DNA of 40,180 bases from a virus. The stretch lies in IMG/VR virus record IMGVR_UViG_3300045988_035205, positions 1 through 40,180 of that record; one strand, written 5' to 3'. The translations under genes and the position numbers were made by a program. Under the pieces are notes generated by a model. That model saw nothing but the letters and a program-made list of their open reading frames with translations. It ran no database searches and had not been told where the DNA came from. Positions 1 to 40,180 of this stretch are shown here, in pieces. How positions within the stretch are numbered: the stretch's first letter is position 1; every line of letters begins with the position of its first letter.

Positions 1-23
1 GGGTTCGAGTCCCGCTGGAGGCA
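1..23 (+). tRNA. 3' terminal part of a host tRNA gene: T-loop TTCGAGT, T-stem strand CCCGC, acceptor strand TGGAGGC, discriminator A. The body lies upstream of the window and the isotype cannot be determined.
   Basis: GGGTTCGAGTCCCGC matches the T-arm consensus. It is followed by a 7-nt acceptor strand and then an intrinsic terminator at 31-60. Confidence 0.6.
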
Positions 24-41
24 CTTTTGGAAACCGCCAGA
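1..41. repeat. attL core (direct repeat, copy 1)
   Basis: GGGTTCGAGTCCCGCTGGAGGCACTTTTGGAAACCGCCAGA is identical to 40140-40180. The repeat length is limited by the window edges, so it is at least 41 bp. Confidence 0.85.
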
Positions 42-60
42 AATGGCGGTTTTCCTTTTA
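31..60 (+). terminator. Intrinsic terminator of the tRNA gene
   Basis: AAACCGCCA (31-39), GAAA loop and TGGCGGTTT (44-52) form a perfect 9-bp stem, followed by TCCTTTTATTT. Confidence 0.7.
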
Positions 61-85
61 TTTCCAACGGTTTTCAGACTTTCCT

Positions 86-115
86 AATTCACTCCAATTC
101 ACTCCAAATCACGCC
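86..115. repeat. Three tandem 10-bp repeats in the attL arm
   Basis: AATTCACTCC (86-95), AATTCACTCC (96-105) and AAATCACGCC (106-115). Confidence 0.6.
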
Positions 116-130
116 ATTTCTCTACAAAAC

Positions 131-148
131 GTGGGCAAAATGTGGGCA
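131..148. repeat. Paired GTGGGCA repeats (11-bp period) in the left att arm; candidate arm-type integrase site
   Basis: GTGGGCAAAATGTGGGCA is identical over 17 nt to 40060-40077 near the other end of the prophage. Confidence 0.55.
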
Positions 149-153
149 CGGAA

Positions 154-654
154 TCACCAGACCATCGGCAGTCCGAGGCATTGGCGCGCCCACCGTTCCA
201 CGGCACGATTCTCCTCGTCGTCGCCAAGCAGCAACAAGTATCCGGCGGGGTTTCCGTTCTTCGCATGTTCCAGCTGCTTGATTACGCCCCAGTCCTTCAA
301 GGTGGTGATTGAGCGTTTGAATTCTTGGTTTGCAGCGCCTTTCCGCTTTTCGATGTATTCCTGGGCGTTTTCGCTCATGGCCTGCTCTGGCGATATGCCT
401 AGCTTGCCGTAGTCGTAGGCGAATGTTTCGGATCCGCGCTTGTAGTATCGGCATGGGTAGCCCTTGGCTTTTGCGTCAGGGGTTGGGCAGTTACGTTCCG
501 TGTCCCAGTCATAGGTGACGCTGGCCATGTAGGTGAGCAGCAGCAGTGCCGAGTTGCTTGTGGAGAGAGTGCCGTCAGCCCTCATCTTGGAGAACTTGCC
601 CATTTGACCGAGCTGACGGATTGCGTTGAAGTTACGGTAGCCCATTTTTTCCAT
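154..654 (-). CDS. Hypothetical DNA-binding (winged-helix-like) cargo protein. The ORF is open up to 714, but the Met at 654 has the better RBS.
   Basis: The ORF looks coding. GGAGGAAGAC lies directly upstream of the ATG at 654. The function call is weak and rests on general resemblance only. Confidence 0.55.
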   Translation of the reverse strand: MEKMGYRNFNAIRQLGQMGKFSKMRADGTLSTSNSALLLLTYMASVTYDWDTERNCPTPDAKAKGYPCRYYKRGSETFAYDYGKLGISPEQAMSENAQEYIEKRKGAANQEFKRSITTLKDWGVIKQLEHAKNGNPAGYLLLLGDDEENRAVERWARQCLGLPMVW

Positions 655-714
655 GTCTTCCTCCCCACCTGCTGGTAAATTGGCAAGTGGAGAAATGCTC
701 GCGCTTTTCTTCAT

Positions 715-751
715 CCCCTTCGGTGTGACAGCGCCGGAGGGGCTTTTCTTT
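715..751 (+). terminator. Hairpin plus T-tract (plus-strand terminator-like), or a 5'-UTR structure of the minus-strand gene 154-654
   Basis: CCCCTTCGG (715-723) pairs with CCGGAGGGG (734-742) in a 9-bp stem that includes one G:U pair. It is followed by CTTTTCTTT. Confidence 0.3.
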
Positions 752-756
752 ACCTG

Positions 757-840
757 TACTTATTTGTACCATTGGTAGTAGACAAATAAGTACCAACTGG
801 CAGTACGTATAAATACCGAAACCAATACTTATATGTACCA
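757..840. promoter_or_regulatory. AT-rich control region with a repeated 15-bp motif TACTTAT(T/A)TGTACCA
   Basis: Direct copies lie at 757-771 and 826-840. GTACTTATTTGT (756-767) is the inverse complement of ACAAATAAGTAC (782-793). The region lies between the divergent ORFs 154-654(-) and 966(+). Confidence 0.5.
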
Positions 841-965
841 TCTATATAAGTAATATATAGATTGGTAACATTCTTTTTATAGGGGCAATGTGCCAAAAAA
901 AGAAAAAATCAGCACGTCCAATCCACATCTGCGGTAGCTTGAAGCAAAGATGAGAAGGGGAGACA

Positions 966-1196
966 ATGAAGAAACTGATTTACCTCGTGCTATCCGTGCT
1001 GTGCGCAATCTCCGGCATGCCGGACGTCAGCTTCTACGACACTTTGGAAATCTCTCAGACACTCCTGCCGCAGCTTGACCGCCATAGGCTGCTCGACCTC
1101 ATCCGCTATTTCGGCATCGCCAAGACGGAGCGTCATAGGGCCGCCGACGATGCCGCACAGACGGCACAGGTATTCGAGCGCCTGAAGCAAATATAA
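966..1196 (+). pseudogene. 5'-truncated remnant of a DnaQ/PolC-type 3'-5' exonuclease (only the C-terminal ExoIII part is present)
   Basis: The C-terminal FYDTLEISQ...HRAADDAAQTAQVF matches the DTL...H-x4-D ExoIII motif region. No ExoI or ExoII motifs are present, and 76 aa is far too short for the domain. Confidence 0.6.
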
Positions 1197-1226
1197 GCTT
1201 TATAAAGACTTATAAGGCAATATAAA

Positions 1227-1256
1227 AGCCCCACAATAGTGGGGCTTCGTTCGTTT
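1227..1256. terminator. Bidirectional terminator between convergent genes
   Basis: AGCCCCAC (1227-1234), AATA loop and GTGGGGCT (1239-1246), with A-rich sequence upstream and TCGTTCGTTT downstream. Confidence 0.65.
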
Positions 1257-1552
1257 CAGAGGCTGTTCACCGCATTGTAGAATTCCTGCGCGTCCTCGGC
1301 CTTCTTGAATTTCAGGGGCAAGGAGCGCAACGCACTGTACCTCCACGTGACGGTACGCTTCTTGATCGTCACGCCCTGCAAATCAGACACCTTGTAAGCT
1401 TCGGTCTTCTTATACCGGTGCAGGTACGTCGTGCAGACATCCAATTCCAGCCGATTCGCATACAGGCGGATACCCATAAACAACGGATCGTCAAGCCTTT
1501 CGCACTCGTAGATCGCGCCCGGCGCGGGCTGTGGTCTCTTCGCCATGATCAT
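1256..1552 (-). CDS. Hypothetical small protein (possibly a PH-like fold)
   Basis: 98-aa ORF with RBS AAAGGAGAATGATC before the ATG. It belongs to the minus-strand lysogeny-side cluster. Confidence 0.6.
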   Translation of the reverse strand: MIMAKRPQPAPGAIYECERLDDPLFMGIRLYANRLELDVCTTYLHRYKKTEAYKVSDLQGVTIKKRTVTWRYSALRSLPLKFKKAEDAQEFYNAVNSL

Positions 1553-1697
1553 TCTCCTTTGCTTTCCTCTGATTCTATGCTTCAGACGATGCTGACACGC
1601 TCGGCCATGACTTGCCGGAAGTCTCCGAGGACTTGTGTCGTTATGTCGAGTTCATCATGTTGGCACGGAATCATCTGTACATTCTTTTCAAGAGCGC

Positions 1698-2285
1698 CTA
1701 GCCGATTTTTGCATCGAGAAACGCATGATCGCCATCGACATAAGCCCGCTCGATCAACTCATGCGTATCGGCGTAAAGCAGATCGTTGGACGGATACTCC
1801 TTCGCCATCTGACTTTGGATGTCCTGATCGGAAATCGACGGGTCAAGAATCTTCGCCATGATGGGGAATACGCTGCTGATCTCGTCATGCGGCCCATCGA
1901 CGTAGACGCGGAGCATGTCGTTTTTCCCGTATCCGAGCACTGCCCCGTAGACCAGCACGTCCACTGACGATTGGCCGAGTCTTCCGTGGAGAGCGTCTGC
2001 GGTGGAGAAAGCGCCGGTGCGATACTCCGCCCGGTAATAGGGGCCGGTCGAATCGCTCGGCGTGAATTTCTCGACGTCGGTTATCTGCGTCGATGAGTTC
2101 GCGTTGAACTCGTCCACAAAGCTCTGCGCCGTCTTCTCGGCTGCCTGTTGTTGTGGCTTCTCCTGCTGTGCGCTGACGTCCGGCGTCTTGGCCGTCGTGG
2201 AATCCGGCTCCTGCTGGCTTCCGCAGCCACAGACCGTCGCCAGGAGAAGCGTCGCAGCTGTGATGGCAATGATTTTCTTACGCAT
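1698..2285 (-). CDS. Prophage-encoded lipoprotein (candidate superinfection-exclusion or surface factor)
   Basis: The N-terminus MRKKIIAITAATLLLATVCGCGSQ has a signal peptide and a lipobox-like VCGC. It sits directly downstream of immA in the same orientation. Confidence 0.7.
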   Translation of the reverse strand: MRKKIIAITAATLLLATVCGCGSQQEPDSTTAKTPDVSAQQEKPQQQAAEKTAQSFVDEFNANSSTQITDVEKFTPSDSTGPYYRAEYRTGAFSTADALHGRLGQSSVDVLVYGAVLGYGKNDMLRVYVDGPHDEISSVFPIMAKILDPSISDQDIQSQMAKEYPSNDLLYADTHELIERAYVDGDHAFLDAKIG

Positions 2286-2748
2286 TGAAAAACCTTTCTT
2301 TGATTCTATTTGGCGATGTGTTGAGCATGGCTCGGTAGTCCGTGAGCACCTGCGTTGTCACGTTCAGTTCCTCGGCTATCGACCATAGGTCATCGTCGTA
2401 CATGCGTTCCGCCAATGCTAGTTCTGCCGGATCGATGAGCAGGCGCGCGGTCTGCCGCCGTGTACGGATCTCTACTTTCGAACTATTGTTCGCACAGCCG
2501 GTGTCGCCATGCCGCCAATGCAAGAGCTCGTGCGCGAGAGTGCACCGTTTGGCCGTGTATGTGAGCCTGCGGTCGATCAGTATCACCTCGGTCGCGGCGT
2601 CGTAGCAACCCCAAAGGCCATCGGGGAGAATGGCGCTGGATACGGTGACCGGCAGTCCGACAATCGCGCGGCGCATGGCGCCGTATGTCATGCGCCGGTC
2701 GATAGGCAGGTCAGGCAGGCTCGTCGTAATCCGGCCCAGCCTCTCCAT
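2278..2748 (-). CDS. ImmA/IrrE-family Zn metallopeptidase
   Basis: HELLH (HEXXH) motif in the context AHELLHWRHGD. AGGAGG lies 6 nt upstream of the ATG at 2748. The gene is immediately downstream of the XRE repressor gene. Confidence 0.8.
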   Translation of the reverse strand: MERLGRITTSLPDLPIDRRMTYGAMRRAIVGLPVTVSSAILPDGLWGCYDAATEVILIDRRLTYTAKRCTLAHELLHWRHGDTGCANNSSKVEIRTRRQTARLLIDPAELALAERMYDDDLWSIAEELNVTTQVLTDYRAMLNTSPNRIKERFFNA

Positions 2749-3073
2749 TGATGGCCTCCTGCTTGCCAGCGGCGTCATAGGCGGCAAGACCATAACCGCC
2801 TGCCTGCGCTTTCCTCTCGGCGGCTTCGACCGCATGGCGCTTGGAGTCCATCACGATGTCTCCGATGGATACGCCGGTCACTTCGCTGATGCGTTCCAGG
2901 TCACTCAGGTTGAGCGGGAGGCTGTAGTTTGCCCTCGTGTACCAGTAGACCTCGCCGAAGCCGCAGGCCTTGGCGAATTCCTTGATGGTCATGCCGCTTT
3001 GCTTTTGGAGTCTGACGCATTCGTCCATGACCTGCTTGGCGAAATGCGTGACCTCCTGTGCTTTTCTTCCCAT
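2711..3073 (-). CDS. XRE-family CI-like repressor
   Basis: HTH segment MTIKEFAKACGFGEVYWYTRANY. It is divergent from the early operon and paired with ImmA. There is no SD, and a TATAAT lies 7 nt upstream of the ATG, suggesting a leaderless mRNA. Confidence 0.8.
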   Translation of the reverse strand: MGRKAQEVTHFAKQVMDECVRLQKQSGMTIKEFAKACGFGEVYWYTRANYSLPLNLSDLERISEVTGVSIGDIVMDSKRHAVEAAERKAQAGGYGLAAYDAAGKQEAINGEAGPDYDEPA

Positions 3074-3080
3074 GCTTCAA

Positions 3081-3086
3081 ATTATA
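3081..3086 (-). promoter_or_regulatory. -10 element (TATAAT) of the repressor promoter; predicted leaderless transcript
   Basis: The minus strand reads TGCACA-N18-TATAAT-TTGAAGC-ATG. Confidence 0.5.
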
Positions 3087-3160
3087 GCTAATTGCGTAGT
3101 CATATGTGCATAAATCGTGAAGACTACGTAATTACGAATACGAGAAACTTCGTAATTACG
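3087..3160. promoter_or_regulatory. Operator set of the genetic switch
   Basis: The perfect palindrome CGTAATTACG occurs at 3127-3136 and 3151-3160, 24 bp apart. A degenerate copy CTAATTGCG lies at 3088-3096. A TATATT -10-like element lies at 3161-3166 for rightward transcription. Confidence 0.6.
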
Positions 3161-3191
3161 TATATTAAAAACCGTCGAAAGGAAAACCGAG

Positions 3192-3320
3192 ATGTTGAGC
3201 ACCAAGAAGACCAAGACCCCCGACCACTACCCGTGCGGCCACATGCGCGGCCCCGGCTGGCACGACTGGCGCGCCTGCCTCACTAAACAGGGAATCGAGG
3301 AGGATGAATGGCCGGTCTGA
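3192..3320 (+). CDS. Small hypothetical ORF (42 aa), first ORF of the rightward operon
   Basis: AAAGGAAAA lies upstream of the ATG and the codons are GC3-rich. It overlaps the start of the next gene. It is below the 60-aa cutoff of the ORF track. Confidence 0.35.
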   Translation: MLSTKKTKTPDHYPCGHMRGPGWHDWRACLTKQGIEEDEWPV

Positions 3321-3556
3321 CCGAAACCGCCAGCCGTAACCTCGCGGGCGAACTGGCCCGCCATCGCAAAACACGCGAAGACCTCGCCAAAGCGTGGGGA
3401 TGCGCGCCGAAAACAGTGGACACGCGACTCCGCGGCCAAACACCACTCACGACCGACGAAATCGAAAAAGCCGCCCACCTACTCGGCCTCGAAGCCTCCA
3501 CCCTCACCATGGTCCTCATCCAACCAATCGACGCCGCAAGCCAATTCAAAGCCTGA
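3308..3556 (+). CDS. Cro/Xre-like small HTH regulator
   Basis: 82 aa with the HTH-like segment TREDLAKAWGCAPKTVDTRLRG. It is positioned opposite the repressor. Confidence 0.65.
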   Translation: MAGLTETASRNLAGELARHRKTREDLAKAWGCAPKTVDTRLRGQTPLTTDEIEKAAHLLGLEASTLTMVLIQPIDAASQFKA

Positions 3557-3580
3557 AAGCCACAACCAAAGGAGCCTCCG

Positions 3581-3667
3581 ATGAACAGCAAGACCTACAC
3601 CCGAGAACTGCGCAAAGCCTGCGTGGAAGCCGTCTTCGACACGATCGTCAAGGAAGCGCAGAAATGA
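3581..3667 (+). CDS. Small hypothetical ORF (28 aa)
   Basis: AAAGGAG lies 6 nt upstream of the ATG. There is an ATGA stop/start overlap with the next ORF. Confidence 0.35.
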   Translation: MNSKTYTRELRKACVEAVFDTIVKEAQK

Positions 3668-3894
3668 CCAGCCAACTACTCAACCCGCCAAAACCGCCGG
3701 AATCAAGGAAAACCATGAAACCGCGAATCGAACTCATCGGCACTACCGGCTACGCCATCCGCATCCAGGAAGACAAGAGCGGCCAACTCATCGAACTCCA
3801 CGCGGACGGTGGGGAAGTCCTCGCGGACATCCCCGAAAGCACCCTCGACAACTTCGCCTACACGCTCAACGACGACCTAGGGAACATGCGATGA
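3664..3894 (+). CDS. Hypothetical early protein
   Basis: In-frame Met with ATGA coupling. The upstream part of track ORF 3394-3894 overlaps cro and looks non-coding. Confidence 0.55.
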   Translation: MTSQLLNPPKPPESRKTMKPRIELIGTTGYAIRIQEDKSGQLIELHADGGEVLADIPESTLDNFAYTLNDDLGNMR

Positions 3895-4085
3895 GCCAAT
3901 CATTCGAACTGCGAATCATCGAGGACGGCACGCACAGCAGTGACCACAGCTGCCTCATCGGACTCAGATTCGACATGGCAGACGGATACCAGGAACACAT
4001 GCTCAACAAAACCGACCTCATGAACCTCCGCCGCGAAATCGGACGAACACTCAAAGAACTCAACCAGAAGAAGGACAAGAAATGA
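3891..4085 (+). CDS. Hypothetical early protein
   Basis: ATGA-coupled 64-aa ORF. Confidence 0.55.
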   Translation: MSQSFELRIIEDGTHSSDHSCLIGLRFDMADGYQEHMLNKTDLMNLRREIGRTLKELNQKKDKK

Positions 4086-4441
4086 ACATCTTCCAACAAC
4101 GAGAACAAATCCTCGCGAACCTCATCGAAGCATGCAAGGACCACGACGAAGAGAAAACCAACCACCTGCTCAACCAACTCACGGAACTCGACAAGACAGC
4201 CGAACAGAAGCCACTGCCTGAAGAACCGAAGGAGCAGGGCTTCTATGTCACCGCGAATGATGGTCGGCTCCTGCTTAAGGACATCGATGATGACTGGTCG
4301 GCGCGCACATATGATAACTCGGCTAAGCGCATCTGGAATGGCAATAGACAGTATGTGAAGTGGCCGACTGTCTGCGAAACGCTCCCGCCTGAAGCCTTCC
4401 CGCTCAAGCGAGTGAACACGGGAGCTGATGACGATGACTGA
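4082..4441 (+). CDS. Hypothetical early protein
   Basis: ATGA-coupled 119-aa ORF. Confidence 0.6.
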   Translation: MNIFQQREQILANLIEACKDHDEEKTNHLLNQLTELDKTAEQKPLPEEPKEQGFYVTANDGRLLLKDIDDDWSARTYDNSAKRIWNGNRQYVKWPTVCETLPPEAFPLKRVNTGADDDD

Positions 4442-4691
4442 CACGATCACCATTCACGAACAGCAAGGCTTCTCGACCAGCCGCATCCTGTCGACCAGCA
4501 TCCTCGCCAGCACATTCGAAATCAACAAGAAAGTGGACAAGACGATCATCCGACTGAGCCGGTACCTCGATGGAAGTTTCGTTCTGACGTTGAACGGCTC
4601 GCGTGCGGAACTCACCGCCGAGGAACTTGACAGAATCGGCGAACTGTTCCGCACGCAGGCCCGGAACGTGATCAACAGTCGGGAAGATTGA
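4428..4691 (+). CDS. Hypothetical early protein
   Basis: 87-aa ORF overlapping the previous stop. Confidence 0.55.
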   Translation: MTMTDTITIHEQQGFSTSRILSTSILASTFEINKKVDKTIIRLSRYLDGSFVLTLNGSRAELTAEELDRIGELFRTQARNVINSRED

Positions 4692-4899
4692 GCGACTGCT
4701 TCAGCATCACGGCAATGAAGGTCGTCTCACCTTGTGGTAGGAGTTGGAAGCCGACCGGCTCCCAACCGTCCATCTGCTCGGCCAGTTCAGGCGTCGAGCC
4801 AAGGAAATCAAGGGTAAGACTCCTTACGGCGCCGACCTCGGCAGGAAAAAGCTGTGAACTGGCGACGTGGAACGTGACCATCCGATACTCCGTTTTCAT
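4672..4899 (-). CDS. Hypothetical small protein, opposite orientation to the early operon (DUF4177-like by eye)
   Basis: GGGAGGTGA RBS lies 7 nt upstream of the ATG. MKTEYRMV...GWEPVGF resembles the DUF4177 pattern, but this is unverified. Confidence 0.55.
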   Translation of the reverse strand: MKTEYRMVTFHVASSQLFPAEVGAVRSLTLDFLGSTPELAEQMDGWEPVGFQLLPQGETTFIAVMLKQSLNLPDC

Positions 4900-4935
4900 C
4901 CAAAATCACCTCCCTTCAAATGACAAGAAGACATC

Positions 4936-5139
4936 ATGGACAACAATATCGAACCACGGCGGAAGCCGAACTACCTGCTGCGCCGCATCCTCTTCACGCT
5001 CGCCAGCATCGGCCTCATCTCCAGCCTGACACTCATGCTCACATGGCATGGCGGTGACACCACCGCCGCGCTCATGGTGGAAGGCGTGTACATCGCCACC
5101 GCATTGTGGCTGATCGTCAGATTCGCGCCACGCGACTAA
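4936..5139 (+). CDS. Small membrane protein (two predicted TM helices)
   Basis: Hydrophobic segments LLRRILFTLASIGLISSLTLMLTW and VYIATALWLIVRF. Confidence 0.55.
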   Translation: MDNNIEPRRKPNYLLRRILFTLASIGLISSLTLMLTWHGGDTTAALMVEGVYIATALWLIVRFAPRD

Positions 5140-5578
5140 AAGACTTCCCACCAGCCGACAGTCCAACAAAACAAACCAAATCTGGGATATTTTGCGCGGA
5201 CATCCACGTTCACTCATGTCGGCTGGCGGGAACCATAACTGAATATCGATTATTATCCACGCGCCGACCACATCCTGCTTCACATACACTGTCGGCGCAC
5301 TGGTTGGGCGACGGTTCGCCCGCCCAAGGATTCCACTCTTCTCTCTCTATCAAGAAACGCGGGCACTCCGGTGCCAGCAAACCCTTTCAAGTCCGCCTGA
5401 CGGCTTTCAGTCGCCGTCGGCCACGCCACCGGCCGTGAACACGTTCAGGTCTGTGTTCCAACGGTCAAAGGGGCGTTCGGAATCCACGGACGGCATCGGT
5501 CCGACTCCGATGCCAGCCACTCAGCCCCATCCACTCGTCATGGTGGGGCACACAACGCCAACGAGCAAAGGACAACCA

Positions 5579-6301
5579 ATGAAAATCACCACACCACACG
5601 GCACTCTCGAAGGCGACAACATCGAATCCATCCTCAAAGAGCATGGATTCCACTGCCTGCATGGTGCCGACCTGTGCGATGCCGACCTGCATGGTGCCGA
5701 CCTGCGCGGTGCCTACCTGCGCCACGCCGACCTGCGTGGTGCCGACCTGCGCCACGCCAGCCTGCATGGTGCCTACCTGATGCACGCCGACCTGCGTGGT
5801 GCCGACCTGTGCGATGCCGACCTGTGCGATGCCGACCTGTATCGTGCCGACCTGCGCGGTGCCTACCTGCGCCACGCCGACCTGCGTGGTGCCGACCTGT
5901 ATGGTGCCGACCTGCACCGTGTCTACGATGTAAAACTCAGCATCGCCAAAATCAGCATCCTTCCGGACGAAGGCGACATCATCGGCTGGAAAAAAGCATA
6001 CGTAGACGACACAATGCCACCGAGACCAGTCATCGTAAAGCTGCTTATCCCAGCAGACGCGCAACGCTCCAACGCCACTGGCCGCAAATGCCGCGCCAGC
6101 ACAGTGCGAGTGCTCGACCTGCAAGACAAGCAAGGCAACAGCCTTCCACCGGACACCACGGCATACAGCGGATACGACACAGACTTCACGTACAAAAAAG
6201 GCGAAACCGTGCACGTCGAAGACTTCGACACCAACCGGTGGAACGAATGCGCTCCAGGCATCCACTTCTTCATCACCCGCATCGAAGCAGCCGAATACTA
6301 G
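5579..6301 (+). CDS. Pentapeptide-repeat protein fused to a conserved C-terminal phage domain. The alternative GTG start at 5435 is less likely.
   Basis: About 17 consecutive A(D/N)LXX-type pentads (HGADL CDADL HGADL RGAYL ...) span 5660-5914. The C-terminal part ends in APGIHFFITRIEAAEY. AAAGGA RBS precedes the ATG at 5579. Confidence 0.8.
   Translation: MKITTPHGTLEGDNIESILKEHGFHCLHGADLCDADLHGADLRGAYLRHADLRGADLRHASLHGAYLMHADLRGADLCDADLCDADLYRADLRGAYLRHADLRGADLYGADLHRVYDVKLSIAKISILPDEGDIIGWKKAYVDDTMPPRPVIVKLLIPADAQRSNATGRKCRASTVRVLDLQDKQGNSLPPDTTAYSGYDTDFTYKKGETVHVEDFDTNRWNECAPGIHFFITRIEAAEY
5694..5899. repeat. Perfect 56-bp direct repeat (5694-5749 and 5844-5899) inside the pentapeptide-repeat array
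   Basis: The two copies are 150 bp apart, equal to 10 pentads and in frame. Confidence 0.8.
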
Positions 6302-6311
6302 GAGACTCAAA

Positions 6312-7094
6312 ATGAACAATGAAATACAACGATTCGAGTTTAAGGGTGCATCATTACGCGCCCTGACCGACGAGGCGGGGGAGCCTTGGTTTGTCGCCAA
6401 GGACGCGTGCGACATCCTCGGCAATGACACAAATCATCTCCGCGAAGCTCTTGATGATGACGAAATCACAAACCTCCGTAATTCGGAGGTTTGGAATCAG
6501 CCGGGGCGCGCACCTCTCATCATCTCTGAGCCAGGCCTGTACAAGCTCATCATGCGCTCGCGGAAGCCGGAGGCCGAGGAATTCCAGCGTTGGGTGACGC
6601 ATGAGGTGCTTCCGCAGATCCGCAAGACTGGCGGCTACATTCCAACCACGGAAGTGGATGATGACATGACCATCCTCGCGAAGGCCGTGCTCGTCGCGCA
6701 GAAGACCATCGAGCATAAGAATCGTCAGATCGCGGAAAAAGACGCGCAAATCAAGGCGTTGGAGCCTAAAGCGTTGTTCGCCGACGCGGTGGCCGCTTCG
6801 GACGGCACGTGCCTGGTGGGCGAATTGGCGAAGATGCTGCGCCAGAATGGCTTGAACATCGGCCAGAATCGGCTTTTTCGGCTTCTTCGCGATGATGGTT
6901 TCTTCGGCAGGTCCGGTTCGAACCGCAACGTGCCGACGCAGAAGGCGATGGACCTCGGCCTGTTCCGCATCAAGGAGACCGCTGTAACCCACTCGGACGG
7001 CCACGTGACCATCAGCCGCACGCCAAAGGTCACCGGCAAGGGACAGCGCTATTTCATCGCCCGCTACTGCCCGAAGAAGAAGCCGAATGACTGA
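6312..7094 (+). CDS. Phage antirepressor (BRO-N domain plus KilAC/ANT-type C-terminal domain)
   Basis: The N-terminus FEFKGASLRALTDEAGEPWFVAKDACDILG...FQRWVTHEVLPQIRKTGGY is typical BRO-N. The C-terminal half has LVGELAKML...QNRLFRLLRDDGF...KAMDLGLF. Confidence 0.8.
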   Translation: MNNEIQRFEFKGASLRALTDEAGEPWFVAKDACDILGNDTNHLREALDDDEITNLRNSEVWNQPGRAPLIISEPGLYKLIMRSRKPEAEEFQRWVTHEVLPQIRKTGGYIPTTEVDDDMTILAKAVLVAQKTIEHKNRQIAEKDAQIKALEPKALFADAVAASDGTCLVGELAKMLRQNGLNIGQNRLFRLLRDDGFFGRSGSNRNVPTQKAMDLGLFRIKETAVTHSDGHVTISRTPKVTGKGQRYFIARYCPKKKPND

Positions 7095-7305
7095 CCTGCT
7101 TCGGCCGGAGGAGTTCGCGGCGATGATTGGCATGAGTCCCCGCACTCTCGCCAATTGGCGGAGCAATGGCAAAGGGCCGAGATATTTGAAGATTGGTGCC
7201 GAGCCGCCGGAAGGCAAGCAGGACAGGCGTGAAGTGCGTTATCAGCGTGACGTGGCCGAAAGGTGGGCCTTGGCTCACGAATTCACGAGGACGATAGCGA
7301 GATGA
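7087..7305 (+). CDS. MerR/excisionase-family HTH DNA-binding protein
   Basis: LLRPEEFAAMIGMSPRTLANWRSNGKGPRYLKIG is typical of HTH_17/Xis-like proteins. Confidence 0.65.
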   Translation: MTDLLRPEEFAAMIGMSPRTLANWRSNGKGPRYLKIGAEPPEGKQDRREVRYQRDVAERWALAHEFTRTIAR

Positions 7306-7487
7306 AACCCCACAATGATGGCCACTACTTCGTGCCTGGAAGCCGTCAGACCGGCAGATATGAGCCGCGCGGATTCATGGTCAGCTCTTACGTGAAGCCG
7401 ACTTTGACGGAGCAGGGCATCGACGTGGACGAATTCATCAAACAAAACCGTCATCTAATCGAAAGACTTAGGAAAGGAAACCATTGA
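7302..7487 (+). CDS. Hypothetical early protein
   Basis: ATGA-coupled internal Met of track ORF 7263-7487. Confidence 0.5.
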   Translation: MKPHNDGHYFVPGSRQTGRYEPRGFMVSSYVKPTLTEQGIDVDEFIKQNRHLIERLRKGNH

Positions 7488-8125
7488 AACACGAATATGA
7501 CTCCGACGAGCTCGCCGAGCTGAAAAGCATCTACGACGAGTCGGGCGAAGCCGGACTCCAGATCGGCGAAATGCGGGCGTTGCGCAAGGCCGGACTCCTC
7601 ACGCAGGGCCTGCCGGCGAAACCGGAAGCACCGTCGAAACGCGATCTCATCATCGCACACTGCAAAAACCGCATCGACCAAGGCCAGCCGTTCGACGGCA
7701 AGGAAACAGCCGAAGCGCTAGGCATGAGCCAGAAAACAGTCGGCAACATCATCAGTCAACTCCGCAAGGAGGGACTATTGCCGGCCTTTGACAAGCACTC
7801 GCCACGCAGCAAAGCACAGAAAACCACCACAACCGGAAAGAAGAAGGAGACCATCATGGCCGTCACATCGAAACCAGCCGCCAGCAAGGAGGAACCAATG
7901 AGCCAGGGAATCACCGCCAACAAGGAGACAGCACCGGAGAAACAGTGCGAGAACACGCGCGCCATCATCTCCAATGCATTGACCGGCATTTTCGACGCCA
8001 TCAGCGCATTGCAACGAACCGCGTTTCAATCCAACGACAAAGTGGTCTACGGATTCGCCACGAAACTCCTCAACGGCGAACTCATGGACTTGAAGGCCAA
8101 CTACAGCAAGGATGCGGCGAAATGA
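7484..8125 (+). CDS. Hypothetical protein with an HTH-like segment
   Basis: 213 aa. ETAEALGMSQKTVGNIISQLRKEGLL resembles an HTH. Confidence 0.6.
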   Translation: MKHEYDSDELAELKSIYDESGEAGLQIGEMRALRKAGLLTQGLPAKPEAPSKRDLIIAHCKNRIDQGQPFDGKETAEALGMSQKTVGNIISQLRKEGLLPAFDKHSPRSKAQKTTTTGKKKETIMAVTSKPAASKEEPMSQGITANKETAPEKQCENTRAIISNALTGIFDAISALQRTAFQSNDKVVYGFATKLLNGELMDLKANYSKDAAK

Positions 8126-8280
8126 GACTCAAGTTCAACAGCAAGGATGGCGTTTTCACCGTCAAACCCGAAAACGAAGAGGAAAAAACCGCGCTCAAAA
8201 CGTCGGCACCTGCCATCTGCAATCTCATCATCGATTTTTTTAACGGTGAAGTCCAGGAAATGAAGGTGGCGAAGGAATGA
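8122..8280 (+). CDS. Small hypothetical ORF (52 aa)
   Basis: ATGA coupling at both ends. Confidence 0.45.
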   Translation: MRLKFNSKDGVFTVKPENEEEKTALKTSAPAICNLIIDFFNGEVQEMKVAKE

Positions 8281-9239
8281 AGCGGATACCACTCAAGGAC
8301 ACGGAACGCTACACGTTGGAACGGTTCCGACAGTGCAAGAAAACGGAACGTCATCTCGCATGGCTGAAGAGCCGTAAGGCTGGTGTCGGCGGTTCCGACA
8401 TGAGCACGATCCTCGGCCTGAATTCCTTCAAGACACCGTATGAGCTGTGGCTTGAGAAGACAGGCCGCGTGGAACCGGAGGACATCTCCGACAAGTGGGC
8501 CGTCATCCGCGGCAATGCCTTGGAGAACGAGCTCAGGAAGCGTTTCCGTGCCAATCATCCGGAAATGCTCGTCACGGACGGCACCGACAAGCAGTTCATC
8601 ATGCGCGGGAAGCCATACCTGCGCGCTTCCCTTGACGGCATCCTGCAGAAAGAGAACGGCGATTTTGGAATCCTCGAAATCAAGACGGCGAGCAGCCGTC
8701 GAGCGGGGGACTGGCATGACGAGGAAGGCAACCTCCGAATCCCGCCATACTACTTGGCTCAAGTCGAGTTCTACGCGCTCGTCACTGGATGGACGTGGGG
8801 CTACGTATACGCGGCCATCGGAGACGACGAGCCGGCGGAGATACCGTTCCAGGCCGACGTGGAGGACATGGCCGCGATCGACAAGGCCGCAGCCGACTTC
8901 TGGCATTTCGTCACTTCCGGCACTCCACCGCAGTTGACTGGCGGCGACGTGCAGAAGGCGTTCCCGGAACCTACGCCGGACATTGTGGACGAAAGCGACG
9001 ATGACGACCTGTACGACCTGCTCGCAAGATACGAGAGCGCCACCGGAATGCTGAATGACATGAAGTCCGCTCAGAAGGAATTGCAGGAGCAGATCATTCT
9101 GCGCATCGGCTCGCACACCGGCATCAAGTGCGGGAATTTGCAGGCCACCTACAAGCCGATGACACGCAAGGAATACACCGTCAAAGCCACCACCTACCGC
9201 AAATTCGCGCTCAAAACCATCGAAGAAAAGGAGCAATAA
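8277..9239 (+). CDS. YqaJ-like / lambda-Exo-type recombination exonuclease (PD-(D/E)XK)
   Basis: GGSDMSTILGLNSFKTPYELWLEKTG, ASLDGI and GILEIKTAS motifs. It lies immediately upstream of recT. Confidence 0.8.
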   Translation: MKRIPLKDTERYTLERFRQCKKTERHLAWLKSRKAGVGGSDMSTILGLNSFKTPYELWLEKTGRVEPEDISDKWAVIRGNALENELRKRFRANHPEMLVTDGTDKQFIMRGKPYLRASLDGILQKENGDFGILEIKTASSRRAGDWHDEEGNLRIPPYYLAQVEFYALVTGWTWGYVYAAIGDDEPAEIPFQADVEDMAAIDKAAADFWHFVTSGTPPQLTGGDVQKAFPEPTPDIVDESDDDDLYDLLARYESATGMLNDMKSAQKELQEQIILRIGSHTGIKCGNLQATYKPMTRKEYTVKATTYRKFALKTIEEKEQ

Positions 9240-9241
9240 AA

Positions 9242-10099
9242 ATGGGAGCAATCGCACAGCAGGCGCAGGGACAGCAGTTGCAGCCGCTCAATCCGAAGGG
9301 CAAGCTCAAGCAGCTTGTGGAGCATTCATGGCCGCAGATCGCACGTGTCATCGGCGGCAACCTCGACAGCGAGGCGCTGTTGCAGATGTGCATCAGCAGC
9401 ATCAACCGCACTCCCGCATTGGCCGACTGCACGCCGGTGAGTGTCCTTTCCTGCTTCATGCAGTGCGCGGCACTTGGCTTGCGCCCATCCGACGTGGATG
9501 GATTGGGACAGGCGTACATCCTGCCCTATGGCAACAAGAACTATGCCACAGGGGAGAAGCAGGCCACGTTCGTCATCGGCTACAAGGGCATGCTGAAACT
9601 GTTGGAGAACAGTGGAATCTACGCGCAGCCGCGAGCCGTCTACGAGGATGACAACATCAAGCTCAAGCTTGACGAAAATGGCGTGCCGACCATCGAATGC
9701 CCGGACGAGGTGAACGTGGACGCCGACCACAGCGAGGACAAGCTGAAATTCGTGTACCTCTCTGTCCAGCTGCCGAATGGCGGACGATACGCCGACTACA
9801 TGTCGAAACGCGACCTGCTCGAATACCGCGAGAAGTACGCGCCACGTAATCGCAGCCGTCAGATCACCGGCCCGTGGGTGAAGAATTTCGTGGAGATGGC
9901 GAAGAAGACCATCATCCGTCGCAGTTTCAAATATCTGCCGGTCAACATCGAGGCGAAGAAGGCCGCGAGCGTGGACGAGACCACACCGGATTACGGCGAC
10001 GTGTTCCAGCCGGTAATCACCGATTCGACTGATGACGTGACCGCCGAGGTCATGGACACCGACACTGAGGCCGATTCGGAAGCAAAGGATGGTGAGTGA
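9242..10099 (+). CDS. recT: RecT-family single-strand annealing protein
   Basis: [17 protein letters not shown]...[10 protein letters not shown]...[11 protein letters not shown] resembles RecT. AAAGGAG RBS precedes the ATG at 9242. Confidence 0.8.
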
Positions 10100-10587
10100 T
10101 GGCCGGAGAAACCGTAATCACCGTGGTGGGCAACCTCACCGCAGATCCTGAGATGCGCACGACCCGTAATGGTTCCACGGTGGCGAACTTCAGCATCGCG
10201 GCCACGCCGAGAGTGTTCGACAAGCAGTCCAACCAGTGGGTGGACGGGGACGCGCTGTTCCTGCGCTGTTCCGCCTGGCGTGACCTTGCCACTCATTGCG
10301 CGCAGAGTCTGTCCAAGGGCATGCGTGTGATCGCGCAGGGCCGTTTGCAGCAGCGTTCCTATCAGGCGCAGGACGGTTCCAACCGCACGGTCATCGAATT
10401 GCAGGTGGACGAGATCGGCCCGTCGCTCAAGTATGCGACGGCTCAGGTGCAGAAGATGCAGTCAGGCGGATACCAGGGCGGTAACGCCAACGGTGGCGGC
10501 TATCAGCAGCCGCAGCAGGCGCAGCAGCAGTCGCAGGCTCCGGCCGATGATCCGTGGGGCGCTCCGGCTGGAGAGCCTGACTTCTGA
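10099..10587 (+). CDS. ssb: Single-stranded DNA-binding protein
   Basis: [30 protein letters not shown]-fold signature, a Gly/Gln-rich linker and an acidic tail ending in DDPW...EPDF. Confidence 0.9.
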
Positions 10588-10715
10588 TGATGCGTGAGTG
10601 GATTGAGCCGCCAGACGTGCTGCCGGTATGTCCCAAACATGGGTGCGCGCTGTATCCGGCGCGCCCCATCCCATGCCCCGAATGCGAAATCGAATCCGAG
10701 GAAGAGGAGGAATGA
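10587..10715 (+). CDS. Small zinc-ribbon-like ORF (42 aa)
   Basis: C-x4-C ... C-x2-C (VCPKHGC ... PCPEC) with an acidic tail. ATGA-type coupling at both ends. Confidence 0.45.
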   Translation: MMREWIEPPDVLPVCPKHGCALYPARPIPCPECEIESEEEEE

Positions 10716-11101
10716 TGCAGGAATTCGTCGTGGACATTCCACGAGACGAATGGTGGACGCAAAACCGTCGCGGCCACTGGCGAGTGAAATTCGCGCACAC
10801 AAGCGCAGTCAAACAGCGTGCCATGGCATTCGCCAGATTCTGGCTCCAAAACGGCCACCACAGGCCACAACACTTCCCAGTGCACGTCACCGCGATCATC
10901 CACCCATTGACCCACGGCCGCTTCGACCCGGAGAACGCGGCGCCCATGGTCAAAGCCATCCTTGACGCGCTCACCGATACCGGATTCTGGCCCGACGATG
11001 ACTCAAAACACATCATCGGCCCCGACTACCGAGGTGGAGAACCAAGCATCCGAAAAGGCTGGTACCGAATCACAATCCGAATCGAAGAAGAGGAGCACTG
11101 A
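10712..11101 (+). CDS. rusA: RusA-family Holliday junction resolvase
   Basis: RFDPENAAPMVKAILDALTDTGFWPDDDSKHI matches the RusA acidic catalytic motif region. GAGGAGGA RBS is present. Confidence 0.75.
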   Translation: MMQEFVVDIPRDEWWTQNRRGHWRVKFAHTSAVKQRAMAFARFWLQNGHHRPQHFPVHVTAIIHPLTHGRFDPENAAPMVKAILDALTDTGFWPDDDSKHIIGPDYRGGEPSIRKGWYRITIRIEEEEH

Positions 11102-11102
11102 C

Positions 11103-11348
11103 ATGGCTACGAACGTGAGTCAGCAAGACGAGACACTGCACAAGGTTATCGAATGGTGTGAGCAGCGCGAGGTTGAGGGATTACGGCTTGCCAATGCTTT
11201 GCTGCAGAAGCATGACTTGGCTGCTTATGCAGTGGTCAAAGCTCAAATAGACGCATATCACAAGACCGCCGAACATTGCCGTCACATGCTCGGCTATTCC
11301 GGCTCGATGCCGTCCGAGGTGCCGAATCAAAGCGAGGACGCGAAATGA
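11103..11348 (+). CDS. Hypothetical protein
   Basis: Internal Met of track ORF 10962-11348, directly after the rusA stop. Confidence 0.5.
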   Translation: MATNVSQQDETLHKVIEWCEQREVEGLRLANALLQKHDLAAYAVVKAQIDAYHKTAEHCRHMLGYSGSMPSEVPNQSEDAK

Positions 11349-11551
11349 GTAAACGGTACAAGGTTTGCCCACTTTTTTGGGGTGATTACGGCTGTAAACG
11401 CACCTTGATGAATATGGGTGCGTTTGAAGAGTTGCTGAACGAGGGTTGGCAGATTCTGCGGGTGGATACCATGCCGCCAACGGAATTGCGTGATAACGCC
11501 GTCGCAGCGACGAACGTCTACATCCTTGAGAGGGAGGCTAATGATGATTAG
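11345..11551 (+). CDS. Hypothetical protein
   Basis: ATGA-coupled Met within track ORF 11276-11551. Confidence 0.5.
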   Translation: MSKRYKVCPLFWGDYGCKRTLMNMGAFEELLNEGWQILRVDTMPPTELRDNAVAATNVYILEREANDD

Positions 11552-11792
11552 TCAATACGACAAGGACATGTGTTGCCTGTATATCGCTGAGGGGATGAGC
11601 TACATCTGGCAACAAAAAGGGAACCAAGAGCTTTCCCGAATACTTGAATCATTGGCCGATAGGAAGCTCATGAAGCGTGTCCATGGCGGGTATGCGATCA
11701 CGCTCAAGGGCCTGTTGGCAGTCAAGGTGTGGAGACTTCACCTGTTCCTGTTCCATCACGATGAACACAAGTACTTCAGGAGGAAGAAATGA
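11541..11792 (+). CDS. Hypothetical protein
   Basis: GAGGGAGG RBS precedes the ATGATG at 11541. Confidence 0.5.
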   Translation: MMISQYDKDMCCLYIAEGMSYIWQQKGNQELSRILESLADRKLMKRVHGGYAITLKGLLAVKVWRLHLFLFHHDEHKYFRRKK

Positions 11793-12124
11793 GTATCGCA
11801 GAGGATGAAGCGGAGAGGGTGTACCCGACCCGCTATTGGGATGGAACGCATGTCAAGGAAAAGTTCTACTGCGACACGGACGATTTGCAGGAAGCTTACC
11901 TGCGAGGCCGCGAAGCGCCACCGTCTGACGTTGAGGTGGAGGCCGTGGCAAAACGCTTGCTATGGCGAAGCTGCAAGAAGTGGGATGGCATCGAAAGCGA
12001 CTGTGTGGCGAAGGACGAAGATGACGCATGGAATTATGCCGGTGAGATTCCCGGCTTCCAGGAGGAATATATCAGACAGGCCAAGGAAATGCTCGAAATC
12101 GCACGGAAGGCGGTAAACGAATGA
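11789..12124 (+). CDS. Hypothetical protein
   Basis: AGGAGGAAGAA RBS with ATGA coupling. Confidence 0.6.
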   Translation: MSIAEDEAERVYPTRYWDGTHVKEKFYCDTDDLQEAYLRGREAPPSDVEVEAVAKRLLWRSCKKWDGIESDCVAKDEDDAWNYAGEIPGFQEEYIRQAKEMLEIARKAVNE

Positions 12125-12255
12125 GCAAGGCAATCCGGTATATCGAGTGCGCCCACTGCGGTGAGACGGTGGGCAGCTATTACGTCACCTGCCCTTACTG
12201 CGGGTACCGGCTGGTGGACGCGAAGCAAGCCGTAATGGACGGCCTGCAATGGTGA
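12121..12255 (+). CDS. Small zinc-ribbon ORF (44 aa)
   Basis: CAHCG ... CPYCG (two CxxC pairs) with ATGA coupling. Confidence 0.5.
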   Translation: MSKAIRYIECAHCGETVGSYYVTCPYCGYRLVDAKQAVMDGLQW

Positions 12256-12437
12256 AAGACCTGCTTGACACGCCACCGGACTTGGTGGAGATTGCCGAAG
12301 CCCTGGATGCGATGGCGAAACCGCACTACGGCTCGGCGTGCAAGCTGATTGCCGAATCGGAAGGCGAACAATGCACCACCGAACGGCAGGAAGCCATCTG
12401 GATGGCATACAACGGCATCACAAGAGGAAAGGATTGA
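12249..12437 (+). CDS. Hypothetical protein
   Basis: 62-aa ORF overlapping the previous stop. Confidence 0.5.
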   Translation: MVKDLLDTPPDLVEIAEALDAMAKPHYGSACKLIAESEGEQCTTERQEAIWMAYNGITRGKD

Positions 12438-12438
12438 G

Positions 12439-13242
12439 ATGGCAAGGCGCGGATACGTGCAGCTCGTGAACGCTTTTTACAGCAACGAGAAGGTGCAGGA
12501 ATTGGCGCGCAGTGGACGCATGGACTCTGTGGGCGCCTTCTGCATGGCCCTGGCGTATTGCGGCGATCATCTCACGGACGGCTTCGTGCCGCGCCGCGCC
12601 ATGCTCTACGTCATCGGGGCCACCAGCGAGCAGATCCGTGCACTATGCGATGTGGGCATGCTTGAGGAGGTCGATGAAGGCTGGCTGATCCATGATTACA
12701 CCGAGCATAACCGCACCAAAGAGCAGGTATTGCACGCCAGGAAGAAAAGCGCCGAGCGCGTGGCCAAGCATCGCAACGAATCGGATGTAACGGCGTTACA
12801 TCGGAACTGTAACGCTGTTACATCGGGACAAACACCAGAACACCAGAACACCAGAACCCAAAAGAAAGATGAAGAAGAATATTCTTCTTCTTCATCCAAA
12901 GAAATCGGGCTGAACGACTTCGAGCTGGTCAGGGAGAAAGCCCACGCCAATGCCGCCATAATCCGCGATTACCCGAATCTCGACCTCACGGACGCGTGGA
13001 ATGCCTTCGCCGCTCGCCACTACGGCGAGACACGCACCGTCAACGACTGGTGCCGCCTATGGAAGGGCTGGTGCCAGCGACGCGCACGCATGAGCGGCAT
13101 ACCACCCTCGAAACCACACAGGCACACGTGGCAATGCGAACACGTGCTCCAGGCGCTCGGACGCGACAAGGAAACCGCCACGCCAGACCAACGAGCCTGC
13201 CAACTCGCAGAACGACTCAACAAGGAGCAGAACACACAATGA
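12439..13242 (+). CDS. Putative replication organiser / initiator-like DNA-binding protein
   Basis: AGGAAAGGA RBS. Two domains are separated by a low-complexity linker whose DNA carries ori-like repeats, a lambda-O-like arrangement. It lies in the replication/recombination module. Confidence 0.55.
   Translation: MARRGYVQLVNAFYSNEKVQELARSGRMDSVGAFCMALAYCGDHLTDGFVPRRAMLYVIGATSEQIRALCDVGMLEEVDEGWLIHDYTEHNRTKEQVLHARKKSAERVAKHRNESDVTALHRNCNAVTSGQTPEHQNTRTQKKDEEEYSSSSSKEIGLNDFELVREKAHANAAIIRDYPNLDLTDAWNAFAARHYGETRTVNDWCRLWKGWCQRRARMSGIPPSKPHRHTWQCEHVLQALGRDKETATPDQRACQLAERLNKEQNTQ
12784..12896. other. Candidate phage origin of replication embedded in the organiser gene
   Basis: TGTAACGnnGTTACATCGG occurs twice with a 22-bp period (12786-12804 and 12808-12826). 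The first copy lies within the perfect palindrome GATGTAACG-G-CGTTACATC. CACCAGAA occurs three times in tandem (12833-12856). An AT-rich palindrome GAAGAAGAAT/ATTCTTCTTC is centred at 12880/12881. Confidence 0.5.
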
Positions 13243-13397
13243 TAGAACCCAAACTCATCTACCATCTCACAGACGCCGAATACCACCGACGCATGGCCAA
13301 GGCATGGCGAGAAGGCTACGCAGCCGGATGGAAAGACCAGGAATGCGACTTTCCGCCACACACCACAGAAAATCCATACAAGGAGACAACACGATGA
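13239..13397 (+). CDS. Small hypothetical ORF (52 aa)
   Basis: ATGA-coupled Met within track ORF 12996-13397. Confidence 0.45.
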   Translation: MIEPKLIYHLTDAEYHRRMAKAWREGYAAGWKDQECDFPPHTTENPYKETTR

Positions 13398-13543
13398 GAA
13401 TCAAGAAAGTCCTCGAAGACATGATCATCAAGTGGCATCAGGCCGGTTACGCGCTTGACGAGATCGCGCCGCTCGTGCCGCAGGTGCCGAAAGCCGAAAT
13501 CGCCGCACTCATCCGCCAGCACGACAAGGAGACCAGACTTTGA
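13394..13543 (+). CDS. Small hypothetical ORF (49 aa)
   Basis: ATGA-coupled Met within track ORF 13304-13543. Confidence 0.45.
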   Translation: MRIKKVLEDMIIKWHQAGYALDEIAPLVPQVPKAEIAALIRQHDKETRL

Positions 13544-14295
13544 CCAACTGCCAGCACTGCCGGAAGCCAATGAAGCCGGTGGCCGCGAATCTGCTCTGCG
13601 CCAGCTGCCGAGAAAACTACTGGCAGCTGATCCGCCAGCTCGGACACGTCCAACTGCCCGCCCTGCGGAGCATCATGCTCCGACAGGCCCGCATCGGCAC
13701 CCCAGCACACACGCCAAGCCGAGGCAACGCACCAATACCCATCGACACCCACGCTCAAGACCTCATCGCAGACAGCGAAGCATGGTTGGCGGAACAGGCG
13801 GGCAAAATACGCGCCGCATACGCTGGATACGACTGGCGGAAAGCGTGGTTCGCCATAATCAGCAACCGGCGCACCATCCTCGACATGAGCACTGCAGCAG
13901 ACGATTACGCAGCCCTGGAACACATCAGCCGACGCAACGAGACGGCCTTGACACCAGAAGAGGCAATGGTCATCATCGGCACATGCCCACAATGCGGCCA
14001 CCAAGCCACCAGCACGCCACAGGCCGACGAATGGACATGCCCGCACTGCAAATGGCAAGGCGGAGTCCAAGCAATAAAAGCCGAACGCGACAACAAACTC
14101 TGGCAACTCGAATACACCGGAAAACCAGTCGAAGTCGCACGCTACCTCGCCAAAATGGACATCCACTGCACAAGCGACCAGATCCGCCAATGGCTCACCA
14201 GAGGCAAACTGTCGCACGCCACGCCGACAAAACACAAAGGAGAGTACGTGTTCAACCTCGGAGAACTCACAGCCATGCTTGACTGTCACAATTAA
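13540..14295 (+). CDS. Zinc-ribbon plus C-terminal HTH protein (candidate late-gene regulator)
   Basis: TTG start 7 nt after AAGGAG. It has CxxC...CxxC at the N-terminus, CPQC...CPHC in the centre, and a C-terminal ARYLAKMDIHCTSDQIRQWLTRGKL HTH-like segment. It is the last gene before the late promoter island. Confidence 0.55.
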   Translation: MTNCQHCRKPMKPVAANLLCASCRENYWQLIRQLGHVQLPALRSIMLRQARIGTPAHTPSRGNAPIPIDTHAQDLIADSEAWLAEQAGKIRAAYAGYDWRKAWFAIISNRRTILDMSTAADDYAALEHISRRNETALTPEEAMVIIGTCPQCGHQATSTPQADEWTCPHCKWQGGVQAIKAERDNKLWQLEYTGKPVEVARYLAKMDIHCTSDQIRQWLTRGKLSHATPTKHKGEYVFNLGELTAMLDCHN

Positions 14296-14297
14296 AA

Positions 14298-14306
14298 TGC
14301 TATACT
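14298..14306 (+). promoter_or_regulatory. Extended -10 promoter element (TGcTATACT)
   Basis: It lies in an AT-rich island directly after the 13540-14295 stop, upstream of the tRNA-like gene and the packaging genes. Confidence 0.4.
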
Positions 14307-14325
14307 GTCGTATGTTCGTAGAATG

Positions 14326-14356
14326 AATGGCTCAGCATAATGATAGCTGAGCCATT
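14326..14356 (+). other. Perfect 11-bp stem hairpin
   Basis: AATGGCTCAGC (14326-14336), a 9-nt loop and GCTGAGCCATT (14346-14356). There is no clear T-tract, so it could be a processing or regulatory structure or a weak terminator. Confidence 0.45.
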
Positions 14357-14365
14357 ATTCATATC

Positions 14366-14527
14366 GCTTCGGTAGCTCAGTGGCAGAGCACAAGGGATAG
14401 CACAGATACCTAGGACGGATACCTTACCGGCCATGGCTTCCTACTTCTTTAAATCGAATGCCCGTGTGATGATAAAAAGACAGTGCACCCCACACAGGCG
14501 CTGGTTCGACTCCAGCCCGAAGCACCA
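14366..14527 (+). ncRNA. Interrupted tRNA-like gene: canonical acceptor, D-arm, T-arm and encoded CCA, but ~110 nt in place of the ~23-nt anticodon and variable region
   Basis: GCTTCGG-TA-GCTC-AGTGGCA-GAGC lies at 14366-14389. GCTGG-TTCGACT-CCAGC-CCGAAGC-A-CCA lies at 14500-14527. The acceptor strands are perfectly complementary. No canonical anticodon stem-loop was found by hand. Confidence 0.6.
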
Positions 14528-14542
14528 CAAGGCGGTGACCAC

Positions 14543-14851
14543 ATGCCAGGAAGAACGCGCAAGACAAGCCGCCAATTCGAAAAAGACAAGGCCGCATTCT
14601 TCACACAATGCAAGGCACAGCATGCAGTCTGCTGGTTGTGCGGCATGCCAATCGACTATGCGGCACCGAAGAACACCACCGATGACAGCTTCAACCTCGA
14701 CCACATGTTCCCCGTCAGCAAGCATCCCGAACTCCAATTCGACCCAGCAGGCTTCAAGCCGAGCCACACCAGCTGCAACCGCTTGAGAGGCAACCAAGAT
14801 CCGCCAGCGCCAATCGGAACACTCTCAAGACAATGGATAACAACAGCATGA
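14543..14851 (+). CDS. HNH endonuclease (terminase-associated type)
   Basis: CWLCG...NLDHMFPVSKH...SHTSCN is an HNH/zinc-finger motif. It lies directly upstream of the terminase genes. The ATG at 14543 follows AAGGCGG. Confidence 0.8.
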   Translation: MPGRTRKTSRQFEKDKAAFFTQCKAQHAVCWLCGMPIDYAAPKNTTDDSFNLDHMFPVSKHPELQFDPAGFKPSHTSCNRLRGNQDPPAPIGTLSRQWITTA

Positions 14852-14991
14852 GCCCAACACGAGGGGTAGGGGCGGTGAAATCGTAAAACCAACGACAGAG
14901 CGCAAGACGTCCCGCGTGGTCGGTCTTCCTCTCCCCGATAAGTGAAATTGTTGGCGGGTCGCGCGCGATGGCAGATTAGGGGGTGTTTTCG

Positions 14992-15330
14992 ATGAGTGCG
15001 AAGTTTCCGAGTCGGAATGTGGCGGAGGCGTTGGAGCGTTCGTTGAAGAACGCTGACCTCAAGGCTGTGAATTCTGCTGTTGTCGCTGCGGCTCGCGTGT
15101 TGGCTGAGCGTATCGATTATCTGACGTTCTCCGGTTTTGTCGATGAGAACGGCAAGCTCGACAACGTTTCGCTGCCGACGTTCCTCAAATATTGCCAGAG
15201 TCTTGGTTTGACGGTTGATGCTCCGGCTAAGGTTGGTCGGCCTGCGAAGCCGAAGGTTGAATCGAAGCCGGAGGCGCGTAAGAGCGACAAGGTTGTGCAG
15301 ATGGAAGATTTCATGAAGCGTTTCGGCTAG
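14992..15330 (+). CDS. Terminase small subunit
   Basis: About 112 aa with a basic C-terminal tail, immediately upstream of and nearly abutting terL. GGGGGTG RBS. Confidence 0.65.
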   Translation: MSAKFPSRNVAEALERSLKNADLKAVNSAVVAAARVLAERIDYLTFSGFVDENGKLDNVSLPTFLKYCQSLGLTVDAPAKVGRPAKPKVESKPEARKSDKVVQMEDFMKRFG

Positions 15331-15340
15331 GAGGCGTTCG

Positions 15341-16954
15341 ATGGTGTCGGAAGATTTGAGTGTTTTCGGTGCCATCGATGATGAGAAGCATGGTGTGACC
15401 CTGCCGCGTATTTATACTCCGCCGCTTCGCCCATTGGACAAGAACACTTCTAATGGCTTCGCTGTGATCGCGTTCGCCGAGATCATGCTTCACGTGCATC
15501 TCTATCCGTGGCAGTGCTGGCTGCTGGTCCATGCCTTGGAATTGCTTGAGGATGGCAGCTATCGCTTCCGCAAGGTGATTGTGCTTGTGGCCCGCCAGAA
15601 CGGCAAGACCACGCTGATGGGCGTGCTTGCCGCGTGGTGGCTGTTCGTGGACTCCAACAAGCATCCGGACAGGGTTCCGCCCGTGAAGTTTCTGGTGGTC
15701 GGTGCGGCGCAGACGTTGGACAATGCGAAGGGTCCTTACAATCAGGTCAAGGAGTGGTGCAATCCTCAGCCTTCGACTGATGAGGAAGCGGATCTGGTGA
15801 TTCCGGATCTTGCCGCGATGACGCAGAAATTCGTTAACACGAACGGCGAGGAGGCGATCATCACCCGCTCGAAGGCCCGCTATATCGTCCGCGCCGATAA
15901 GAATATTCGCGCGAAGAGCGCCGCCCGTGTGGTGTTCGATGAGTTGCGTGAGCAGCATACTGATGATGGCTGGAATGCCGTCAGCCAGACCACGAAGGCA
16001 GTCTGGTCGAGCCAATTGTGGGGCATTTCGAACGCTGGCGACTATCGTAGCGTCGCGCTCCGCAAGCAGGTGGACAAGGGCCGTAAACTCGTGGACGCTT
16101 GGAAGCAGTATGTGGCTGATGGTGTGGATGCCGCCGAGGCTTTCGCCAATGGCGAGCAGGACGGCAGCTTCGGATATTTCGAGTGGTCGGCGCCTGACAA
16201 GTGCCCGGTGGATGATGCCGACGCGATCCGCCAGGCGAATCCGTCGCTCGGCTATGGGCCGATGACTGTTATGTCGGTTCGGTCCGATATCGATGGCATG
16301 ACCGAGGCGGCGTTCCGTACGGAAGTCCTGTGCCAGTGGGTCACGGCTGACATCATTCCTTTTATCAATCCGAAAATGTGGGCCAGCGGCATCGACTCGC
16401 GTTCCACGATTCCGAATGAGAATCGTGTCGTGCTGTCCGTGGACACGTCGGCCGACCGTAAGACCACGTATGTGGCCGCTGCCGGAATGCGTGCGGACGG
16501 GTTGCCGCACGTGGAGTTGATCGCTCGTCGTGACGGCATGCTGTGGGTGCCGCATTATCTCGACCTTTTGCAGGAGTGTTGGCCGCATGTCACGGAGATC
16601 GCCGTGCAGGGCAAGGGCTGTCCGGCAGTGGACTTCATCGACCCGCTCATCGAAAAAGGGTGGACGGTGCATCTCATCGAAGGCTTCCGGCTGGGCGCGT
16701 GCTGCGGCCGTTTCCATGATCGTGTGCGTGAGGGCAAGCTGCGGCATCTTCCGCAGCCAGCCATCGAACAGCAGGTTTCCGTGGCCGTATCCCGGCGTCT
16801 TGGCGAAGTCGAGGTGTGGGACCGCACCAAGTCCGCATTGCAGATTTCCGGCTTGGTTGCCGAATCGCAGGCGCTTTATGCGCTGGAGACCATGCAGGCT
16901 GAAACGCTTAAACCGAAATACGAGCCCTCGCAAGGCGTGAGGGTCAGATTCTAG
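15341..16954 (+). CDS. Terminase large subunit
   Basis: Walker A-like VLVARQNGKTT, VVFDELREQH (Walker B-like) and a C-terminal nuclease region. 537 aa. TAGGAGG RBS. Confidence 0.9.
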   Translation: MVSEDLSVFGAIDDEKHGVTLPRIYTPPLRPLDKNTSNGFAVIAFAEIMLHVHLYPWQCWLLVHALELLEDGSYRFRKVIVLVARQNGKTTLMGVLAAWWLFVDSNKHPDRVPPVKFLVVGAAQTLDNAKGPYNQVKEWCNPQPSTDEEADLVIPDLAAMTQKFVNTNGEEAIITRSKARYIVRADKNIRAKSAARVVFDELREQHTDDGWNAVSQTTKAVWSSQLWGISNAGDYRSVALRKQVDKGRKLVDAWKQYVADGVDAAEAFANGEQDGSFGYFEWSAPDKCPVDDADAIRQANPSLGYGPMTVMSVRSDIDGMTEAAFRTEVLCQWVTADIIPFINPKMWASGIDSRSTIPNENRVVLSVDTSADRKTTYVAAAGMRADGLPHVELIARRDGMLWVPHYLDLLQECWPHVTEIAVQGKGCPAVDFIDPLIEKGWTVHLIEGFRLGACCGRFHDRVREGKLRHLPQPAIEQQVSVAVSRRLGEVEVWDRTKSALQISGLVAESQALYALETMQAETLKPKYEPSQGVRVRF

Positions 16955-16979
16955 ATTCTTCACAAAGAGGGGAGTATTG

Positions 16980-18386
16980 ATGGGATTCCTTGACCGGCTC
17001 CTCCACAATAACGCCGCAGCTATCGGCATGAAGATGGCCGAGGCCGACGCACATCCGACGCCAGCGACAAGCATTCCACTCGCCAACGGCGACAGTTGGC
17101 CGTCCGACATGGACTTTTACGGGTACGCGTCCGGCGCCTACTGCAGGGAGTATGCGGTGCGTGTCGTGGTGGACTTCATCACCCGCAACATCGCCTCGCT
17201 GCCATTCAAGGTGTATCGGAAGAACGCCGATGGGGATGCCGAGGAAGTCTCCGACGGCGCTCTTGCCGATTTGATGAAGCGTCCTTCTCCTCTTCCTGGA
17301 ATGACACGCTACCGTTTCATTAGCACGCTGCTTCGTGACATGCTGCTCGATGACCGGTGGCTCATGCTCCTGGGCGTGAACGGTGGCCGTTTCACGCTCC
17401 GTCGCATACCGTCTGACTGCTATCAACTGTCGGGTAACGCTTTCGGCGAGATTACCGGCGTGAATCTGCTGACGATGGACAGTCAGCAGGCCATGCATTT
17501 CGATCTGCCTGATCCTCGCGTGCATTTGGATGTCGGCTTTATTTCCGGCCTCCAGTTCGGCGATAGTGTGACCAACGTGCTTCGTCCGCTCTTGGCGGAG
17601 GCGAAGGCGATGGCTTCCTACCGGCGCAATATCGCCAAGAATGGCATGCAGGCCGGTGGCTACGTCTTCCGGCCGAAGGAGATGCCGTGGCTGTCGCAGG
17701 ATGATTACGACGATTTCACCAATGGATTGCGTAATTTCATTCAGAATGGTGGCCGTGAGGGTGGCTGGCCTGTCCTGAAGGACGGCATGGAGATGCGCCC
17801 TTTGGACAATGTCTTCAAACCGGTGGACGTGAACGATTTGGAGGCGCGCGACCGTATCAATATCGCGGTGTGCAATGCCTTCCAGATTTCGCCGGAAAAC
17901 GTCGGCTTCCGAACCGGCACCAATTCCAACATCAGCGCGTTCAAAGAGCAATTGTGGAATGTTGAGCTGATGCCATACATCGTGGCATTGGAAGAGGCGC
18001 TGAATCTGAGCCTTCCCGAGGCCGTGAGCGAGCCTGACTGCTACATCAAGGCCAACGTTGACGCGAAACTACGTGGAACCACGTCCGAACAGTATCAGGC
18101 GCTTTCCACGGCTACCGGGCGTCCTTTCATGACCACGAATCAGGCGCGTCAGATTCTGGACATGCCGCGCGTGCCAGGTGGCGACCAGCTCATCACGCCA
18201 TTGAATGTGAGCGAGGGCGGCCAGCCCAGCCCGCAAGACGGCGGCAAGACGCAGAACGCGCAGGAGAACAATCCGGTCAACGGCGAGGACGCGAAGGCGA
18301 TGCTTGCCGAATTCAAACGGCTTTACCGGTATGACGCGCAATTCCACGCCGAGTGGGACGCGCTTACCAAGGAGGAAACATCATGA
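16980..18386 (+). CDS. Portal protein (HK97-family type)
   Basis: About 468 aa, directly after terL and before the prohead protease. AGAGGGGAG RBS. Confidence 0.85.
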   Translation: MGFLDRLLHNNAAAIGMKMAEADAHPTPATSIPLANGDSWPSDMDFYGYASGAYCREYAVRVVVDFITRNIASLPFKVYRKNADGDAEEVSDGALADLMKRPSPLPGMTRYRFISTLLRDMLLDDRWLMLLGVNGGRFTLRRIPSDCYQLSGNAFGEITGVNLLTMDSQQAMHFDLPDPRVHLDVGFISGLQFGDSVTNVLRPLLAEAKAMASYRRNIAKNGMQAGGYVFRPKEMPWLSQDDYDDFTNGLRNFIQNGGREGGWPVLKDGMEMRPLDNVFKPVDVNDLEARDRINIAVCNAFQISPENVGFRTGTNSNISAFKEQLWNVELMPYIVALEEALNLSLPEAVSEPDCYIKANVDAKLRGTTSEQYQALSTATGRPFMTTNQARQILDMPRVPGGDQLITPLNVSEGGQPSPQDGGKTQNAQENNPVNGEDAKAMLAEFKRLYRYDAQFHAEWDALTKEETS

Positions 18387-19126
18387 GGCTTGATTTCAAG
18401 GGCTTCGAGCTGAAATCCCTTGATGACAGTCAAGGCGAGGGCGTGTTCAGCGGCTACGCCTCGACGTGGGACAAGGATTTGTACGATGACGTGATCGTCA
18501 AGGGCGCTTTTGCCGATACTTTGCAGAACGATTTCCAAGGTTCCGGCGCTGGCATTCCGATCCACTGGCAGCACAAGGACGACAAGCCGACCGACATCAT
18601 CGGCGAGACGCTGAGCGCAGTGGAGGACGAGCATGGACTGCTCGTCACCGCCCGTCTTGACCTTGACCTTCCGGAAGGCAAGCGCGCCTATGAGCTGCTG
18701 CAGCGTGGCCTTATCCATCAGATGAGCATCGGCTTCATCGCCGAGGAGACCGCTTTCGTGCAGGACGGTAAGAGCGCTTGGGACGGTTACCGTGAGATTC
18801 GTCAGGTGAAATTGTTCGAGATTTCCCTCGTGCAGGTCGCCGCGAATCAGGGCGCCGAAGTGCTTGAAGTCAAGAGCGGTAGAGCCATCAGCGCCTCCAA
18901 CGAGAGCAAGCTCCGTGCCGCCCTCGACAGCCTGCACGAGGTTCTTGATGGCATCGATTCCGACAACAAGAAGCCGGACGATTCGTCTGATGACTCCACG
19001 GATGATTCCGGCGACGAGCCAGACGATTCCACGGATGACCCGAAGAAGAAAGACCAGAAAAGCTTTGACCAGCAGTGGGCCAAGGAATACCAAACCATCA
19101 GCGACTTCTTCTCGCTGGAACACTAA
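18383..19126 (+). CDS. Prohead protease (HK97 family) with an acidic C-terminal tail
   Basis: FSGYASTWDKDLYDDVIVKGAF...IHWQHK signature. AAGGAGG RBS and ATGA overlap with the portal gene. Confidence 0.85.
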   Translation: MRLDFKGFELKSLDDSQGEGVFSGYASTWDKDLYDDVIVKGAFADTLQNDFQGSGAGIPIHWQHKDDKPTDIIGETLSAVEDEHGLLVTARLDLDLPEGKRAYELLQRGLIHQMSIGFIAEETAFVQDGKSAWDGYREIRQVKLFEISLVQVAANQGAEVLEVKSGRAISASNESKLRAALDSLHEVLDGIDSDNKKPDDSSDDSTDDSGDEPDDSTDDPKKKDQKSFDQQWAKEYQTISDFFSLEH

Positions 19127-19140
19127 CCGAAAGGAGTGCC

Positions 19141-20343
19141 ATGAATCTCATGGACAATCTCGCCGCCGAGAAGAAGGCGGCACAGTCCATCCTCGCCAAG
19201 GGAATGGATAACATCACCGAAAAGGAGCAGGAAGAGCTCAAGCAGCATTACGCCGAGGCGAAGAAGCTGCAGGAGCGCATCGACCTGTTCAAGGAAGCCG
19301 GAGAAGGACTCGACCGTCTCGCCGGAACCTCGAAGACCGAGCATAAGACCGCCGAGGCGAAGACAATCGGCGACTTCTACGTCAAGTCCCTGCAGGAGAA
19401 GGGCTTGAGCGTGCTCGCAACCAAGGGAGGCTTGTTCTCCACTCCGGAATTCAAGGCTGCTTCCGACACTCAGGTCACAGGTGGAGCGTCCGGAGCCTAC
19501 GCGCCGTTCCTTACTGAAACCGATCAGAACGGCGTATGGCCGTATGAGCGTCCGCTCGTCATCGCCGACCTTTTCGCGTCCGGCACCATGAGCGGCACCA
19601 CCATCAAATATCCGGTCTACGGCTCCCTCGAAGGCAACGCCACCACCGTCGCCGAGGGCGCGCAGAAGCCTCAGATTCACATGCCGGATCCGACTTGGGT
19701 GTCCGACAGCCTGCACGAGGTCGCCGCATGGTGGAAGATCACAGACGATATGGCGGAAGACCTGCCGTTCGTCGTGTCCGAGATCAACCAGCACGCCCAG
19801 TACAACCTGAAGCTGCAGGAGGAGATTCAACTCCTGTCCGGCGATGGCACCGACCCGAATCTCAATGGCATTCTGAACCGTGAGATCCAGTCCAAGGGTC
19901 AGGCCGCGGACTCCGATCCGGACCGTATCTTCGCGGCCACCACGGATATCGCCACCGCGACCGGCTTCTCCGCCGACGCCGTGGTCATCAACCCTGCCGA
20001 CTATCAGACAATCCGCCTGTCCAAGGACGCGAACGGCCAGTATTTCGGCGGTGGCTTCTTCGCCGGCCAGTACGGCAACGGCGGCATCATGCAGAACCCG
20101 CCGCTGTGGGGACTGCGCACCGTCGTCACCGAGGCGATGACCAAGGGGACCGTGCTCGTCGGCGCGTTCAAGGCAGGCGGCACCATCTACCGCAAGGGCG
20201 GCCTGACCGTCGAATCCACCAACAGCCACGAAAACGACTTCACCAACGACAAGATCACGTTCCGAGTTAAGGAACGCCTCGCCCTGCAGGTCAAGTACCC
20301 CAAGGCTTTCGTCAAGGTGTCCCTCGGCAAGGCCGGAAAGTGA
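19141..20343 (+). CDS. Major capsid protein (HK97 fold) with an N-terminal delta/scaffold-like coiled coil
   Basis: 400 aa following the protease. GAAAGGAG RBS. The N-terminal ~100 aa are charged and helical. Confidence 0.9.
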   Translation: MNLMDNLAAEKKAAQSILAKGMDNITEKEQEELKQHYAEAKKLQERIDLFKEAGEGLDRLAGTSKTEHKTAEAKTIGDFYVKSLQEKGLSVLATKGGLFSTPEFKAASDTQVTGGASGAYAPFLTETDQNGVWPYERPLVIADLFASGTMSGTTIKYPVYGSLEGNATTVAEGAQKPQIHMPDPTWVSDSLHEVAAWWKITDDMAEDLPFVVSEINQHAQYNLKLQEEIQLLSGDGTDPNLNGILNREIQSKGQAADSDPDRIFAATTDIATATGFSADAVVINPADYQTIRLSKDANGQYFGGGFFAGQYGNGGIMQNPPLWGLRTVVTEAMTKGTVLVGAFKAGGTIYRKGGLTVESTNSHENDFTNDKITFRVKERLALQVKYPKAFVKVSLGKAGK

Positions 20344-20351
20344 GGTGAACC

Positions 20352-20699
20352 GTGAAGCAGTATCGGCTGGCCGACACATCCAAGGCCAAGGTGGACGCTT
20401 CGACTTACATCGAGGACGTGCTCTTCGTGGACGGCAATGACAATCCGGTGAACGTCACCGGCGGTTCCACTTCCACGCCGTATGTGCTTCCCGCGGCCGC
20501 TGAGAACGCTCTCGGTGGCGTGAAGCTGGCGAATGTCACGATCTCCGGCACTGCGAACGCCTCCGTCGCGGCTGCTGCCTCCACCACTCCGACGAAGGCA
20601 GAGTACGACGCGCTCGTGGCCGCGTACAACGATCTGGCGCAGCGTGTCAATGCTCTTGTGGCTGGTCTTGTGGCTGCTGGCGTGGTGAAGACGAGCTGA
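20352..20699 (+). CDS. Head fibre / decoration-like protein
   Basis: GTG start after GAGGTGA. It has the PYVLPAAAENALGGVKLA motif and a C-terminal Ala/Val-rich helix. It lies right after the capsid gene. Confidence 0.5.
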   Translation: MKQYRLADTSKAKVDASTYIEDVLFVDGNDNPVNVTGGSTSTPYVLPAAAENALGGVKLANVTISGTANASVAAAASTTPTKAEYDALVAAYNDLAQRVNALVAGLVAAGVVKTS

Positions 20700-20713
20700 G
20701 ACGGGAGGTCGGC

Positions 20714-21229
20714 ATGATTGACGTGAATGTGATTCCTGACATGATTGCCGACCCTTCGGCTTTCGAGGATGACGCGCAGTTTCGGCTTAAGGCGGCGCAG
20801 GCGGCCATCCGCCGTGAATGTGGTTGGCATGTCATGCCGAACACGGAATTGTCCGGCGTGCTCAACTCGCGTGGCGGCATGGTGATTCGACTGCCCGCCC
20901 GTCATGTGACGAGCATCGAATCATTGACCGACCGTGATGGCAACAAGCTGGCTTATGCCTATGATCCTGATACTGGTCTTGTGGAGTCCTTGTCTGGCGG
21001 CTTTCCCGCTGGCATTGCGGCCATCCGCTACGAGATTCACGCGGGCTATGATGACGCGCCGGACGTGCAGTCGGTGCTTATCAGCGCCGCGAAACGTGCC
21101 GGCATGAGTCCGCTTGGGCTTATCACCTCGCAGTCAACGAATGGCAGCAGCGCGAGTTTCGACGTCGTGTCGCTCATGCAGGAGGAACGGGACAAGCTCA
21201 AACCCTACAAGCTTGGAGGGTTGCCGTGA
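20714..21229 (+). CDS. Head-tail connector (gp6-like)
   Basis: Position and size in an HK97-like module. GGGAGG RBS. Confidence 0.65.
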   Translation: MIDVNVIPDMIADPSAFEDDAQFRLKAAQAAIRRECGWHVMPNTELSGVLNSRGGMVIRLPARHVTSIESLTDRDGNKLAYAYDPDTGLVESLSGGFPAGIAAIRYEIHAGYDDAPDVQSVLISAAKRAGMSPLGLITSQSTNGSSASFDVVSLMQEERDKLKPYKLGGLP

Positions 21230-21624
21230 GCCTGATCGACGACCTGAACTCCGCTGTCGGCGTTTCCGCCATGGCTGGGGCCACGCGCTTTATTCGACTG
21301 CGCGCCAAACGCAAGGCCAATCCGTACAATTCGGCGCAGAACGAGCCAGACTGGAGCGTGCCTCCGGACGAGCTAGCCATCACGGGCGCCCTCGCCTCCA
21401 GCTCCAGCATGCGCACGCCGGACACGCTCGACACACAAACCGCATCCACAGCGTACCTCACCATCCCGGATTCGACAGCCGACGTGAAAATCGGCGACCG
21501 GATCCGCGCAGACCCCGACGACGGACGCTTGTGGGAAGTCGACGGATTCCCCTCGAAGGACGCGAACGCGTTCACCGGCTGGCGTCCGACCTTGGAATGC
21601 CGTCTGACGGAAAGAAAGGGCTGA
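21226..21624 (+). CDS. Head closure / head-tail adaptor protein
   Basis: Position and overlapping start. Confidence 0.6.
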   Translation: MSLIDDLNSAVGVSAMAGATRFIRLRAKRKANPYNSAQNEPDWSVPPDELAITGALASSSSMRTPDTLDTQTASTAYLTIPDSTADVKIGDRIRADPDDGRLWEVDGFPSKDANAFTGWRPTLECRLTERKG

Positions 21625-21626
21625 CA

Positions 21627-21914
21627 ATGGCGAAAAGCAGGATATCGGTCAACTTCAACCAGAAATTCTTCGACGAGATTCTCAACAGCGCCGGAGTCAA
21701 GTCGCTCACCACGCTGGCTGCGGACAGGGCACTCGCCTACGCGAAGGCGTCAGCTCCGGTAGATACCGGCGCATACCGCGACGGCCTTGGAATCGAGGAG
21801 GTTAAAAGGGAGCACCGAACGACCGTCATGGTCGTCGGCCACGACTCTAAGACCCTGCTCGTGGAGTCGCGGACCGGCAATCTGGCCAAGGCGTTGAGGA
21901 AGGCGAGGGTCTGA
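21627..21914 (+). CDS. HK97 gp10-like head-tail joining protein
   Basis: Internal Met of track ORF 21114-21914. APVDTGAYRDGL motif. Confidence 0.6.
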   Translation: MAKSRISVNFNQKFFDEILNSAGVKSLTTLAADRALAYAKASAPVDTGAYRDGLGIEEVKREHRTTVMVVGHDSKTLLVESRTGNLAKALRKARV

Positions 21915-22345
21915 TGGCAAGCGTCATTCCACCAGACCTTGAGCTGTTCCTTACCGGATGGCTGCGCTCCAACATCACGGACGTCGCGGGCCTGCAGGTC
22001 GGAAACCGCATTCCGGATGGTTACGACGGTTCCTATCCGCTCGTGGTCGTGCGTGATGACGGCGGCACGCAATCCGCCGACCGTGTGACGTTCGACAGGT
22101 CGATAGGCGTCAACGTGCTCGGATGGACGCGCAACGATACGAAACCATGCCGTGATCTGGCGGCCCGCGTGTACGGGCTGCTGACCGGCGAGCCCGGCAT
22201 CCTCATCGGATTCGCCGAAGGCAGCCGCATCTGCGCCGTCGTGTCTGACGGATGCAACGGCCCGTACCCGGTCGGCGAGGACACGGCATGGTGCCGCTAC
22301 TACATGACCGTCGAATATTCGACGGCCGGAATCAGACAACCATAG
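21914..22345 (+). CDS. Tail terminator / tail completion protein
   Basis: Positioned immediately before the major tail protein, with an ATGA overlap. Confidence 0.55.
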   Translation: MASVIPPDLELFLTGWLRSNITDVAGLQVGNRIPDGYDGSYPLVVVRDDGGTQSADRVTFDRSIGVNVLGWTRNDTKPCRDLAARVYGLLTGEPGILIGFAEGSRICAVVSDGCNGPYPVGEDTAWCRYYMTVEYSTAGIRQP

Positions 22346-22357
22346 AAAGGAAACGCC

Positions 22358-22957
22358 ATGGCCAAAGACAGTCAGGGCATGGATCTGGGACAGGTGGAGG
22401 CGCTCGTCACCGCCGCCATCATGATCGTCCCGTACTCCACCGAAAACAAAATCACGCCGGAGATGATCGCATCAAGCAATGCAACGCCGGAACTTCCGGC
22501 CGCCTACAATCGGTCGACCGCATGCATCGGACTCGTCAAGTCCGACGGCGGCAATCAGGATTCGCGCGACGGCGACGACCCGCTGGAGTTTTTGCAGGAC
22601 GGTTACAAGAAGCTGCCGTTGGCGACCAGCCTCACGCAGACGTTCAGTCCGGCCGAAAACAACGCGCTGACCCGCAAGATCACCATCGGCGAGCCGGACG
22701 CGCAGGGCGTCTACCACGTGGCCGACATCATCCAGGACGCGAAATGGATGGTGTACGAAGAGGAGACGTTCGACACCGGGCGCGTCCACCGTCGTGCCGG
22801 CGTCATGCAGGTCACCGGCAACGAGCCGGACCAGCAGGAGCGTGGCTCGGTCACCGGCCGCGCATTGACCGTCGAATGGATGAAGGATCCGCTGTATGTG
22901 GATGCGGAGCATCCGAACACCCGCTGGATCGAAAGCTGGTACGACCCAAAAGCGTGA
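22358..22957 (+). CDS. Major tail protein (short, zero-frame product)
   Basis: 199 aa with GAAAGGAAA RBS. It lies between the tail terminator and the chaperone genes. Confidence 0.8.
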   Translation: MAKDSQGMDLGQVEALVTAAIMIVPYSTENKITPEMIASSNATPELPAAYNRSTACIGLVKSDGGNQDSRDGDDPLEFLQDGYKKLPLATSLTQTFSPAENNALTRKITIGEPDAQGVYHVADIIQDAKWMVYEEETFDTGRVHRRAGVMQVTGNEPDQQERGSVTGRALTVEWMKDPLYVDAEHPNTRWIESWYDPKA

Positions 22958-23229
22958 CGGCGGTGGCCGTGACCTCGGCTGACGGCAACACGAAGCCGTC
23001 GGTCGTCCAAGGCGCGAAGCTCGCGCTCAAGGCCGTCGCCACACATGTGGACAAGACCACCGTGGACGTGACCGGACAGGCCACATTCAAGTCCAAGGAT
23101 GCAGGCGTGGCGACCGTCGAGGGAGGCACGCTAACCGCCGTCAAGGCCGGAAGCGCGAGGCTCAACGCCACATATGACGGCGTGACCTCACCAGATCTGA
23201 CGGTCACCGTCACCACACGCGCCGCCTGA
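22358..23229 (+). CDS. Major tail protein with a C-terminal Ig-like (Big_2-type) domain, made by a -1 programmed frameshift at 22945-22951
   Basis: The slippery heptamer C_CCA_AAA lies 2 codons before the stop. The -1 frame stays open for 92 further codons and encodes VTAVAVTSADGNT...ATFKSKDAGVATVEGGTLTAVKAGSARLNATYDGVTS, which is typical of a Big_2 fold. Confidence 0.7.
22945..22951 (+). promoter_or_regulatory. -1 ribosomal frameshift slippery site CCCAAAA
   Basis: X_XXY_YYZ pattern in the correct zero-frame phase (gaC CCA AAA Gcg). Confidence 0.7.
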
Positions 23230-23247
23230 CCGGCGGACGAAAATCTT

Positions 23248-23295
23248 CCCGGACCGCCCATCTCGCCTGTCTGCGCGGTCCGGGACTTCTTTTTT
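23248..23295 (+). terminator. Intra-operon intrinsic terminator after the major tail protein
   Basis: CCCGGACCGC (23248-23257) pairs with GCGGTCCGGG (23275-23284) in a perfect 10-bp stem, followed by ACTTCTTTTTT. Confidence 0.7.
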
Positions 23296-23331
23296 CACGG
23301 CAGGCAGGCGAAAAGCAGATAGGACAAGACA

Positions 23332-23754
23332 ATGACTTCAACTTCCACCGACTTCAAGCCGACCGTCGAGGATTTCGACCAGTGGACGGAGAAAAACGAT
23401 GAGGAGGCGTTCGCCTCCATTGCGCAGAACTACAAGGTGCGCCACATCATCAAGGGCGATGTGTATTGGGCGCTCGTGCCTGGCGGACGCACGTACAAGC
23501 TTCCACTGTCGATGAGCATCGACGATTTCACCAAACTGTCGAACACGTCCGACGATACGGAGAGCGTCGAACAGCTCAAACGCATTCTAAGCGCCTTCGC
23601 TGGCGACAAACAGGCGAAAGCGCTGAACGGCGAACCGGTGCAGGTGGTGTTCAACCTCCTGTCCGACTACGGCGACGCGGTAGTGCGCGCGCAGGGAGCC
23701 TCACTGGGAAAATCCAATGGTTCGCCCGCCAGCTCGCCGACCACGGGAGCGTGA
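23332..23754 (+). CDS. Tail assembly chaperone (gpG analogue)
   Basis: Located between the major tail protein and the tape measure. It contains a slippery site near its 3' end. Confidence 0.75.
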   Translation: MTSTSTDFKPTVEDFDQWTEKNDEEAFASIAQNYKVRHIIKGDVYWALVPGGRTYKLPLSMSIDDFTKLSNTSDDTESVEQLKRILSAFAGDKQAKALNGEPVQVVFNLLSDYGDAVVRAQGASLGKSNGSPASSPTTGA

Positions 23755-24077
23755 TCCGAGCCGATTTCACGGCACGTGGCTGGAGCCTGCAAACCGACCT
23801 TGGCGGCAGGCTCCGCTACGGCGACGCGATAGCGCTGCTCGAACAGCTCATTGGAGACCCGTCAACCTACACAGGCGCGGAGCTCAACGGCCTGGACTAT
23901 CCGGCCCGTTGGGGCGAGATGCTGGTCATCTACGCGCTGGGCGGCGAAGAGTATCCGAAACCTTTCGATTCGCTTGCGAAACGATTGCGGGCGGACAGGG
24001 AGAAGGCCGAGCGTGAGCGGCTGCGCGAACAGACCAAGGGCATGAGCCCGGTATTCCGGACTCTTTACGAAGACTGA
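23332..24077 (+). CDS. Tail assembly chaperone frameshift product (gpGT analogue) made by a -1 frameshift at 23706-23712
   Basis: G_GGA_AAA is in the correct phase. The -1 frame continues as GKIQWFARQLADHG... up to 24077, just before the tape measure start. Confidence 0.75.
23706..23712 (+). promoter_or_regulatory. -1 ribosomal frameshift slippery site GGGAAAA
   Basis: Classical X_XXY_YYZ heptamer (ctG GGA AAA tcc). Confidence 0.75.
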
Positions 24078-24101
24078 ATAACTGAATAGTGGAGGTTCCG
24101 C

Positions 24102-26879
24102 ATGGCGTTCGGCAGCGAACTTGGTTCCGCGCATATCAGCGTGTTCCCTTCCATGAAGGGTTTCCGCAGCACGGTCAACAAGGAGGTCGGCGCGAGCGGC
24201 AAGGCCGCGTCGAAGACCTTCGATTCGAGCATGAACGGCGGCAAAAGCGGCGGACTGTTCGGACGCGCGTTCAAAAACGGGTTCAAACAGTCGGCGAACG
24301 CGTTCGGCGCGGACGTGCTGAAATCCTATGAGCGTGACGTGGCGAAATCCACGGCCGCATACCGTCAGTCCATGCTCCAGCAGAAGGCCGCGGCGAATCA
24401 GGTGCGTGCCGCCGAGGAAAGCGTCGCCAATGCCGTCGCCAAGCACGGCGAGGGCAGCACGCAGGCCGAGGCCGCGACCATCAGACTCGAACAGGCGCGG
24501 CTGAAGCTGTCCACCATGACCGACCGGGCGACGCAGGCCGAGAACCGGTTGAAGGATGCGCAGAAGGCGCTCAAGGACGCGCAGGACAATCTCGCTTCCA
24601 GCAGTGGTTCGCTTGGATCGGCGTTCAAGAATCTTGGTTCGGCGATAATCCAGCCGGTCTCCGGCGCGTTCGGACGGGTCAAAAACGCGGCAACGTCGGC
24701 GTTCTCCGGCATCGCCACGAAAGCCCGCGACGGCATGAGCGCTGCCGGCGCTGCCATGCAATCCACCGCGTCACGTCTTACCGCGCCATTGTCTGCGAAG
24801 TTCTCCGCGATGAGCTCGGCCATCGCGGCAAGGATCCCAGCGCCTTTCAAAAACGTCAGCAATGCCATCGGCGGCTATCTCGGCAACGTCGGCGGCGCGG
24901 TCGGCGGCGTGCTTTCGCAGATTCCCGGAGCCGCCGGCAGTGTCGCGTCTGCGATAGGCTCCAAGCTCAAAAGCGGAGCCGACACCGCATGGAATGCGAT
25001 CAGCTCCATGTCTGGCAAGGCCGTCGGCGCGTTGAAGGGTGTTGCCACTGTCGGACTTGCAGGCGTTGGCACCGCCGTCGCGGCTTTGGCAGGCGTCGGC
25101 AAGAGCGCTCTCGACGCATACGCGACATACGAGCAGGCCGTCGGCGGCGTGGACACGCTGTTCAAGGACGCTTCGGGCACCGTGCAGAAATACGCGGCGG
25201 AAGCGTACCGGACAGCCGGAGTGAGCGCCAACGAGTACATGACGCAGGTCACGAGCTTTTCCGCCTCGCTGATCAGCTCGCTCGGCGGCGACACTGCGAA
25301 GGCCGCGGAACTCGGCAACACCGCCATGGTCGACATGTCGGACAACGCCAACAAGATGGGCACCGACATCGAGTCCATCCAGCAGACCTACCAGTCTCTG
25401 GCGCGCGGCAACTACGCCATGCTCGACAATCTGAAGCTCGGCTACGGCGGAACGAAATCCGAGATGGAGCGTCTGATCCAGGACGCGAACAAGGTCAAGC
25501 AGGCGAACGGGGAGATGGGCGACCTGTCCATCGACAAGTTCTCCGACGTGGTGCAGGCGATCCACATCATGCAGGAGCAGATGGGCATCAGCGGCACCAC
25601 CGCCAAGGAGGCCGCGACAACCATCGAGGGCTCTGTCGGCATGATGAAGGCCGCATGGCAGAACTGGCTGGCGGAGCTCGGCAAGGACAATGCCGACATC
25701 AACGGATTGACCAAGCAGCTGGTAGATTCGGTCGGCACGGTCATCGAGAACGTGGGTCCGCGCATCGCGCAGATCATCACCGGCATCACCGCCGCACTGC
25801 CACAACTGTTCTCCTCATTGGGCAGCACGCTGCCGGCACTGGTCATGCAGATTCTTCCGCCAGTGCTCGGAGCGTTGGGACAGCTCGGCACGATGCTGCT
25901 GACCAGCGCGATGACATGGATCTCGACGAGCCTGCCCCAGCTGCTCGCCCAGTTCCAATTGTGGGTCACGTCGACCCTGCCGTCGTTTTTGCAAACCGGA
26001 TTGACGATGGTCACGAACCTCTTGCAGGGCATCGTGCAGGCATTGCCTCAGATCGCGTCCACGGCGGTGACCGTGCTGACGACGCTGCTGGATGGATTGT
26101 CGGCCCAGTTGCCGCAGCTCATCCCTATCGGCATCAACGCCGTCCTTAACCTCGTGCAAGGCATCCTCAACAACCTGCCGCAGATCATCGACAGCGGTTT
26201 GAAGCTTATCCTCGGACTGGCGCAGGGCCTCATCAACGCCATGCCGGACTTGGTAGGCAAGGCTCCGATCCTTATCGGACAACTGGTCGGTGGCATCATC
26301 AATCGTCTCCCGCAGATCCTGCAGGCTGGCGTACAGCTGCTCTTCGCACTGGCCAACGGTTTCATTTCGTCGGTTCCACGGCTTATCGGCGCCATCCCCG
26401 GCATGGTCGGCCAGATCATGCGCGGTTTCACATCGGTTAACTGGGGGAGCGTCGGCCTGAATATCATCACGGGTATCGCGACCGGCATCGCAGGCGCGGC
26501 AGGCAGACTCGTGACCGCCGCAGTCAACGCGGCCACGAACGCGTTGGATTGGGTGAAACGCAAGCTTGGCATCCATTCTCCGTCACGCGTGTTCCGCGAT
26601 CAGGTCGGTGAGATGATCGGCGAGGGCATGGCGGTCGGCATCGACGAGAGCGCGTCGAAGGTGAGGAAGGCTGCCGGACGATTGACTGGCATTCTACCTT
26701 CGCAGGACGCCTCGTATTCCGTCGGCGTCGCCAACGCCTCGCGTGGCGTTAACGCTGCCTCCTACGGCAATGGGGGGAGCGTGACGAACATCACGCAGAC
26801 GTTCAACTATCCGGCCATCGCGCCGACGAGCATTTCCACGCAGCAGAAGCTGCAGACAGCGGCCATGCCGCAATGGTAA
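24102..26879 (+). CDS. Tape measure protein
   Basis: 925 aa, Ala/Gly/Leu-rich and helical with hydrophobic repeats. Canonical position. Confidence 0.9.
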   Translation: MAFGSELGSAHISVFPSMKGFRSTVNKEVGASGKAASKTFDSSMNGGKSGGLFGRAFKNGFKQSANAFGADVLKSYERDVAKSTAAYRQSMLQQKAAANQVRAAEESVANAVAKHGEGSTQAEAATIRLEQARLKLSTMTDRATQAENRLKDAQKALKDAQDNLASSSGSLGSAFKNLGSAIIQPVSGAFGRVKNAATSAFSGIATKARDGMSAAGAAMQSTASRLTAPLSAKFSAMSSAIAARIPAPFKNVSNAIGGYLGNVGGAVGGVLSQIPGAAGSVASAIGSKLKSGADTAWNAISSMSGKAVGALKGVATVGLAGVGTAVAALAGVGKSALDAYATYEQAVGGVDTLFKDASGTVQKYAAEAYRTAGVSANEYMTQVTSFSASLISSLGGDTAKAAELGNTAMVDMSDNANKMGTDIESIQQTYQSLARGNYAMLDNLKLGYGGTKSEMERLIQDANKVKQANGEMGDLSIDKFSDVVQAIHIMQEQMGISGTTAKEAATTIEGSVGMMKAAWQNWLAELGKDNADINGLTKQLVDSVGTVIENVGPRIAQIITGITAALPQLFSSLGSTLPALVMQILPPVLGALGQLGTMLLTSAMTWISTSLPQLLAQFQLWVTSTLPSFLQTGLTMVTNLLQGIVQALPQIASTAVTVLTTLLDGLSAQLPQLIPIGINAVLNLVQGILNNLPQIIDSGLKLILGLAQGLINAMPDLVGKAPILIGQLVGGIINRLPQILQAGVQLLFALANGFISSVPRLIGAIPGMVGQIMRGFTSVNWGSVGLNIITGIATGIAGAAGRLVTAAVNAATNALDWVKRKLGIHSPSRVFRDQVGEMIGEGMAVGIDESASKVRKAAGRLTGILPSQDASYSVGVANASRGVNAASYGNGGSVTNITQTFNYPAIAPTSISTQQKLQTAAMPQW

Positions 26880-26894
26880 TCGGAAGGAATCCGG

Positions 26895-27800
26895 ATGAAG
26901 GTCAGCTATTCTCTCAACGGCCAGCCGCTCGATTCCGAGCGGATGCGCGTGCTTGTAGGCACGACGCACTACACGGCGCTGTCGCCGATCGTGGACACCG
27001 TGCAGGTGCCTGGACGGCATGGCGTCATCGTCGGCTCGTCCATTCCGGTGTTGGATGCTCCGGAGCTGACAGTCAAGGTCGCGGCGTGGGGTGCTGATTC
27101 CGATTCGCTGATCGCGCGTTTCCGTGCCATGTGCCTGTCTGCCGCGAAGCTCACGCTCGGCAGAACGGAGACAACGGAGAGCGGCTATTCGCGCAGCATG
27201 GTCACTCGCGTCGTGTGCACGTCCTGCGAGCCGGACGATGATGAGAGGCCGTCCAGCGACCTGCGTGTCATGACCGCAGTTTTCCAATTGCCGGACGTGT
27301 TTTGGCGTGGCGTGCAGTGGCAGGAGGCGACGTTGGCCGCGTCGGGCGGCAGGCTGCTGCCGGGCGGGGTCTCCAAGCCGAGTAGCAAGGGGTATTGGAC
27401 GCGCTGGCAGGGATTGCCTAACGCCAGTCCTTCCGAGCTTTTCGACATCATGCCGGACGGCTGGCTGTCCAATGCGCCAATCGGCATACTGGTCTTGCGT
27501 TTCGGCGCAGTCACTGGTGTGACCATCAGTGACCCGGTGAGTGGCACGAATCTGCTGTGGGGCGGCAAACGTGACGCCTCGCGTCCTTATCTTTTCGTCG
27601 ATGTGGCTAATCGCAAGGCGTGGACGGCGGCCAATGCCGACGCATGGTCCGGTGGTACGGATGCGTCGAATGGCATCGACTGGACCACGGATCCATTGCA
27701 AGTGTGGCCCGCGATCGATTCTGGCGATTATCGCCTCGCAATCAAACAGACCGGCAGCGCCGACAAGGTGGTCTGCCGGTTTTTGCAATCCTGGGAGTGA
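26895..27800 (+). CDS. Distal tail protein (Dit)
   Basis: 301 aa directly after the tape measure. It contains a YWTRWQGLPNASPS junction motif at 27393-27434. Confidence 0.7.
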   Translation: MKVSYSLNGQPLDSERMRVLVGTTHYTALSPIVDTVQVPGRHGVIVGSSIPVLDAPELTVKVAAWGADSDSLIARFRAMCLSAAKLTLGRTETTESGYSRSMVTRVVCTSCEPDDDERPSSDLRVMTAVFQLPDVFWRGVQWQEATLAASGGRLLPGGVSKPSSKGYWTRWQGLPNASPSELFDIMPDGWLSNAPIGILVLRFGAVTGVTISDPVSGTNLLWGGKRDASRPYLFVDVANRKAWTAANADAWSGGTDASNGIDWTTDPLQVWPAIDSGDYRLAIKQTGSADKVVCRFLQSWE

Positions 27801-27803
27801 ATC

Positions 27804-30800
27804 ATGGCAAAGACTTTGCACGCGCGTCTCGTGGCCTATCGTCCATTCGGTGACCGACTCGGTGTGCTGGCCGAGCCGGTGAGCTTCAGCGCGTCCATGC
27901 TCCACAATGATGATGGCGCAATCAGCATCGAATACTCGCTGCTGTCCGGTGACGCTCAGGCTTTCGACCGCGAGCTTACGGACGGCCTCGAAGTGGCAGT
28001 GGAAGTCTCGGACGGTAGTGGCTTCAGGGAGCCGGATAATGCGCGATTCGTCATCACGGGACGCTCCGGTAAGACGGATGACCGCACCAAGACCGTCACC
28101 TACAGTGGCCAGTCGATTGGCTGGCTGCTGTCAAAGGCGGAAAACAATGATTCCTCGCACCTCATCGCCGATGGCGATAACAAGGGTAAAAGGCCATTTT
28201 ATTCGTCCAATCCGGGCACGATTATCAAGACCCTGCTTGACGAAAACCGTCAGCGTGGTGGCGTGGCCACCGGACTGTCGCTCGGCTTCGATACCGCGAG
28301 GGACGCGGGCGGCGCGGCATGGGCGAGGAAGTACACGCTTTACTATTCCTTGGGCACGGATCTGCAGACCATTCTCAGCTCGCTGGTCAATGGTGGCGGC
28401 TGCGACTGGCGCACAAGCGGCAGGGTACTCAAGCTTTGGAATGCGGACAGCACCGCCTTGAGCCGTGACCTGAGCGAGAGCATTGTGCTGCAATTGGCGC
28501 GTGACATCAGCGAAGCCCCATTCGAGGAGTCCATCGCCGACCTGGCATCAACCATCCTTGTCGAAGGTGACAATAATCTGCTCTTCCGCATGGATAATCC
28601 AGCTGCTCCGACGCCTTGGGGCAAGTGGGAATCCTATAGCTCGCAGGGTGGCGTGTCCGATAAGGATACCGCGCAGGCATTCATGCAGTCCACGCTTGAT
28701 GATGCGGCTAGGGTACGCGGCCAGTACACGCGCGATCTGGTGACTTCCGGCGTGGATAATCTACCGCTCATCGACTTCCACGCCGGCGACTGGATCACCG
28801 CGCCAACAGTCACTCACGGCGAGAAGGTGCGCGTCCAGGAAATCGATTTGAGCATGCGCCAGAACGAGGGCCTATCCTGCTCAATCGCTCTGAACGACAT
28901 CAAGTACGACGCTTCCGTGCGTCAGGCGAAGAAGATCAAGGGCATCACCGGTGGTGCCGCGTTGGCCGGTAGTGAGGGCGGCACGACCGCCTCGTCCGAT
29001 CGTGACCATCGCGTGCCGAAGGCTCCGCTTGGTCTTGTGGCGCAGACTGATGCCTATATCGGCAGCGACGGTTTCGCGCATGGTCTGGCCACCGCCATGT
29101 GGAGTGCGGTCATGCAGGCCACGAACAACACCGCCATCGAGATCTCGAACTATGCCGTCGAGTGGCGCAGGCACGTGGATGGCGCGCCCTGGCATTCCGC
29201 TGGCACGACGGATAAGACGCAGCTTGGCTTCGGCGGTTTGGATTGCGGCACGCAAATCGAGGTGCGCGTCAGGGCTGTGCCGACGTATTCGGACAAGCTT
29301 GGTGAATGGTCGAGCGTTTTCGTGGCCACCGTCGAATCGGACGTGACGCCTTGCTCTGTGCCATCCAAGCCGGTATTGTCGTCCGAGCTTGGCGTGGTGA
29401 CCGTCCACTGGGACGGCAGGACCTCCACCGGCGCGTCGATGGAATCGGACTTCGACCATGTCGAGGTCGGCGAGGGCGCTAACGCGGCCGGCATGACCGT
29501 CATCAGCGCCACGCAGGCAGGTCAGGGCGATTATCTCGTGACCGGTCTGACAGCCGGCTCCCAGCACTCCTACGCCTTGCGCTCCGTCGATCATGCGGGC
29601 AATCGTTCCGGCTGGTCGGCAGTCGCTTCGGTGACGGTCGCGTCGGCGGTGTCGCCGGAAGAGGTCAAGCAGATCCAGAAGGATTTGGCTGACAACAAGA
29701 CGGCGTTGATGGATAATACGGCGAAGCTCGATCAGGCGAGGAAGGATATCGCCGCGAATCAGGCCGCTCAGGCGGATACGGCGAATGCTCTCGAATCCGC
29801 GAAGTCGGACATCAAGGCGAACCAGTCGGCCATCAACTCTGCCAACGCAACGTTGAGTGATAACACCGCGAAGCTGACGCAGGCGCAGAAGGACATTCAG
29901 GCGAATAAGACTGGTCTTGATGCGGCGAATCAGACGCTCTCGCAGGCCAAGGCCGATCTGTCGCAGGCGCGGAGGGACATCGCGCAGACCAAAAGCGACC
30001 TGGCCACGGCGAACGGGGAGATCAGCAAGGCGAAGGAGTCGGCGGCGCAGGCGTATGCCGAAGCCCATAGCAAGAACCATACGTTTCGCGGTCCCGACGA
30101 GCCGAAGGGCAATCTCATCGTCGGTGACCTGTGGCTCAAGACGCAGAAGTATTGGACGAGGTGGAAGGGCGAGAAGAACGCAAGCCCATCACTGCTCGCG
30201 GACTTTTACACGTACTGGACCGGCGCGCCGAACAATTCTCCTTCCGTGCTCGTGCCATTGGCCGACCGCGTGATCGACACGCTTGTCTGGGATGGCTCCG
30301 CTTGGAACCACATGGGCTATGCCGATGTCGAGAAGAACGCAGACGAAATTTCCAAGGCTAAGTCGGATATCGCGGACAATGCCGCGAAGACCACCGACGC
30401 CAAGAAGGCTGCCGAGAACGCCGCTGCCGCAGCGAAAAACGCGCAGGGCACGGCTGACACGGCAAATGGTGCGGCGAAGACCGCGCAGGACACCGCCAAT
30501 GCGGCCAACGCCGCCGCGAAGAGCGCGACCGCGACCGCCGGTCAGGCCAAGGATGCCGCCAATGCGGCGCAGACCGCCGCCGAGAGCGCGAAGAAGACCG
30601 CTGGCAATGCGGAGACTTTGGCGAACACCGCCAACGCTTCGGCCAATGCGGCGAAGTCCGACGCGGCTTCGGCCAAGACGGACGCGTCGAATGCGAAGGC
30701 CACCGCCTCGAATGCGTCGAGTGTGGCCACGCAGGCCAAGGCCACCGCAGACAGCGCGGCACAATCCGCCACCGACGCGGCCACCGCCGCGCAGAAAGCG

Positions 30801-33053
30801 AATACGGCTGCTGCCGCCGCCGCTGGCGTGGCGAACGGCAAGGCCGACGTGCTTATCCAGGGCACGGCACCGGCCACGTCGATGCGCAAGGCTTCGACCT
30901 TGTGGATTGACACCACGAACGGTGCGAACACGCCGAAGCGCTGGAATGGCAGTGCTTGGGTGGCTGTGACCGACAAGGCCGCTACCGACGCCGCGAATGC
31001 GGCTGTCAAGGCGAATGATGCGGCCAAGACCGCTCAAGCCACCGCCGACAAGGCTTCGACCGCTGCCGCCAACGCGGCTTCTCAGGCTAATCAGGCTCAG
31101 GCCGCAGCCAAGAAGGCGCAGACAACCGCCGACGGCAAGAACCTCATCTACCGTGGCCCCGACGAACCGAATCATGACGGTCTGAAGCCGGGCGACATGT
31201 GGTGGCGCACGCAAAAGTATTGGACGAGGTGGAAAGGCGAGAAGAACAATTCGCCGTCCATGCTGGCCGACTTCTACACCTACTGGCAGGGAACGCCGAA
31301 CGCTTCACCAAGCGTCTTGGTGCCGCTCGCTGATCGCGTGGTGGAAGTCCTGACATGGGACGGTACGAGATTCGAGCCATTCGACCTCGTGGCGAACAAC
31401 ATCCTCGCTGCTGGAACCGTGGCCGCGAAGCATCTCGCTGCCGACTCCGTGACCGCTGAGAAGGTCAAGGCCAATGCCATCACGGTGGACAAGCTGGCTG
31501 CGAATTCGGTCACGACTGAAAAGCTGGTGGCCGACGCGGTGACCGCCACGAAACTCGCCGCCAACTCGGTGCAGGCGCGGAACATCGTCGCACTGGCCAT
31601 CACGTCCGACAAGATCGCGGCCAATTCGGTGACTACGGGCAAGCTGAAGGTCACTGAGGATATGACGGTGGCCTTGCTCAACGTCCACAAGATTCAGGCG
31701 GGCGACATTGCGGCTAATGCCATCACGACCGACAAGCTCGCCGCTGGCGCGGTCAATGCGGATAAATTGGCTGCTAATTCGGTGACTGCTGGCAAGGTGC
31801 AGACCAATGCCATCGGCACCGACAAGCTCGCCGCGAATGCCGTCACGACCGCGAAGCTGAAGGTCACTGAGGATATGACCGTGGCGCTGCTGAATGTGCA
31901 TAAGATTCAGGCGGGCGACATCGCCGCCAATGCTGTCACGACCGATAAGCTGGCCGCCAACGCGGTGAATGCGGATAAGCTGGCCGCTAATTCGGTCAAT
32001 GCGTCCAAGATTGTCACTGGTGCCATCACCGCCGACAAGCTCGCGGCAAACAGTGTGACGGCTGTCAAGATCGCGGCTGGCACCATCACGTCCGACAAGG
32101 TGGCGGCGGGCCAATTCAAAGGCTATGTCTTCACCGGCGCGATATTCCAGAGCTCCGAGGCCGAGAACACCGGCATGAAGCTCAACGGCACCGCATTGCA
32201 AATGTGGGACAGCAACCACAATCGCACCGTCTATCTTGACGGCGAAGGCAAGTCGAATCTGCTGACTGGCACGTTCCAAACCCGCACGAGCGGGCACAGG
32301 GTGCGCATCAGCCCGGATTATCAGACCTACATCATCGGCGGATCTGAGACTTTCACCGGTGATGGCATCGAATTCCCCGCTTACAACGGGTCCACCGCCT
32401 ACTTTTCGCATCCGGCCATCGCTTCTGTCATCCAGTCGAATCAGGTCGGCGCGATGGGCGAACTGGACTTGTGGAGCGGACACGTGAGCAAGAACGACCC
32501 TGCCGCGTTCATGTCTCTCAGATCGAAGCCGCGCAAGAAAGGCGGTACCGGCAGCGGCGGCGTCACATCCAGAGTGCATGCCGTGGCGAACACGGATTAC
32601 GACGAGGCGGACGAGAGCAAGAAAAGCAGCGCTTTCCTCACTCTGTCCGGCGATAGCGCGAACGGTTCGGAGTGCTGGCTCGAAGCGCAAGACGCGAACG
32701 GCGAGGTCGGAGTCGGCGCGAACATCGGCACCGGATACGTGTATCTCGGCGGCTATCTTGGCGGCATCACGAACCGTTTTACGTTCCATGCCCAGGCTGC
32801 GTGGAAGGCGTGGTATCCGAATCCCGGCTCGAAGATTGCGACCGGCGCTTCCATGCAAGTCGATTGCACGTTCAGCCCGACGAAATACGGCCACTATTAC
32901 GTCGTCGCGAACGCGGATTCACAATGGGCGGGCATCATCGCGCACCCGATGAACACGGGCGGCCAGAGCGGCTTCACATTGAAGCTGTATAACGCCGACC
33001 AGCCTTGCCCGGTGGATGTTTACGCGGAATTCCTGGCTTATTTGGTCAAGTGA
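27804..33053 (+). CDS. Tail-associated protein / tail fibre (Tal-like N-terminus, FN3-like region, Ala-rich coiled coil, AANSVT-type repeats, C-terminal receptor-binding region)
   Basis: 1749 aa directly after Dit. It has internal duplications (30087-30275 / 31152-31343 and 31641-31745 / 31854-31958). Confidence 0.85.
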   Translation: MAKTLHARLVAYRPFGDRLGVLAEPVSFSASMLHNDDGAISIEYSLLSGDAQAFDRELTDGLEVAVEVSDGSGFREPDNARFVITGRSGKTDDRTKTVTYSGQSIGWLLSKAENNDSSHLIADGDNKGKRPFYSSNPGTIIKTLLDENRQRGGVATGLSLGFDTARDAGGAAWARKYTLYYSLGTDLQTILSSLVNGGGCDWRTSGRVLKLWNADSTALSRDLSESIVLQLARDISEAPFEESIADLASTILVEGDNNLLFRMDNPAAPTPWGKWESYSSQGGVSDKDTAQAFMQSTLDDAARVRGQYTRDLVTSGVDNLPLIDFHAGDWITAPTVTHGEKVRVQEIDLSMRQNEGLSCSIALNDIKYDASVRQAKKIKGITGGAALAGSEGGTTASSDRDHRVPKAPLGLVAQTDAYIGSDGFAHGLATAMWSAVMQATNNTAIEISNYAVEWRRHVDGAPWHSAGTTDKTQLGFGGLDCGTQIEVRVRAVPTYSDKLGEWSSVFVATVESDVTPCSVPSKPVLSSELGVVTVHWDGRTSTGASMESDFDHVEVGEGANAAGMTVISATQAGQGDYLVTGLTAGSQHSYALRSVDHAGNRSGWSAVASVTVASAVSPEEVKQIQKDLADNKTALMDNTAKLDQARKDIAANQAAQADTANALESAKSDIKANQSAINSANATLSDNTAKLTQAQKDIQANKTGLDAANQTLSQAKADLSQARRDIAQTKSDLATANGEISKAKESAAQAYAEAHSKNHTFRGPDEPKGNLIVGDLWLKTQKYWTRWKGEKNASPSLLADFYTYWTGAPNNSPSVLVPLADRVIDTLVWDGSAWNHMGYADVEKNADEISKAKSDIADNAAKTTDAKKAAENAAAAAKNAQGTADTANGAAKTAQDTANAANAAAKSATATAGQAKDAANAAQTAAESAKKTAGNAETLANTANASANAAKSDAASAKTDASNAKATASNASSVATQAKATADSAAQSATDAATAAQKANTAAAAAAGVANGKADVLIQGTAPATSMRKASTLWIDTTNGANTPKRWNGSAWVAVTDKAATDAANAAVKANDAAKTAQATADKASTAAANAASQANQAQAAAKKAQTTADGKNLIYRGPDEPNHDGLKPGDMWWRTQKYWTRWKGEKNNSPSMLADFYTYWQGTPNASPSVLVPLADRVVEVLTWDGTRFEPFDLVANNILAAGTVAAKHLAADSVTAEKVKANAITVDKLAANSVTTEKLVADAVTATKLAANSVQARNIVALAITSDKIAANSVTTGKLKVTEDMTVALLNVHKIQAGDIAANAITTDKLAAGAVNADKLAANSVTAGKVQTNAIGTDKLAANAVTTAKLKVTEDMTVALLNVHKIQAGDIAANAVTTDKLAANAVNADKLAANSVNASKIVTGAITADKLAANSVTAVKIAAGTITSDKVAAGQFKGYVFTGAIFQSSEAENTGMKLNGTALQMWDSNHNRTVYLDGEGKSNLLTGTFQTRTSGHRVRISPDYQTYIIGGSETFTGDGIEFPAYNGSTAYFSHPAIASVIQSNQVGAMGELDLWSGHVSKNDPAAFMSLRSKPRKKGGTGSGGVTSRVHAVANTDYDEADESKKSSAFLTLSGDSANGSECWLEAQDANGEVGVGANIGTGYVYLGGYLGGITNRFTFHAQAAWKAWYPNPGSKIATGASMQVDCTFSPTKYGHYYVVANADSQWAGIIAHPMNTGGQSGFTLKLYNADQPCPVDVYAEFLAYLVK

Positions 33054-33065
33054 TTGGAGGAAATC

Positions 33066-33638
33066 TTGTCTGCGACTTTCGAAACGGATGAGAACAGTGG
33101 GCTTTGCATTATCCGCTGCAATCCGCCCATAAACGGGTCGGACAGTTTCGTGTTCACGATCGACGTGCTCGTCTCGTGGAAGGCGCTGCTCGGCCTTGCT
33201 TCGACCCGTGAAGCGATCGCCGCAATCATGCAGGGCAAGGAGGACACGAGCCGGTACGACCCGAAAACGGGGCGCGGCGTATGGACAGGCGCGTATGAGG
33301 CGCTTGAATCGGCGCTGAATGATTCCGCCACCGGCGTGAGCATGCTTGCGGCTGATGGGGAAGTGTTGAATGACCCGCTTACCGCCGCGCGGAATAAGGC
33401 GCGTGAGGGCATGAACCTGCCGGTCATGTCGAATGAGACGGACGCGAATCTCATTGCCACACTGTCCGCTGATGACTCCGATGAGGAGCCGTCGAGTGGC
33501 ATTGACGTGACCGTGACCAAGGACATTGAGGGATTGGACGATTTCCTCAATGACGAGTCCAGTCAATCAAATCTGGACGAGTGCGAGGAGAGATTTTACC
33601 AATCCCTCATGCCACGACCTCAAAACAACCAACAATAA
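33066..33638 (+). CDS. Hypothetical acidic protein (tail accessory?). An alternative TTG start lies at 33054.
   Basis: GGAGGAAATC precedes the TTG at 33066. The ORF is open to 33638. Confidence 0.5.
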   Translation: MSATFETDENSGLCIIRCNPPINGSDSFVFTIDVLVSWKALLGLASTREAIAAIMQGKEDTSRYDPKTGRGVWTGAYEALESALNDSATGVSMLAADGEVLNDPLTAARNKAREGMNLPVMSNETDANLIATLSADDSDEEPSSGIDVTVTKDIEGLDDFLNDESSQSNLDECEERFYQSLMPRPQNNQQ

Positions 33639-33649
33639 GGAGATTGATT

Positions 33650-33952
33650 ATGGCCGATGTGACCACTGAGACCACTACCGATACCACGCCTGCCGAGCTG
33701 TCTGGCGTGCTTGATTTGCGTCCGCCGAAGGAGTCGGTGCGAGCGGAATTGTGCCGTTTGGGATTGGAGTTTTCCAGCGCTGACGGCACCGCCGAATCGT
33801 GGCGCGACTACCAGCGTGGCGTGCTTGCGACGTTCGATGATTCCGGCACGTCCGTCACGTTGACGGACGTGAAGACGAATCTCGGCCGCACGCTCACCTT
33901 GGACGAGCTTAAGGCCGTGACTCGTATCAATACGATGACCGCCGCCGACTAG
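33650..33952 (+). CDS. Hypothetical protein
   Basis: AAGGAGATTGATT RBS precedes the ATG at 33650. Confidence 0.55.
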   Translation: MADVTTETTTDTTPAELSGVLDLRPPKESVRAELCRLGLEFSSADGTAESWRDYQRGVLATFDDSGTSVTLTDVKTNLGRTLTLDELKAVTRINTMTAAD

Positions 33953-33977
33953 CCCGTATTTCCCAGTTTTTTTTCAA

Positions 33978-34015
33978 CCCCTGCAATCCACACGGATTGC
34001 GGGGGTTTCGTATTT
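33978..34015 (+). terminator. Intrinsic terminator after the tail module
   Basis: CCCCTGCAATCC (33978-33989), ACAC loop and GGATTGCGGGGG (33994-34005) form a 12-bp stem with one G:U pair, followed by TTTCGTATTT. Confidence 0.7.
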
Positions 34016-34026
34016 AAGGAGACATT

Positions 34027-34200
34027 TTGACTCAGATTCCAGCCGACGCGAACGACGTCATCGACACGCTCTCCGCGCAAATCGGCACTCTCAACAAGCA
34101 AAACGCAATCCTGACCAGCCAACTCGCGGCGGCCATGAAACTGATCCCGCAGGATGTGCTCGACGCAACCAAGGGGGTGGATGATGACAGTGAGGATTAA
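34027..34200 (+). CDS. Small coiled-coil-like ORF (57 aa), TTG start
   Basis: AAGGAGAC lies 4 nt upstream of the TTG. Codons are GC3-rich. It overlaps the start of cassette A. It is below the ORF-track cutoff. Confidence 0.4.
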   Translation: MTQIPADANDVIDTLSAQIGTLNKQNAILTSQLAAAMKLIPQDVLDATKGVDDDSED

Positions 34201-34714
34201 CTGGTTCCCCGACCCGAACATCACGCAGACGTTTGGAGCGTATGCGCCGAGCACCATGAAAGTGGATTTTCCGGTCGTGGCCCGCAGGAACTGGCTGCGC
34301 GCGACCGTGCTCACCGTTGGAGACGGTTACGCGCAGTATTCGCTGCAAGGCGACCGTCTTCCACCGGCTGGAACCTACCACGTGCACTGCTGTGCCTTCG
34401 CGAAGCACGCCAACGCATTCGCCCGCGTCTACACGAAGGTCGGTGGCAAGTATACGGTGCTATTGCAAAAAGAAATAGCGGATGGCACGACGGTCGATGT
34501 CGACGGGACCATAACGATTCCGGACGACTGCGAGGAACTCCTCATCCGCACCACAGCAGGCAAAGTGGTCGGCGCGATAGTCATGCTGAGCGATATTCTC
34601 ATCGAACGCGCCGACACATATGGCACTGCCGTGGGGGGGGGCTTCCGGGCTTCTTCACCGGGGATACGATGCCACGCGATTAAGGCGATTCGTCGGGCGG
34701 GTGATGCCCGATGA
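34181..34714 (+). CDS. RBP-like jelly-roll cassette A. As sequenced (G9) it reads through to 34714. A G10 or G7 allele would end at 34683 with the conserved tail ...FFTGDTMPRD.
   Basis: AAGGGGGTGG RBS. It is a paralogue of cassettes B and C. The conserved C-terminal motif is present but out of frame downstream of the G9 tract at 34633-34641. Confidence 0.6.
   Translation: MMTVRINWFPDPNITQTFGAYAPSTMKVDFPVVARRNWLRATVLTVGDGYAQYSLQGDRLPPAGTYHVHCCAFAKHANAFARVYTKVGGKYTVLLQKEIADGTTVDVDGTITIPDDCEELLIRTTAGKVVGAIVMLSDILIERADTYGTAVGGGFRASSPGIRCHAIKAIRRAGDAR
34633..34641 (+). repeat. Homopolymeric G9 tract
   Basis: gtGGGGGGGGGc. The count was confirmed through two independent ORF-track translations (AVGGGF and PWGGAS). 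Confidence 0.9.
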
Positions 34715-35079
34715 TAGTCACGAACCTATGCACGAGCCCATCCTCGACCATCACCCTGAAAGCCGACAAGTGGGTGAATATCACGACCCTTCCGAGCGTG
34801 AATGGGGCGACATATCAGATCAGCGTCGAGGTGAACGTCACAGGCGGCACTATCTCGATAATCGGAGCGGATGGCGACATCAACGCAAGACAACGTGTCA
34901 GCTACAAGATGATCATCAACAATTCCCATCCGATATCAATGAGTTATCACGTCAAGTCAGGCAGTCCGACCGTCACAGTGACGAACATGCTCATCTGCAC
35001 GTGGGACGAATACCAGGCGAACAAGACCCTGCTCGACGGCATCGAATATTTCGACGGGGATACGATGCCCCGAGCCTGA
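34711..35079 (+). CDS. RBP-like jelly-roll cassette B
   Basis: The N-terminus IVTNLCTSPSS and the C-terminus EYFDGDTMPRA are shared with A and C. Confidence 0.65.
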   Translation: MIVTNLCTSPSSTITLKADKWVNITTLPSVNGATYQISVEVNVTGGTISIIGADGDINARQRVSYKMIINNSHPISMSYHVKSGSPTVTVTNMLICTWDEYQANKTLLDGIEYFDGDTMPRA

Positions 35080-35101
35080 CCCTCGCACTGGGGGTGGTGG
35101 C

Positions 35102-35476
35102 ATGAGTGTCATCACGAATTATGCGTCCAGCCCGCTTGCCGTTTGCACCGTCAATGGTGCTGGCCGTAACGATTTCCCAGGCTGGAATGTCACTAATGAT
35201 GCGCCGGCCGAGCACGTCGTGAGCGCCAGAGTCGAGCTTGTGTCCGGCACTGGCACGATCAGATTCGGATGGGACAGTGATCACGTGCTTGATAAGACGG
35301 GACGTCTGACAGCTTATCCGAGACAAAATATTTTCCCTCAAATCACGGTCATCACCACCGGTGATGCCGTCTGGAAAGTCAGCCACGTTATTGTCACCTC
35401 ACAAGCGGAATACAGTCAGCTGACATCAAAATACGGGCTTGTTTATTTCGATGGCGGCACTATGCCAAAAGACTAA
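35102..35476 (+). CDS. RBP-like jelly-roll cassette C
   Basis: N-terminus VITNYASSPLA, C-terminus VYFDGGTMPKD. GGGGGTGG RBS. Markedly more A/T-ending codons than neighbouring genes. Confidence 0.65.
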   Translation: MSVITNYASSPLAVCTVNGAGRNDFPGWNVTNDAPAEHVVSARVELVSGTGTIRFGWDSDHVLDKTGRLTAYPRQNIFPQITVITTGDAVWKVSHVIVTSQAEYSQLTSKYGLVYFDGGTMPKD

Positions 35477-35497
35477 CCAATTTTAAGGAGATGTGAT

Positions 35498-35887
35498 GTG
35501 ATTCAAACGTTTCTAGCAGGGTTTGGCGGTGTGGGCGGCGCGTGCGCGCTCATCACGCTCGGCCTGAAAGTCTGGCCGGGCGCTTTGGAAGGATTGGCGA
35601 CCGGCCTGTACAGCCACGTCAATCCCGAAAGACTGCCATACAATTCGCCGCTCTCCCAGCATTTCGCCAAAACACGAATGCTCGGAGAACGTACCGAAAA
35701 ATTCGACGAGCGCATGGACGAGTTGTGCCGTGACACCATCAAAAACACGATCATCAGCCTGATCTACGGCGACCAGTCACACGACCATTCCGAGGCCGTC
35801 CGATACGAGCTGGCTAAGCTCGAAAAACTCGACGCGCAATGCTGGATCATCTCAGCAGCCGAAAAATACTTGGAGGACCGGCAATGA
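35498..35887 (+). CDS. Membrane-anchored hypothetical protein (N-terminal TM helix)
   Basis: GTG start 7 nt after AAGGAG. N-terminus FLAGFGGVGGACALITLGL. Confidence 0.55.
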   Translation: MIQTFLAGFGGVGGACALITLGLKVWPGALEGLATGLYSHVNPERLPYNSPLSQHFAKTRMLGERTEKFDERMDELCRDTIKNTIISLIYGDQSHDHSEAVRYELAKLEKLDAQCWIISAAEKYLEDRQ

Positions 35888-35970
35888 CACGACTGCTCAT
35901 CGCGGGCGGAGCCTACCTATTGCTCCTCGCACTCATTCTCATTTTCAACCACGGCGCTCACATGCGCTGA
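35884..35970 (+). CDS. Tiny hydrophobic ORF (28 aa, single TM)
   Basis: MTRLLIAGGAYLLLLALILIFNHGAHMR with an ATGA overlap. Confidence 0.4.
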   Translation: MTRLLIAGGAYLLLLALILIFNHGAHMR

Positions 35971-35983
35971 CACCGATTTTCAG

Positions 35984-36013
35984 GGCCATCACTTCAGTGG
36001 TGGCCTTTTCGTT
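35984..36013 (+). terminator. Intrinsic terminator
   Basis: GGCCATCAC (35984-35992), TTCA loop and GTGGTGGCC (35997-36005), followed by TTTTCGTTT. Confidence 0.65.
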
Positions 36014-36043
36014 TGCCTCGAAAGAGGCGGAAAGGAGGCGGTC

Positions 36044-36163
36044 GTGATCGATGTGACCATGACGCCGGAAATGACACCGCAGGGCGACAGTCTGCCGCCC
36101 ATTGACATCCCGGTCGTGTCCGAGACGGATGCGGCCAAGGCTGTCGAAGGATTGGAGGACTGA
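36044..36163 (+). CDS. Small acidic ORF (39 aa) upstream of the endolysin
   Basis: GTG start 5 nt after AAGGAGG. The stop lies 1 nt before the endolysin ATG. Confidence 0.4.
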   Translation: MIDVTMTPEMTPQGDSLPPIDIPVVSETDAAKAVEGLED

Positions 36164-36164
36164 C

Positions 36165-36959
36165 ATGGCAAGCGTAAGCGCTTTGATTAACCGCATGCGT
36201 TACTGGTGCGCCGTGGCCAACATGGGCTACTCGCAGGCGGACCGCTGGAACTTCAACCCCTCAGGTGGCAACTGCGATTGCTCGTCCCTTGTCATCCACT
36301 GTCTCAAGGAGGCGGGCTTCGACACCGGCTCGGCCACCTACACCGGCAATCTGAGCGGCAATCTGACCCGTCGCGGTTGGATTCGTCTGCCGGCGAACGG
36401 CAGCCCGCAGCCTGGCGACATCCTGCTCAACGACGTGCACCACGTGGCCGTCTATCTGGGCAGCGGCAAGCTCGCGCAGGCGTCCATCAGCGAGCGGGGT
36501 ACCGCCTACGGGAAGGCTGGCGATCAGACTGGCCGCGAAACCAACATCCGCGCCTACTACAACTATCCGTGGAGCTGCTACCTCCGCTACGGCGGCGGAA
36601 ACACCTCTTCGGCATCCACTGGCGCATTGGCCGTGGATGGCAATGTCGGCCCGGCCACCGTGCGCCGTTGGCAGCAGGTGATGGGCACTGCGGTGGATGG
36701 CATCATCAGCGGCCAGCAGGTGCCTGACGAACGCACCTACTGGCGTCCGGCCATCGATTCGAGCGTGGTTCGCTACGGTGCTGGCGGCAGTGATCTGATC
36801 CGCGCCGTGCAGCGTCGCCTGGGCTGTGGTGTTGATGGTCTGCTTGGCCCTGCCACCATTCGCGCCATCCAAGCGCACTACGGCTTGGCGCAGGACGCAT
36901 CATTCGGTCCTGGTACGGCACGCGCCTTGCAGACGGCACTCAATCAAAACCGATTCTAA
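36165..36959 (+). CDS. Endolysin: Cys/His peptidoglycan amidase- or peptidase-type catalytic domain plus two PG-binding-like repeats
   Basis: YSQADRW...DCSSLVIHCL...GDILLNDVHHVAVYLG are the catalytic Cys/His motifs. The C-terminal part has DGNVGPATVRRWQ and DGLLGPATIRAIQ repeats. Confidence 0.8.
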   Translation: MASVSALINRMRYWCAVANMGYSQADRWNFNPSGGNCDCSSLVIHCLKEAGFDTGSATYTGNLSGNLTRRGWIRLPANGSPQPGDILLNDVHHVAVYLGSGKLAQASISERGTAYGKAGDQTGRETNIRAYYNYPWSCYLRYGGGNTSSASTGALAVDGNVGPATVRRWQQVMGTAVDGIISGQQVPDERTYWRPAIDSSVVRYGAGGSDLIRAVQRRLGCGVDGLLGPATIRAIQAHYGLAQDASFGPGTARALQTALNQNRF

Positions 36960-36970
36960 GGGGGTTTAAT

Positions 36971-37249
36971 ATGGCTCAACATGCAGCGCCAACGACTTTG
37001 GAGACCACAGTCAATAATCTGACCAACGAGTGCGAGGACGGTCAGGACAACCAGCAGCCGACCGCTTACACGCCCGTCTTTTCCAAGGGCGTGCGTACCG
37101 TGGTCTACGTGCTGGGTCTGATCGCATCGTGCGTTGGTCTTGGCTTCATGACCTTCGGTGACGCCGCGATCGGCGGATACATCAGCACCGTGGCCGGCTT
37201 CATCGCTTCCGGCTTGGGCGTGGCCTACAATCCACTCCGCCGCAATTAA
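36971..37249 (+). CDS. Holin (two C-terminal TM helices)
   Basis: VVYVLGLIASCVGLGFMTF and IGGYISTVAGFIASGLGVAY. AAGGGGG RBS. It lies directly after the endolysin. Confidence 0.65.
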   Translation: MAQHAAPTTLETTVNNLTNECEDGQDNQQPTAYTPVFSKGVRTVVYVLGLIASCVGLGFMTFGDAAIGGYISTVAGFIASGLGVAYNPLRRN

Positions 37250-37356
37250 TTTTCGGGCTTGAAAATCAAACTCGCGCCGGAAACTCAACATCAGGTGTGG
37301 AAAAATTTGCGGCACTGTAGTGTCCGTGGAATTTTTTACACCCTGTTTTTAAATCT

Positions 37357-37392
37357 GCCCCTTCTCCATTTTGGAGGAGGGGCTTTGCTTTT
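37357..37392 (+). terminator. Intrinsic terminator after the lysis genes
   Basis: GCCCCTTCTCC (37357-37367), ATTTT loop and GGAGGAGGGGC (37373-37383), followed by TTTGCTTTT. Confidence 0.7.
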
Positions 37393-37404
37393 AGGACTTT
37401 CAAA

Positions 37405-38214
37405 ATGGGCATCAGACAGCAGACGATTGACGATTATGGGTCGTTCGTGGAGAAATTCAAGCCGAAGAAGACCACGGATGACTGCTACACCCCCCCCGCA
37501 GTGTATGGGGTGATAAAAGACTGGGCTTGCCGGGAATACGGTATAGACCCTGATAAGGTGGTGCGCCCGTTCTATCCGGGCGGGGACTACGAGCGGTTCG
37601 ACTATTCGGGCGGTGCGGTGGTTGTGGATAATCCGCCGTTCAGCATCCTGTCGAAGATCTGCACGTTCTATCGGACGGAGCAAATTCCGTTCTTCCTGTT
37701 CGCGCCGTATCTCACGATCTTCTCCAGCACGTCGCGCAACGGAGCGCACATGATCGTCACGGATTCGACCATCGAATACGCGAACGGCGCGCAGGTCAAC
37801 ACGTCGTTCGTGACGAGTTTCGGTGATGACCTGATCCGCACCGCGCCGGATCTGGCCAACGCGATAGACGAGACCGTGAAGCGCGTCAGGAAAGAGCAAC
37901 GCAGGCATCCGCCGAAATACGCGTATCCGCGTGAACTGCTTACCGTGAGCAGGCTCGGGAAGATCGGCAGGCAGGTCGAGTTCCGCGTCAAGGCTTCGGA
38001 CGTTGCGTTCACGAGGGCTCTCGACTCGCAGAAGGCCGTGAAGAAGGCCATCTACGGCGGCGGCTATCTCCTGAGCGAAGCTAAGGCCGCGGAACTGAAG
38101 GCCGCGGAACTGAAGGCCGCAGAACTAAAGGCCGCAGAAGACGTGACAGTCTGGCCTCTCTCCGAAACCGAAAGGCGGATCATCGAAAACCTCGCGCAAG
38201 AATCGCGCGGTTGA
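37405..38214 (+). CDS. Orphan DNA methyltransferase (amino-MTase type, NPPF motif); no cognate nuclease in the window
   Basis: VVVDNPPFS (motif IV-like) and CYTPPAVY near the N-terminus. It is a stand-alone gene between two terminators. The exact family and target base are unverified. Confidence 0.6.
   Translation: MGIRQQTIDDYGSFVEKFKPKKTTDDCYTPPAVYGVIKDWACREYGIDPDKVVRPFYPGGDYERFDYSGGAVVVDNPPFSILSKICTFYRTEQIPFFLFAPYLTIFSSTSRNGAHMIVTDSTIEYANGAQVNTSFVTSFGDDLIRTAPDLANAIDETVKRVRKEQRRHPPKYAYPRELLTVSRLGKIGRQVEFRVKASDVAFTRALDSQKAVKKAIYGGGYLLSEAKAAELKAAELKAAELKAAEDVTVWPLSETERRIIENLAQESRG
37490..37497 (+). repeat. Homopolymeric C8 tract inside the methyltransferase 5' region
   Basis: acCCCCCCCCg encodes T-P-P at codons 29-31. 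Confidence 0.9.
38083..38139 (+). repeat. 15-bp in-frame tandem repeat (about 3.8 copies) encoding (KAAEL)n
   Basis: AAGGCCGCGGAACTG x2, AAGGCCGCAGAACTA, then the partial AAGGCCGCAGAA. Confidence 0.85.
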
Positions 38215-38251
38215 ATTCCTGTTGGAATATTTTGCACCCACATGCAACATC

Positions 38252-38290
38252 GCCCCTCTCTCAGCTCTTAAGCTGGGGGAGGGGCGTTTT
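38252..38290. terminator. Terminator between the convergent methyltransferase and xis-operon
   Basis: GCCCCTCTCTCAGCT (38252-38266), CTTA loop and AGCTGGGGGAGGGGC (38271-38285) form a 15-bp stem with two G:U pairs, followed by GTTTT. Confidence 0.65.
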
Positions 38291-38295
38291 CGTGT

Positions 38296-38496
38296 TTATT
38301 CGGTCTTGTGTTTGCGTGGCCTGCCTCCGCCGACGCCGCGTCCTGGGCGCTGCGCGTTCCATTGGTCGATGGTGTCGGGGAGCCAGCCGCGCGTGCGGCC
38401 GATGGTTACGTCCGGCTCGGGCAGGTCGTAGGAGGCGGCGTTGGCGACGCCGAGGCGTTCGGAGACCTGTTTGATGCCGAGGTATTCAGTCGTCAT
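38296..38496 (-). CDS. Excisionase-like HTH protein (MerR/AlpA-type)
   Basis: EYLGIKQVSERLGVANAASYD...GWLPDTIDQWNAQRPGRG. It lies adjacent to int. Confidence 0.65.
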   Translation of the reverse strand: MTTEYLGIKQVSERLGVANAASYDLPEPDVTIGRTRGWLPDTIDQWNAQRPGRGVGGGRPRKHKTE

Positions 38497-38650
38497 TGTC
38501 CCTCCTGTCCCTGATGAGCGTGGCGATGCTCCAGATTCCCGCCGCGAGGCCGAACAGTCCGGCCTGCCATGCTTTCCCGGCGCAGCCGAGCGAGAGCGAT
38601 GTCAGGCCGCATACGATGCCGCATACGGCGAACAGTGTGCTTGTCTTCAT
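38486..38650 (-). CDS. Small two-TM membrane protein (54 aa)
   Basis: MKTSTLFAVCGIVCGLTSLSLGCAGKAWQAGLFGLAAGIWSIATLIRDRRDNDD. It overlaps the xis start by 11 nt. It is below the ORF-track cutoff. Confidence 0.5.
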   Translation of the reverse strand: MKTSTLFAVCGIVCGLTSLSLGCAGKAWQAGLFGLAAGIWSIATLIRDRRDNDD

Positions 38651-38715
38651 GATGGGTCATGAAATAGGATGGAACCGGAGGGTTCCGGGCAGTAGGAGTG
38701 CTCGGAACCCTCTTG

Positions 38716-38823
38716 TCATCTGCCGTGCCTAGGCGGCTTTCTGAGCGAGATGACCAGCGCCGCCAGTGCGATGATGTTGCTTGTCACCGAGCTGATGGCG
38801 TTTACGATGTCCGTCCATTTCAT
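38716..38823 (-). CDS. Tiny membrane protein (35 aa)
   Basis: GGAAAGGAGGTGAAC RBS lies directly before the ATG. Sequence MKWTDIVNAISSVTSNIIALAALVISLRKPPRHGR. Confidence 0.5.
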   Translation of the reverse strand: MKWTDIVNAISSVTSNIIALAALVISLRKPPRHGR

Positions 38824-38842
38824 GTTCACCTCCTTTCCTTTG

Positions 38843-38871
38843 TTGACATAAACTATTGTATCAAATATATA
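38843..38871 (+). promoter_or_regulatory. Candidate int promoter
   Basis: TTGACA (38843-38848), 17-nt spacer, TATATA (38866-38871). Confidence 0.55.
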
Positions 38872-38883
38872 TAAGTAATGCAA
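38855..38883 (-). promoter_or_regulatory. Candidate promoter of the minus-strand small-protein/xis operon
   Basis: The minus strand reads TTGCAT (38883-38878), 17-nt spacer, TACAAT (38860-38855). It interleaves with the int promoter. Confidence 0.55.
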
Positions 38884-38955
38884 GCCAAAACACAAAAAAC
38901 AGAGAAAAAATCAACGGATTGATAGACTTGATGCCACGCAAACGAAGGGGCAAGC

Positions 38956-40125
38956 ATGGCCTACACGATCCGCCAATACCAGACGAAAAGCGGAAAAAGA
39001 TACGAAGTCAGATACCGTAAGCCGGACGGCACGGACACAGGCAAACGCGGCTTCAAACGCAAAATGGACGCCGATGCCTGGGGCGCAGCGAACGTGACCA
39101 CAGCTAAAAGCGTCGGAGCGTACATCGACCCACAAGCCGGAAGACGCTTGGTCGAAGACTTCTGGGAGCCATGGCTGGCCGCAAAAAAGACCAAGGCCAA
39201 ACCAAGCTACATCAAGTCATTGGAGGATGCTTGGCGCGCGCATGTCATGCCTCAATGGGGAGTACGCGAAGTCCAGTCCATCACAATGGACGAGGTGCAG
39301 CGGTGGGTCACCGATCTGGCTGGCAGGCGCAGCGCGTCAGTGACCATCCGTGCTGAAAACCTCCTGCGCAGTCTCATGGAGAGGGCAAAGGCCGATCGGT
39401 GCATCCACGACAATCCATGCGACGGCATCGAGCTGCCGCGCAAGCAGGTGCGGAAGCATGTCTATCTGTCGGCCGATGAATTGTCTCGTGTGGCGATGCA
39501 GTGCGGGTGGCGTGAGCCGATCGTGCTGACCTTGGGCCTGTGCGGCATGAGGTGGGGCGAGCTCGTGGCGCTCCGTGTCGAGGATGTCGATCTGCAACGC
39601 TGTCGACTGCATATATATAGGAGCATCACGCGTCTTTCCAGCAGGATGGTGGAGACCGACCCGAAGACCCATGATGGACGCTCGGTGATGTTCCCCTTGG
39701 TGTTGCGTCCGCTGCTCGCCAAGCAATGCGAGGGGCGCGAGCCGTCCGATTTTCTTTTCACCGCTCCCGGCGAGCCTCTGGACGAACCGATGGGCAACGG
39801 CTGGAATCCGACGCGGCACGATGGGTGGTTCGCGGTGGCGCTTCGCCGCGCGGGCGTGGAGCGTGGCCACATGACGATTCACGATCTGCGGCATACCGCC
39901 GCTTCGCTCATGGTGCAGTCCGGCGCTAATGTCAAGACCGTGCAGCGGCAGCTCGGCCACAAGTCGGCCGCGATGACGTTGGACGTGTACGCGGACCTGT
40001 TCGACGATGATCTGGACGACCTGTCGGAGCGTATGGGCGGTCTGCTGTTTTCGCAGGATGTGGGCAAAATGTGGGCAAAAGCGACGCAAGGCATTGATGG
40101 AACCGTTGAAACGGCAAGTGTCTGA
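38956..40125 (+). CDS. int: Tyrosine-type site-specific integrase
   Basis: N-terminal arm-binding-like domain (YEVRYRKPDG), a SAM-like core-binding domain, and a catalytic region with MRWGEL, HDLRHTAASL and LGHKSAAMTLDVYADL (R, H-x-x-R, Y). The gene ends 14 nt before attR. Confidence 0.9.
   Translation: MAYTIRQYQTKSGKRYEVRYRKPDGTDTGKRGFKRKMDADAWGAANVTTAKSVGAYIDPQAGRRLVEDFWEPWLAAKKTKAKPSYIKSLEDAWRAHVMPQWGVREVQSITMDEVQRWVTDLAGRRSASVTIRAENLLRSLMERAKADRCIHDNPCDGIELPRKQVRKHVYLSADELSRVAMQCGWREPIVLTLGLCGMRWGELVALRVEDVDLQRCRLHIYRSITRLSSRMVETDPKTHDGRSVMFPLVLRPLLAKQCEGREPSDFLFTAPGEPLDEPMGNGWNPTRHDGWFAVALRRAGVERGHMTIHDLRHTAASLMVQSGANVKTVQRQLGHKSAAMTLDVYADLFDDDLDDLSERMGGLLFSQDVGKMWAKATQGIDGTVETASV
40058..40079. 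repeat. Paired ATGTGGGCAAA repeats in the right att arm, inside the int 3' end; candidate arm-type integrase site
   Basis: ATGTGGGCAAA occurs twice in tandem. The 17-nt core is identical to 131-148 and lies 63 nt before the attR core. Confidence 0.55.
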
Positions 40126-40139
40126 AGCTTTTCTCCTGT

Positions 40140-40180
40140 GGGTTCGAGTCCCGCTGGAGGCACTTTTGGAAACCGCCAGA
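40140..40180. repeat. attR core (direct repeat, copy 2); displaced partial tRNA 3' end
   Basis: Identical to 1-41. The sequence upstream (40088-40139) has no complementary acceptor 5' strand (CCTCCA) or D-arm, so this copy is not an intact tRNA. Confidence 0.85.

Follow-up and report, generated by a model that had tools for sequence, protein, structure and literature searches.

The Head of the Late Operon

The locus described here lies in a window of 40,180 nucleotides, by which we mean the whole stretch of viral DNA that was analysed, and all of its features are read on the + strand. A promoter scan placed a near-consensus promoter of the sigma-70 type at positions 14279-14306 (TTGACT, a spacer of 16 nt, and TGcTATACT), where it overlaps the stop codon of an upstream gene for a 251-aa Zn-ribbon protein. 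The extended -10 element that had been pointed out in an earlier note, made from the sequence alone, is present as TATACT with an upstream TG, and the 34-nt promoter core is invariant in 155 related loci despite their diverging flanks. The upstream 251-aa protein was also considered as a partner of the RNA described below and was set aside, as it gave only weak Zn-ribbon matches, and no partner protein emerged. The promoter is followed by a terminator-like hairpin (14326-14356), whose perfect 11-bp stem (14326-14336 with 14346-14356), also recognized in that note, encloses a 9-nt loop and precedes a conserved U-rich tail (14357-14365) that reads UUAUUCAUAUC or UUUUUCAUAUCCA in the relatives. 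The hairpin occurs in at least six sequence versions in these relatives, with the pairing kept via compensatory changes. A simple terminator rule misses the window's own copy, so its terminator role is a putative one; if it were an efficient terminator, the RNA encoded downstream would be made only after antitermination.

The RNA gene occupies positions 14366-14527. It is followed, within 14529-14851, by a ribosome-binding site (AAGGCGG, 14529-14535) and a gene for an HNH endonuclease of the packaging type (14543-14851; phrog_338, E 7e-27), which is the first late gene and precedes those for TerS, TerL, and the portal protein. As had been stated before, 15 nt separate the encoded CCA from the HNH start codon (ATG at 14543), and the ribosome-binding site starts 2 nt beyond this CCA in the window and 1-4 nt after the RNA 3′ end in the relatives. 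The 130-nt gap between the HNH and TerS genes is separate from the RNA gene and, judging from gene order, probably holds the cos region.

A tRNA Frame with an Oversized Center

The 162-nt gene specifies a tRNA-framed chimeric RNA, assigned to the first (A) of two divergent subtypes, A and B, that are represented by 77 distinct sequences. Its 5′ part (14366-14389), as read from the sequence, consists of the acceptor 5′ strand (GCTTCGG, 14366-14372), U8 and A9, and a D arm (14375-14389) with the loop AGUGGCA, which contains G18 and G19. The 3′ part (14500-14527) consists of a T arm (14500-14516) with the loop TTCGACT, the acceptor 3′ strand (CCGAAGC, 14517-14523), and ACCA (14524-14527), i.e., the discriminator A and the encoded CCA. 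The acceptor strands are perfectly complementary over 7 bp, and the three arms are as intact as the earlier note had described them; a canonical acceptor stem, D arm, T arm, and T loop are thus all present, whereas a canonical 5-bp anticodon stem with a 7-nt loop is absent, and the homologues hold no conserved 7-nt loop. The same note had called the center oversized and non-canonical, and this was borne out by alignment to the tRNA model RF00005 (41.1 bits in a local Rfam scan, gathering score 29, E 2e-7), in which model positions 1-25 and 43-71 are aligned to the window RNA and 105 nt stand in for the 17 nt of the anticodon arm. The insert is also AT-richer than its surroundings, as had been observed, with 49% GC vs. 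58.6% for the window. Family members measure 145-162 nt, compared with about 70-95 nt for a canonical tRNA.

No normal cloverleaf was found when the covariance-model check proposed in the note was run. ARAGORN, likewise proposed there, reported 0 tRNA and 0 tmRNA genes over the whole window, and Rfam at the gathering threshold gave no match over the same stretch. The family model that we call R1 scores 163 bits on the window, where it finds a single copy. Standard tRNA finders, and Rfam at default settings, overlook this RNA.

In the 77-sequence alignment, the frame pairs of the acceptor stem and D arm are conserved at 96-100%, and the GG of the D loop is kept in nearly all sequences. The subtype A frame is fully canonical, and in 58 of the 59 sequences of this subtype the last base of the linker, C48, matches G15. 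Subtype B departs from the tRNA norm by U55C (T loop UCCGACU) and by an A7xA66 mismatch while retaining the insert; because of this mutated T loop and mismatch, full tRNA mimicry does not seem to be strictly required. CCA is encoded in 63 of the 77 sequences, the other 3′ ends being CUU, CUA, and CAA.

Fold and Covariation of the Inserted Domain

The helix at the anticodon-stem position is prolonged by P1 (continuing from positions 28-34 and 36-39), in which the 5′ strand GGGAU-A-GCAC (14394-14403) pairs with the 3′ strand GUGC-A-CCCC (14483-14491). At the place of the anticodon loop, P1 opens into a conserved multi-helix domain composed of P2, P3, and two purine-rich junction strands. The junction strand J1/2 (14404-14412, AGAUACCUA) has the core RAUACC, conserved in both subtypes. 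The GC-rich hairpin P2 (14413-14432), recovered by the minimum free energy (MFE) fold in most variants, joins GGACGG to CCGGCC across a loop of 6-10 nt that is among the most variable segments; the outer and inner G-C pairs, four in all, show little or no variation, and its central pair is non-Watson-Crick (AxG in subtype A, CxA in subtype B). For P3 (14433-14467), we propose that AUGG (14433-14436) pairs with CCGU inside 14462-14467, below a distal hairpin (14437-14461) that varies in both sequence and length. AUGG and CCRU can pair in 75-77 of the 77 sequences, with U.G replaced by U-A between the subtypes, although UGG at 14434-14436 has two possible partners, CC(A) of J1/2 or the downstream CCRU. 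P2 and the base of P3 are proposed from conservation only. The junction strand J3/1 (14468-14482, GAUGAUAAAAAGACA) combines a conserved GAUGA with an A-rich linker that differs in length, and the variable-region linker (14492-14499, ACACAGGC) varies more than any other segment of the RNA, both in sequence (0.88 bits per column) and in length. A pseudoknot between the P3 loop (UCUUU) and J3/1 (AAAGA) would be possible in subtype A; it is absent in subtype B and shows no covariation.

Several elements that the earlier note had read in the center fared less well in the alignments. The proposed stem between GTGTG and CACAC is not conserved, most relatives having GTG alone and the extra GT being a duplication in the window and in locus L035. 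Nor is that between CAAGG and CCTT, since CCTT lies in a variable loop that elsewhere reads CCAAA or ACAGA. From the four palindromes, CCATGG is conserved, and CCTAGG, TTTAAA, and GTGCAC are not. The in-frame TGA-TGA-TAA (14467-14475), described as a triple stop, belongs to the conserved RNA motif RUGAUGA and closes no conserved frame. The candidate identification of GUGAUGA as part of a hammerhead, K-turn, or box C/D motif was rejected on inspection, as the junction strands of about 10, 0, and 13 nt do not fit, there is no CUGA and no GA opposite, and Rfam gave no match.

Under the comparative model, 92% of cells are paired, vs. 27-40% with slid partners. Changes on both sides are seen at seven pairs, four of them in P1, two in the T stem, and one in P3: the four P1 pairs vary between the subtypes (e.g., G-C to A-U in 18 sequences, A-U to G-C in 9), and the two T-stem pairs are each found as three different Watson-Crick types. 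Double-change cells number 70, compared with 15.6 in shuffles, and 0 of 500 shuffles reached as high a value, statistics that are inflated by sequence relatedness because every homologue belongs to one phage clade. The G.U pairs (U.G at 75:109 in 56 sequences, G.U at 31:134 in 11) make sense only for an RNA with the sequence of the + strand. The stems are nearly invariant and variation gathers in loops and linkers; conservation of the 105-nt insert, its single-stranded junction motifs included, equals that of the frame. Applied to the window sequence itself, the comparative model is less favorable than the MFE structure by 12.7 kcal/mol, and the window RNA as a whole shows no unusual stability (z -1.2).

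The homologues share no conserved reading frame: frames stop after 3, 6, 8, 15, or 30-34 codons or stay open, the indel lengths are not divisible by 3, and gene callers put no gene in this gap in 8 assemblies. Coding from the conserved AUG of CCATGG was therefore rejected. In a search for an antisense target inside the phage, complementary 10- to 12-mers occurred at the level of the shuffled control. From this comparative evidence we conclude that the locus is a real, conserved phage gene for a structured RNA and not a decayed tRNA.

Distribution and Exchange at the Slot

The RNA was found, always with the insert, in more than 150 related contigs of Bifidobacterium temperate phages, in a contig of B. 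ruminantium DSM 6489 (a prophage), and in one 'Collinsella' MAG contig. Protein-anchored retrieval of distant relatives returned the same clade only, at identities of at least 83%, and the cultured-phage records contained one unannotated subtype A relative, with no B and no C. The scan with a central 16-mer (ACCGGCCATGGCTTCC) gave 47 extra loci, which were discarded as chance matches in coding sequence, e.g., in integrase-like genes. A genome scan with the 5′ half of the RNA returned nothing but unrelated tRNAs (Asn, Phe, and Thr) from CPR bacteria, archaea, and Bacteroidota, and for this reason no source tRNA could be named. The literature search yielded no description of this RNA, and a review of non-canonical tRNAs contained nothing similar.

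A census of the slot in 80 protein-anchored loci gave about 51 copies of subtype A, about 15 of subtype B plus one internally deleted copy, 10 of type C, 1 of type D, and 2 near-total deletions. Types C and D are structured RNAs unrelated to A and B that occupy the same slot in sister phages; type C is independently structured and ends in a 10-bp stem. The flanks are shuffled, the same hairpin versions and HNH types accompanying A, B, and C. In the comparison with relatives that had been suggested in the earlier note, an ordinary uninterrupted tRNA occupied the slot in 0 of 60 relatives, and the census likewise found none. Natural deletions (loci L200, L201, L289, and L290) join the leader straight to the ribosome-binding site, and since such variants exist, the RNA may be dispensable.

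Comparison with Known tRNA-Like RNAs

To our knowledge, natural RNAs that reuse the tRNA frame beyond decoding are few, namely tmRNA, YrlA, viral tRNA-like ends, and mascRNA. tmRNA (SsrA), which some phages encode, shares with the phage RNA a tRNA-like acceptor/T-arm domain and a long helix leading from the anticodon-stem position to a large internal domain; however, the G3.U70 pair, reduced D arm, pseudoknots, and tag reading frame of tmRNA are absent from the phage RNA. Species 1 and 2 of phage T4 are likewise phage-encoded, small stable RNAs co-transcribed and co-processed with the tRNAs of a tRNA gene cluster; they are not known as a tRNA frame with an inserted domain. Bacterial tRNA genes with group I introns are, like the phage RNA, interrupted at the anticodon position. 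Such introns are roughly twice as long or more, possess a recognizable catalytic core, and leave exons that restore a canonical anticodon arm, whereas the phage RNA has no catalytic core match and its would-be exons, in the window, could pair only GGG with CCC in place of a canonical anticodon arm. In place of the bulge-helix-bulge motif, with its two 3-nt bulges on opposite strands around a 4-bp helix, the phage RNA has one bulge (AUA or A), confined to the 5′ strand and adjacent to GCAC/GUGC; on the opposite side the helix leads straight into the junction, and in subtype B the bulge is 1 nt.

The mascRNA of MALAT1 is a non-decoding tRNA-like fold in a longer transcript, where cuts by RNase P and RNase Z set the ends of neighboring RNA. 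The t-elements of plant mitochondria are reported as non-decoding tRNA-like folds in longer transcripts that are cut by the same two enzymes, setting the ends of their neighbors (PMC1920247). Both are minimal tRNA mimics without a large conserved insert and are eukaryotic or organellar, in contrast to the phage RNA with its insert; the placement of the latter in a leader, 1-4 nt upstream of the ribosome-binding site, is compatible with a signal of this type. YrlA-type Y RNAs are modular non-coding RNAs, also found in phages, that combine tRNA-like D, T, and acceptor elements with a second module (PMC4201824). They resemble the phage RNA in joining this second functional module at the anticodon-stem position (PMC4201824), but the topology is opposite: the ends of YrlA lie within the stem that binds Ro and a loop closes its acceptor-like stem, whereas the phage RNA ends at the acceptor stem and its anticodon-position helix is closed by the inserted domain. 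The Ro-binding motif GNCGAA(N0-1)G (PMC4201824) occurs in 0 of the 77 sequences, and the phage RNA has no Rfam match to YrlA. YrlA adjoins a Ro60/TROVE gene (within a few kb), whereas no such neighbor was found for the phage RNA, there being no TROVE or Ro60-like protein among the 29 window proteins scanned.

In the engineered tRNA scaffold of Ponchon and Dardel (PMC3753655), a cargo is placed on the anticodon stem and the acceptor, D, and T arms are kept, for which reason the cell processes and stabilizes the chimera as it would a tRNA; as this system shows, chimeras of this kind undergo processing and are stable in bacteria. The same architecture is found here, with intact acceptor, D, and T arms and a cargo carried through an extended anticodon stem that shows compensatory changes. 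The tRNA scaffold is a laboratory design, whereas the phage RNA is a natural, evolving gene inside an operon leader.

A Probable tRNA-Scaffolded Accessory RNA and Its Alternatives

The explanation towards which we lean, and which we consider somewhat probable, is that the locus gives rise to a stable, non-decoding, tRNA-framed accessory RNA matured by host tRNA enzymes. Of the three hypotheses of the earlier note, that of a tRNA-scaffold RNA is the one supported in its general form, given the conserved frame, the conserved structured insert, the lack of an anticodon, and the transcript-leader position; the decoy against anticodon nucleases suggested there would be one candidate function. Because the acceptor, D, and T arms are under selection, the top half and elbow of the L-shaped tRNA are kept. 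To judge by its position, the RNA would form the leader of the late operon (HNH, terminase, portal, etc.), with transcription running from the invariant strong promoter past the terminator-like hairpin. Given the resemblance of the frame to a pre-tRNA, RNase P of the host would be expected to cut at G1 (14366), and, by analogy with tRNA biology, the 3′ tRNA-maturation enzymes would trim to the encoded CCA. The products would be a stable RNA of about 160 nt and a late mRNA whose 5′ end lies just ahead of its ribosome-binding site. The inserted domain would then serve as the payload, with the tRNA frame as a scaffold that provides for its processing and stability. The presence in relatives of subtype B, types C and D, or deletions in the slot, with shuffled flanks, suggests an accessory and exchangeable role, such as the binding or titration of a host factor or of a tRNA-directed defence, rather than one central to decoding or packaging. 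Only tentatively do we go further and propose that the slot is an exchangeable 'RNA cassette', usually occupied by a natural tRNA scaffold that draws on host tRNA maturation to yield a stable effector RNA whose junction domain binds or titrates a host factor; in that still tentative scheme the factor could be a tRNA-directed defence or an RNA-processing enzyme, and B, C, and D could be alternative payloads or scaffolds.

A different and, in our estimate, rather unlikely account is that the element acts purely in cis, as processing punctuation: RNase P and 3′ enzymes would cut the late transcript, removing the leader and its hairpin and setting the 5′ end of the HNH-terminase mRNA, and the released RNA would have no function. 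The location in the late-operon leader, immediately ahead of the ribosome-binding site, fits this account, the t-elements offer a precedent for tRNA-like structures that set mRNA ends (PMC1920247), and the terminal 10-bp stem of type C could be another nuclease entry site. Yet an acceptor/T minihelix would suffice for such a purpose, whereas the 105-nt insert is conserved like the frame and contains conserved single-stranded junction motifs as well as the compensatory changes of P1; moreover, the natural deletions that fuse the leader to the ribosome-binding site imply that cleavage is not obligatory for the operon layout. The short-intron hypothesis of the earlier note, i.e., a functional tRNA gene with a novel small intron of about 90-105 nt that is spliced to a decoding tRNA, is disfavored and appears improbable to us. 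This hypothesis can draw on the canonical frame of subtype A, on the subtype A bases that follow GGG (AUAGCAC), which match the 7-nt anticodon-loop pattern N-U-NNN-R-N, and on the L001/L007 variant group, in which GAGGG and CCCUC could make a perfect 5-bp stem beside a 5-nt variable loop. Against these stand the absence of an intron-less allele from every relative and the 3-bp GGG/CCC 'anticodon stem' that is all the window variant would keep, together with subtype B, in which the would-be U33 is U, C, or missing and the insert is retained despite the loss of canonical tRNA features (U55C, A7xA66). Local Rfam scans of subtypes A and B at E<=10 gave no group I or II intron and no self-cleaving ribozyme, the single-strand bulge of 1 or 3 nt is no bulge-helix-bulge, the 29 phage proteins scanned include no RNA ligase or endonuclease, and the insert is much smaller than known bacterial group I tRNA introns.

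The long helix to an internal domain, the acceptor and T arms, and the CCA encoded in most sequences would also suit an RNA that resembles tmRNA or is aminoacylated in some other way, and that enters the ribosome or a pathway dependent on aminoacyl-tRNA, with the insert as the tmRNA body. We regard this as very improbable: pair 3:70 is U-A in 76 of the 77 sequences, so that the alanine identity pair G3.U70 is missing, the D stem is complete, in contrast to that of tmRNA, there is neither a conserved open frame nor a resume-stop arrangement, ARAGORN and the Rfam tmRNA models returned nothing, and the 3′ end is not always CCA. Least credible of all, and contradicted by the data, is a decayed tRNA pseudogene, the remaining hypothesis of the note, or a conservation due to a DNA-level or protein-coding feature. 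The rejection of the RNA by tRNA finders, the palindromic nature of CCATGG, and the open reading frame that begins at its ATG in the window could be cited in its favor; however, purifying selection and compensatory changes across the 77 distinct sequences, the strand-specific G.U pairs, the pattern of conserved stems and variable loops with no conserved frame, and the persistence across more than 150 contigs all speak against it, as does the probable cos region, which gene order would place elsewhere, between HNH and TerS.

The tRNA-scaffolded accessory RNA that we prefer has the same architecture that RNA engineers devised to stabilize foreign RNAs in bacteria, which suggests that phages reached the same solution themselves; if the cassette reading were true, the tRNA-scaffold principle would have its first example in nature. 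The swapping of structured RNAs in the slot is a pattern typical of accessory or counter-defence loci. The RNA is abundant in Bifidobacterium phages of the human gut, and the partner of its payload, once found, could reveal a new RNA-based phage manipulation of important gut commensals. For annotation, the family already provides a ready alignment and covariance model.

A Conserved tRNA-Framed RNA in the Late-Operon Leader

The gene at window positions 14366-14527 (+ strand) specifies an RNA that is conserved and structured and serves neither coding nor decoding; its tRNA frame carries a junction-type inserted domain. The gene lies in the late-operon leader, preceded by a strong, invariant promoter and a hairpin that covaries. 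The intact acceptor, D and T arms described in an earlier note on this DNA read as claimed. The acceptor 5′ strand GCTTCGG (14366-14372, +) is the full complement of CCGAAGC (14517-14523, +); it is followed by U8, A9 and a standard D arm (GCTC AGTGGCA GAGC), and the acceptor 3′ strand, the discriminator A and CCA come after a T arm of standard form (GCTGG TTCGACT CCAGC). ARAGORN and Rfam had been proposed there as checks. ARAGORN called no tRNA or tmRNA in the window, and Rfam at its gathering threshold had no match across the whole window. In a local scan the Rfam tRNA model scored 41.1 bits (gathering score 29), aligning both ends and assigning 105 nt to the place of the 17-nt anticodon arm, which bears out the long non-canonical centre. 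The insert is also AT-richer, as had been noticed (49% GC against 58.6% in the window). The GTGTG to which the same note drew attention is present in the window, but comes from a GT duplication (14464-14465) common to the window and one related locus, L035, only (CCCGTGTGATG vs. CCCGTGATG in the others); the duplication shifts a spurious ORF starting at 14433.

The surroundings, namely an extended -10 element, an 11-bp hairpin and a 15-nt distance to the HNH/terminase genes, were all found as reported. Upstream, a 251-aa Zn-ribbon gene (phrog_908, function unknown) ends at 14295; a promoter scan placed TTGACT-16-TATACT with an upstream TG at 14279-14306, and the perfect hairpin occupies 14326-14356, between promoter and RNA. 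The packaging-type HNH gene (14543-14851) begins 15 nt past the RNA and is followed by TerS, TerL and portal genes. A promoter-anchored scan of the viral collection, independent of the RNA sequence, yielded 155 loci. In the region of these that matches 14279-14365, the promoter core is invariant and the hairpin, 20 nt downstream of the promoter, occurs in at least six compensated versions, its U-rich tail being conserved. Lambda PR′-tR′ is laid out in a similar way, which suggests that late transcription is under antitermination control; the Zn-ribbon protein (with a possible HTH seen by eye) is a candidate regulator.

Comparative Structure of the Inserted Domain

An explicit pairing model was tested on an alignment (A3) of 77 distinct sequences, comprising subtype A, the window's kind, and the related subtype B. 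Standard pairs fill 92.0% of cells; sliding the 3′ partners along by 1-3 columns lowers this to 27-40%. Both sides change at seven pairs, of which helix P1 has four, the T stem two and P3 one. Double-change cells number 70 against 15.6 in column shuffles, with 0 of 500 shuffles as high, a figure that is inflated by close kinship; as the shuffles thus overstate support, we regard the slid controls and the individual pairs as the stronger evidence. In P1, subtype A has G-C at pair 32:133 where 18 of 18 subtype B sequences have A-U; pair 38:128, also in P1, reads A-U in 59 sequences but G-C in nine, and T-stem pair 147:160 is seen as U-A, C-G and G-C. The U.G at 75:109 (56 sequences) and the G.U at 31:134 (11 sequences) would be C.A mismatches on the opposite strand, so the molecule under selection is the + strand RNA.

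P1 joins 14394-14403 with 14483-14491, its four doubly changing pairs included; P2 joins 14413-14418 with 14427-14432, and the proposed base of P3 pairs AUGG (14433-14436) with CCGU within 14462-14467, all on the + strand, as are the junction strands J1/2 (14404-14412) and J3/1 (14468-14482). P2 and the P3 base show no covariation in the 77 sequences and therefore rest on invariance and variable loops. Thermodynamic folds recover P1 and P2 in most variants, but they often give the UGG of CCAUGG another partner, CC(A) of J1/2, and that alternative is equally invariant. The window's own sequence carries its private GT duplication as well as a weaker variant of P1, and there the comparative model lies 12.7 kcal/mol above the MFE. 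Per-column entropy (0.02-0.12 bits in stems, 0.59 in the P2 loop, 0.49 in distal P3 and 0.88 in the variable region) fits the pattern of an RNA under structural selection.

Exchangeable Occupants of the Slot

In pattern scans of the viral collection the RNA turned up at 99 loci; anchoring a scan on the upstream protein yielded 80 loci, all of one clade. The slot between leader hairpin and HNH gene is occupied in these 80 by subtype A (about 51), subtype B (15, plus one internally deleted copy), type C (10) or type D (one); near-total deletions of the RNA account for two. Subtype B, drawn from the promoter-anchored set, shares the architecture of A, with an insert too diverged for a subtype A nhmmer query and a less canonical frame (T loop UCCGACU; A7xA66, or A7xG66 in one sequence). 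Type C (alignment A4: L156:3821-3992 (-), L166, L167, L170, L180, L189, L192, L207, L210 and L211), a structured but unrelated RNA, measures ~172 nt; a 10-bp stem closes it, and six of its 44 predicted pairs show compensatory changes. One hairpin loop holds the palindrome CCAUGG, or CAUAUG in other variants, kept through four substitutions, a hint of loop-loop dimerisation or of a site at the DNA level. Type D, ~170 nt of a fourth unrelated sequence, was met once (L270), with the leader hairpin on one side and an HNH gene of the second type on the other. Types B and C matched no Rfam family and nothing among cultured phage records.

Every slot type sits behind the one invariant promoter and one hairpin family; since hairpin versions and HNH types are common to A, B and C, the RNA behaves as an exchangeable cassette. 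Natural deletion derivatives also exist (L185, L195, L191, L205, L271, L200, L201, L289, L290 and L206): some arose between short repeats (e.g., CGGTC...CGGTC), leaving ~75-125 nt, and others take almost the whole RNA, joining the leader to the HNH ribosome-binding site. Such derivatives suggest that the RNA may be dispensable.

Alternative Identities

That the locus is a decayed tRNA, as the earlier note had considered, is refuted by its wide conservation in relatives, by the slot census and by the compensatory structure. The same note offered a tRNA with a novel short intron, which we consider unlikely. AUAGCAC, following GGG and invariant in subtype A, resembles an anticodon loop in form; it is the sole point in favour of an intron and may be a relic of an ancestral tRNA. 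However, in 60 related loci ARAGORN found no ordinary tRNA, the uninterrupted gene for which the note would have searched; there is no intron-less allele in relatives, the window's flanks yield only a 3-bp stem, neither a ribozyme or intron signature nor a bulge-helix-bulge motif was found, and in subtype B the insert is kept although U55 and the 7:66 pair have been lost.

Coding was rejected: the frame from the AUG of the conserved CCAUGG stops after 3, 6, 8, 15 or 30-34 codons, or runs on. Of 78 examined, 74 distinct variants have a start codon there, and the reading is open and in frame with HNH in only 16 of these; gene callers placed nothing in the gap in eight assemblies. A tmRNA is contradicted by pair 3:70 (U-A in 76/77 sequences), the full D stem, and the lack of a tag frame and of a model match; a YrlA-type Y RNA, by a Ro-binding motif in 0/77 sequences, the lack of a Ro60 gene among the 29 window proteins scanned and the opposite topology. 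Complementarity to the rest of the phage, as for an antisense target, was not above shuffled controls.

Proposed Working and Comparison With Known RNAs

A tRNA-scaffold RNA, also put forward earlier, is supported in its general form, that of a conserved non-decoding tRNA-framed structured RNA. RNase P, 3′ maturation and CCA enzymes recognise a 7-bp acceptor stem and a 5-bp T stem in one stack, together with an intact D/T elbow. Such chimeras get processed in the cases of the engineered tRNA scaffold (PMC3753655) and Mycobacterium smegmatis YrlA (PMC4201824). By analogy, host tRNA enzymes would be expected to excise an RNA of ~160 nt, leaving a late mRNA that would start 1-4 nt before its ribosome-binding site. 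Given the cassette behaviour and the deletion variants, the function of the inserted domain is probably accessory; speculatively, it might titrate a protein of the host, perhaps an RNA-processing enzyme or a tRNA-directed defence. The 29 window proteins scanned include no RNA ligase, splicing-type nuclease, Ro60 or aminoacyl-tRNA-related protein.

The engineered tRNA scaffold is the closest in architecture; the closest natural RNAs are tmRNA and YrlA, whose defining tests the RNA fails, whereas t-elements and mascRNA resemble it as transcript elements but are without the large conserved domain. No prior description was found in the literature searched, a review of non-canonical tRNAs or Rfam 15. 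We place it among the tRNA-derived non-coding RNAs, as a new, well-supported family of unusual architecture with a testable function.

Phage Genome, Relatives and Host

Window nt 1-41 are identical to 40140-40180; the window is thus a circular genome of 40,139 bp whose assembly overlaps at the ends, and no prophage with flanking host DNA. The phage is an ordinary temperate siphophage, encoding a metalloprotease, anti-repressor, RecE/RecT, SSB, RusA, replication initiator, late genes, endolysin and integrase. The 41-nt repeat, directly past the integrase gene (38956-40125), consists of a host-type tRNA 3′ end (GGGTTCGAGTCCCGCTGGAGGCA) and a terminator hairpin and is probably the attP core; this tRNA end belongs to another tRNA, unrelated to the tRNA-framed RNA. 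Other HNH-dependent cos phages have their cos site between HNH and TerS; were this so here, the promoter-RNA-HNH block might, speculatively, stand at one end of virion DNA. Note also that the early-region ORF 5435-6301, with PHROG matches of unknown function only, holds 16 tandem copies of a 15-nt unit (5626-5971; a 5-residue protein repeat), and that the 1749-aa ORF 27804-33053, possibly a tail gene, has large internal direct repeats (31596-32021 and 30123-31345), 213 nt twice in tandem (77% identity) and 155 nt twice.

MT836208 (GenBank, human faeces) carries the element with flanks 90% identical to the window and an RNA only ~80% identical. A genome scan found it in Bifidobacterium ruminantium DSM 6489 and one 'Collinsella' MAG contig, and from these matches we take the host to be Bifidobacterium. 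Scanning genomes with the 5′ half identified no source tRNA for the frame, the remaining matches being Asn, Phe and Thr tRNAs from distant lineages, with no relation to it. In an uncultured Actinomycetota MAG, a tRNA-like sequence of ~130-148 nt (L154:1291-1438 (-)), not called by ARAGORN, adjoins a 13-tRNA-gene array; by eye, GCGGAAG near its 5′ end complements CTTCCGC after a canonical T arm, with ~100 nt between, and it may be an independent long-insert tRNA-like gene.

Follow-up and report, generated by a model that had tools for sequence, protein, structure and literature searches.

Phase variation that alters the C-terminus of a protein is known from Helicobacter canadensis (Snyder, 2010) and Neisseria gonorrhoeae (Zelewska, 2016, PMC5320596), and in Streptococcus agalactiae it switches a cell-wall anchor motif, according to the account of Janulczyk (2010) given in PMC5320596. 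Among phages, hypermutable poly-G tracts are reportedly present in receptor-binding genes of Campylobacter phages (Sorensen et al., 2021, Cell Rep 35:109214), and contingency loci have been described in T2/T4 (PMC12633550). In Bifidobacterium breve, the genes for sortase-dependent pili carry G10-12 tracts that undergo frequent replication slippage (Penno et al., 2022, PMC9187656), with instability of about 37% for G11 and about 60% for G12 in single-colony cultures; phage genes go unmentioned in that paper. A different route is taken by the Rin shufflon of prophages from B. breve and from B. longum, in which a tyrosine recombinase inverts DNA at 11-bp rix sites (Mavrich et al., 2018, PMC6109161).

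Here we describe a locus found in a window of 40,180 nucleotides (the whole stretch of DNA that was analyzed, positions 1 to 40,180 of IMG/VR virus record IMGVR_UViG_3300045988_035205). Its source is a prophage of the Bifidobacterium adolescentis type, in which an array of three genes, A, B, and C, follows the tail fibre/Tal gene and precedes the lysis genes. Gene A carries a poly-G tract that is conserved and length-polymorphic, and all three frames behind this tract occur naturally. We think it probable that a temperate Bifidobacterium siphophage here carries A as a contingency gene with phase variation of the C-terminal type. The features of the locus are as follows.

33976..34007, + strand: hairpin resembling a terminator, with a stem of 14 bp and a T-rich tail; located upstream of the array unit
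34027..34200, + strand: 57-aa ORF, the first in the unit, overlapping the start of A at its 3′ end; weak coiled-coil-type matches
34181..34714, + strand: gene A as read in the window, 177 aa from the ATG at 34181; homologues begin at the ATG at 34184
34633..34641, + strand: G9, a poly-G tract and the window's sole G run of at least 7; codes for a Gly-Gly-Gly linker
34642..34683, + strand: canonical C-terminal tail of A, LPGFFTGDTMPRD followed by a stop, here out of frame by one base behind the G9
34642..35105, + strand: third reading frame, without a stop throughout B and ending in a TGA (35103-35105) that overlaps the ATG of C
34695..34714, + strand: Shine-Dalgarno-like GGGCGGGTGAT, then the ATGA formed by the off-frame stop of A and the start of B; conserved
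34711..35079, + strand: gene B, 122 aa, ends YFDGDTMPRA
35090..35105, + strand: Shine-Dalgarno-like GGGGGTGGTGG, then the ATGA where C starts; conserved
35102..35476, + strand: gene C, 124 aa, rich in A/T at third codon positions, ends YFDGGTMPKD
35498..35887, + strand: ORF of 129 aa, hydrophobic and rich in Gly/Ala/Leu at the N-terminus; conserved limit of the array on its downstream side

As in bacterial C-terminal phase variation, a repeat near the 3′ end of the gene switches the C-terminus among three frames, one frame may fuse with or continue into the downstream coding sequence, and a C-terminal attachment motif goes on and off; the tract lies near the 3′ end of A, leaving the body of the protein as it is, and one frame enters the downstream gene. 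Unlike in those systems, the gene belongs to a prophage tail-proximal array rather than being a bacterial surface-protein gene, and its off-frames stop at the starts of the next two genes, one of them running stop-free through a whole gene. Our literature search found no description of a layout with off-frame stops placed on downstream starts and a stop-free neighboring gene. As far as the accounts of the Campylobacter phage and T2/T4 tracts go, these resemble our locus in that a phage homopolymer makes frameshift subpopulations and bet-hedging in host interaction is proposed, but they belong to lytic phages of Gram-negative hosts, whereas ours is a temperate actinobacterial siphophage. Those tracts reportedly act as on/off switches of the whole gene. 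By the same accounts they differ from the tract described here, which would remove a C-terminal peptide only and redirect ribosomes to the neighboring genes. The B. breve pilus tracts share with ours the host genus, the instability of the G tract, and the switching of translation between frames, but they are located on the host chromosome, link two ORFs near the 5′ part of the pilin gene, and work as on/off switches (PMC9187656).

Judged by gene order only, the array is positioned downstream of the TMP and of the genes in Dit and Tal position, and upstream of the lysin. The three same-strand ORFs reported in the initial annotation are present (34154/34181-34714, 34711-35079, and 35102-35476), and so are the other elements it listed, namely a terminator-like hairpin ahead of the array (33976-34007), a small ORF (the 57-aa ORF, with no more than weak matches of the coiled-coil type), and N-terminal motifs, which read RINWFPDPN in A, IVTNLCTSP in B, and VITNYASSP in C. 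The 57-aa ORF is kept upstream of A in another locus (L002), and 3′ of the 129-aa ORF there is a second terminator-like hairpin (35982-36007), followed by the endolysin gene. Two such hairpins bracketing the unit, its location between tail and lysis modules, which is the classical position of morons, and the atypical codon usage of C would all fit a cassette expressed in lysogeny, in which the two ORFs of 57 and 129 aa make up, together with A, B, and C, an accessory unit, for instance for exclusion or host benefit, and A, B, and C are not virion parts; the same may be said of the sequence searches of Pfam and PHROGs with A (repaired), B, and C, which gave no significant match. A sequence search of PDB with these proteins had no significant match either. 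We nevertheless consider such a cassette unlikely. No promoter-like site exceeded the shuffle expectation, inspection by eye revealed no hydrophobic signal-like segment at the N-termini of A, B, or C, and the fold predicted for A resembles that of domains in the tail fibres, tailspikes, and minor tail proteins of phages. In addition, other Bifidobacterium prophages keep receptor-binding diversification in the tail module (Rin shufflon, PMC6109161), and phage PMBT6 has an integrase gene among its tail-region genes.

Each of the three proteins had been proposed to be an isolated jelly-roll or carbohydrate-binding module of the kind found in large tail proteins. For A this is borne out by the model of its closest in-frame homologue (P0173, 84% identical), a beta-sandwich (pLDDT 82.8, pTM 0.81) for which Foldseek searches of PDB and BFVD returned CBM4, CBM22, CBM16, and CBM61, along with domains resembling CBMs in the tailspikes, tail fibres, and minor tail proteins of phages (E 3e-7 to 1e-5, TM 0.5-0.64). 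In-frame A is predicted from this model to fold as a CBM4/22-like beta-sandwich and to be a stand-alone protein of ~165 aa. It has the same beta-jelly-roll as those domains without a relationship in sequence, none having been detected between A and the CBM families. The A family is narrow, comprising 36 clusters in a profile search of 1.84 billion representatives, which gave no convincing case of the A module inside a larger protein, and its assignment to B. adolescentis as host is taken from protein names. In a 17-mer scan of a genome collection nearly all matches were by chance; the relatives among the matches listed were B. ruminantium DSM 6489 (L166) and locus L220. For B, modeled from a mixed-family alignment, the proposal fared less well, with a pLDDT of 60.7 and weak matches in PDB (E about 5e-3, TM about 0.4), those to CBMs included.

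The ending YFDG(D/G)TMP(R/K), formerly ascribed to all three proteins, occurs in B and C but not in A as read in the window, where the CBM-like beta-sandwich is followed by an off-frame tail of 24 aa that ends in GGGFRASSPGIRCHAIKAIRRAGDAR and whose TGA (34712-34714) overlaps the ATG of B in an ATGA. The canonical tail LPGFFTGDTMPRD with its stop regains the frame if one G is added or two are removed (G10 or G7). The identical 15-mer noticed earlier, CGGGGATACGATGCC, has exactly two copies, at 34659 and 35055, and simply codes for the common GDTMP motif.

The tract sits after codon 150 of about 165, 3′ of the beta-sandwich and within the tail modeled with low confidence (the GGG and tail of P0173, residues 149-166, have pLDDT <50), and is predicted to encode a Gly linker ahead of a disordered, conserved tail. 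Among about 110 related IMG/VR contigs we found tracts of G5 (1), G7 (8), G8 (13), G9 (43), G10 (36), G11 (7), and G12 (3), as well as a single G16 located at a contig end. Where the frame could be determined (88 loci, covering at least 7 divergent A alleles), A was in frame in 38, in the same state as in the window in 32, and in the third frame in 18. Four contig pairs differ solely in the tract (G9/G7, G8/G9, G9/G10, and G9/G12), three of them with 100% identical flanks (3.0, 3.0, and 1.8 kb) and one with flanks 99.9% identical over 3 kb. Three variants in which the tract is interrupted and hence locked (L001, L006, and L077) are all in frame. The locus accordingly has a homopolymer inside a coding region whose length varies between conserved flanks, with a change of frame and product.

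Homologues of A come in three lengths, of ~165 aa with the ending GGGLPGFFTGDTMPRD, of ~176 aa with GGGFRASSPG behind the body of the protein, and of ~305 aa with GGASGLLHRG at that place, and all three forms are found in isolate genomes. The endpoints of the two off-frames follow a pattern. The initial stop in the first off-frame is the TGA of the ATGA of B in 92 of 98 loci, and in the second it is the TGA of the ATGA of the third gene (at +455, +458, or +461) in 78 of 98; a tract with one more G, or two fewer, leads from A into the latter frame. This layout of stops is also present with unrelated alleles in the B slot and in a lineage with a different tail motif. In arrays that have no B, one frame joins A in frame to the next cassette.

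The second off-frame traverses the whole of B, and we found it open in 70 of 72 unique B sequences, while the other off-frame contains 2-10 stops. At third codon positions of B before AA/AG/GA codons, T was found at 2 of 1753 at-risk sites vs. 1099 of 5428 non-risk sites (20%); in other genes of the window the same at-risk class has 4-34% T. Synonymous shuffling of the window B gave an open frame with P = 0.029, and the equivalent frame is open in merely 1 of 63 genes from the C slot. We considered whether the off-frame encodes a conserved overlapping protein and rejected this, as its amino-acid identity (0.59) does not exceed that of the control frame (0.63). Judging from these codon statistics, it is the openness of the off-frame alone that is demonstrably selected. 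Such purging of stops can evolve only if the frame is translated, and near-total purging is a rare, purely genomic sign that the "off" states are translated and matter for fitness.

These observations bear on the simplest objection, that the differences in tract length are sequencing or assembly errors, or neutral frameshifts in silent prophages, and that A in the window is just broken. Homopolymers are error-prone, Illumina sequencing is known to have trouble at G-tracts (PMC9187656), and homopolymer errors could be partly responsible for the variation between assemblies. The near-even filling of the frames (38/32/18) is what would be seen without selection, and since tail genes are silent in lysogeny, neutral drift at a mutable site could give such a spread. 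A lone G9 run is also not improbable by itself, as one turned up in 16 of 100 shuffled versions of the window; what makes it significant is the comparative data. Error or decay is nonetheless highly improbable as the full account, because the tract is kept in a second lineage, with a different tail motif, as well as in at least 7 divergent alleles of A although Gly can be coded without a G run, in about 80-94% of loci the off-frames end at the start codon of a downstream gene, the stops in the B off-frame have been purged in a manner not seen in the control genes, and isolate genomes carry all of the forms.

The three-frame layout would suit slippage at the RNA level equally well. Long homopolymers are known polymerase slippage sites, and the major tail proteins of siphophages have C-terminal extensions with CBM or Ig domains that are made by frameshifting; transcriptional slippage or ribosomal frameshifting might then give all three products in a fixed ratio whatever the genotype, in the manner of the frameshifts in phage tail chaperones or tail extensions, with the DNA variation being secondary. 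We regard this as rather unlikely, given that programmed sites are usually fixed, whereas here the DNA tract itself varies, from G5 to G12 overall and also between contigs that are otherwise identical, and that the switching of the Bifidobacterium pilus G-tracts has been ascribed to replication slippage, measured on chromosomal DNA (PMC9187656). For the same reason, variable tract length where a fixed DNA sequence is expected, we did not assign the locus to the class of programmed frameshift or transcriptional slippage sites. Slippage of RNA and slippage in DNA replication are not mutually exclusive.

Diversity in the array is not limited to the tract. B shows high polymorphism (dN/dS about 0.9), and at least 7 allele families with common conserved ends occupy the third slot, which is why we call that slot a cassette-exchange site. 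Outside the array, a second homopolymer tract, C7-C9, is located in the ORF at 37405-38214. This agrees with the previous suggestion that C was acquired separately and with its atypical codons, the reported contrast in codon usage having been reproduced (A/T-ending codons 0.44 in C vs. 0.20 in the capsid-like gene). The three genes were previously viewed as paralogues, which holds for B and C but not for the core of A. A profile of B aligned with a profile of the C slot, window C included, over the full length (97% probability, E 3.5e-11); A aligned with B and C over the last ~30 residues only (65%, E 6e-5), and its core had no detectable homology to either. The initial annotation treated the array as static and missed both the hypermutable poly-G in A and the conserved three-frame layout. 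It envisaged three receptor-binding modules, additive or alternative, and on that reading they would be made constitutively and together, with diversity arising by cassette exchange only. The polymorphism of B and the allele families of the third slot are in keeping with this, and the conserved ends and spacers could serve as recombination anchors, but a static array is very unlikely, as it fails to account for a conserved G tract of variable length, three classes of tail, and a selected open frame across B. Cassette exchange probably acts alongside the tract, not in its place.

Other mechanisms of tail diversification, considered in view of how diverse B is, did not fit. The Rin shufflon resembles our locus in occurring in prophages of the same genus, in its location in the tail module, and in having several alternative C-terminal receptor-binding cassettes (PMC6109161). 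Unlike in Rin, the cassettes here are all in direct orientation, with neither rix-like inverted repeats nor an adjacent invertase, and variation would be by slippage. We therefore agree with the earlier view that this is not a shufflon; the inverted repeats present are short, imperfect, and chance-like, and the only recombinase-like ORF is integrase-like (38956-40125). An invertible tail-fibre segment of the Rin, Min, Gin, or Cin kind was rejected more generally, there being no opposed segments and no inverted crossover sites. A diversity-generating retroelement was rejected as well, since the region 33000-38500 has no long direct repeat and the variation in B is spread across the whole gene and all codon positions.

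We propose that slipped-strand mispairing during DNA replication alters the length of the poly-G and thereby moves A among three frames. The first form would be complete A, with the beta-sandwich, the Gly linker, and the conserved peptide (F/Y)(F/D)xGDTMP, a peptide also carried by B and C. The second, which is the state of the window, would have the same domain with an unrelated tail of 24 aa, and the third the same domain with an extension of ~150 aa through B in the wrong frame. Because the off-frames end on the ATGA overlaps at the starts of B and C, ribosomes translating frameshifted A would be delivered to the next start rather than released within the operon. A, B, and C may be tail-associated glycan-binding modules whose common C-terminal peptide is required for function, for example for docking at a shared site on the tail tip. 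If the peptide is so required, switching would yield virions with or without module A and may represent bet-hedging in host recognition.

More tentatively, the poly-G could be a three-position selector of the array which, through frame-dependent translational coupling and occlusion, gives three nested kinds of virion, {A,B,C}, {B,C}, and {C}; we see this as possible but doubtful. With the tract in frame, A would be completed and B and C made after it. With one G fewer, the tail of A would be lost, ribosomes would halt at the ATG of B, and B and C would be made, while with one G more they would overrun the start of B, occlude B, and stop at the ATG of C, so that chiefly C is made. A downstream gene would in this case have been "stop-proofed" in evolution so that passage in the wrong frame works. 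B and C have Shine-Dalgarno-like sequences of their own, and thus need not rely on coupling. Small hairpins are predicted over the Shine-Dalgarno/start regions of B and C (-3.8 and -6.9 kcal/mol); no compensatory covariation was found in them, and we use them as a mere hint.

Bifidobacteria are key gut commensals. To our knowledge, their phages are almost uncultured, and the Rin shufflon is the sole known means by which they vary host recognition. The locus described here would be a case of phase variation at the C-terminus of a carbohydrate-binding module associated with the tail, with a presumed role in adsorption, which suggests that poly-G slippage is a second route of diversification, in a family of prophages common both in B. 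adolescentis and in viromes of the human gut. Annotation pipelines now split gene A into "hypothetical proteins" of 165, 176, and 305 aa. Among B. adolescentis proteins at NCBI, forms of 166/167, 176/177, and 306/308 aa are found together in one 90%-identity cluster.

The three array genes lie in a prophage with a G+C content of ~58-60%, between its tail and lysis genes, where the following features were assigned.

24102-26879: tape-measure gene, read by position and size
26895-27800: Dit-position gene, read by position and size
27804-33053: Tal/tail-fibre gene, 1749 aa, read by position and size
Between the Tal/tail-fibre gene and the endolysin gene: small genes
34181/34184-34714, + strand: A, first gene of the array
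34711-35079, + strand: B, second gene
35102-35476, + strand: C, occupying the third slot
36102-36959: endolysin with ELLD, NlpC/P60 and PG-binding domains
38956-40125: tyrosine-recombinase-like ORF, probably the integrase

Close relatives of the array proteins carry Bifidobacterium adolescentis names in protein database records, and a prophage in a B. adolescentis assembly is syntenic (Tal, 189 aa, 104 aa, 56 aa, A, B, C, 133 aa, lysis genes, integrase). The initial annotation had described an array of three tandem paralogous genes. The three ORFs with their N-terminal motifs, the C-terminal motifs of B and C and the exact 15-mer at 34659 and 35055 are present as it had claimed; a terminator-like hairpin (33976-34007) was found for the terminator it had placed upstream of the array, and the codon bias it had noticed in C was recovered (A/T3 of 0.44 vs. 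0.20 in the capsid-like gene). However, contrary to what had been supposed, A does not end in the shared motif in the window. It reads ...ADTYGTAVGGG-FRASSPGIRCHAIKAIRRAGDAR-stop, and the motif segment, LPGFFTGDTMPRD-stop at 34642-34683, is one base out of frame, 3′ of a G9 run (34633-34641). The frame of this segment would be restored by gain of one G or loss of two, and the stop codon used instead (TGA, 34712-34714) overlaps the ATG of B.

Homologues of A, drawn from a collection of 5.8 billion proteins, fall into three length classes.

~165 aa: ends ...GGGLPGFFTGDTMPRD
~176 aa: ends ...GGGFRASSPG..., the window's type
~305 aa: continues ...GG(G)ASGLLHRG...

All three lengths occur within one 90%-identity cluster of NCBI B. 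adolescentis proteins. When IMG/VR was scanned with the 17-mer directly 3′ of the tract, we obtained ~110 related contigs, which may be partly redundant (72 of 85 B sequences are unique), with tract lengths of G5 (1), G7 (8), G8 (13), G9 (43), G10 (36), G11 (7) and G12 (3), as well as one G16 at a contig end. With the upstream frame of A set by its N-terminal motif, 38 of 88 loci were in frame, 32 were in the window's state and 18 were in the third frame, and this census covers at least seven divergent A alleles. Four contig pairs differ in tract length alone (G9/G7, G8/G9, G9/G10 and G9/G12); three have flanks of 3.0, 3.0 and 1.8 kb that are 100% identical, and in the fourth the identity is 99.9% across 3 kb. 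Three variants with an interrupted run (L001, L006 and L077) are without exception locked in frame. A G9 run alone is unremarkable, being present in 16 of 100 shuffles of the window, and the case for the tract therefore rests on this comparative pattern, by which the poly-G tract of A is judged to be both hypermutable and conserved.

The three frames that follow the tract end at distinct places. The canonical frame reaches its stop after 13 codons, while the first stop of the window-type off-frame is the TGA within the start ATGA of B in 92 of 98 loci. The third frame crosses the A-B spacer, the whole of B and the B-C spacer (~152 codons), and in 78 of 98 loci it runs on until the TGA within the third gene's start ATGA, at +455, +458 or +461; it closes on some ATGA in 88 of 98. 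Length variants of the non-coding spacers (24/27 nt and 19/22 nt) differ by multiples of three. The same layout was observed with an unrelated 145-aa allele in the B slot and in a lineage with FFTAQTAPY tails. In arrays lacking B (L054, L087, L093 and L097), the window-type frame enters the next cassette in frame, predicting a two-module protein composed of the A domain, a linker and the complete next module, and the other off-frame stops on the next cassette's ATGA.

The frame of B that is entered from A has no stops in 70 of 72 unique B sequences, whereas the other off-frame has 2-10. We defined as at-risk those third positions of B codons that precede a codon starting with AA, AG or GA, where a T would create a stop. 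T was found at 2 of 1753 at-risk sites, compared with 1099 of 5428 (20%) non-risk sites; the at-risk class has 4-34% T in other genes within the window. Third-slot genes have 2.4 stops per 100 codons in the equivalent frame, which is open in just 1 of 63 of them, and synonymous shuffling of the window's B left the frame open in 2.9% of trials. Amino-acid identity was not higher in the off-frame (0.59) than in the control frame (0.63). These comparisons argue that openness of the off-frame is demonstrably selected, and a second protein sequence not demonstrably so. Since selection for openness requires that the frame be read by ribosomes in nature, stop avoidance in B provides independent, if sequence-based, evidence that the off states are expressed.

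The initial annotation had proposed structure prediction as a check, and this gave a confident result for A. The model of P0173, the closest in-frame homologue of A (84% identical), has a pLDDT of 82.8 and a pTM of 0.81, with a beta-sandwich at residues ~20-145 followed by a GGG linker and tail (149-166) with pLDDT <50. Foldseek searches (E about 1e-7, TM 0.5-0.64) show its predicted fold to be like that of carbohydrate-binding modules (CBMs): the matches are CBM4, CBM22, CBM16 and CBM61 modules, the CBA120 TSP4 and K2-2 tailspikes and, from BFVD, phage tail fibres and minor tail proteins (phages of Bacillus, Arthrobacter, Gordonia, Mycobacterium and Lactococcus). The model thus places the tract between a CBM-like domain and a conserved C-terminal peptide that is short and flexible, such that a frame change is predicted to swap the peptide alone and leave the domain intact. 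By sequence, A belongs to a narrow family of stand-alone proteins that accounts for 36 clusters among 1.84 billion representatives. The B model is all-beta but of low confidence, with weak CBM matches. Paralogy held only in part: in profile comparisons, B is homologous to the third-slot families from end to end (97% probability, E 3.5e-11), but for A the alignment to them is confined to the last beta-strand and the tail.

At 90% identity, B falls into 1115 clusters; of the 120 listed (P0001-P0120), 115 are exactly 122 aa. Its dN/dS is ~0.9 overall, ~1.05 in the middle (residues 17-100) and 0.4 at the C-terminus, and nucleotide diversity is near-equal over all three codon positions, which suggests diversifying selection or mosaic recombination. 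The third slot (35102-35476 in the window; loci L002-L119) is occupied by alleles of 122-167 aa from at least seven families that look unrelated, all starting (I/V)(T/V/Q)N(L/Y/H)xxxP and ending (F/L)xG(D/G)(T/L/S)MP; cassette exchange could use these conserved ends and the spacers as recombination anchors. A is accompanied by two further cassettes in 74 of 93 arrays. In a motif search, every cassette matched in GDTMP-type arrays had a GDTMP-type tail, and none was found in TAxY-type arrays. Such uniformity fits a shared partner and also common descent.

Comparison of natural genomes documents a conserved, length-polymorphic poly-G tract with three predicted translational outcomes, the off-frames ending on downstream starts and one kept open by selection. 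We propose that all three array proteins are glycan-binding modules associated with the tail, that their shared tail peptide would be required for function, e.g., docking, and that slippage may generate virion subpopulations with or without functional A. With the ATGA overlaps in place, ribosomes that finish frameshifted A would not be lost within the operon, and translation of B, C and the downstream lysis genes would thereby be protected or modulated. Each of B and C has a Shine-Dalgarno-like sequence of its own and the small hairpins over their starts had no covariation support, so coupling may not be strictly required. A stronger reading, in which the tract acts as a selector whose three positions yield {A,B,C}, {B,C} and {C}, seems to us rather doubtful.

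In Bifidobacterium, G tracts of such length slip often in replication (PMC9187656), and 3′-end repeats that switch C-termini among three frames are a recognized class, sometimes with fusion to the next gene or loss of an anchor motif (PMC5320596). Phage contingency loci are already known in T2/T4 (PMC12633550) and, reportedly, as poly-G tracts of Campylobacter phages (Sorensen et al. 2021), and bifidobacterial prophages vary receptor-binding proteins via the Rin shufflon (PMC6109161). No poly-G switch in bifidobacterial prophages turned up in our literature search, nor did off-frames stop-proofed through a neighboring gene onto successive start codons. The switch of A may therefore be regarded as a variation on an established phase-variation theme.

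A second homopolymer, C8 at 37490-37497, lies inside a 269-aa ORF (37405-38214; phrog_21498, E 3e-85; no Pfam match), where it supplies the PP codons of a DDCYTPP motif. This motif resembles the DxWyTP motif of phage Dam-type methyltransferases. Of 25 related contigs, 16 have C8 (in frame), 6 have C9 and 3 have C7, making this ORF a candidate second phase-variable gene of the same prophage family. Three tandem 15-nt repeats, AAGGCCGCGGAACTG (38083-38127), encode a repeated (K)AAEL near its C-terminus.

Terminator-like hairpins on the + strand were also found at 35982-36007, 5′ of the endolysin gene, and at 37357-37383, 3′ of a 92-aa ORF (36971-37249) with a hydrophobic C-terminal half. The late region seems to be organized as a series of short units. 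In the 1749-aa Tal-position protein (27804-33053), a ~60-aa segment, …YWTRWKGEKN(A/N)SPS(L/M)LADFYTYW(T/Q)G…SPSVLVPLADRV…, occurs twice, and there are also long Ala/Lys/Thr-rich coiled-coil-like stretches and repeated "AANSVT..KL" units. The match of the window to Bifidobacterium phage PMBT6 (L240, MK932884.1) is limited to a 129-aa ORF and the lysin region, at 77% identity. PMBT6 itself carries an opposite-strand integrase gene (31228-32100) among its tail-region genes, with small hypothetical genes on one side and a "tail fiber protein" gene on the other, a position reminiscent of the Rin shufflon layout.

Follow-up and report, generated by a model that had tools for sequence, protein, structure and literature searches.

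The window, by which we mean the whole stretch of DNA analysed (40,180 nucleotides; IMG/VR record IMGVR_UViG_3300045988_035205), represents a prophage of the siphovirus type from the Bifidobacterium adolescentis group. The tape measure gene (24102-26879) and the gene of a 1749-aa tail protein (27804-33053) lie on one side of a module of small cassettes and the endolysin gene (36102-36959) on the other; a tyrosine integrase is encoded at 38956-40125. Immediately 5' of the module a terminator-like hairpin of 14 pairs is found (33976..34007, plus strand), and a T-run at 33967 is intergenic. The module is read from the plus strand and is headed by a 57-aa ORF (34027..34200) with a TTG start and an AAGGAG SD, the stop of which overlaps the start region of the first cassette, A. 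As sequenced, the ORF of A extends from 34154 or 34184 to 34714 in frame 2; its true start is most likely the ATG at 34184 (or 34181) rather than 34154, since database homologues of A begin with MTVRINWF. The body of A (MTVRINWFPDPNIT...TAV, 34184..34632, frame 2) is predicted to be a CBM-like beta-sandwich. Downstream follow the cassettes B (34711..35079, 122 aa), with an SD-like GGTGAT at 34700-34705, and C (35102..35476, 124 aa). A second variable tract in these prophages, C7-C9, lies at 37490-37497 within a gene (37405-38214) that has a DNPPF motif.

The three cassettes are paralogues, which have an N-terminal M..xN....P and a C-terminal (L)PG.(Y/F)F.G.TMP.. in common. Cassette B has 1115 homologues, of which the best 120 listed are almost all 122 aa long; some homologues carry the name 'hypothetical protein' of B. 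adolescentis, and a related locus is present in B. ruminantium DSM 6489. Searches of A, B, C and their neighbours against Pfam and PHROGs returned no family, so that the functional reading of the cassettes rests on fold and position. For A, the structure of P0008, a homologue with the C-terminal motif in frame (ON form), was modelled by AF2 (pLDDT 85, pTM 0.82). The model consists of a beta-sandwich over residues 1-147, followed by a Gly linker and a C-terminal peptide which are both disordered, and the pLDDT below 50 of the peptide suggests a flexible tail. A flexible linker also explains why ON alleles occur with both two and three Gly. Foldseek matched the model of A to CBM4/22/61/16 and CBA120 TSP4 with E values of 3e-7 to 1e-5, and further to CBM6 and to tail-fibre and minor-tail domains of BFVD; among the matches are the CBM-like domains of phage tailspikes, BppU and neck appendages. 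For cassette B the AF2 model reached a pLDDT of 39. The A family of the window's type is narrow: a search across 1.84 billion representatives gave 41 clusters at 50% identity. An earlier note on this DNA had called A 'RBP-like', a term that fold and gene position support, the role in the virion being a prediction from the location between the 1749-aa tail protein and the lysis genes. The structural model supports A as a putative CBM-like host-recognition protein of the sugar-binding type.

The body of A is joined to its C-terminal peptide by a Gly linker, encoded by nine G at 34633..34641, the longest homopolymer anywhere in the window. Re-reading of location and frames upheld the observation from which the earlier note had set out, namely that this tract splits the body of A from the C-terminus of its family. 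The translations of B and C indeed end in ...EYFDGDTMPRA and ...VYFDGGTMPKD, and the same motif is encoded behind the tract of A at 34642..34683, where LPGFFTGDTMPRD and a TAA are read in frame 1, out of frame with the body. As sequenced, A instead continues from ...TAVGGG into FRASSPGIRCHAIKAIRRAGDAR (34643..34714), an unrelated tail which had been counted as 24 aa and comprises 23 aa, and it terminates, as had been described, in an overlap with cassette B (TGA 34712-34714, ATG of B 34711). In-silico versions with G10 or G7 join LPGFFTGDTMPRD to the body, in agreement with the earlier claim, and a G8 version gives a third product, read in frame 0 (34644..35105) up to a TGA at 35103-35105 within the ATGA at the start of C. 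In the following, these three states are termed ON, OFF-short (the window's allele) and OFF-long (G8 and G11 alleles). The motif had been said to lie in the '+1 frame' of A; the frame offset is real, but in ribosomal terms it corresponds to a -1 shift, and the motif is reached by one added G. The relative MT836445.1 has another A body but the same junction, and its tract is interrupted (GGGGGGCGG); between the shared flanks this tract has one extra base and is read through in frame to ...ALGGRLPGFFSGDTMPRD (also written ...GGRLPGFFSGDTMPRD). This in-frame read-through with an interrupted tract demonstrates that the motif frame is authentic and that the window lacks a single base to reach it. 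Since runs of at least nine G or C are expected 0.9 times per window by mononucleotide composition and 0.19 times by a first-order Markov model, the existence of the tract is unremarkable, and the argument rests on its position, as had been pointed out before.

The comparison of tract length in related prophages, which the earlier note had proposed, revealed G5-G16 at a conserved position. Gut metagenomes, IMG/VR and isolates together provided about 230 related loci with the tract, the modal length of which is 9-10; this count is an upper figure, since two IMG/VR samples have some contigs in common. In the first sample, an IMG/VR scan with a 25-mer from downstream of the tract yielded 33 loci with G7 to G16, to which a metagenome scan added 117 loci and species-representative genomes another 3, giving a total of 153. 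The pattern used for the metagenomes demanded G6 or more together with LPGFF-coding DNA. Among the 153 loci, the lengths were G6 in 4, G7 in 15, G8 in 24, G9 in 57, G10 in 42, G11 in 6, G12 in 3, and G14 and G16 in one each. For the second sample, 80 IMG/VR loci were picked via cassette B only, with the tract ignored. The 79 tracts scored there were G9 in 34 loci and G10 in 25, with G5 and G6 in one locus each, G7 in 4, G8 in 8, G11 in 3, G12 in 2 and G16 in one. At least 10 types of A body with less than 50% identity to each other have the tract, and every type shows several lengths. Even a distant clade with the motif LPSFFTAGTAPY displays the same layout including the tract.

An uninterrupted G7 or longer run is present in 77 of these 79 B-selected loci. 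Relatives without a tract, which were sought in the B-selected sample as a test for decay of the open frame described below, were essentially not found there. GGG is the rarest Gly codon of the phage (5.8% of Gly codons), three GGG in succession have a probability of 2e-4, and other Gly triplets in the window are written in mixed codons. In most genomes the run puts the gene out of frame, and it is built from disfavoured codons; that it is nevertheless hardly ever interrupted is best explained by selection acting on the run as such.

Long G runs are certainly miscounted in some assemblies, and 8 of the 153 loci break off less than 60 nt from the tract. It is conceivable that the assembly of the window contains such a miscount and that the phage itself carries G10 (or G7) with a normal A, the more so as the ON frame is just one base off, the nearest relative (L028) is G7 and ON, and long G runs are error-prone, with some contigs breaking at the tract. 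As error controls, the T-run at 33967 and the C-run at 37490 were considered, neither of which is neutral, the former being intergenic and the latter itself variable. Instead, we used the constant B homologues of 122 aa, contigs of high coverage and pairs of loci with identical flanks. Homologues of A fall into three sharp length classes, and the 120 best-listed homologues of B, a gene free of homopolymers, almost all have 122 aa. SPAdes contigs with 9-68x coverage contain G8-G11 and all three frame states. Pairs with identical 800-nt flanks had the same tract length in five cases and different lengths in one, while of 44 pairs whose 800-nt flanks had 5-16 mismatches (0.6-2%), 39 differed in length (random expectation 73%). 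Length calls are thus reproducible, and the tract evolves far faster than its flanks, its length being already randomised at a flank divergence of 2% or less. Concerning the window itself, G9 in the OFF-short state is the most common configuration of tracts preceded by T (18 of about 50), it recurs in L007 and L011, which have the window's body type, and it is also found at 44x coverage. Together with the five agreeing pairs, this makes a miscount in the window unlikely, and such an error would leave the DNA polymorphism of the whole family standing.

When the loci were sorted by frame, all three products were found among natural homologues. The 153 loci comprised 58 ON, 54 OFF-short and 38 OFF-long alleles, and the B-selected sample 33, 29 and 14, respectively. 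In the best 120 protein clusters, the tails of which were read by eye, the figures were 41, 39 and 39; cluster member counts were left out of the state frequencies, because clusters at 90% can mix states. Overall, about 40% of the alleles are ON, 37% OFF-short and 20-25% OFF-long. G9 is the modal length both where G9 means ON and where it means OFF. Since ON accounts for only about 40% and G9 is modal in any frame, as mutation alone would give, the frequencies look like a mutational equilibrium, with weak or absent selection on the state in lysogens.

These frequencies would also suit a neutral decay, in which A is a dispensable or dying gene of largely defective prophages and its tract drifts free of selection. 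We regard this as very unlikely. A decaying gene would lose its tract through synonymous or point changes and gain stops, yet the tract is uninterrupted in nearly all B-selected loci in spite of its rare codons, the bodies are open in at least 10 diverged types, and, as detailed below, the third frame is actively held open. Of 92 OFF alleles found in relatives, 88 retain an intact out-of-frame ORFlet with the motif; ascertainment fixed its LPGFF part in the metagenome set, but not the remainder. Such an intact motif in the silent frame argues that the OFF alleles are not decaying pseudogenes. The OFF-short frame is similarly regular and stops 61-70 nt past the tract in 144 of the 153 loci; in the sequences of the window, L155 and L156, this position was seen to be that of the ATGA of the next start.

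Another possibility is recoding at the RNA level, either by ribosomal -1 frameshifting on G_GGG_GGG or by slippage of RNA polymerase, in which case any allele would yield the full protein, and perhaps all three products, and the length of the DNA tract would matter little. The letters at 34633-34639 formally fit X_XXY_YYZ in the 0 frame, and the tidiness of all three frames would suit a simultaneous use of several of them. However, DNA lengths of 5 to 16 provide neither a fixed heptamer nor a fixed frame relation, and the relatives occupy all three frames. The RNA fold of 34625-34725 is no better than that of shuffled sequences (z = -0.93), and in its main helix it is the G run that is paired. 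The best documented cases of productive transcriptional slippage concern A/T runs. Slippage at the RNA level may contribute and is not needed here; as the main explanation, recoding is in our view quite unlikely. The family-wide pattern of DNA length can be explained neither by miscounting nor by RNA-level slippage.

Phase variation by slipped-strand mispairing of a tail or host-recognition component, the reading that the earlier note had favoured, is supported by the comparisons of tract length, frame state, motif and fold, and by the slippage documented for G10/G11 tracts in the host genus (PMC9187656). The locus combines a coding homopolymer of at least 7 with toggling of the frame, polymorphism beyond the substitution rate and preservation of the repeat, features that characterise contingency loci. 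We consider it highly probable that the G9 tract is such a contingency locus, in which slippage in the Gly linker of A selects among three frames. The earlier statement that 'both frames' are organised can be extended, since all three frames after the tract end tidily in relatives.

The third of these frames, that of the G8 and G11 alleles, crosses all of cassette B in the -1 frame of B, over about 150 codons after the tract. No stop occurs in this frame of B in 118 of 121 loci, nor in 77 of 80 loci of the second sample, whereas the +1 frame of B in those loci contains 4-11 stops. Given how dense stops are on average when the genes of the window are read in that frame, 123 open codons have a probability of P = 0.03; calculated per B type, the probability of an open frame was 0.004-0.18 by synonymous recoding and 0.001-0.08 by codon permutation. 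Nine of eleven B clusters (<70% identity) have the frame open. A signal of this is visible in codon usage, as B has a third-position T before codons beginning with AA, AG or GA, where the T would produce a stop, in just 7 of 3074 cases (0.23%), compared to 16.2% elsewhere in B; the same figures in the paralogue C are 12.3% and 22.0%. When tested at the level of alignment columns, where the number of sequences is ignored, the effect persists in B (p = 0.008) and is absent from C. The -1 frames of A bodies and C genes, which served as controls, contain 1-11 stops and show no avoidance. The -1 frame of A itself happens to be open in the window as well, which we attribute to chance, the relatives having 1-11 stops there.

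The ends of this frame are also regular. The OFF-long frame finishes at an ATGA in 114 of 121 loci, 118 of 121 loci have a spacer between A and B that is divisible by three, and the distance from the end of B to the stop of the alternative frame equals 2 modulo 3 throughout (20, 23, 29 or 5 nt). In the distant clade the three endings are a peptide of 12 aa, a tail of about 20 aa to an ATGA, and an open stretch of 416-500 nt to a GTGA. These comparisons of sequence indicate that selection keeps the third frame across B free of stops.

An open frame of this kind might also be an independent overlapping gene, which in the window would extend from an ATG at 34704 to 35105 and encode 133 aa. Its frame is conserved open, and an ATG or GTG is conserved 7 nt before the start of B. 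This ATG is, however, part of the SD-like GGTGAT of B, and the product would be rich in R, H, D and Q and belongs to no family. Moreover, at matched protein divergence B and the control gene C have diverged equally at synonymous sites, which means that the overlapping frame is constrained to stay open but not in the amino acids it encodes. A constraint on openness without one on amino acids argues for a read-through path over a functional overlapping protein, and to the latter we assign a low probability.

Taking the tract as a DNA-level switch, the following mechanism is proposed. Slipped-strand mispairing at replication would alter the length of the tract and thereby shift translation among the three frames, presumably at a high rate inside a lysogen or phage population. 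With the body type of the window, G7, G10 or G13 would give a complete A of 166 aa. G9 would swap the family peptide for the 23 unrelated residues and lead to the stop in the ATGA at B, and G8 or G11 would cause read-through of B in its -1 frame until the stop in the ATGA at C. The C-terminal peptide may be needed for the function of A, perhaps for docking onto the tail. Because both OFF stops are placed on the next start codons, ribosomes could be handed on and downstream polarity avoided. Ribosomes on a G8 transcript would pass the Shine-Dalgarno sequence and the start of B, and a stop inside B could then leave the remaining module untranslated; a third frame that is open as far as the start of C would avoid such an untranslated stretch. 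In other systems, the lysis gene of MS2 is expressed after frameshifting in the coat gene, and genes in operons are translationally coupled by overlaps of the ATGA type. The likeness lies in wrong-frame ribosomes that stop at or near a downstream start, with a reinitiation that is putative in our case, and the difference in a frame that is set here by a heritable change in DNA length.

A plausible reason for such a hand-over is provided by the sortase-dependent pilus genes of Bifidobacterium breve UCC2003, where replication slippage in G-tracts serves as an ON/OFF switch (Penno et al. 2022, PMC9187656) and OFF alleles progressively lose transcription downstream of the premature stop, that is, by polarity (PMC9187656). 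In culture, error-corrected sequencing found 6.5% G9 in a G10 tract and a 37/59/3% mix in a G11 tract, and the mix shifts in the mouse gut (PMC9187656). Host genus and kind of tract are thus the same as here. However, in B. breve a chromosomal pilus gene is split into two ORFs and its OFF state suffers from polarity, whereas the tract studied here belongs to a prophage gene whose layout appears to be built in such a way that OFF alleles leave nothing untranslated.

How much of B is made relative to C may likewise depend on which of the three frames is in use. Going further, the tract might act as a three-position selector for three paralogous sugar-binding modules, with the C7-C9 tract as an independent switch, a suggestion that we put forward only tentatively and hold to be rather improbable. 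In the first position (frame 1) A would be made whole. In the second (frame 2) A would be disabled and its ribosomes delivered to the start of B, and in the third (frame 3) the start of B would be occluded, B crossed in the frame held open to this end, and the ribosomes delivered to the start of C. If this is true, a single slippage event re-weights the receptor-binding module on the virion.

Tandem small variable genes between tail and lysis genes are already known from bifidobacterial prophages integrated in dnaJ2, where the receptor-binding modules of the Rin shufflon are inverted by an adjacent armless tyrosine invertase at 11-bp rix sites (Mavrich et al. 2018, PMC6109161). The present module resembles the Rin loci (PMC6109161) in position and in the small size and variability of its genes, and one may ask whether its cassettes are shuffled by site-specific inversion, too. 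The window, however, contains no match to the rix site (TTCCCTAACCC) with up to 1 mismatch and no significant inverted repeats. All cassettes are complete, lie on one strand and have their own starts, and between tail and lysis genes there is no recombinase, the sole one being the integrase at 38956. In Rin a constant N-terminus is joined to variable C-termini, whereas here a variable body is joined to a constant C-terminus of 13 aa, and rix sites, invertase and inversions are missing. An inversion system at this locus is thus extremely improbable.

Hypermutable polyG tracts were described in the RBP genes of Campylobacter phages of the genus Fletchervirus (Sorensen et al. 2021, Cell Rep 35:109214; via PMC10877375, PMC11959909), and homopolymer phase variation of phage RBPs is still termed 'exceptional' in a review of 2025. 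As far as these accounts go, the common features are an intragenic poly-G in a gene of the host-recognition type and a length that switches the frame, which in Fletchervirus creates phenotypic subpopulations. Those phages are virulent myoviruses of a Gram-negative host, whereas the prophage studied here is temperate, of the siphovirus type and from the B. adolescentis group. In comparison with Fletchervirus as presented in these sources, the tract here is placed differently, in a linker 13 codons before the end, and both OFF frames end on the next starts, one of them being open across a whole paralogue. Contingency loci have further been reported for T2, T4 and other lytic phages (Gomez, Barrick and Waters, bioRxiv 10.1101/2025.10.21.683753); according to the abstract, these are likewise short homopolymers in phage genes with reversible frameshifts, interpreted as bet-hedging and found in coliphages by deep sequencing, and no three-frame organisation is reported in it. 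The literature that we searched yielded no description of the prophage tract, which does not prove its absence. What is new is the three-frame layout, including a selectively maintained stop-free overlapping frame, in a widespread lineage of temperate gut phages.

Bifidobacteria are key commensals of the gut, and their phages are hard to propagate and follow obscure host-range rules. A heritable and reversible switch in a gene of the host-recognition type, found in hundreds of human gut samples, would mean, if true, that every lysogen releases mixed virions, and this bears on the difficulty of obtaining plaques and on how phages and their hosts interact in the gut of infants and adults. The stop-free overlapping frame also offers a testable case of selection on the 'wrong' frames of a contingency locus. 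Finally, the switch concerns genome annotation, in which two thirds of these genes appear 'frameshifted' or 'fused'. At one locus of the distant clade, which has an extra upstream cassette with a G10 tract of its own, the annotated 'protein' of 260 aa is such a read-through.

The C8 run at 37490-37497, inside the plus-strand ORF 37405-38214, is a second conserved homopolymer of variable length in this prophage family and the only recurrent G/C run of at least 8 nt, apart from the main tract of cassette A (G9 at 34633-34641), that was found in a scan of 1.2 Mb of related loci. The run measures C8 in 14 of 27 related loci, where the ORF stays open for 200-248 codons; C7 (six loci) and C9 (seven loci) bring a stop within 8-23 codons. 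The predicted product belongs to phrog_21498, a family of unknown function, and searches for Pfam and PDB sequence matches returned none. It contains DCYTPP at the C-run and, in addition, VVDNPPFS, a sequence apparently similar to motif IV of N6-adenine methyltransferases. The ORF is a candidate for a phase-variable methyltransferase.

At the main tract itself, assemblies seem to break. Eight of the 153 related loci end no more than 60 nt from it (for example L006, L049, L066, L086, L092 and L105), and one related locus terminates in G16. Such breaks are expected if reads disagree or coverage falls at the tract. The DNA of tract and motif was also found in L036 and L037, genome contigs from MAGs labelled Collinsella and Deltaproteobacteria. 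The frame downstream of the tract is unrelated in L037, and this match is therefore probably due to chance. The Collinsella-labelled contig may represent mis-binned Bifidobacterium prophage DNA.

Loci of the distant clade, which carry a different C-terminal motif, possess an extra upstream cassette with its own G9-G11 run, so tract-bearing cassettes can stand in tandem. This run lies about 900 nt 5′ of the main tract and was detected in L156 (2497-2506), L155 (2558-2567), L080, L116 and L131. In L156, an annotated gene of 260 aa (2222-3004) is made up of the cassette body and, after it, a stretch in which the following cassette is read through in a different frame; the end of this gene coincides with the start of cassette A. 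Regarding cassettes B and C (34711-35476) and their homologues, protein divergence amounts to 5-10% whereas synonymous codon differences are about 3%, and the termini are fixed. These values suggest a dN/dS of about 1; alternatively, the central part of the proteins may be subject to diversifying selection or to patchy recombination.

Further upstream, the T8 run at 33967-33974 is intergenic and directly precedes a terminator-like hairpin (33976-34007). T5, T6 or T8 is present in relatives, probably as ordinary non-coding indel variation. Within the tail protein of 1749 aa (27804-33053), a segment of roughly 60 aa (...KYWTRWKGEKN.SPS.LADFYTYW.G.PN.SPSVLVPLADRV...) occurs twice in near-identical form, and repeats of the 'AANSVT..KL' type extend over long stretches; relatives such as L001 (MT836445.1) have a shorter or rearranged version of the gene. 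A programmed -1 frameshift is usual in tail assembly chaperone genes. The ORF 23466-24077, located directly upstream of the tape measure gene, has matches to tail assembly chaperone PHROGs.
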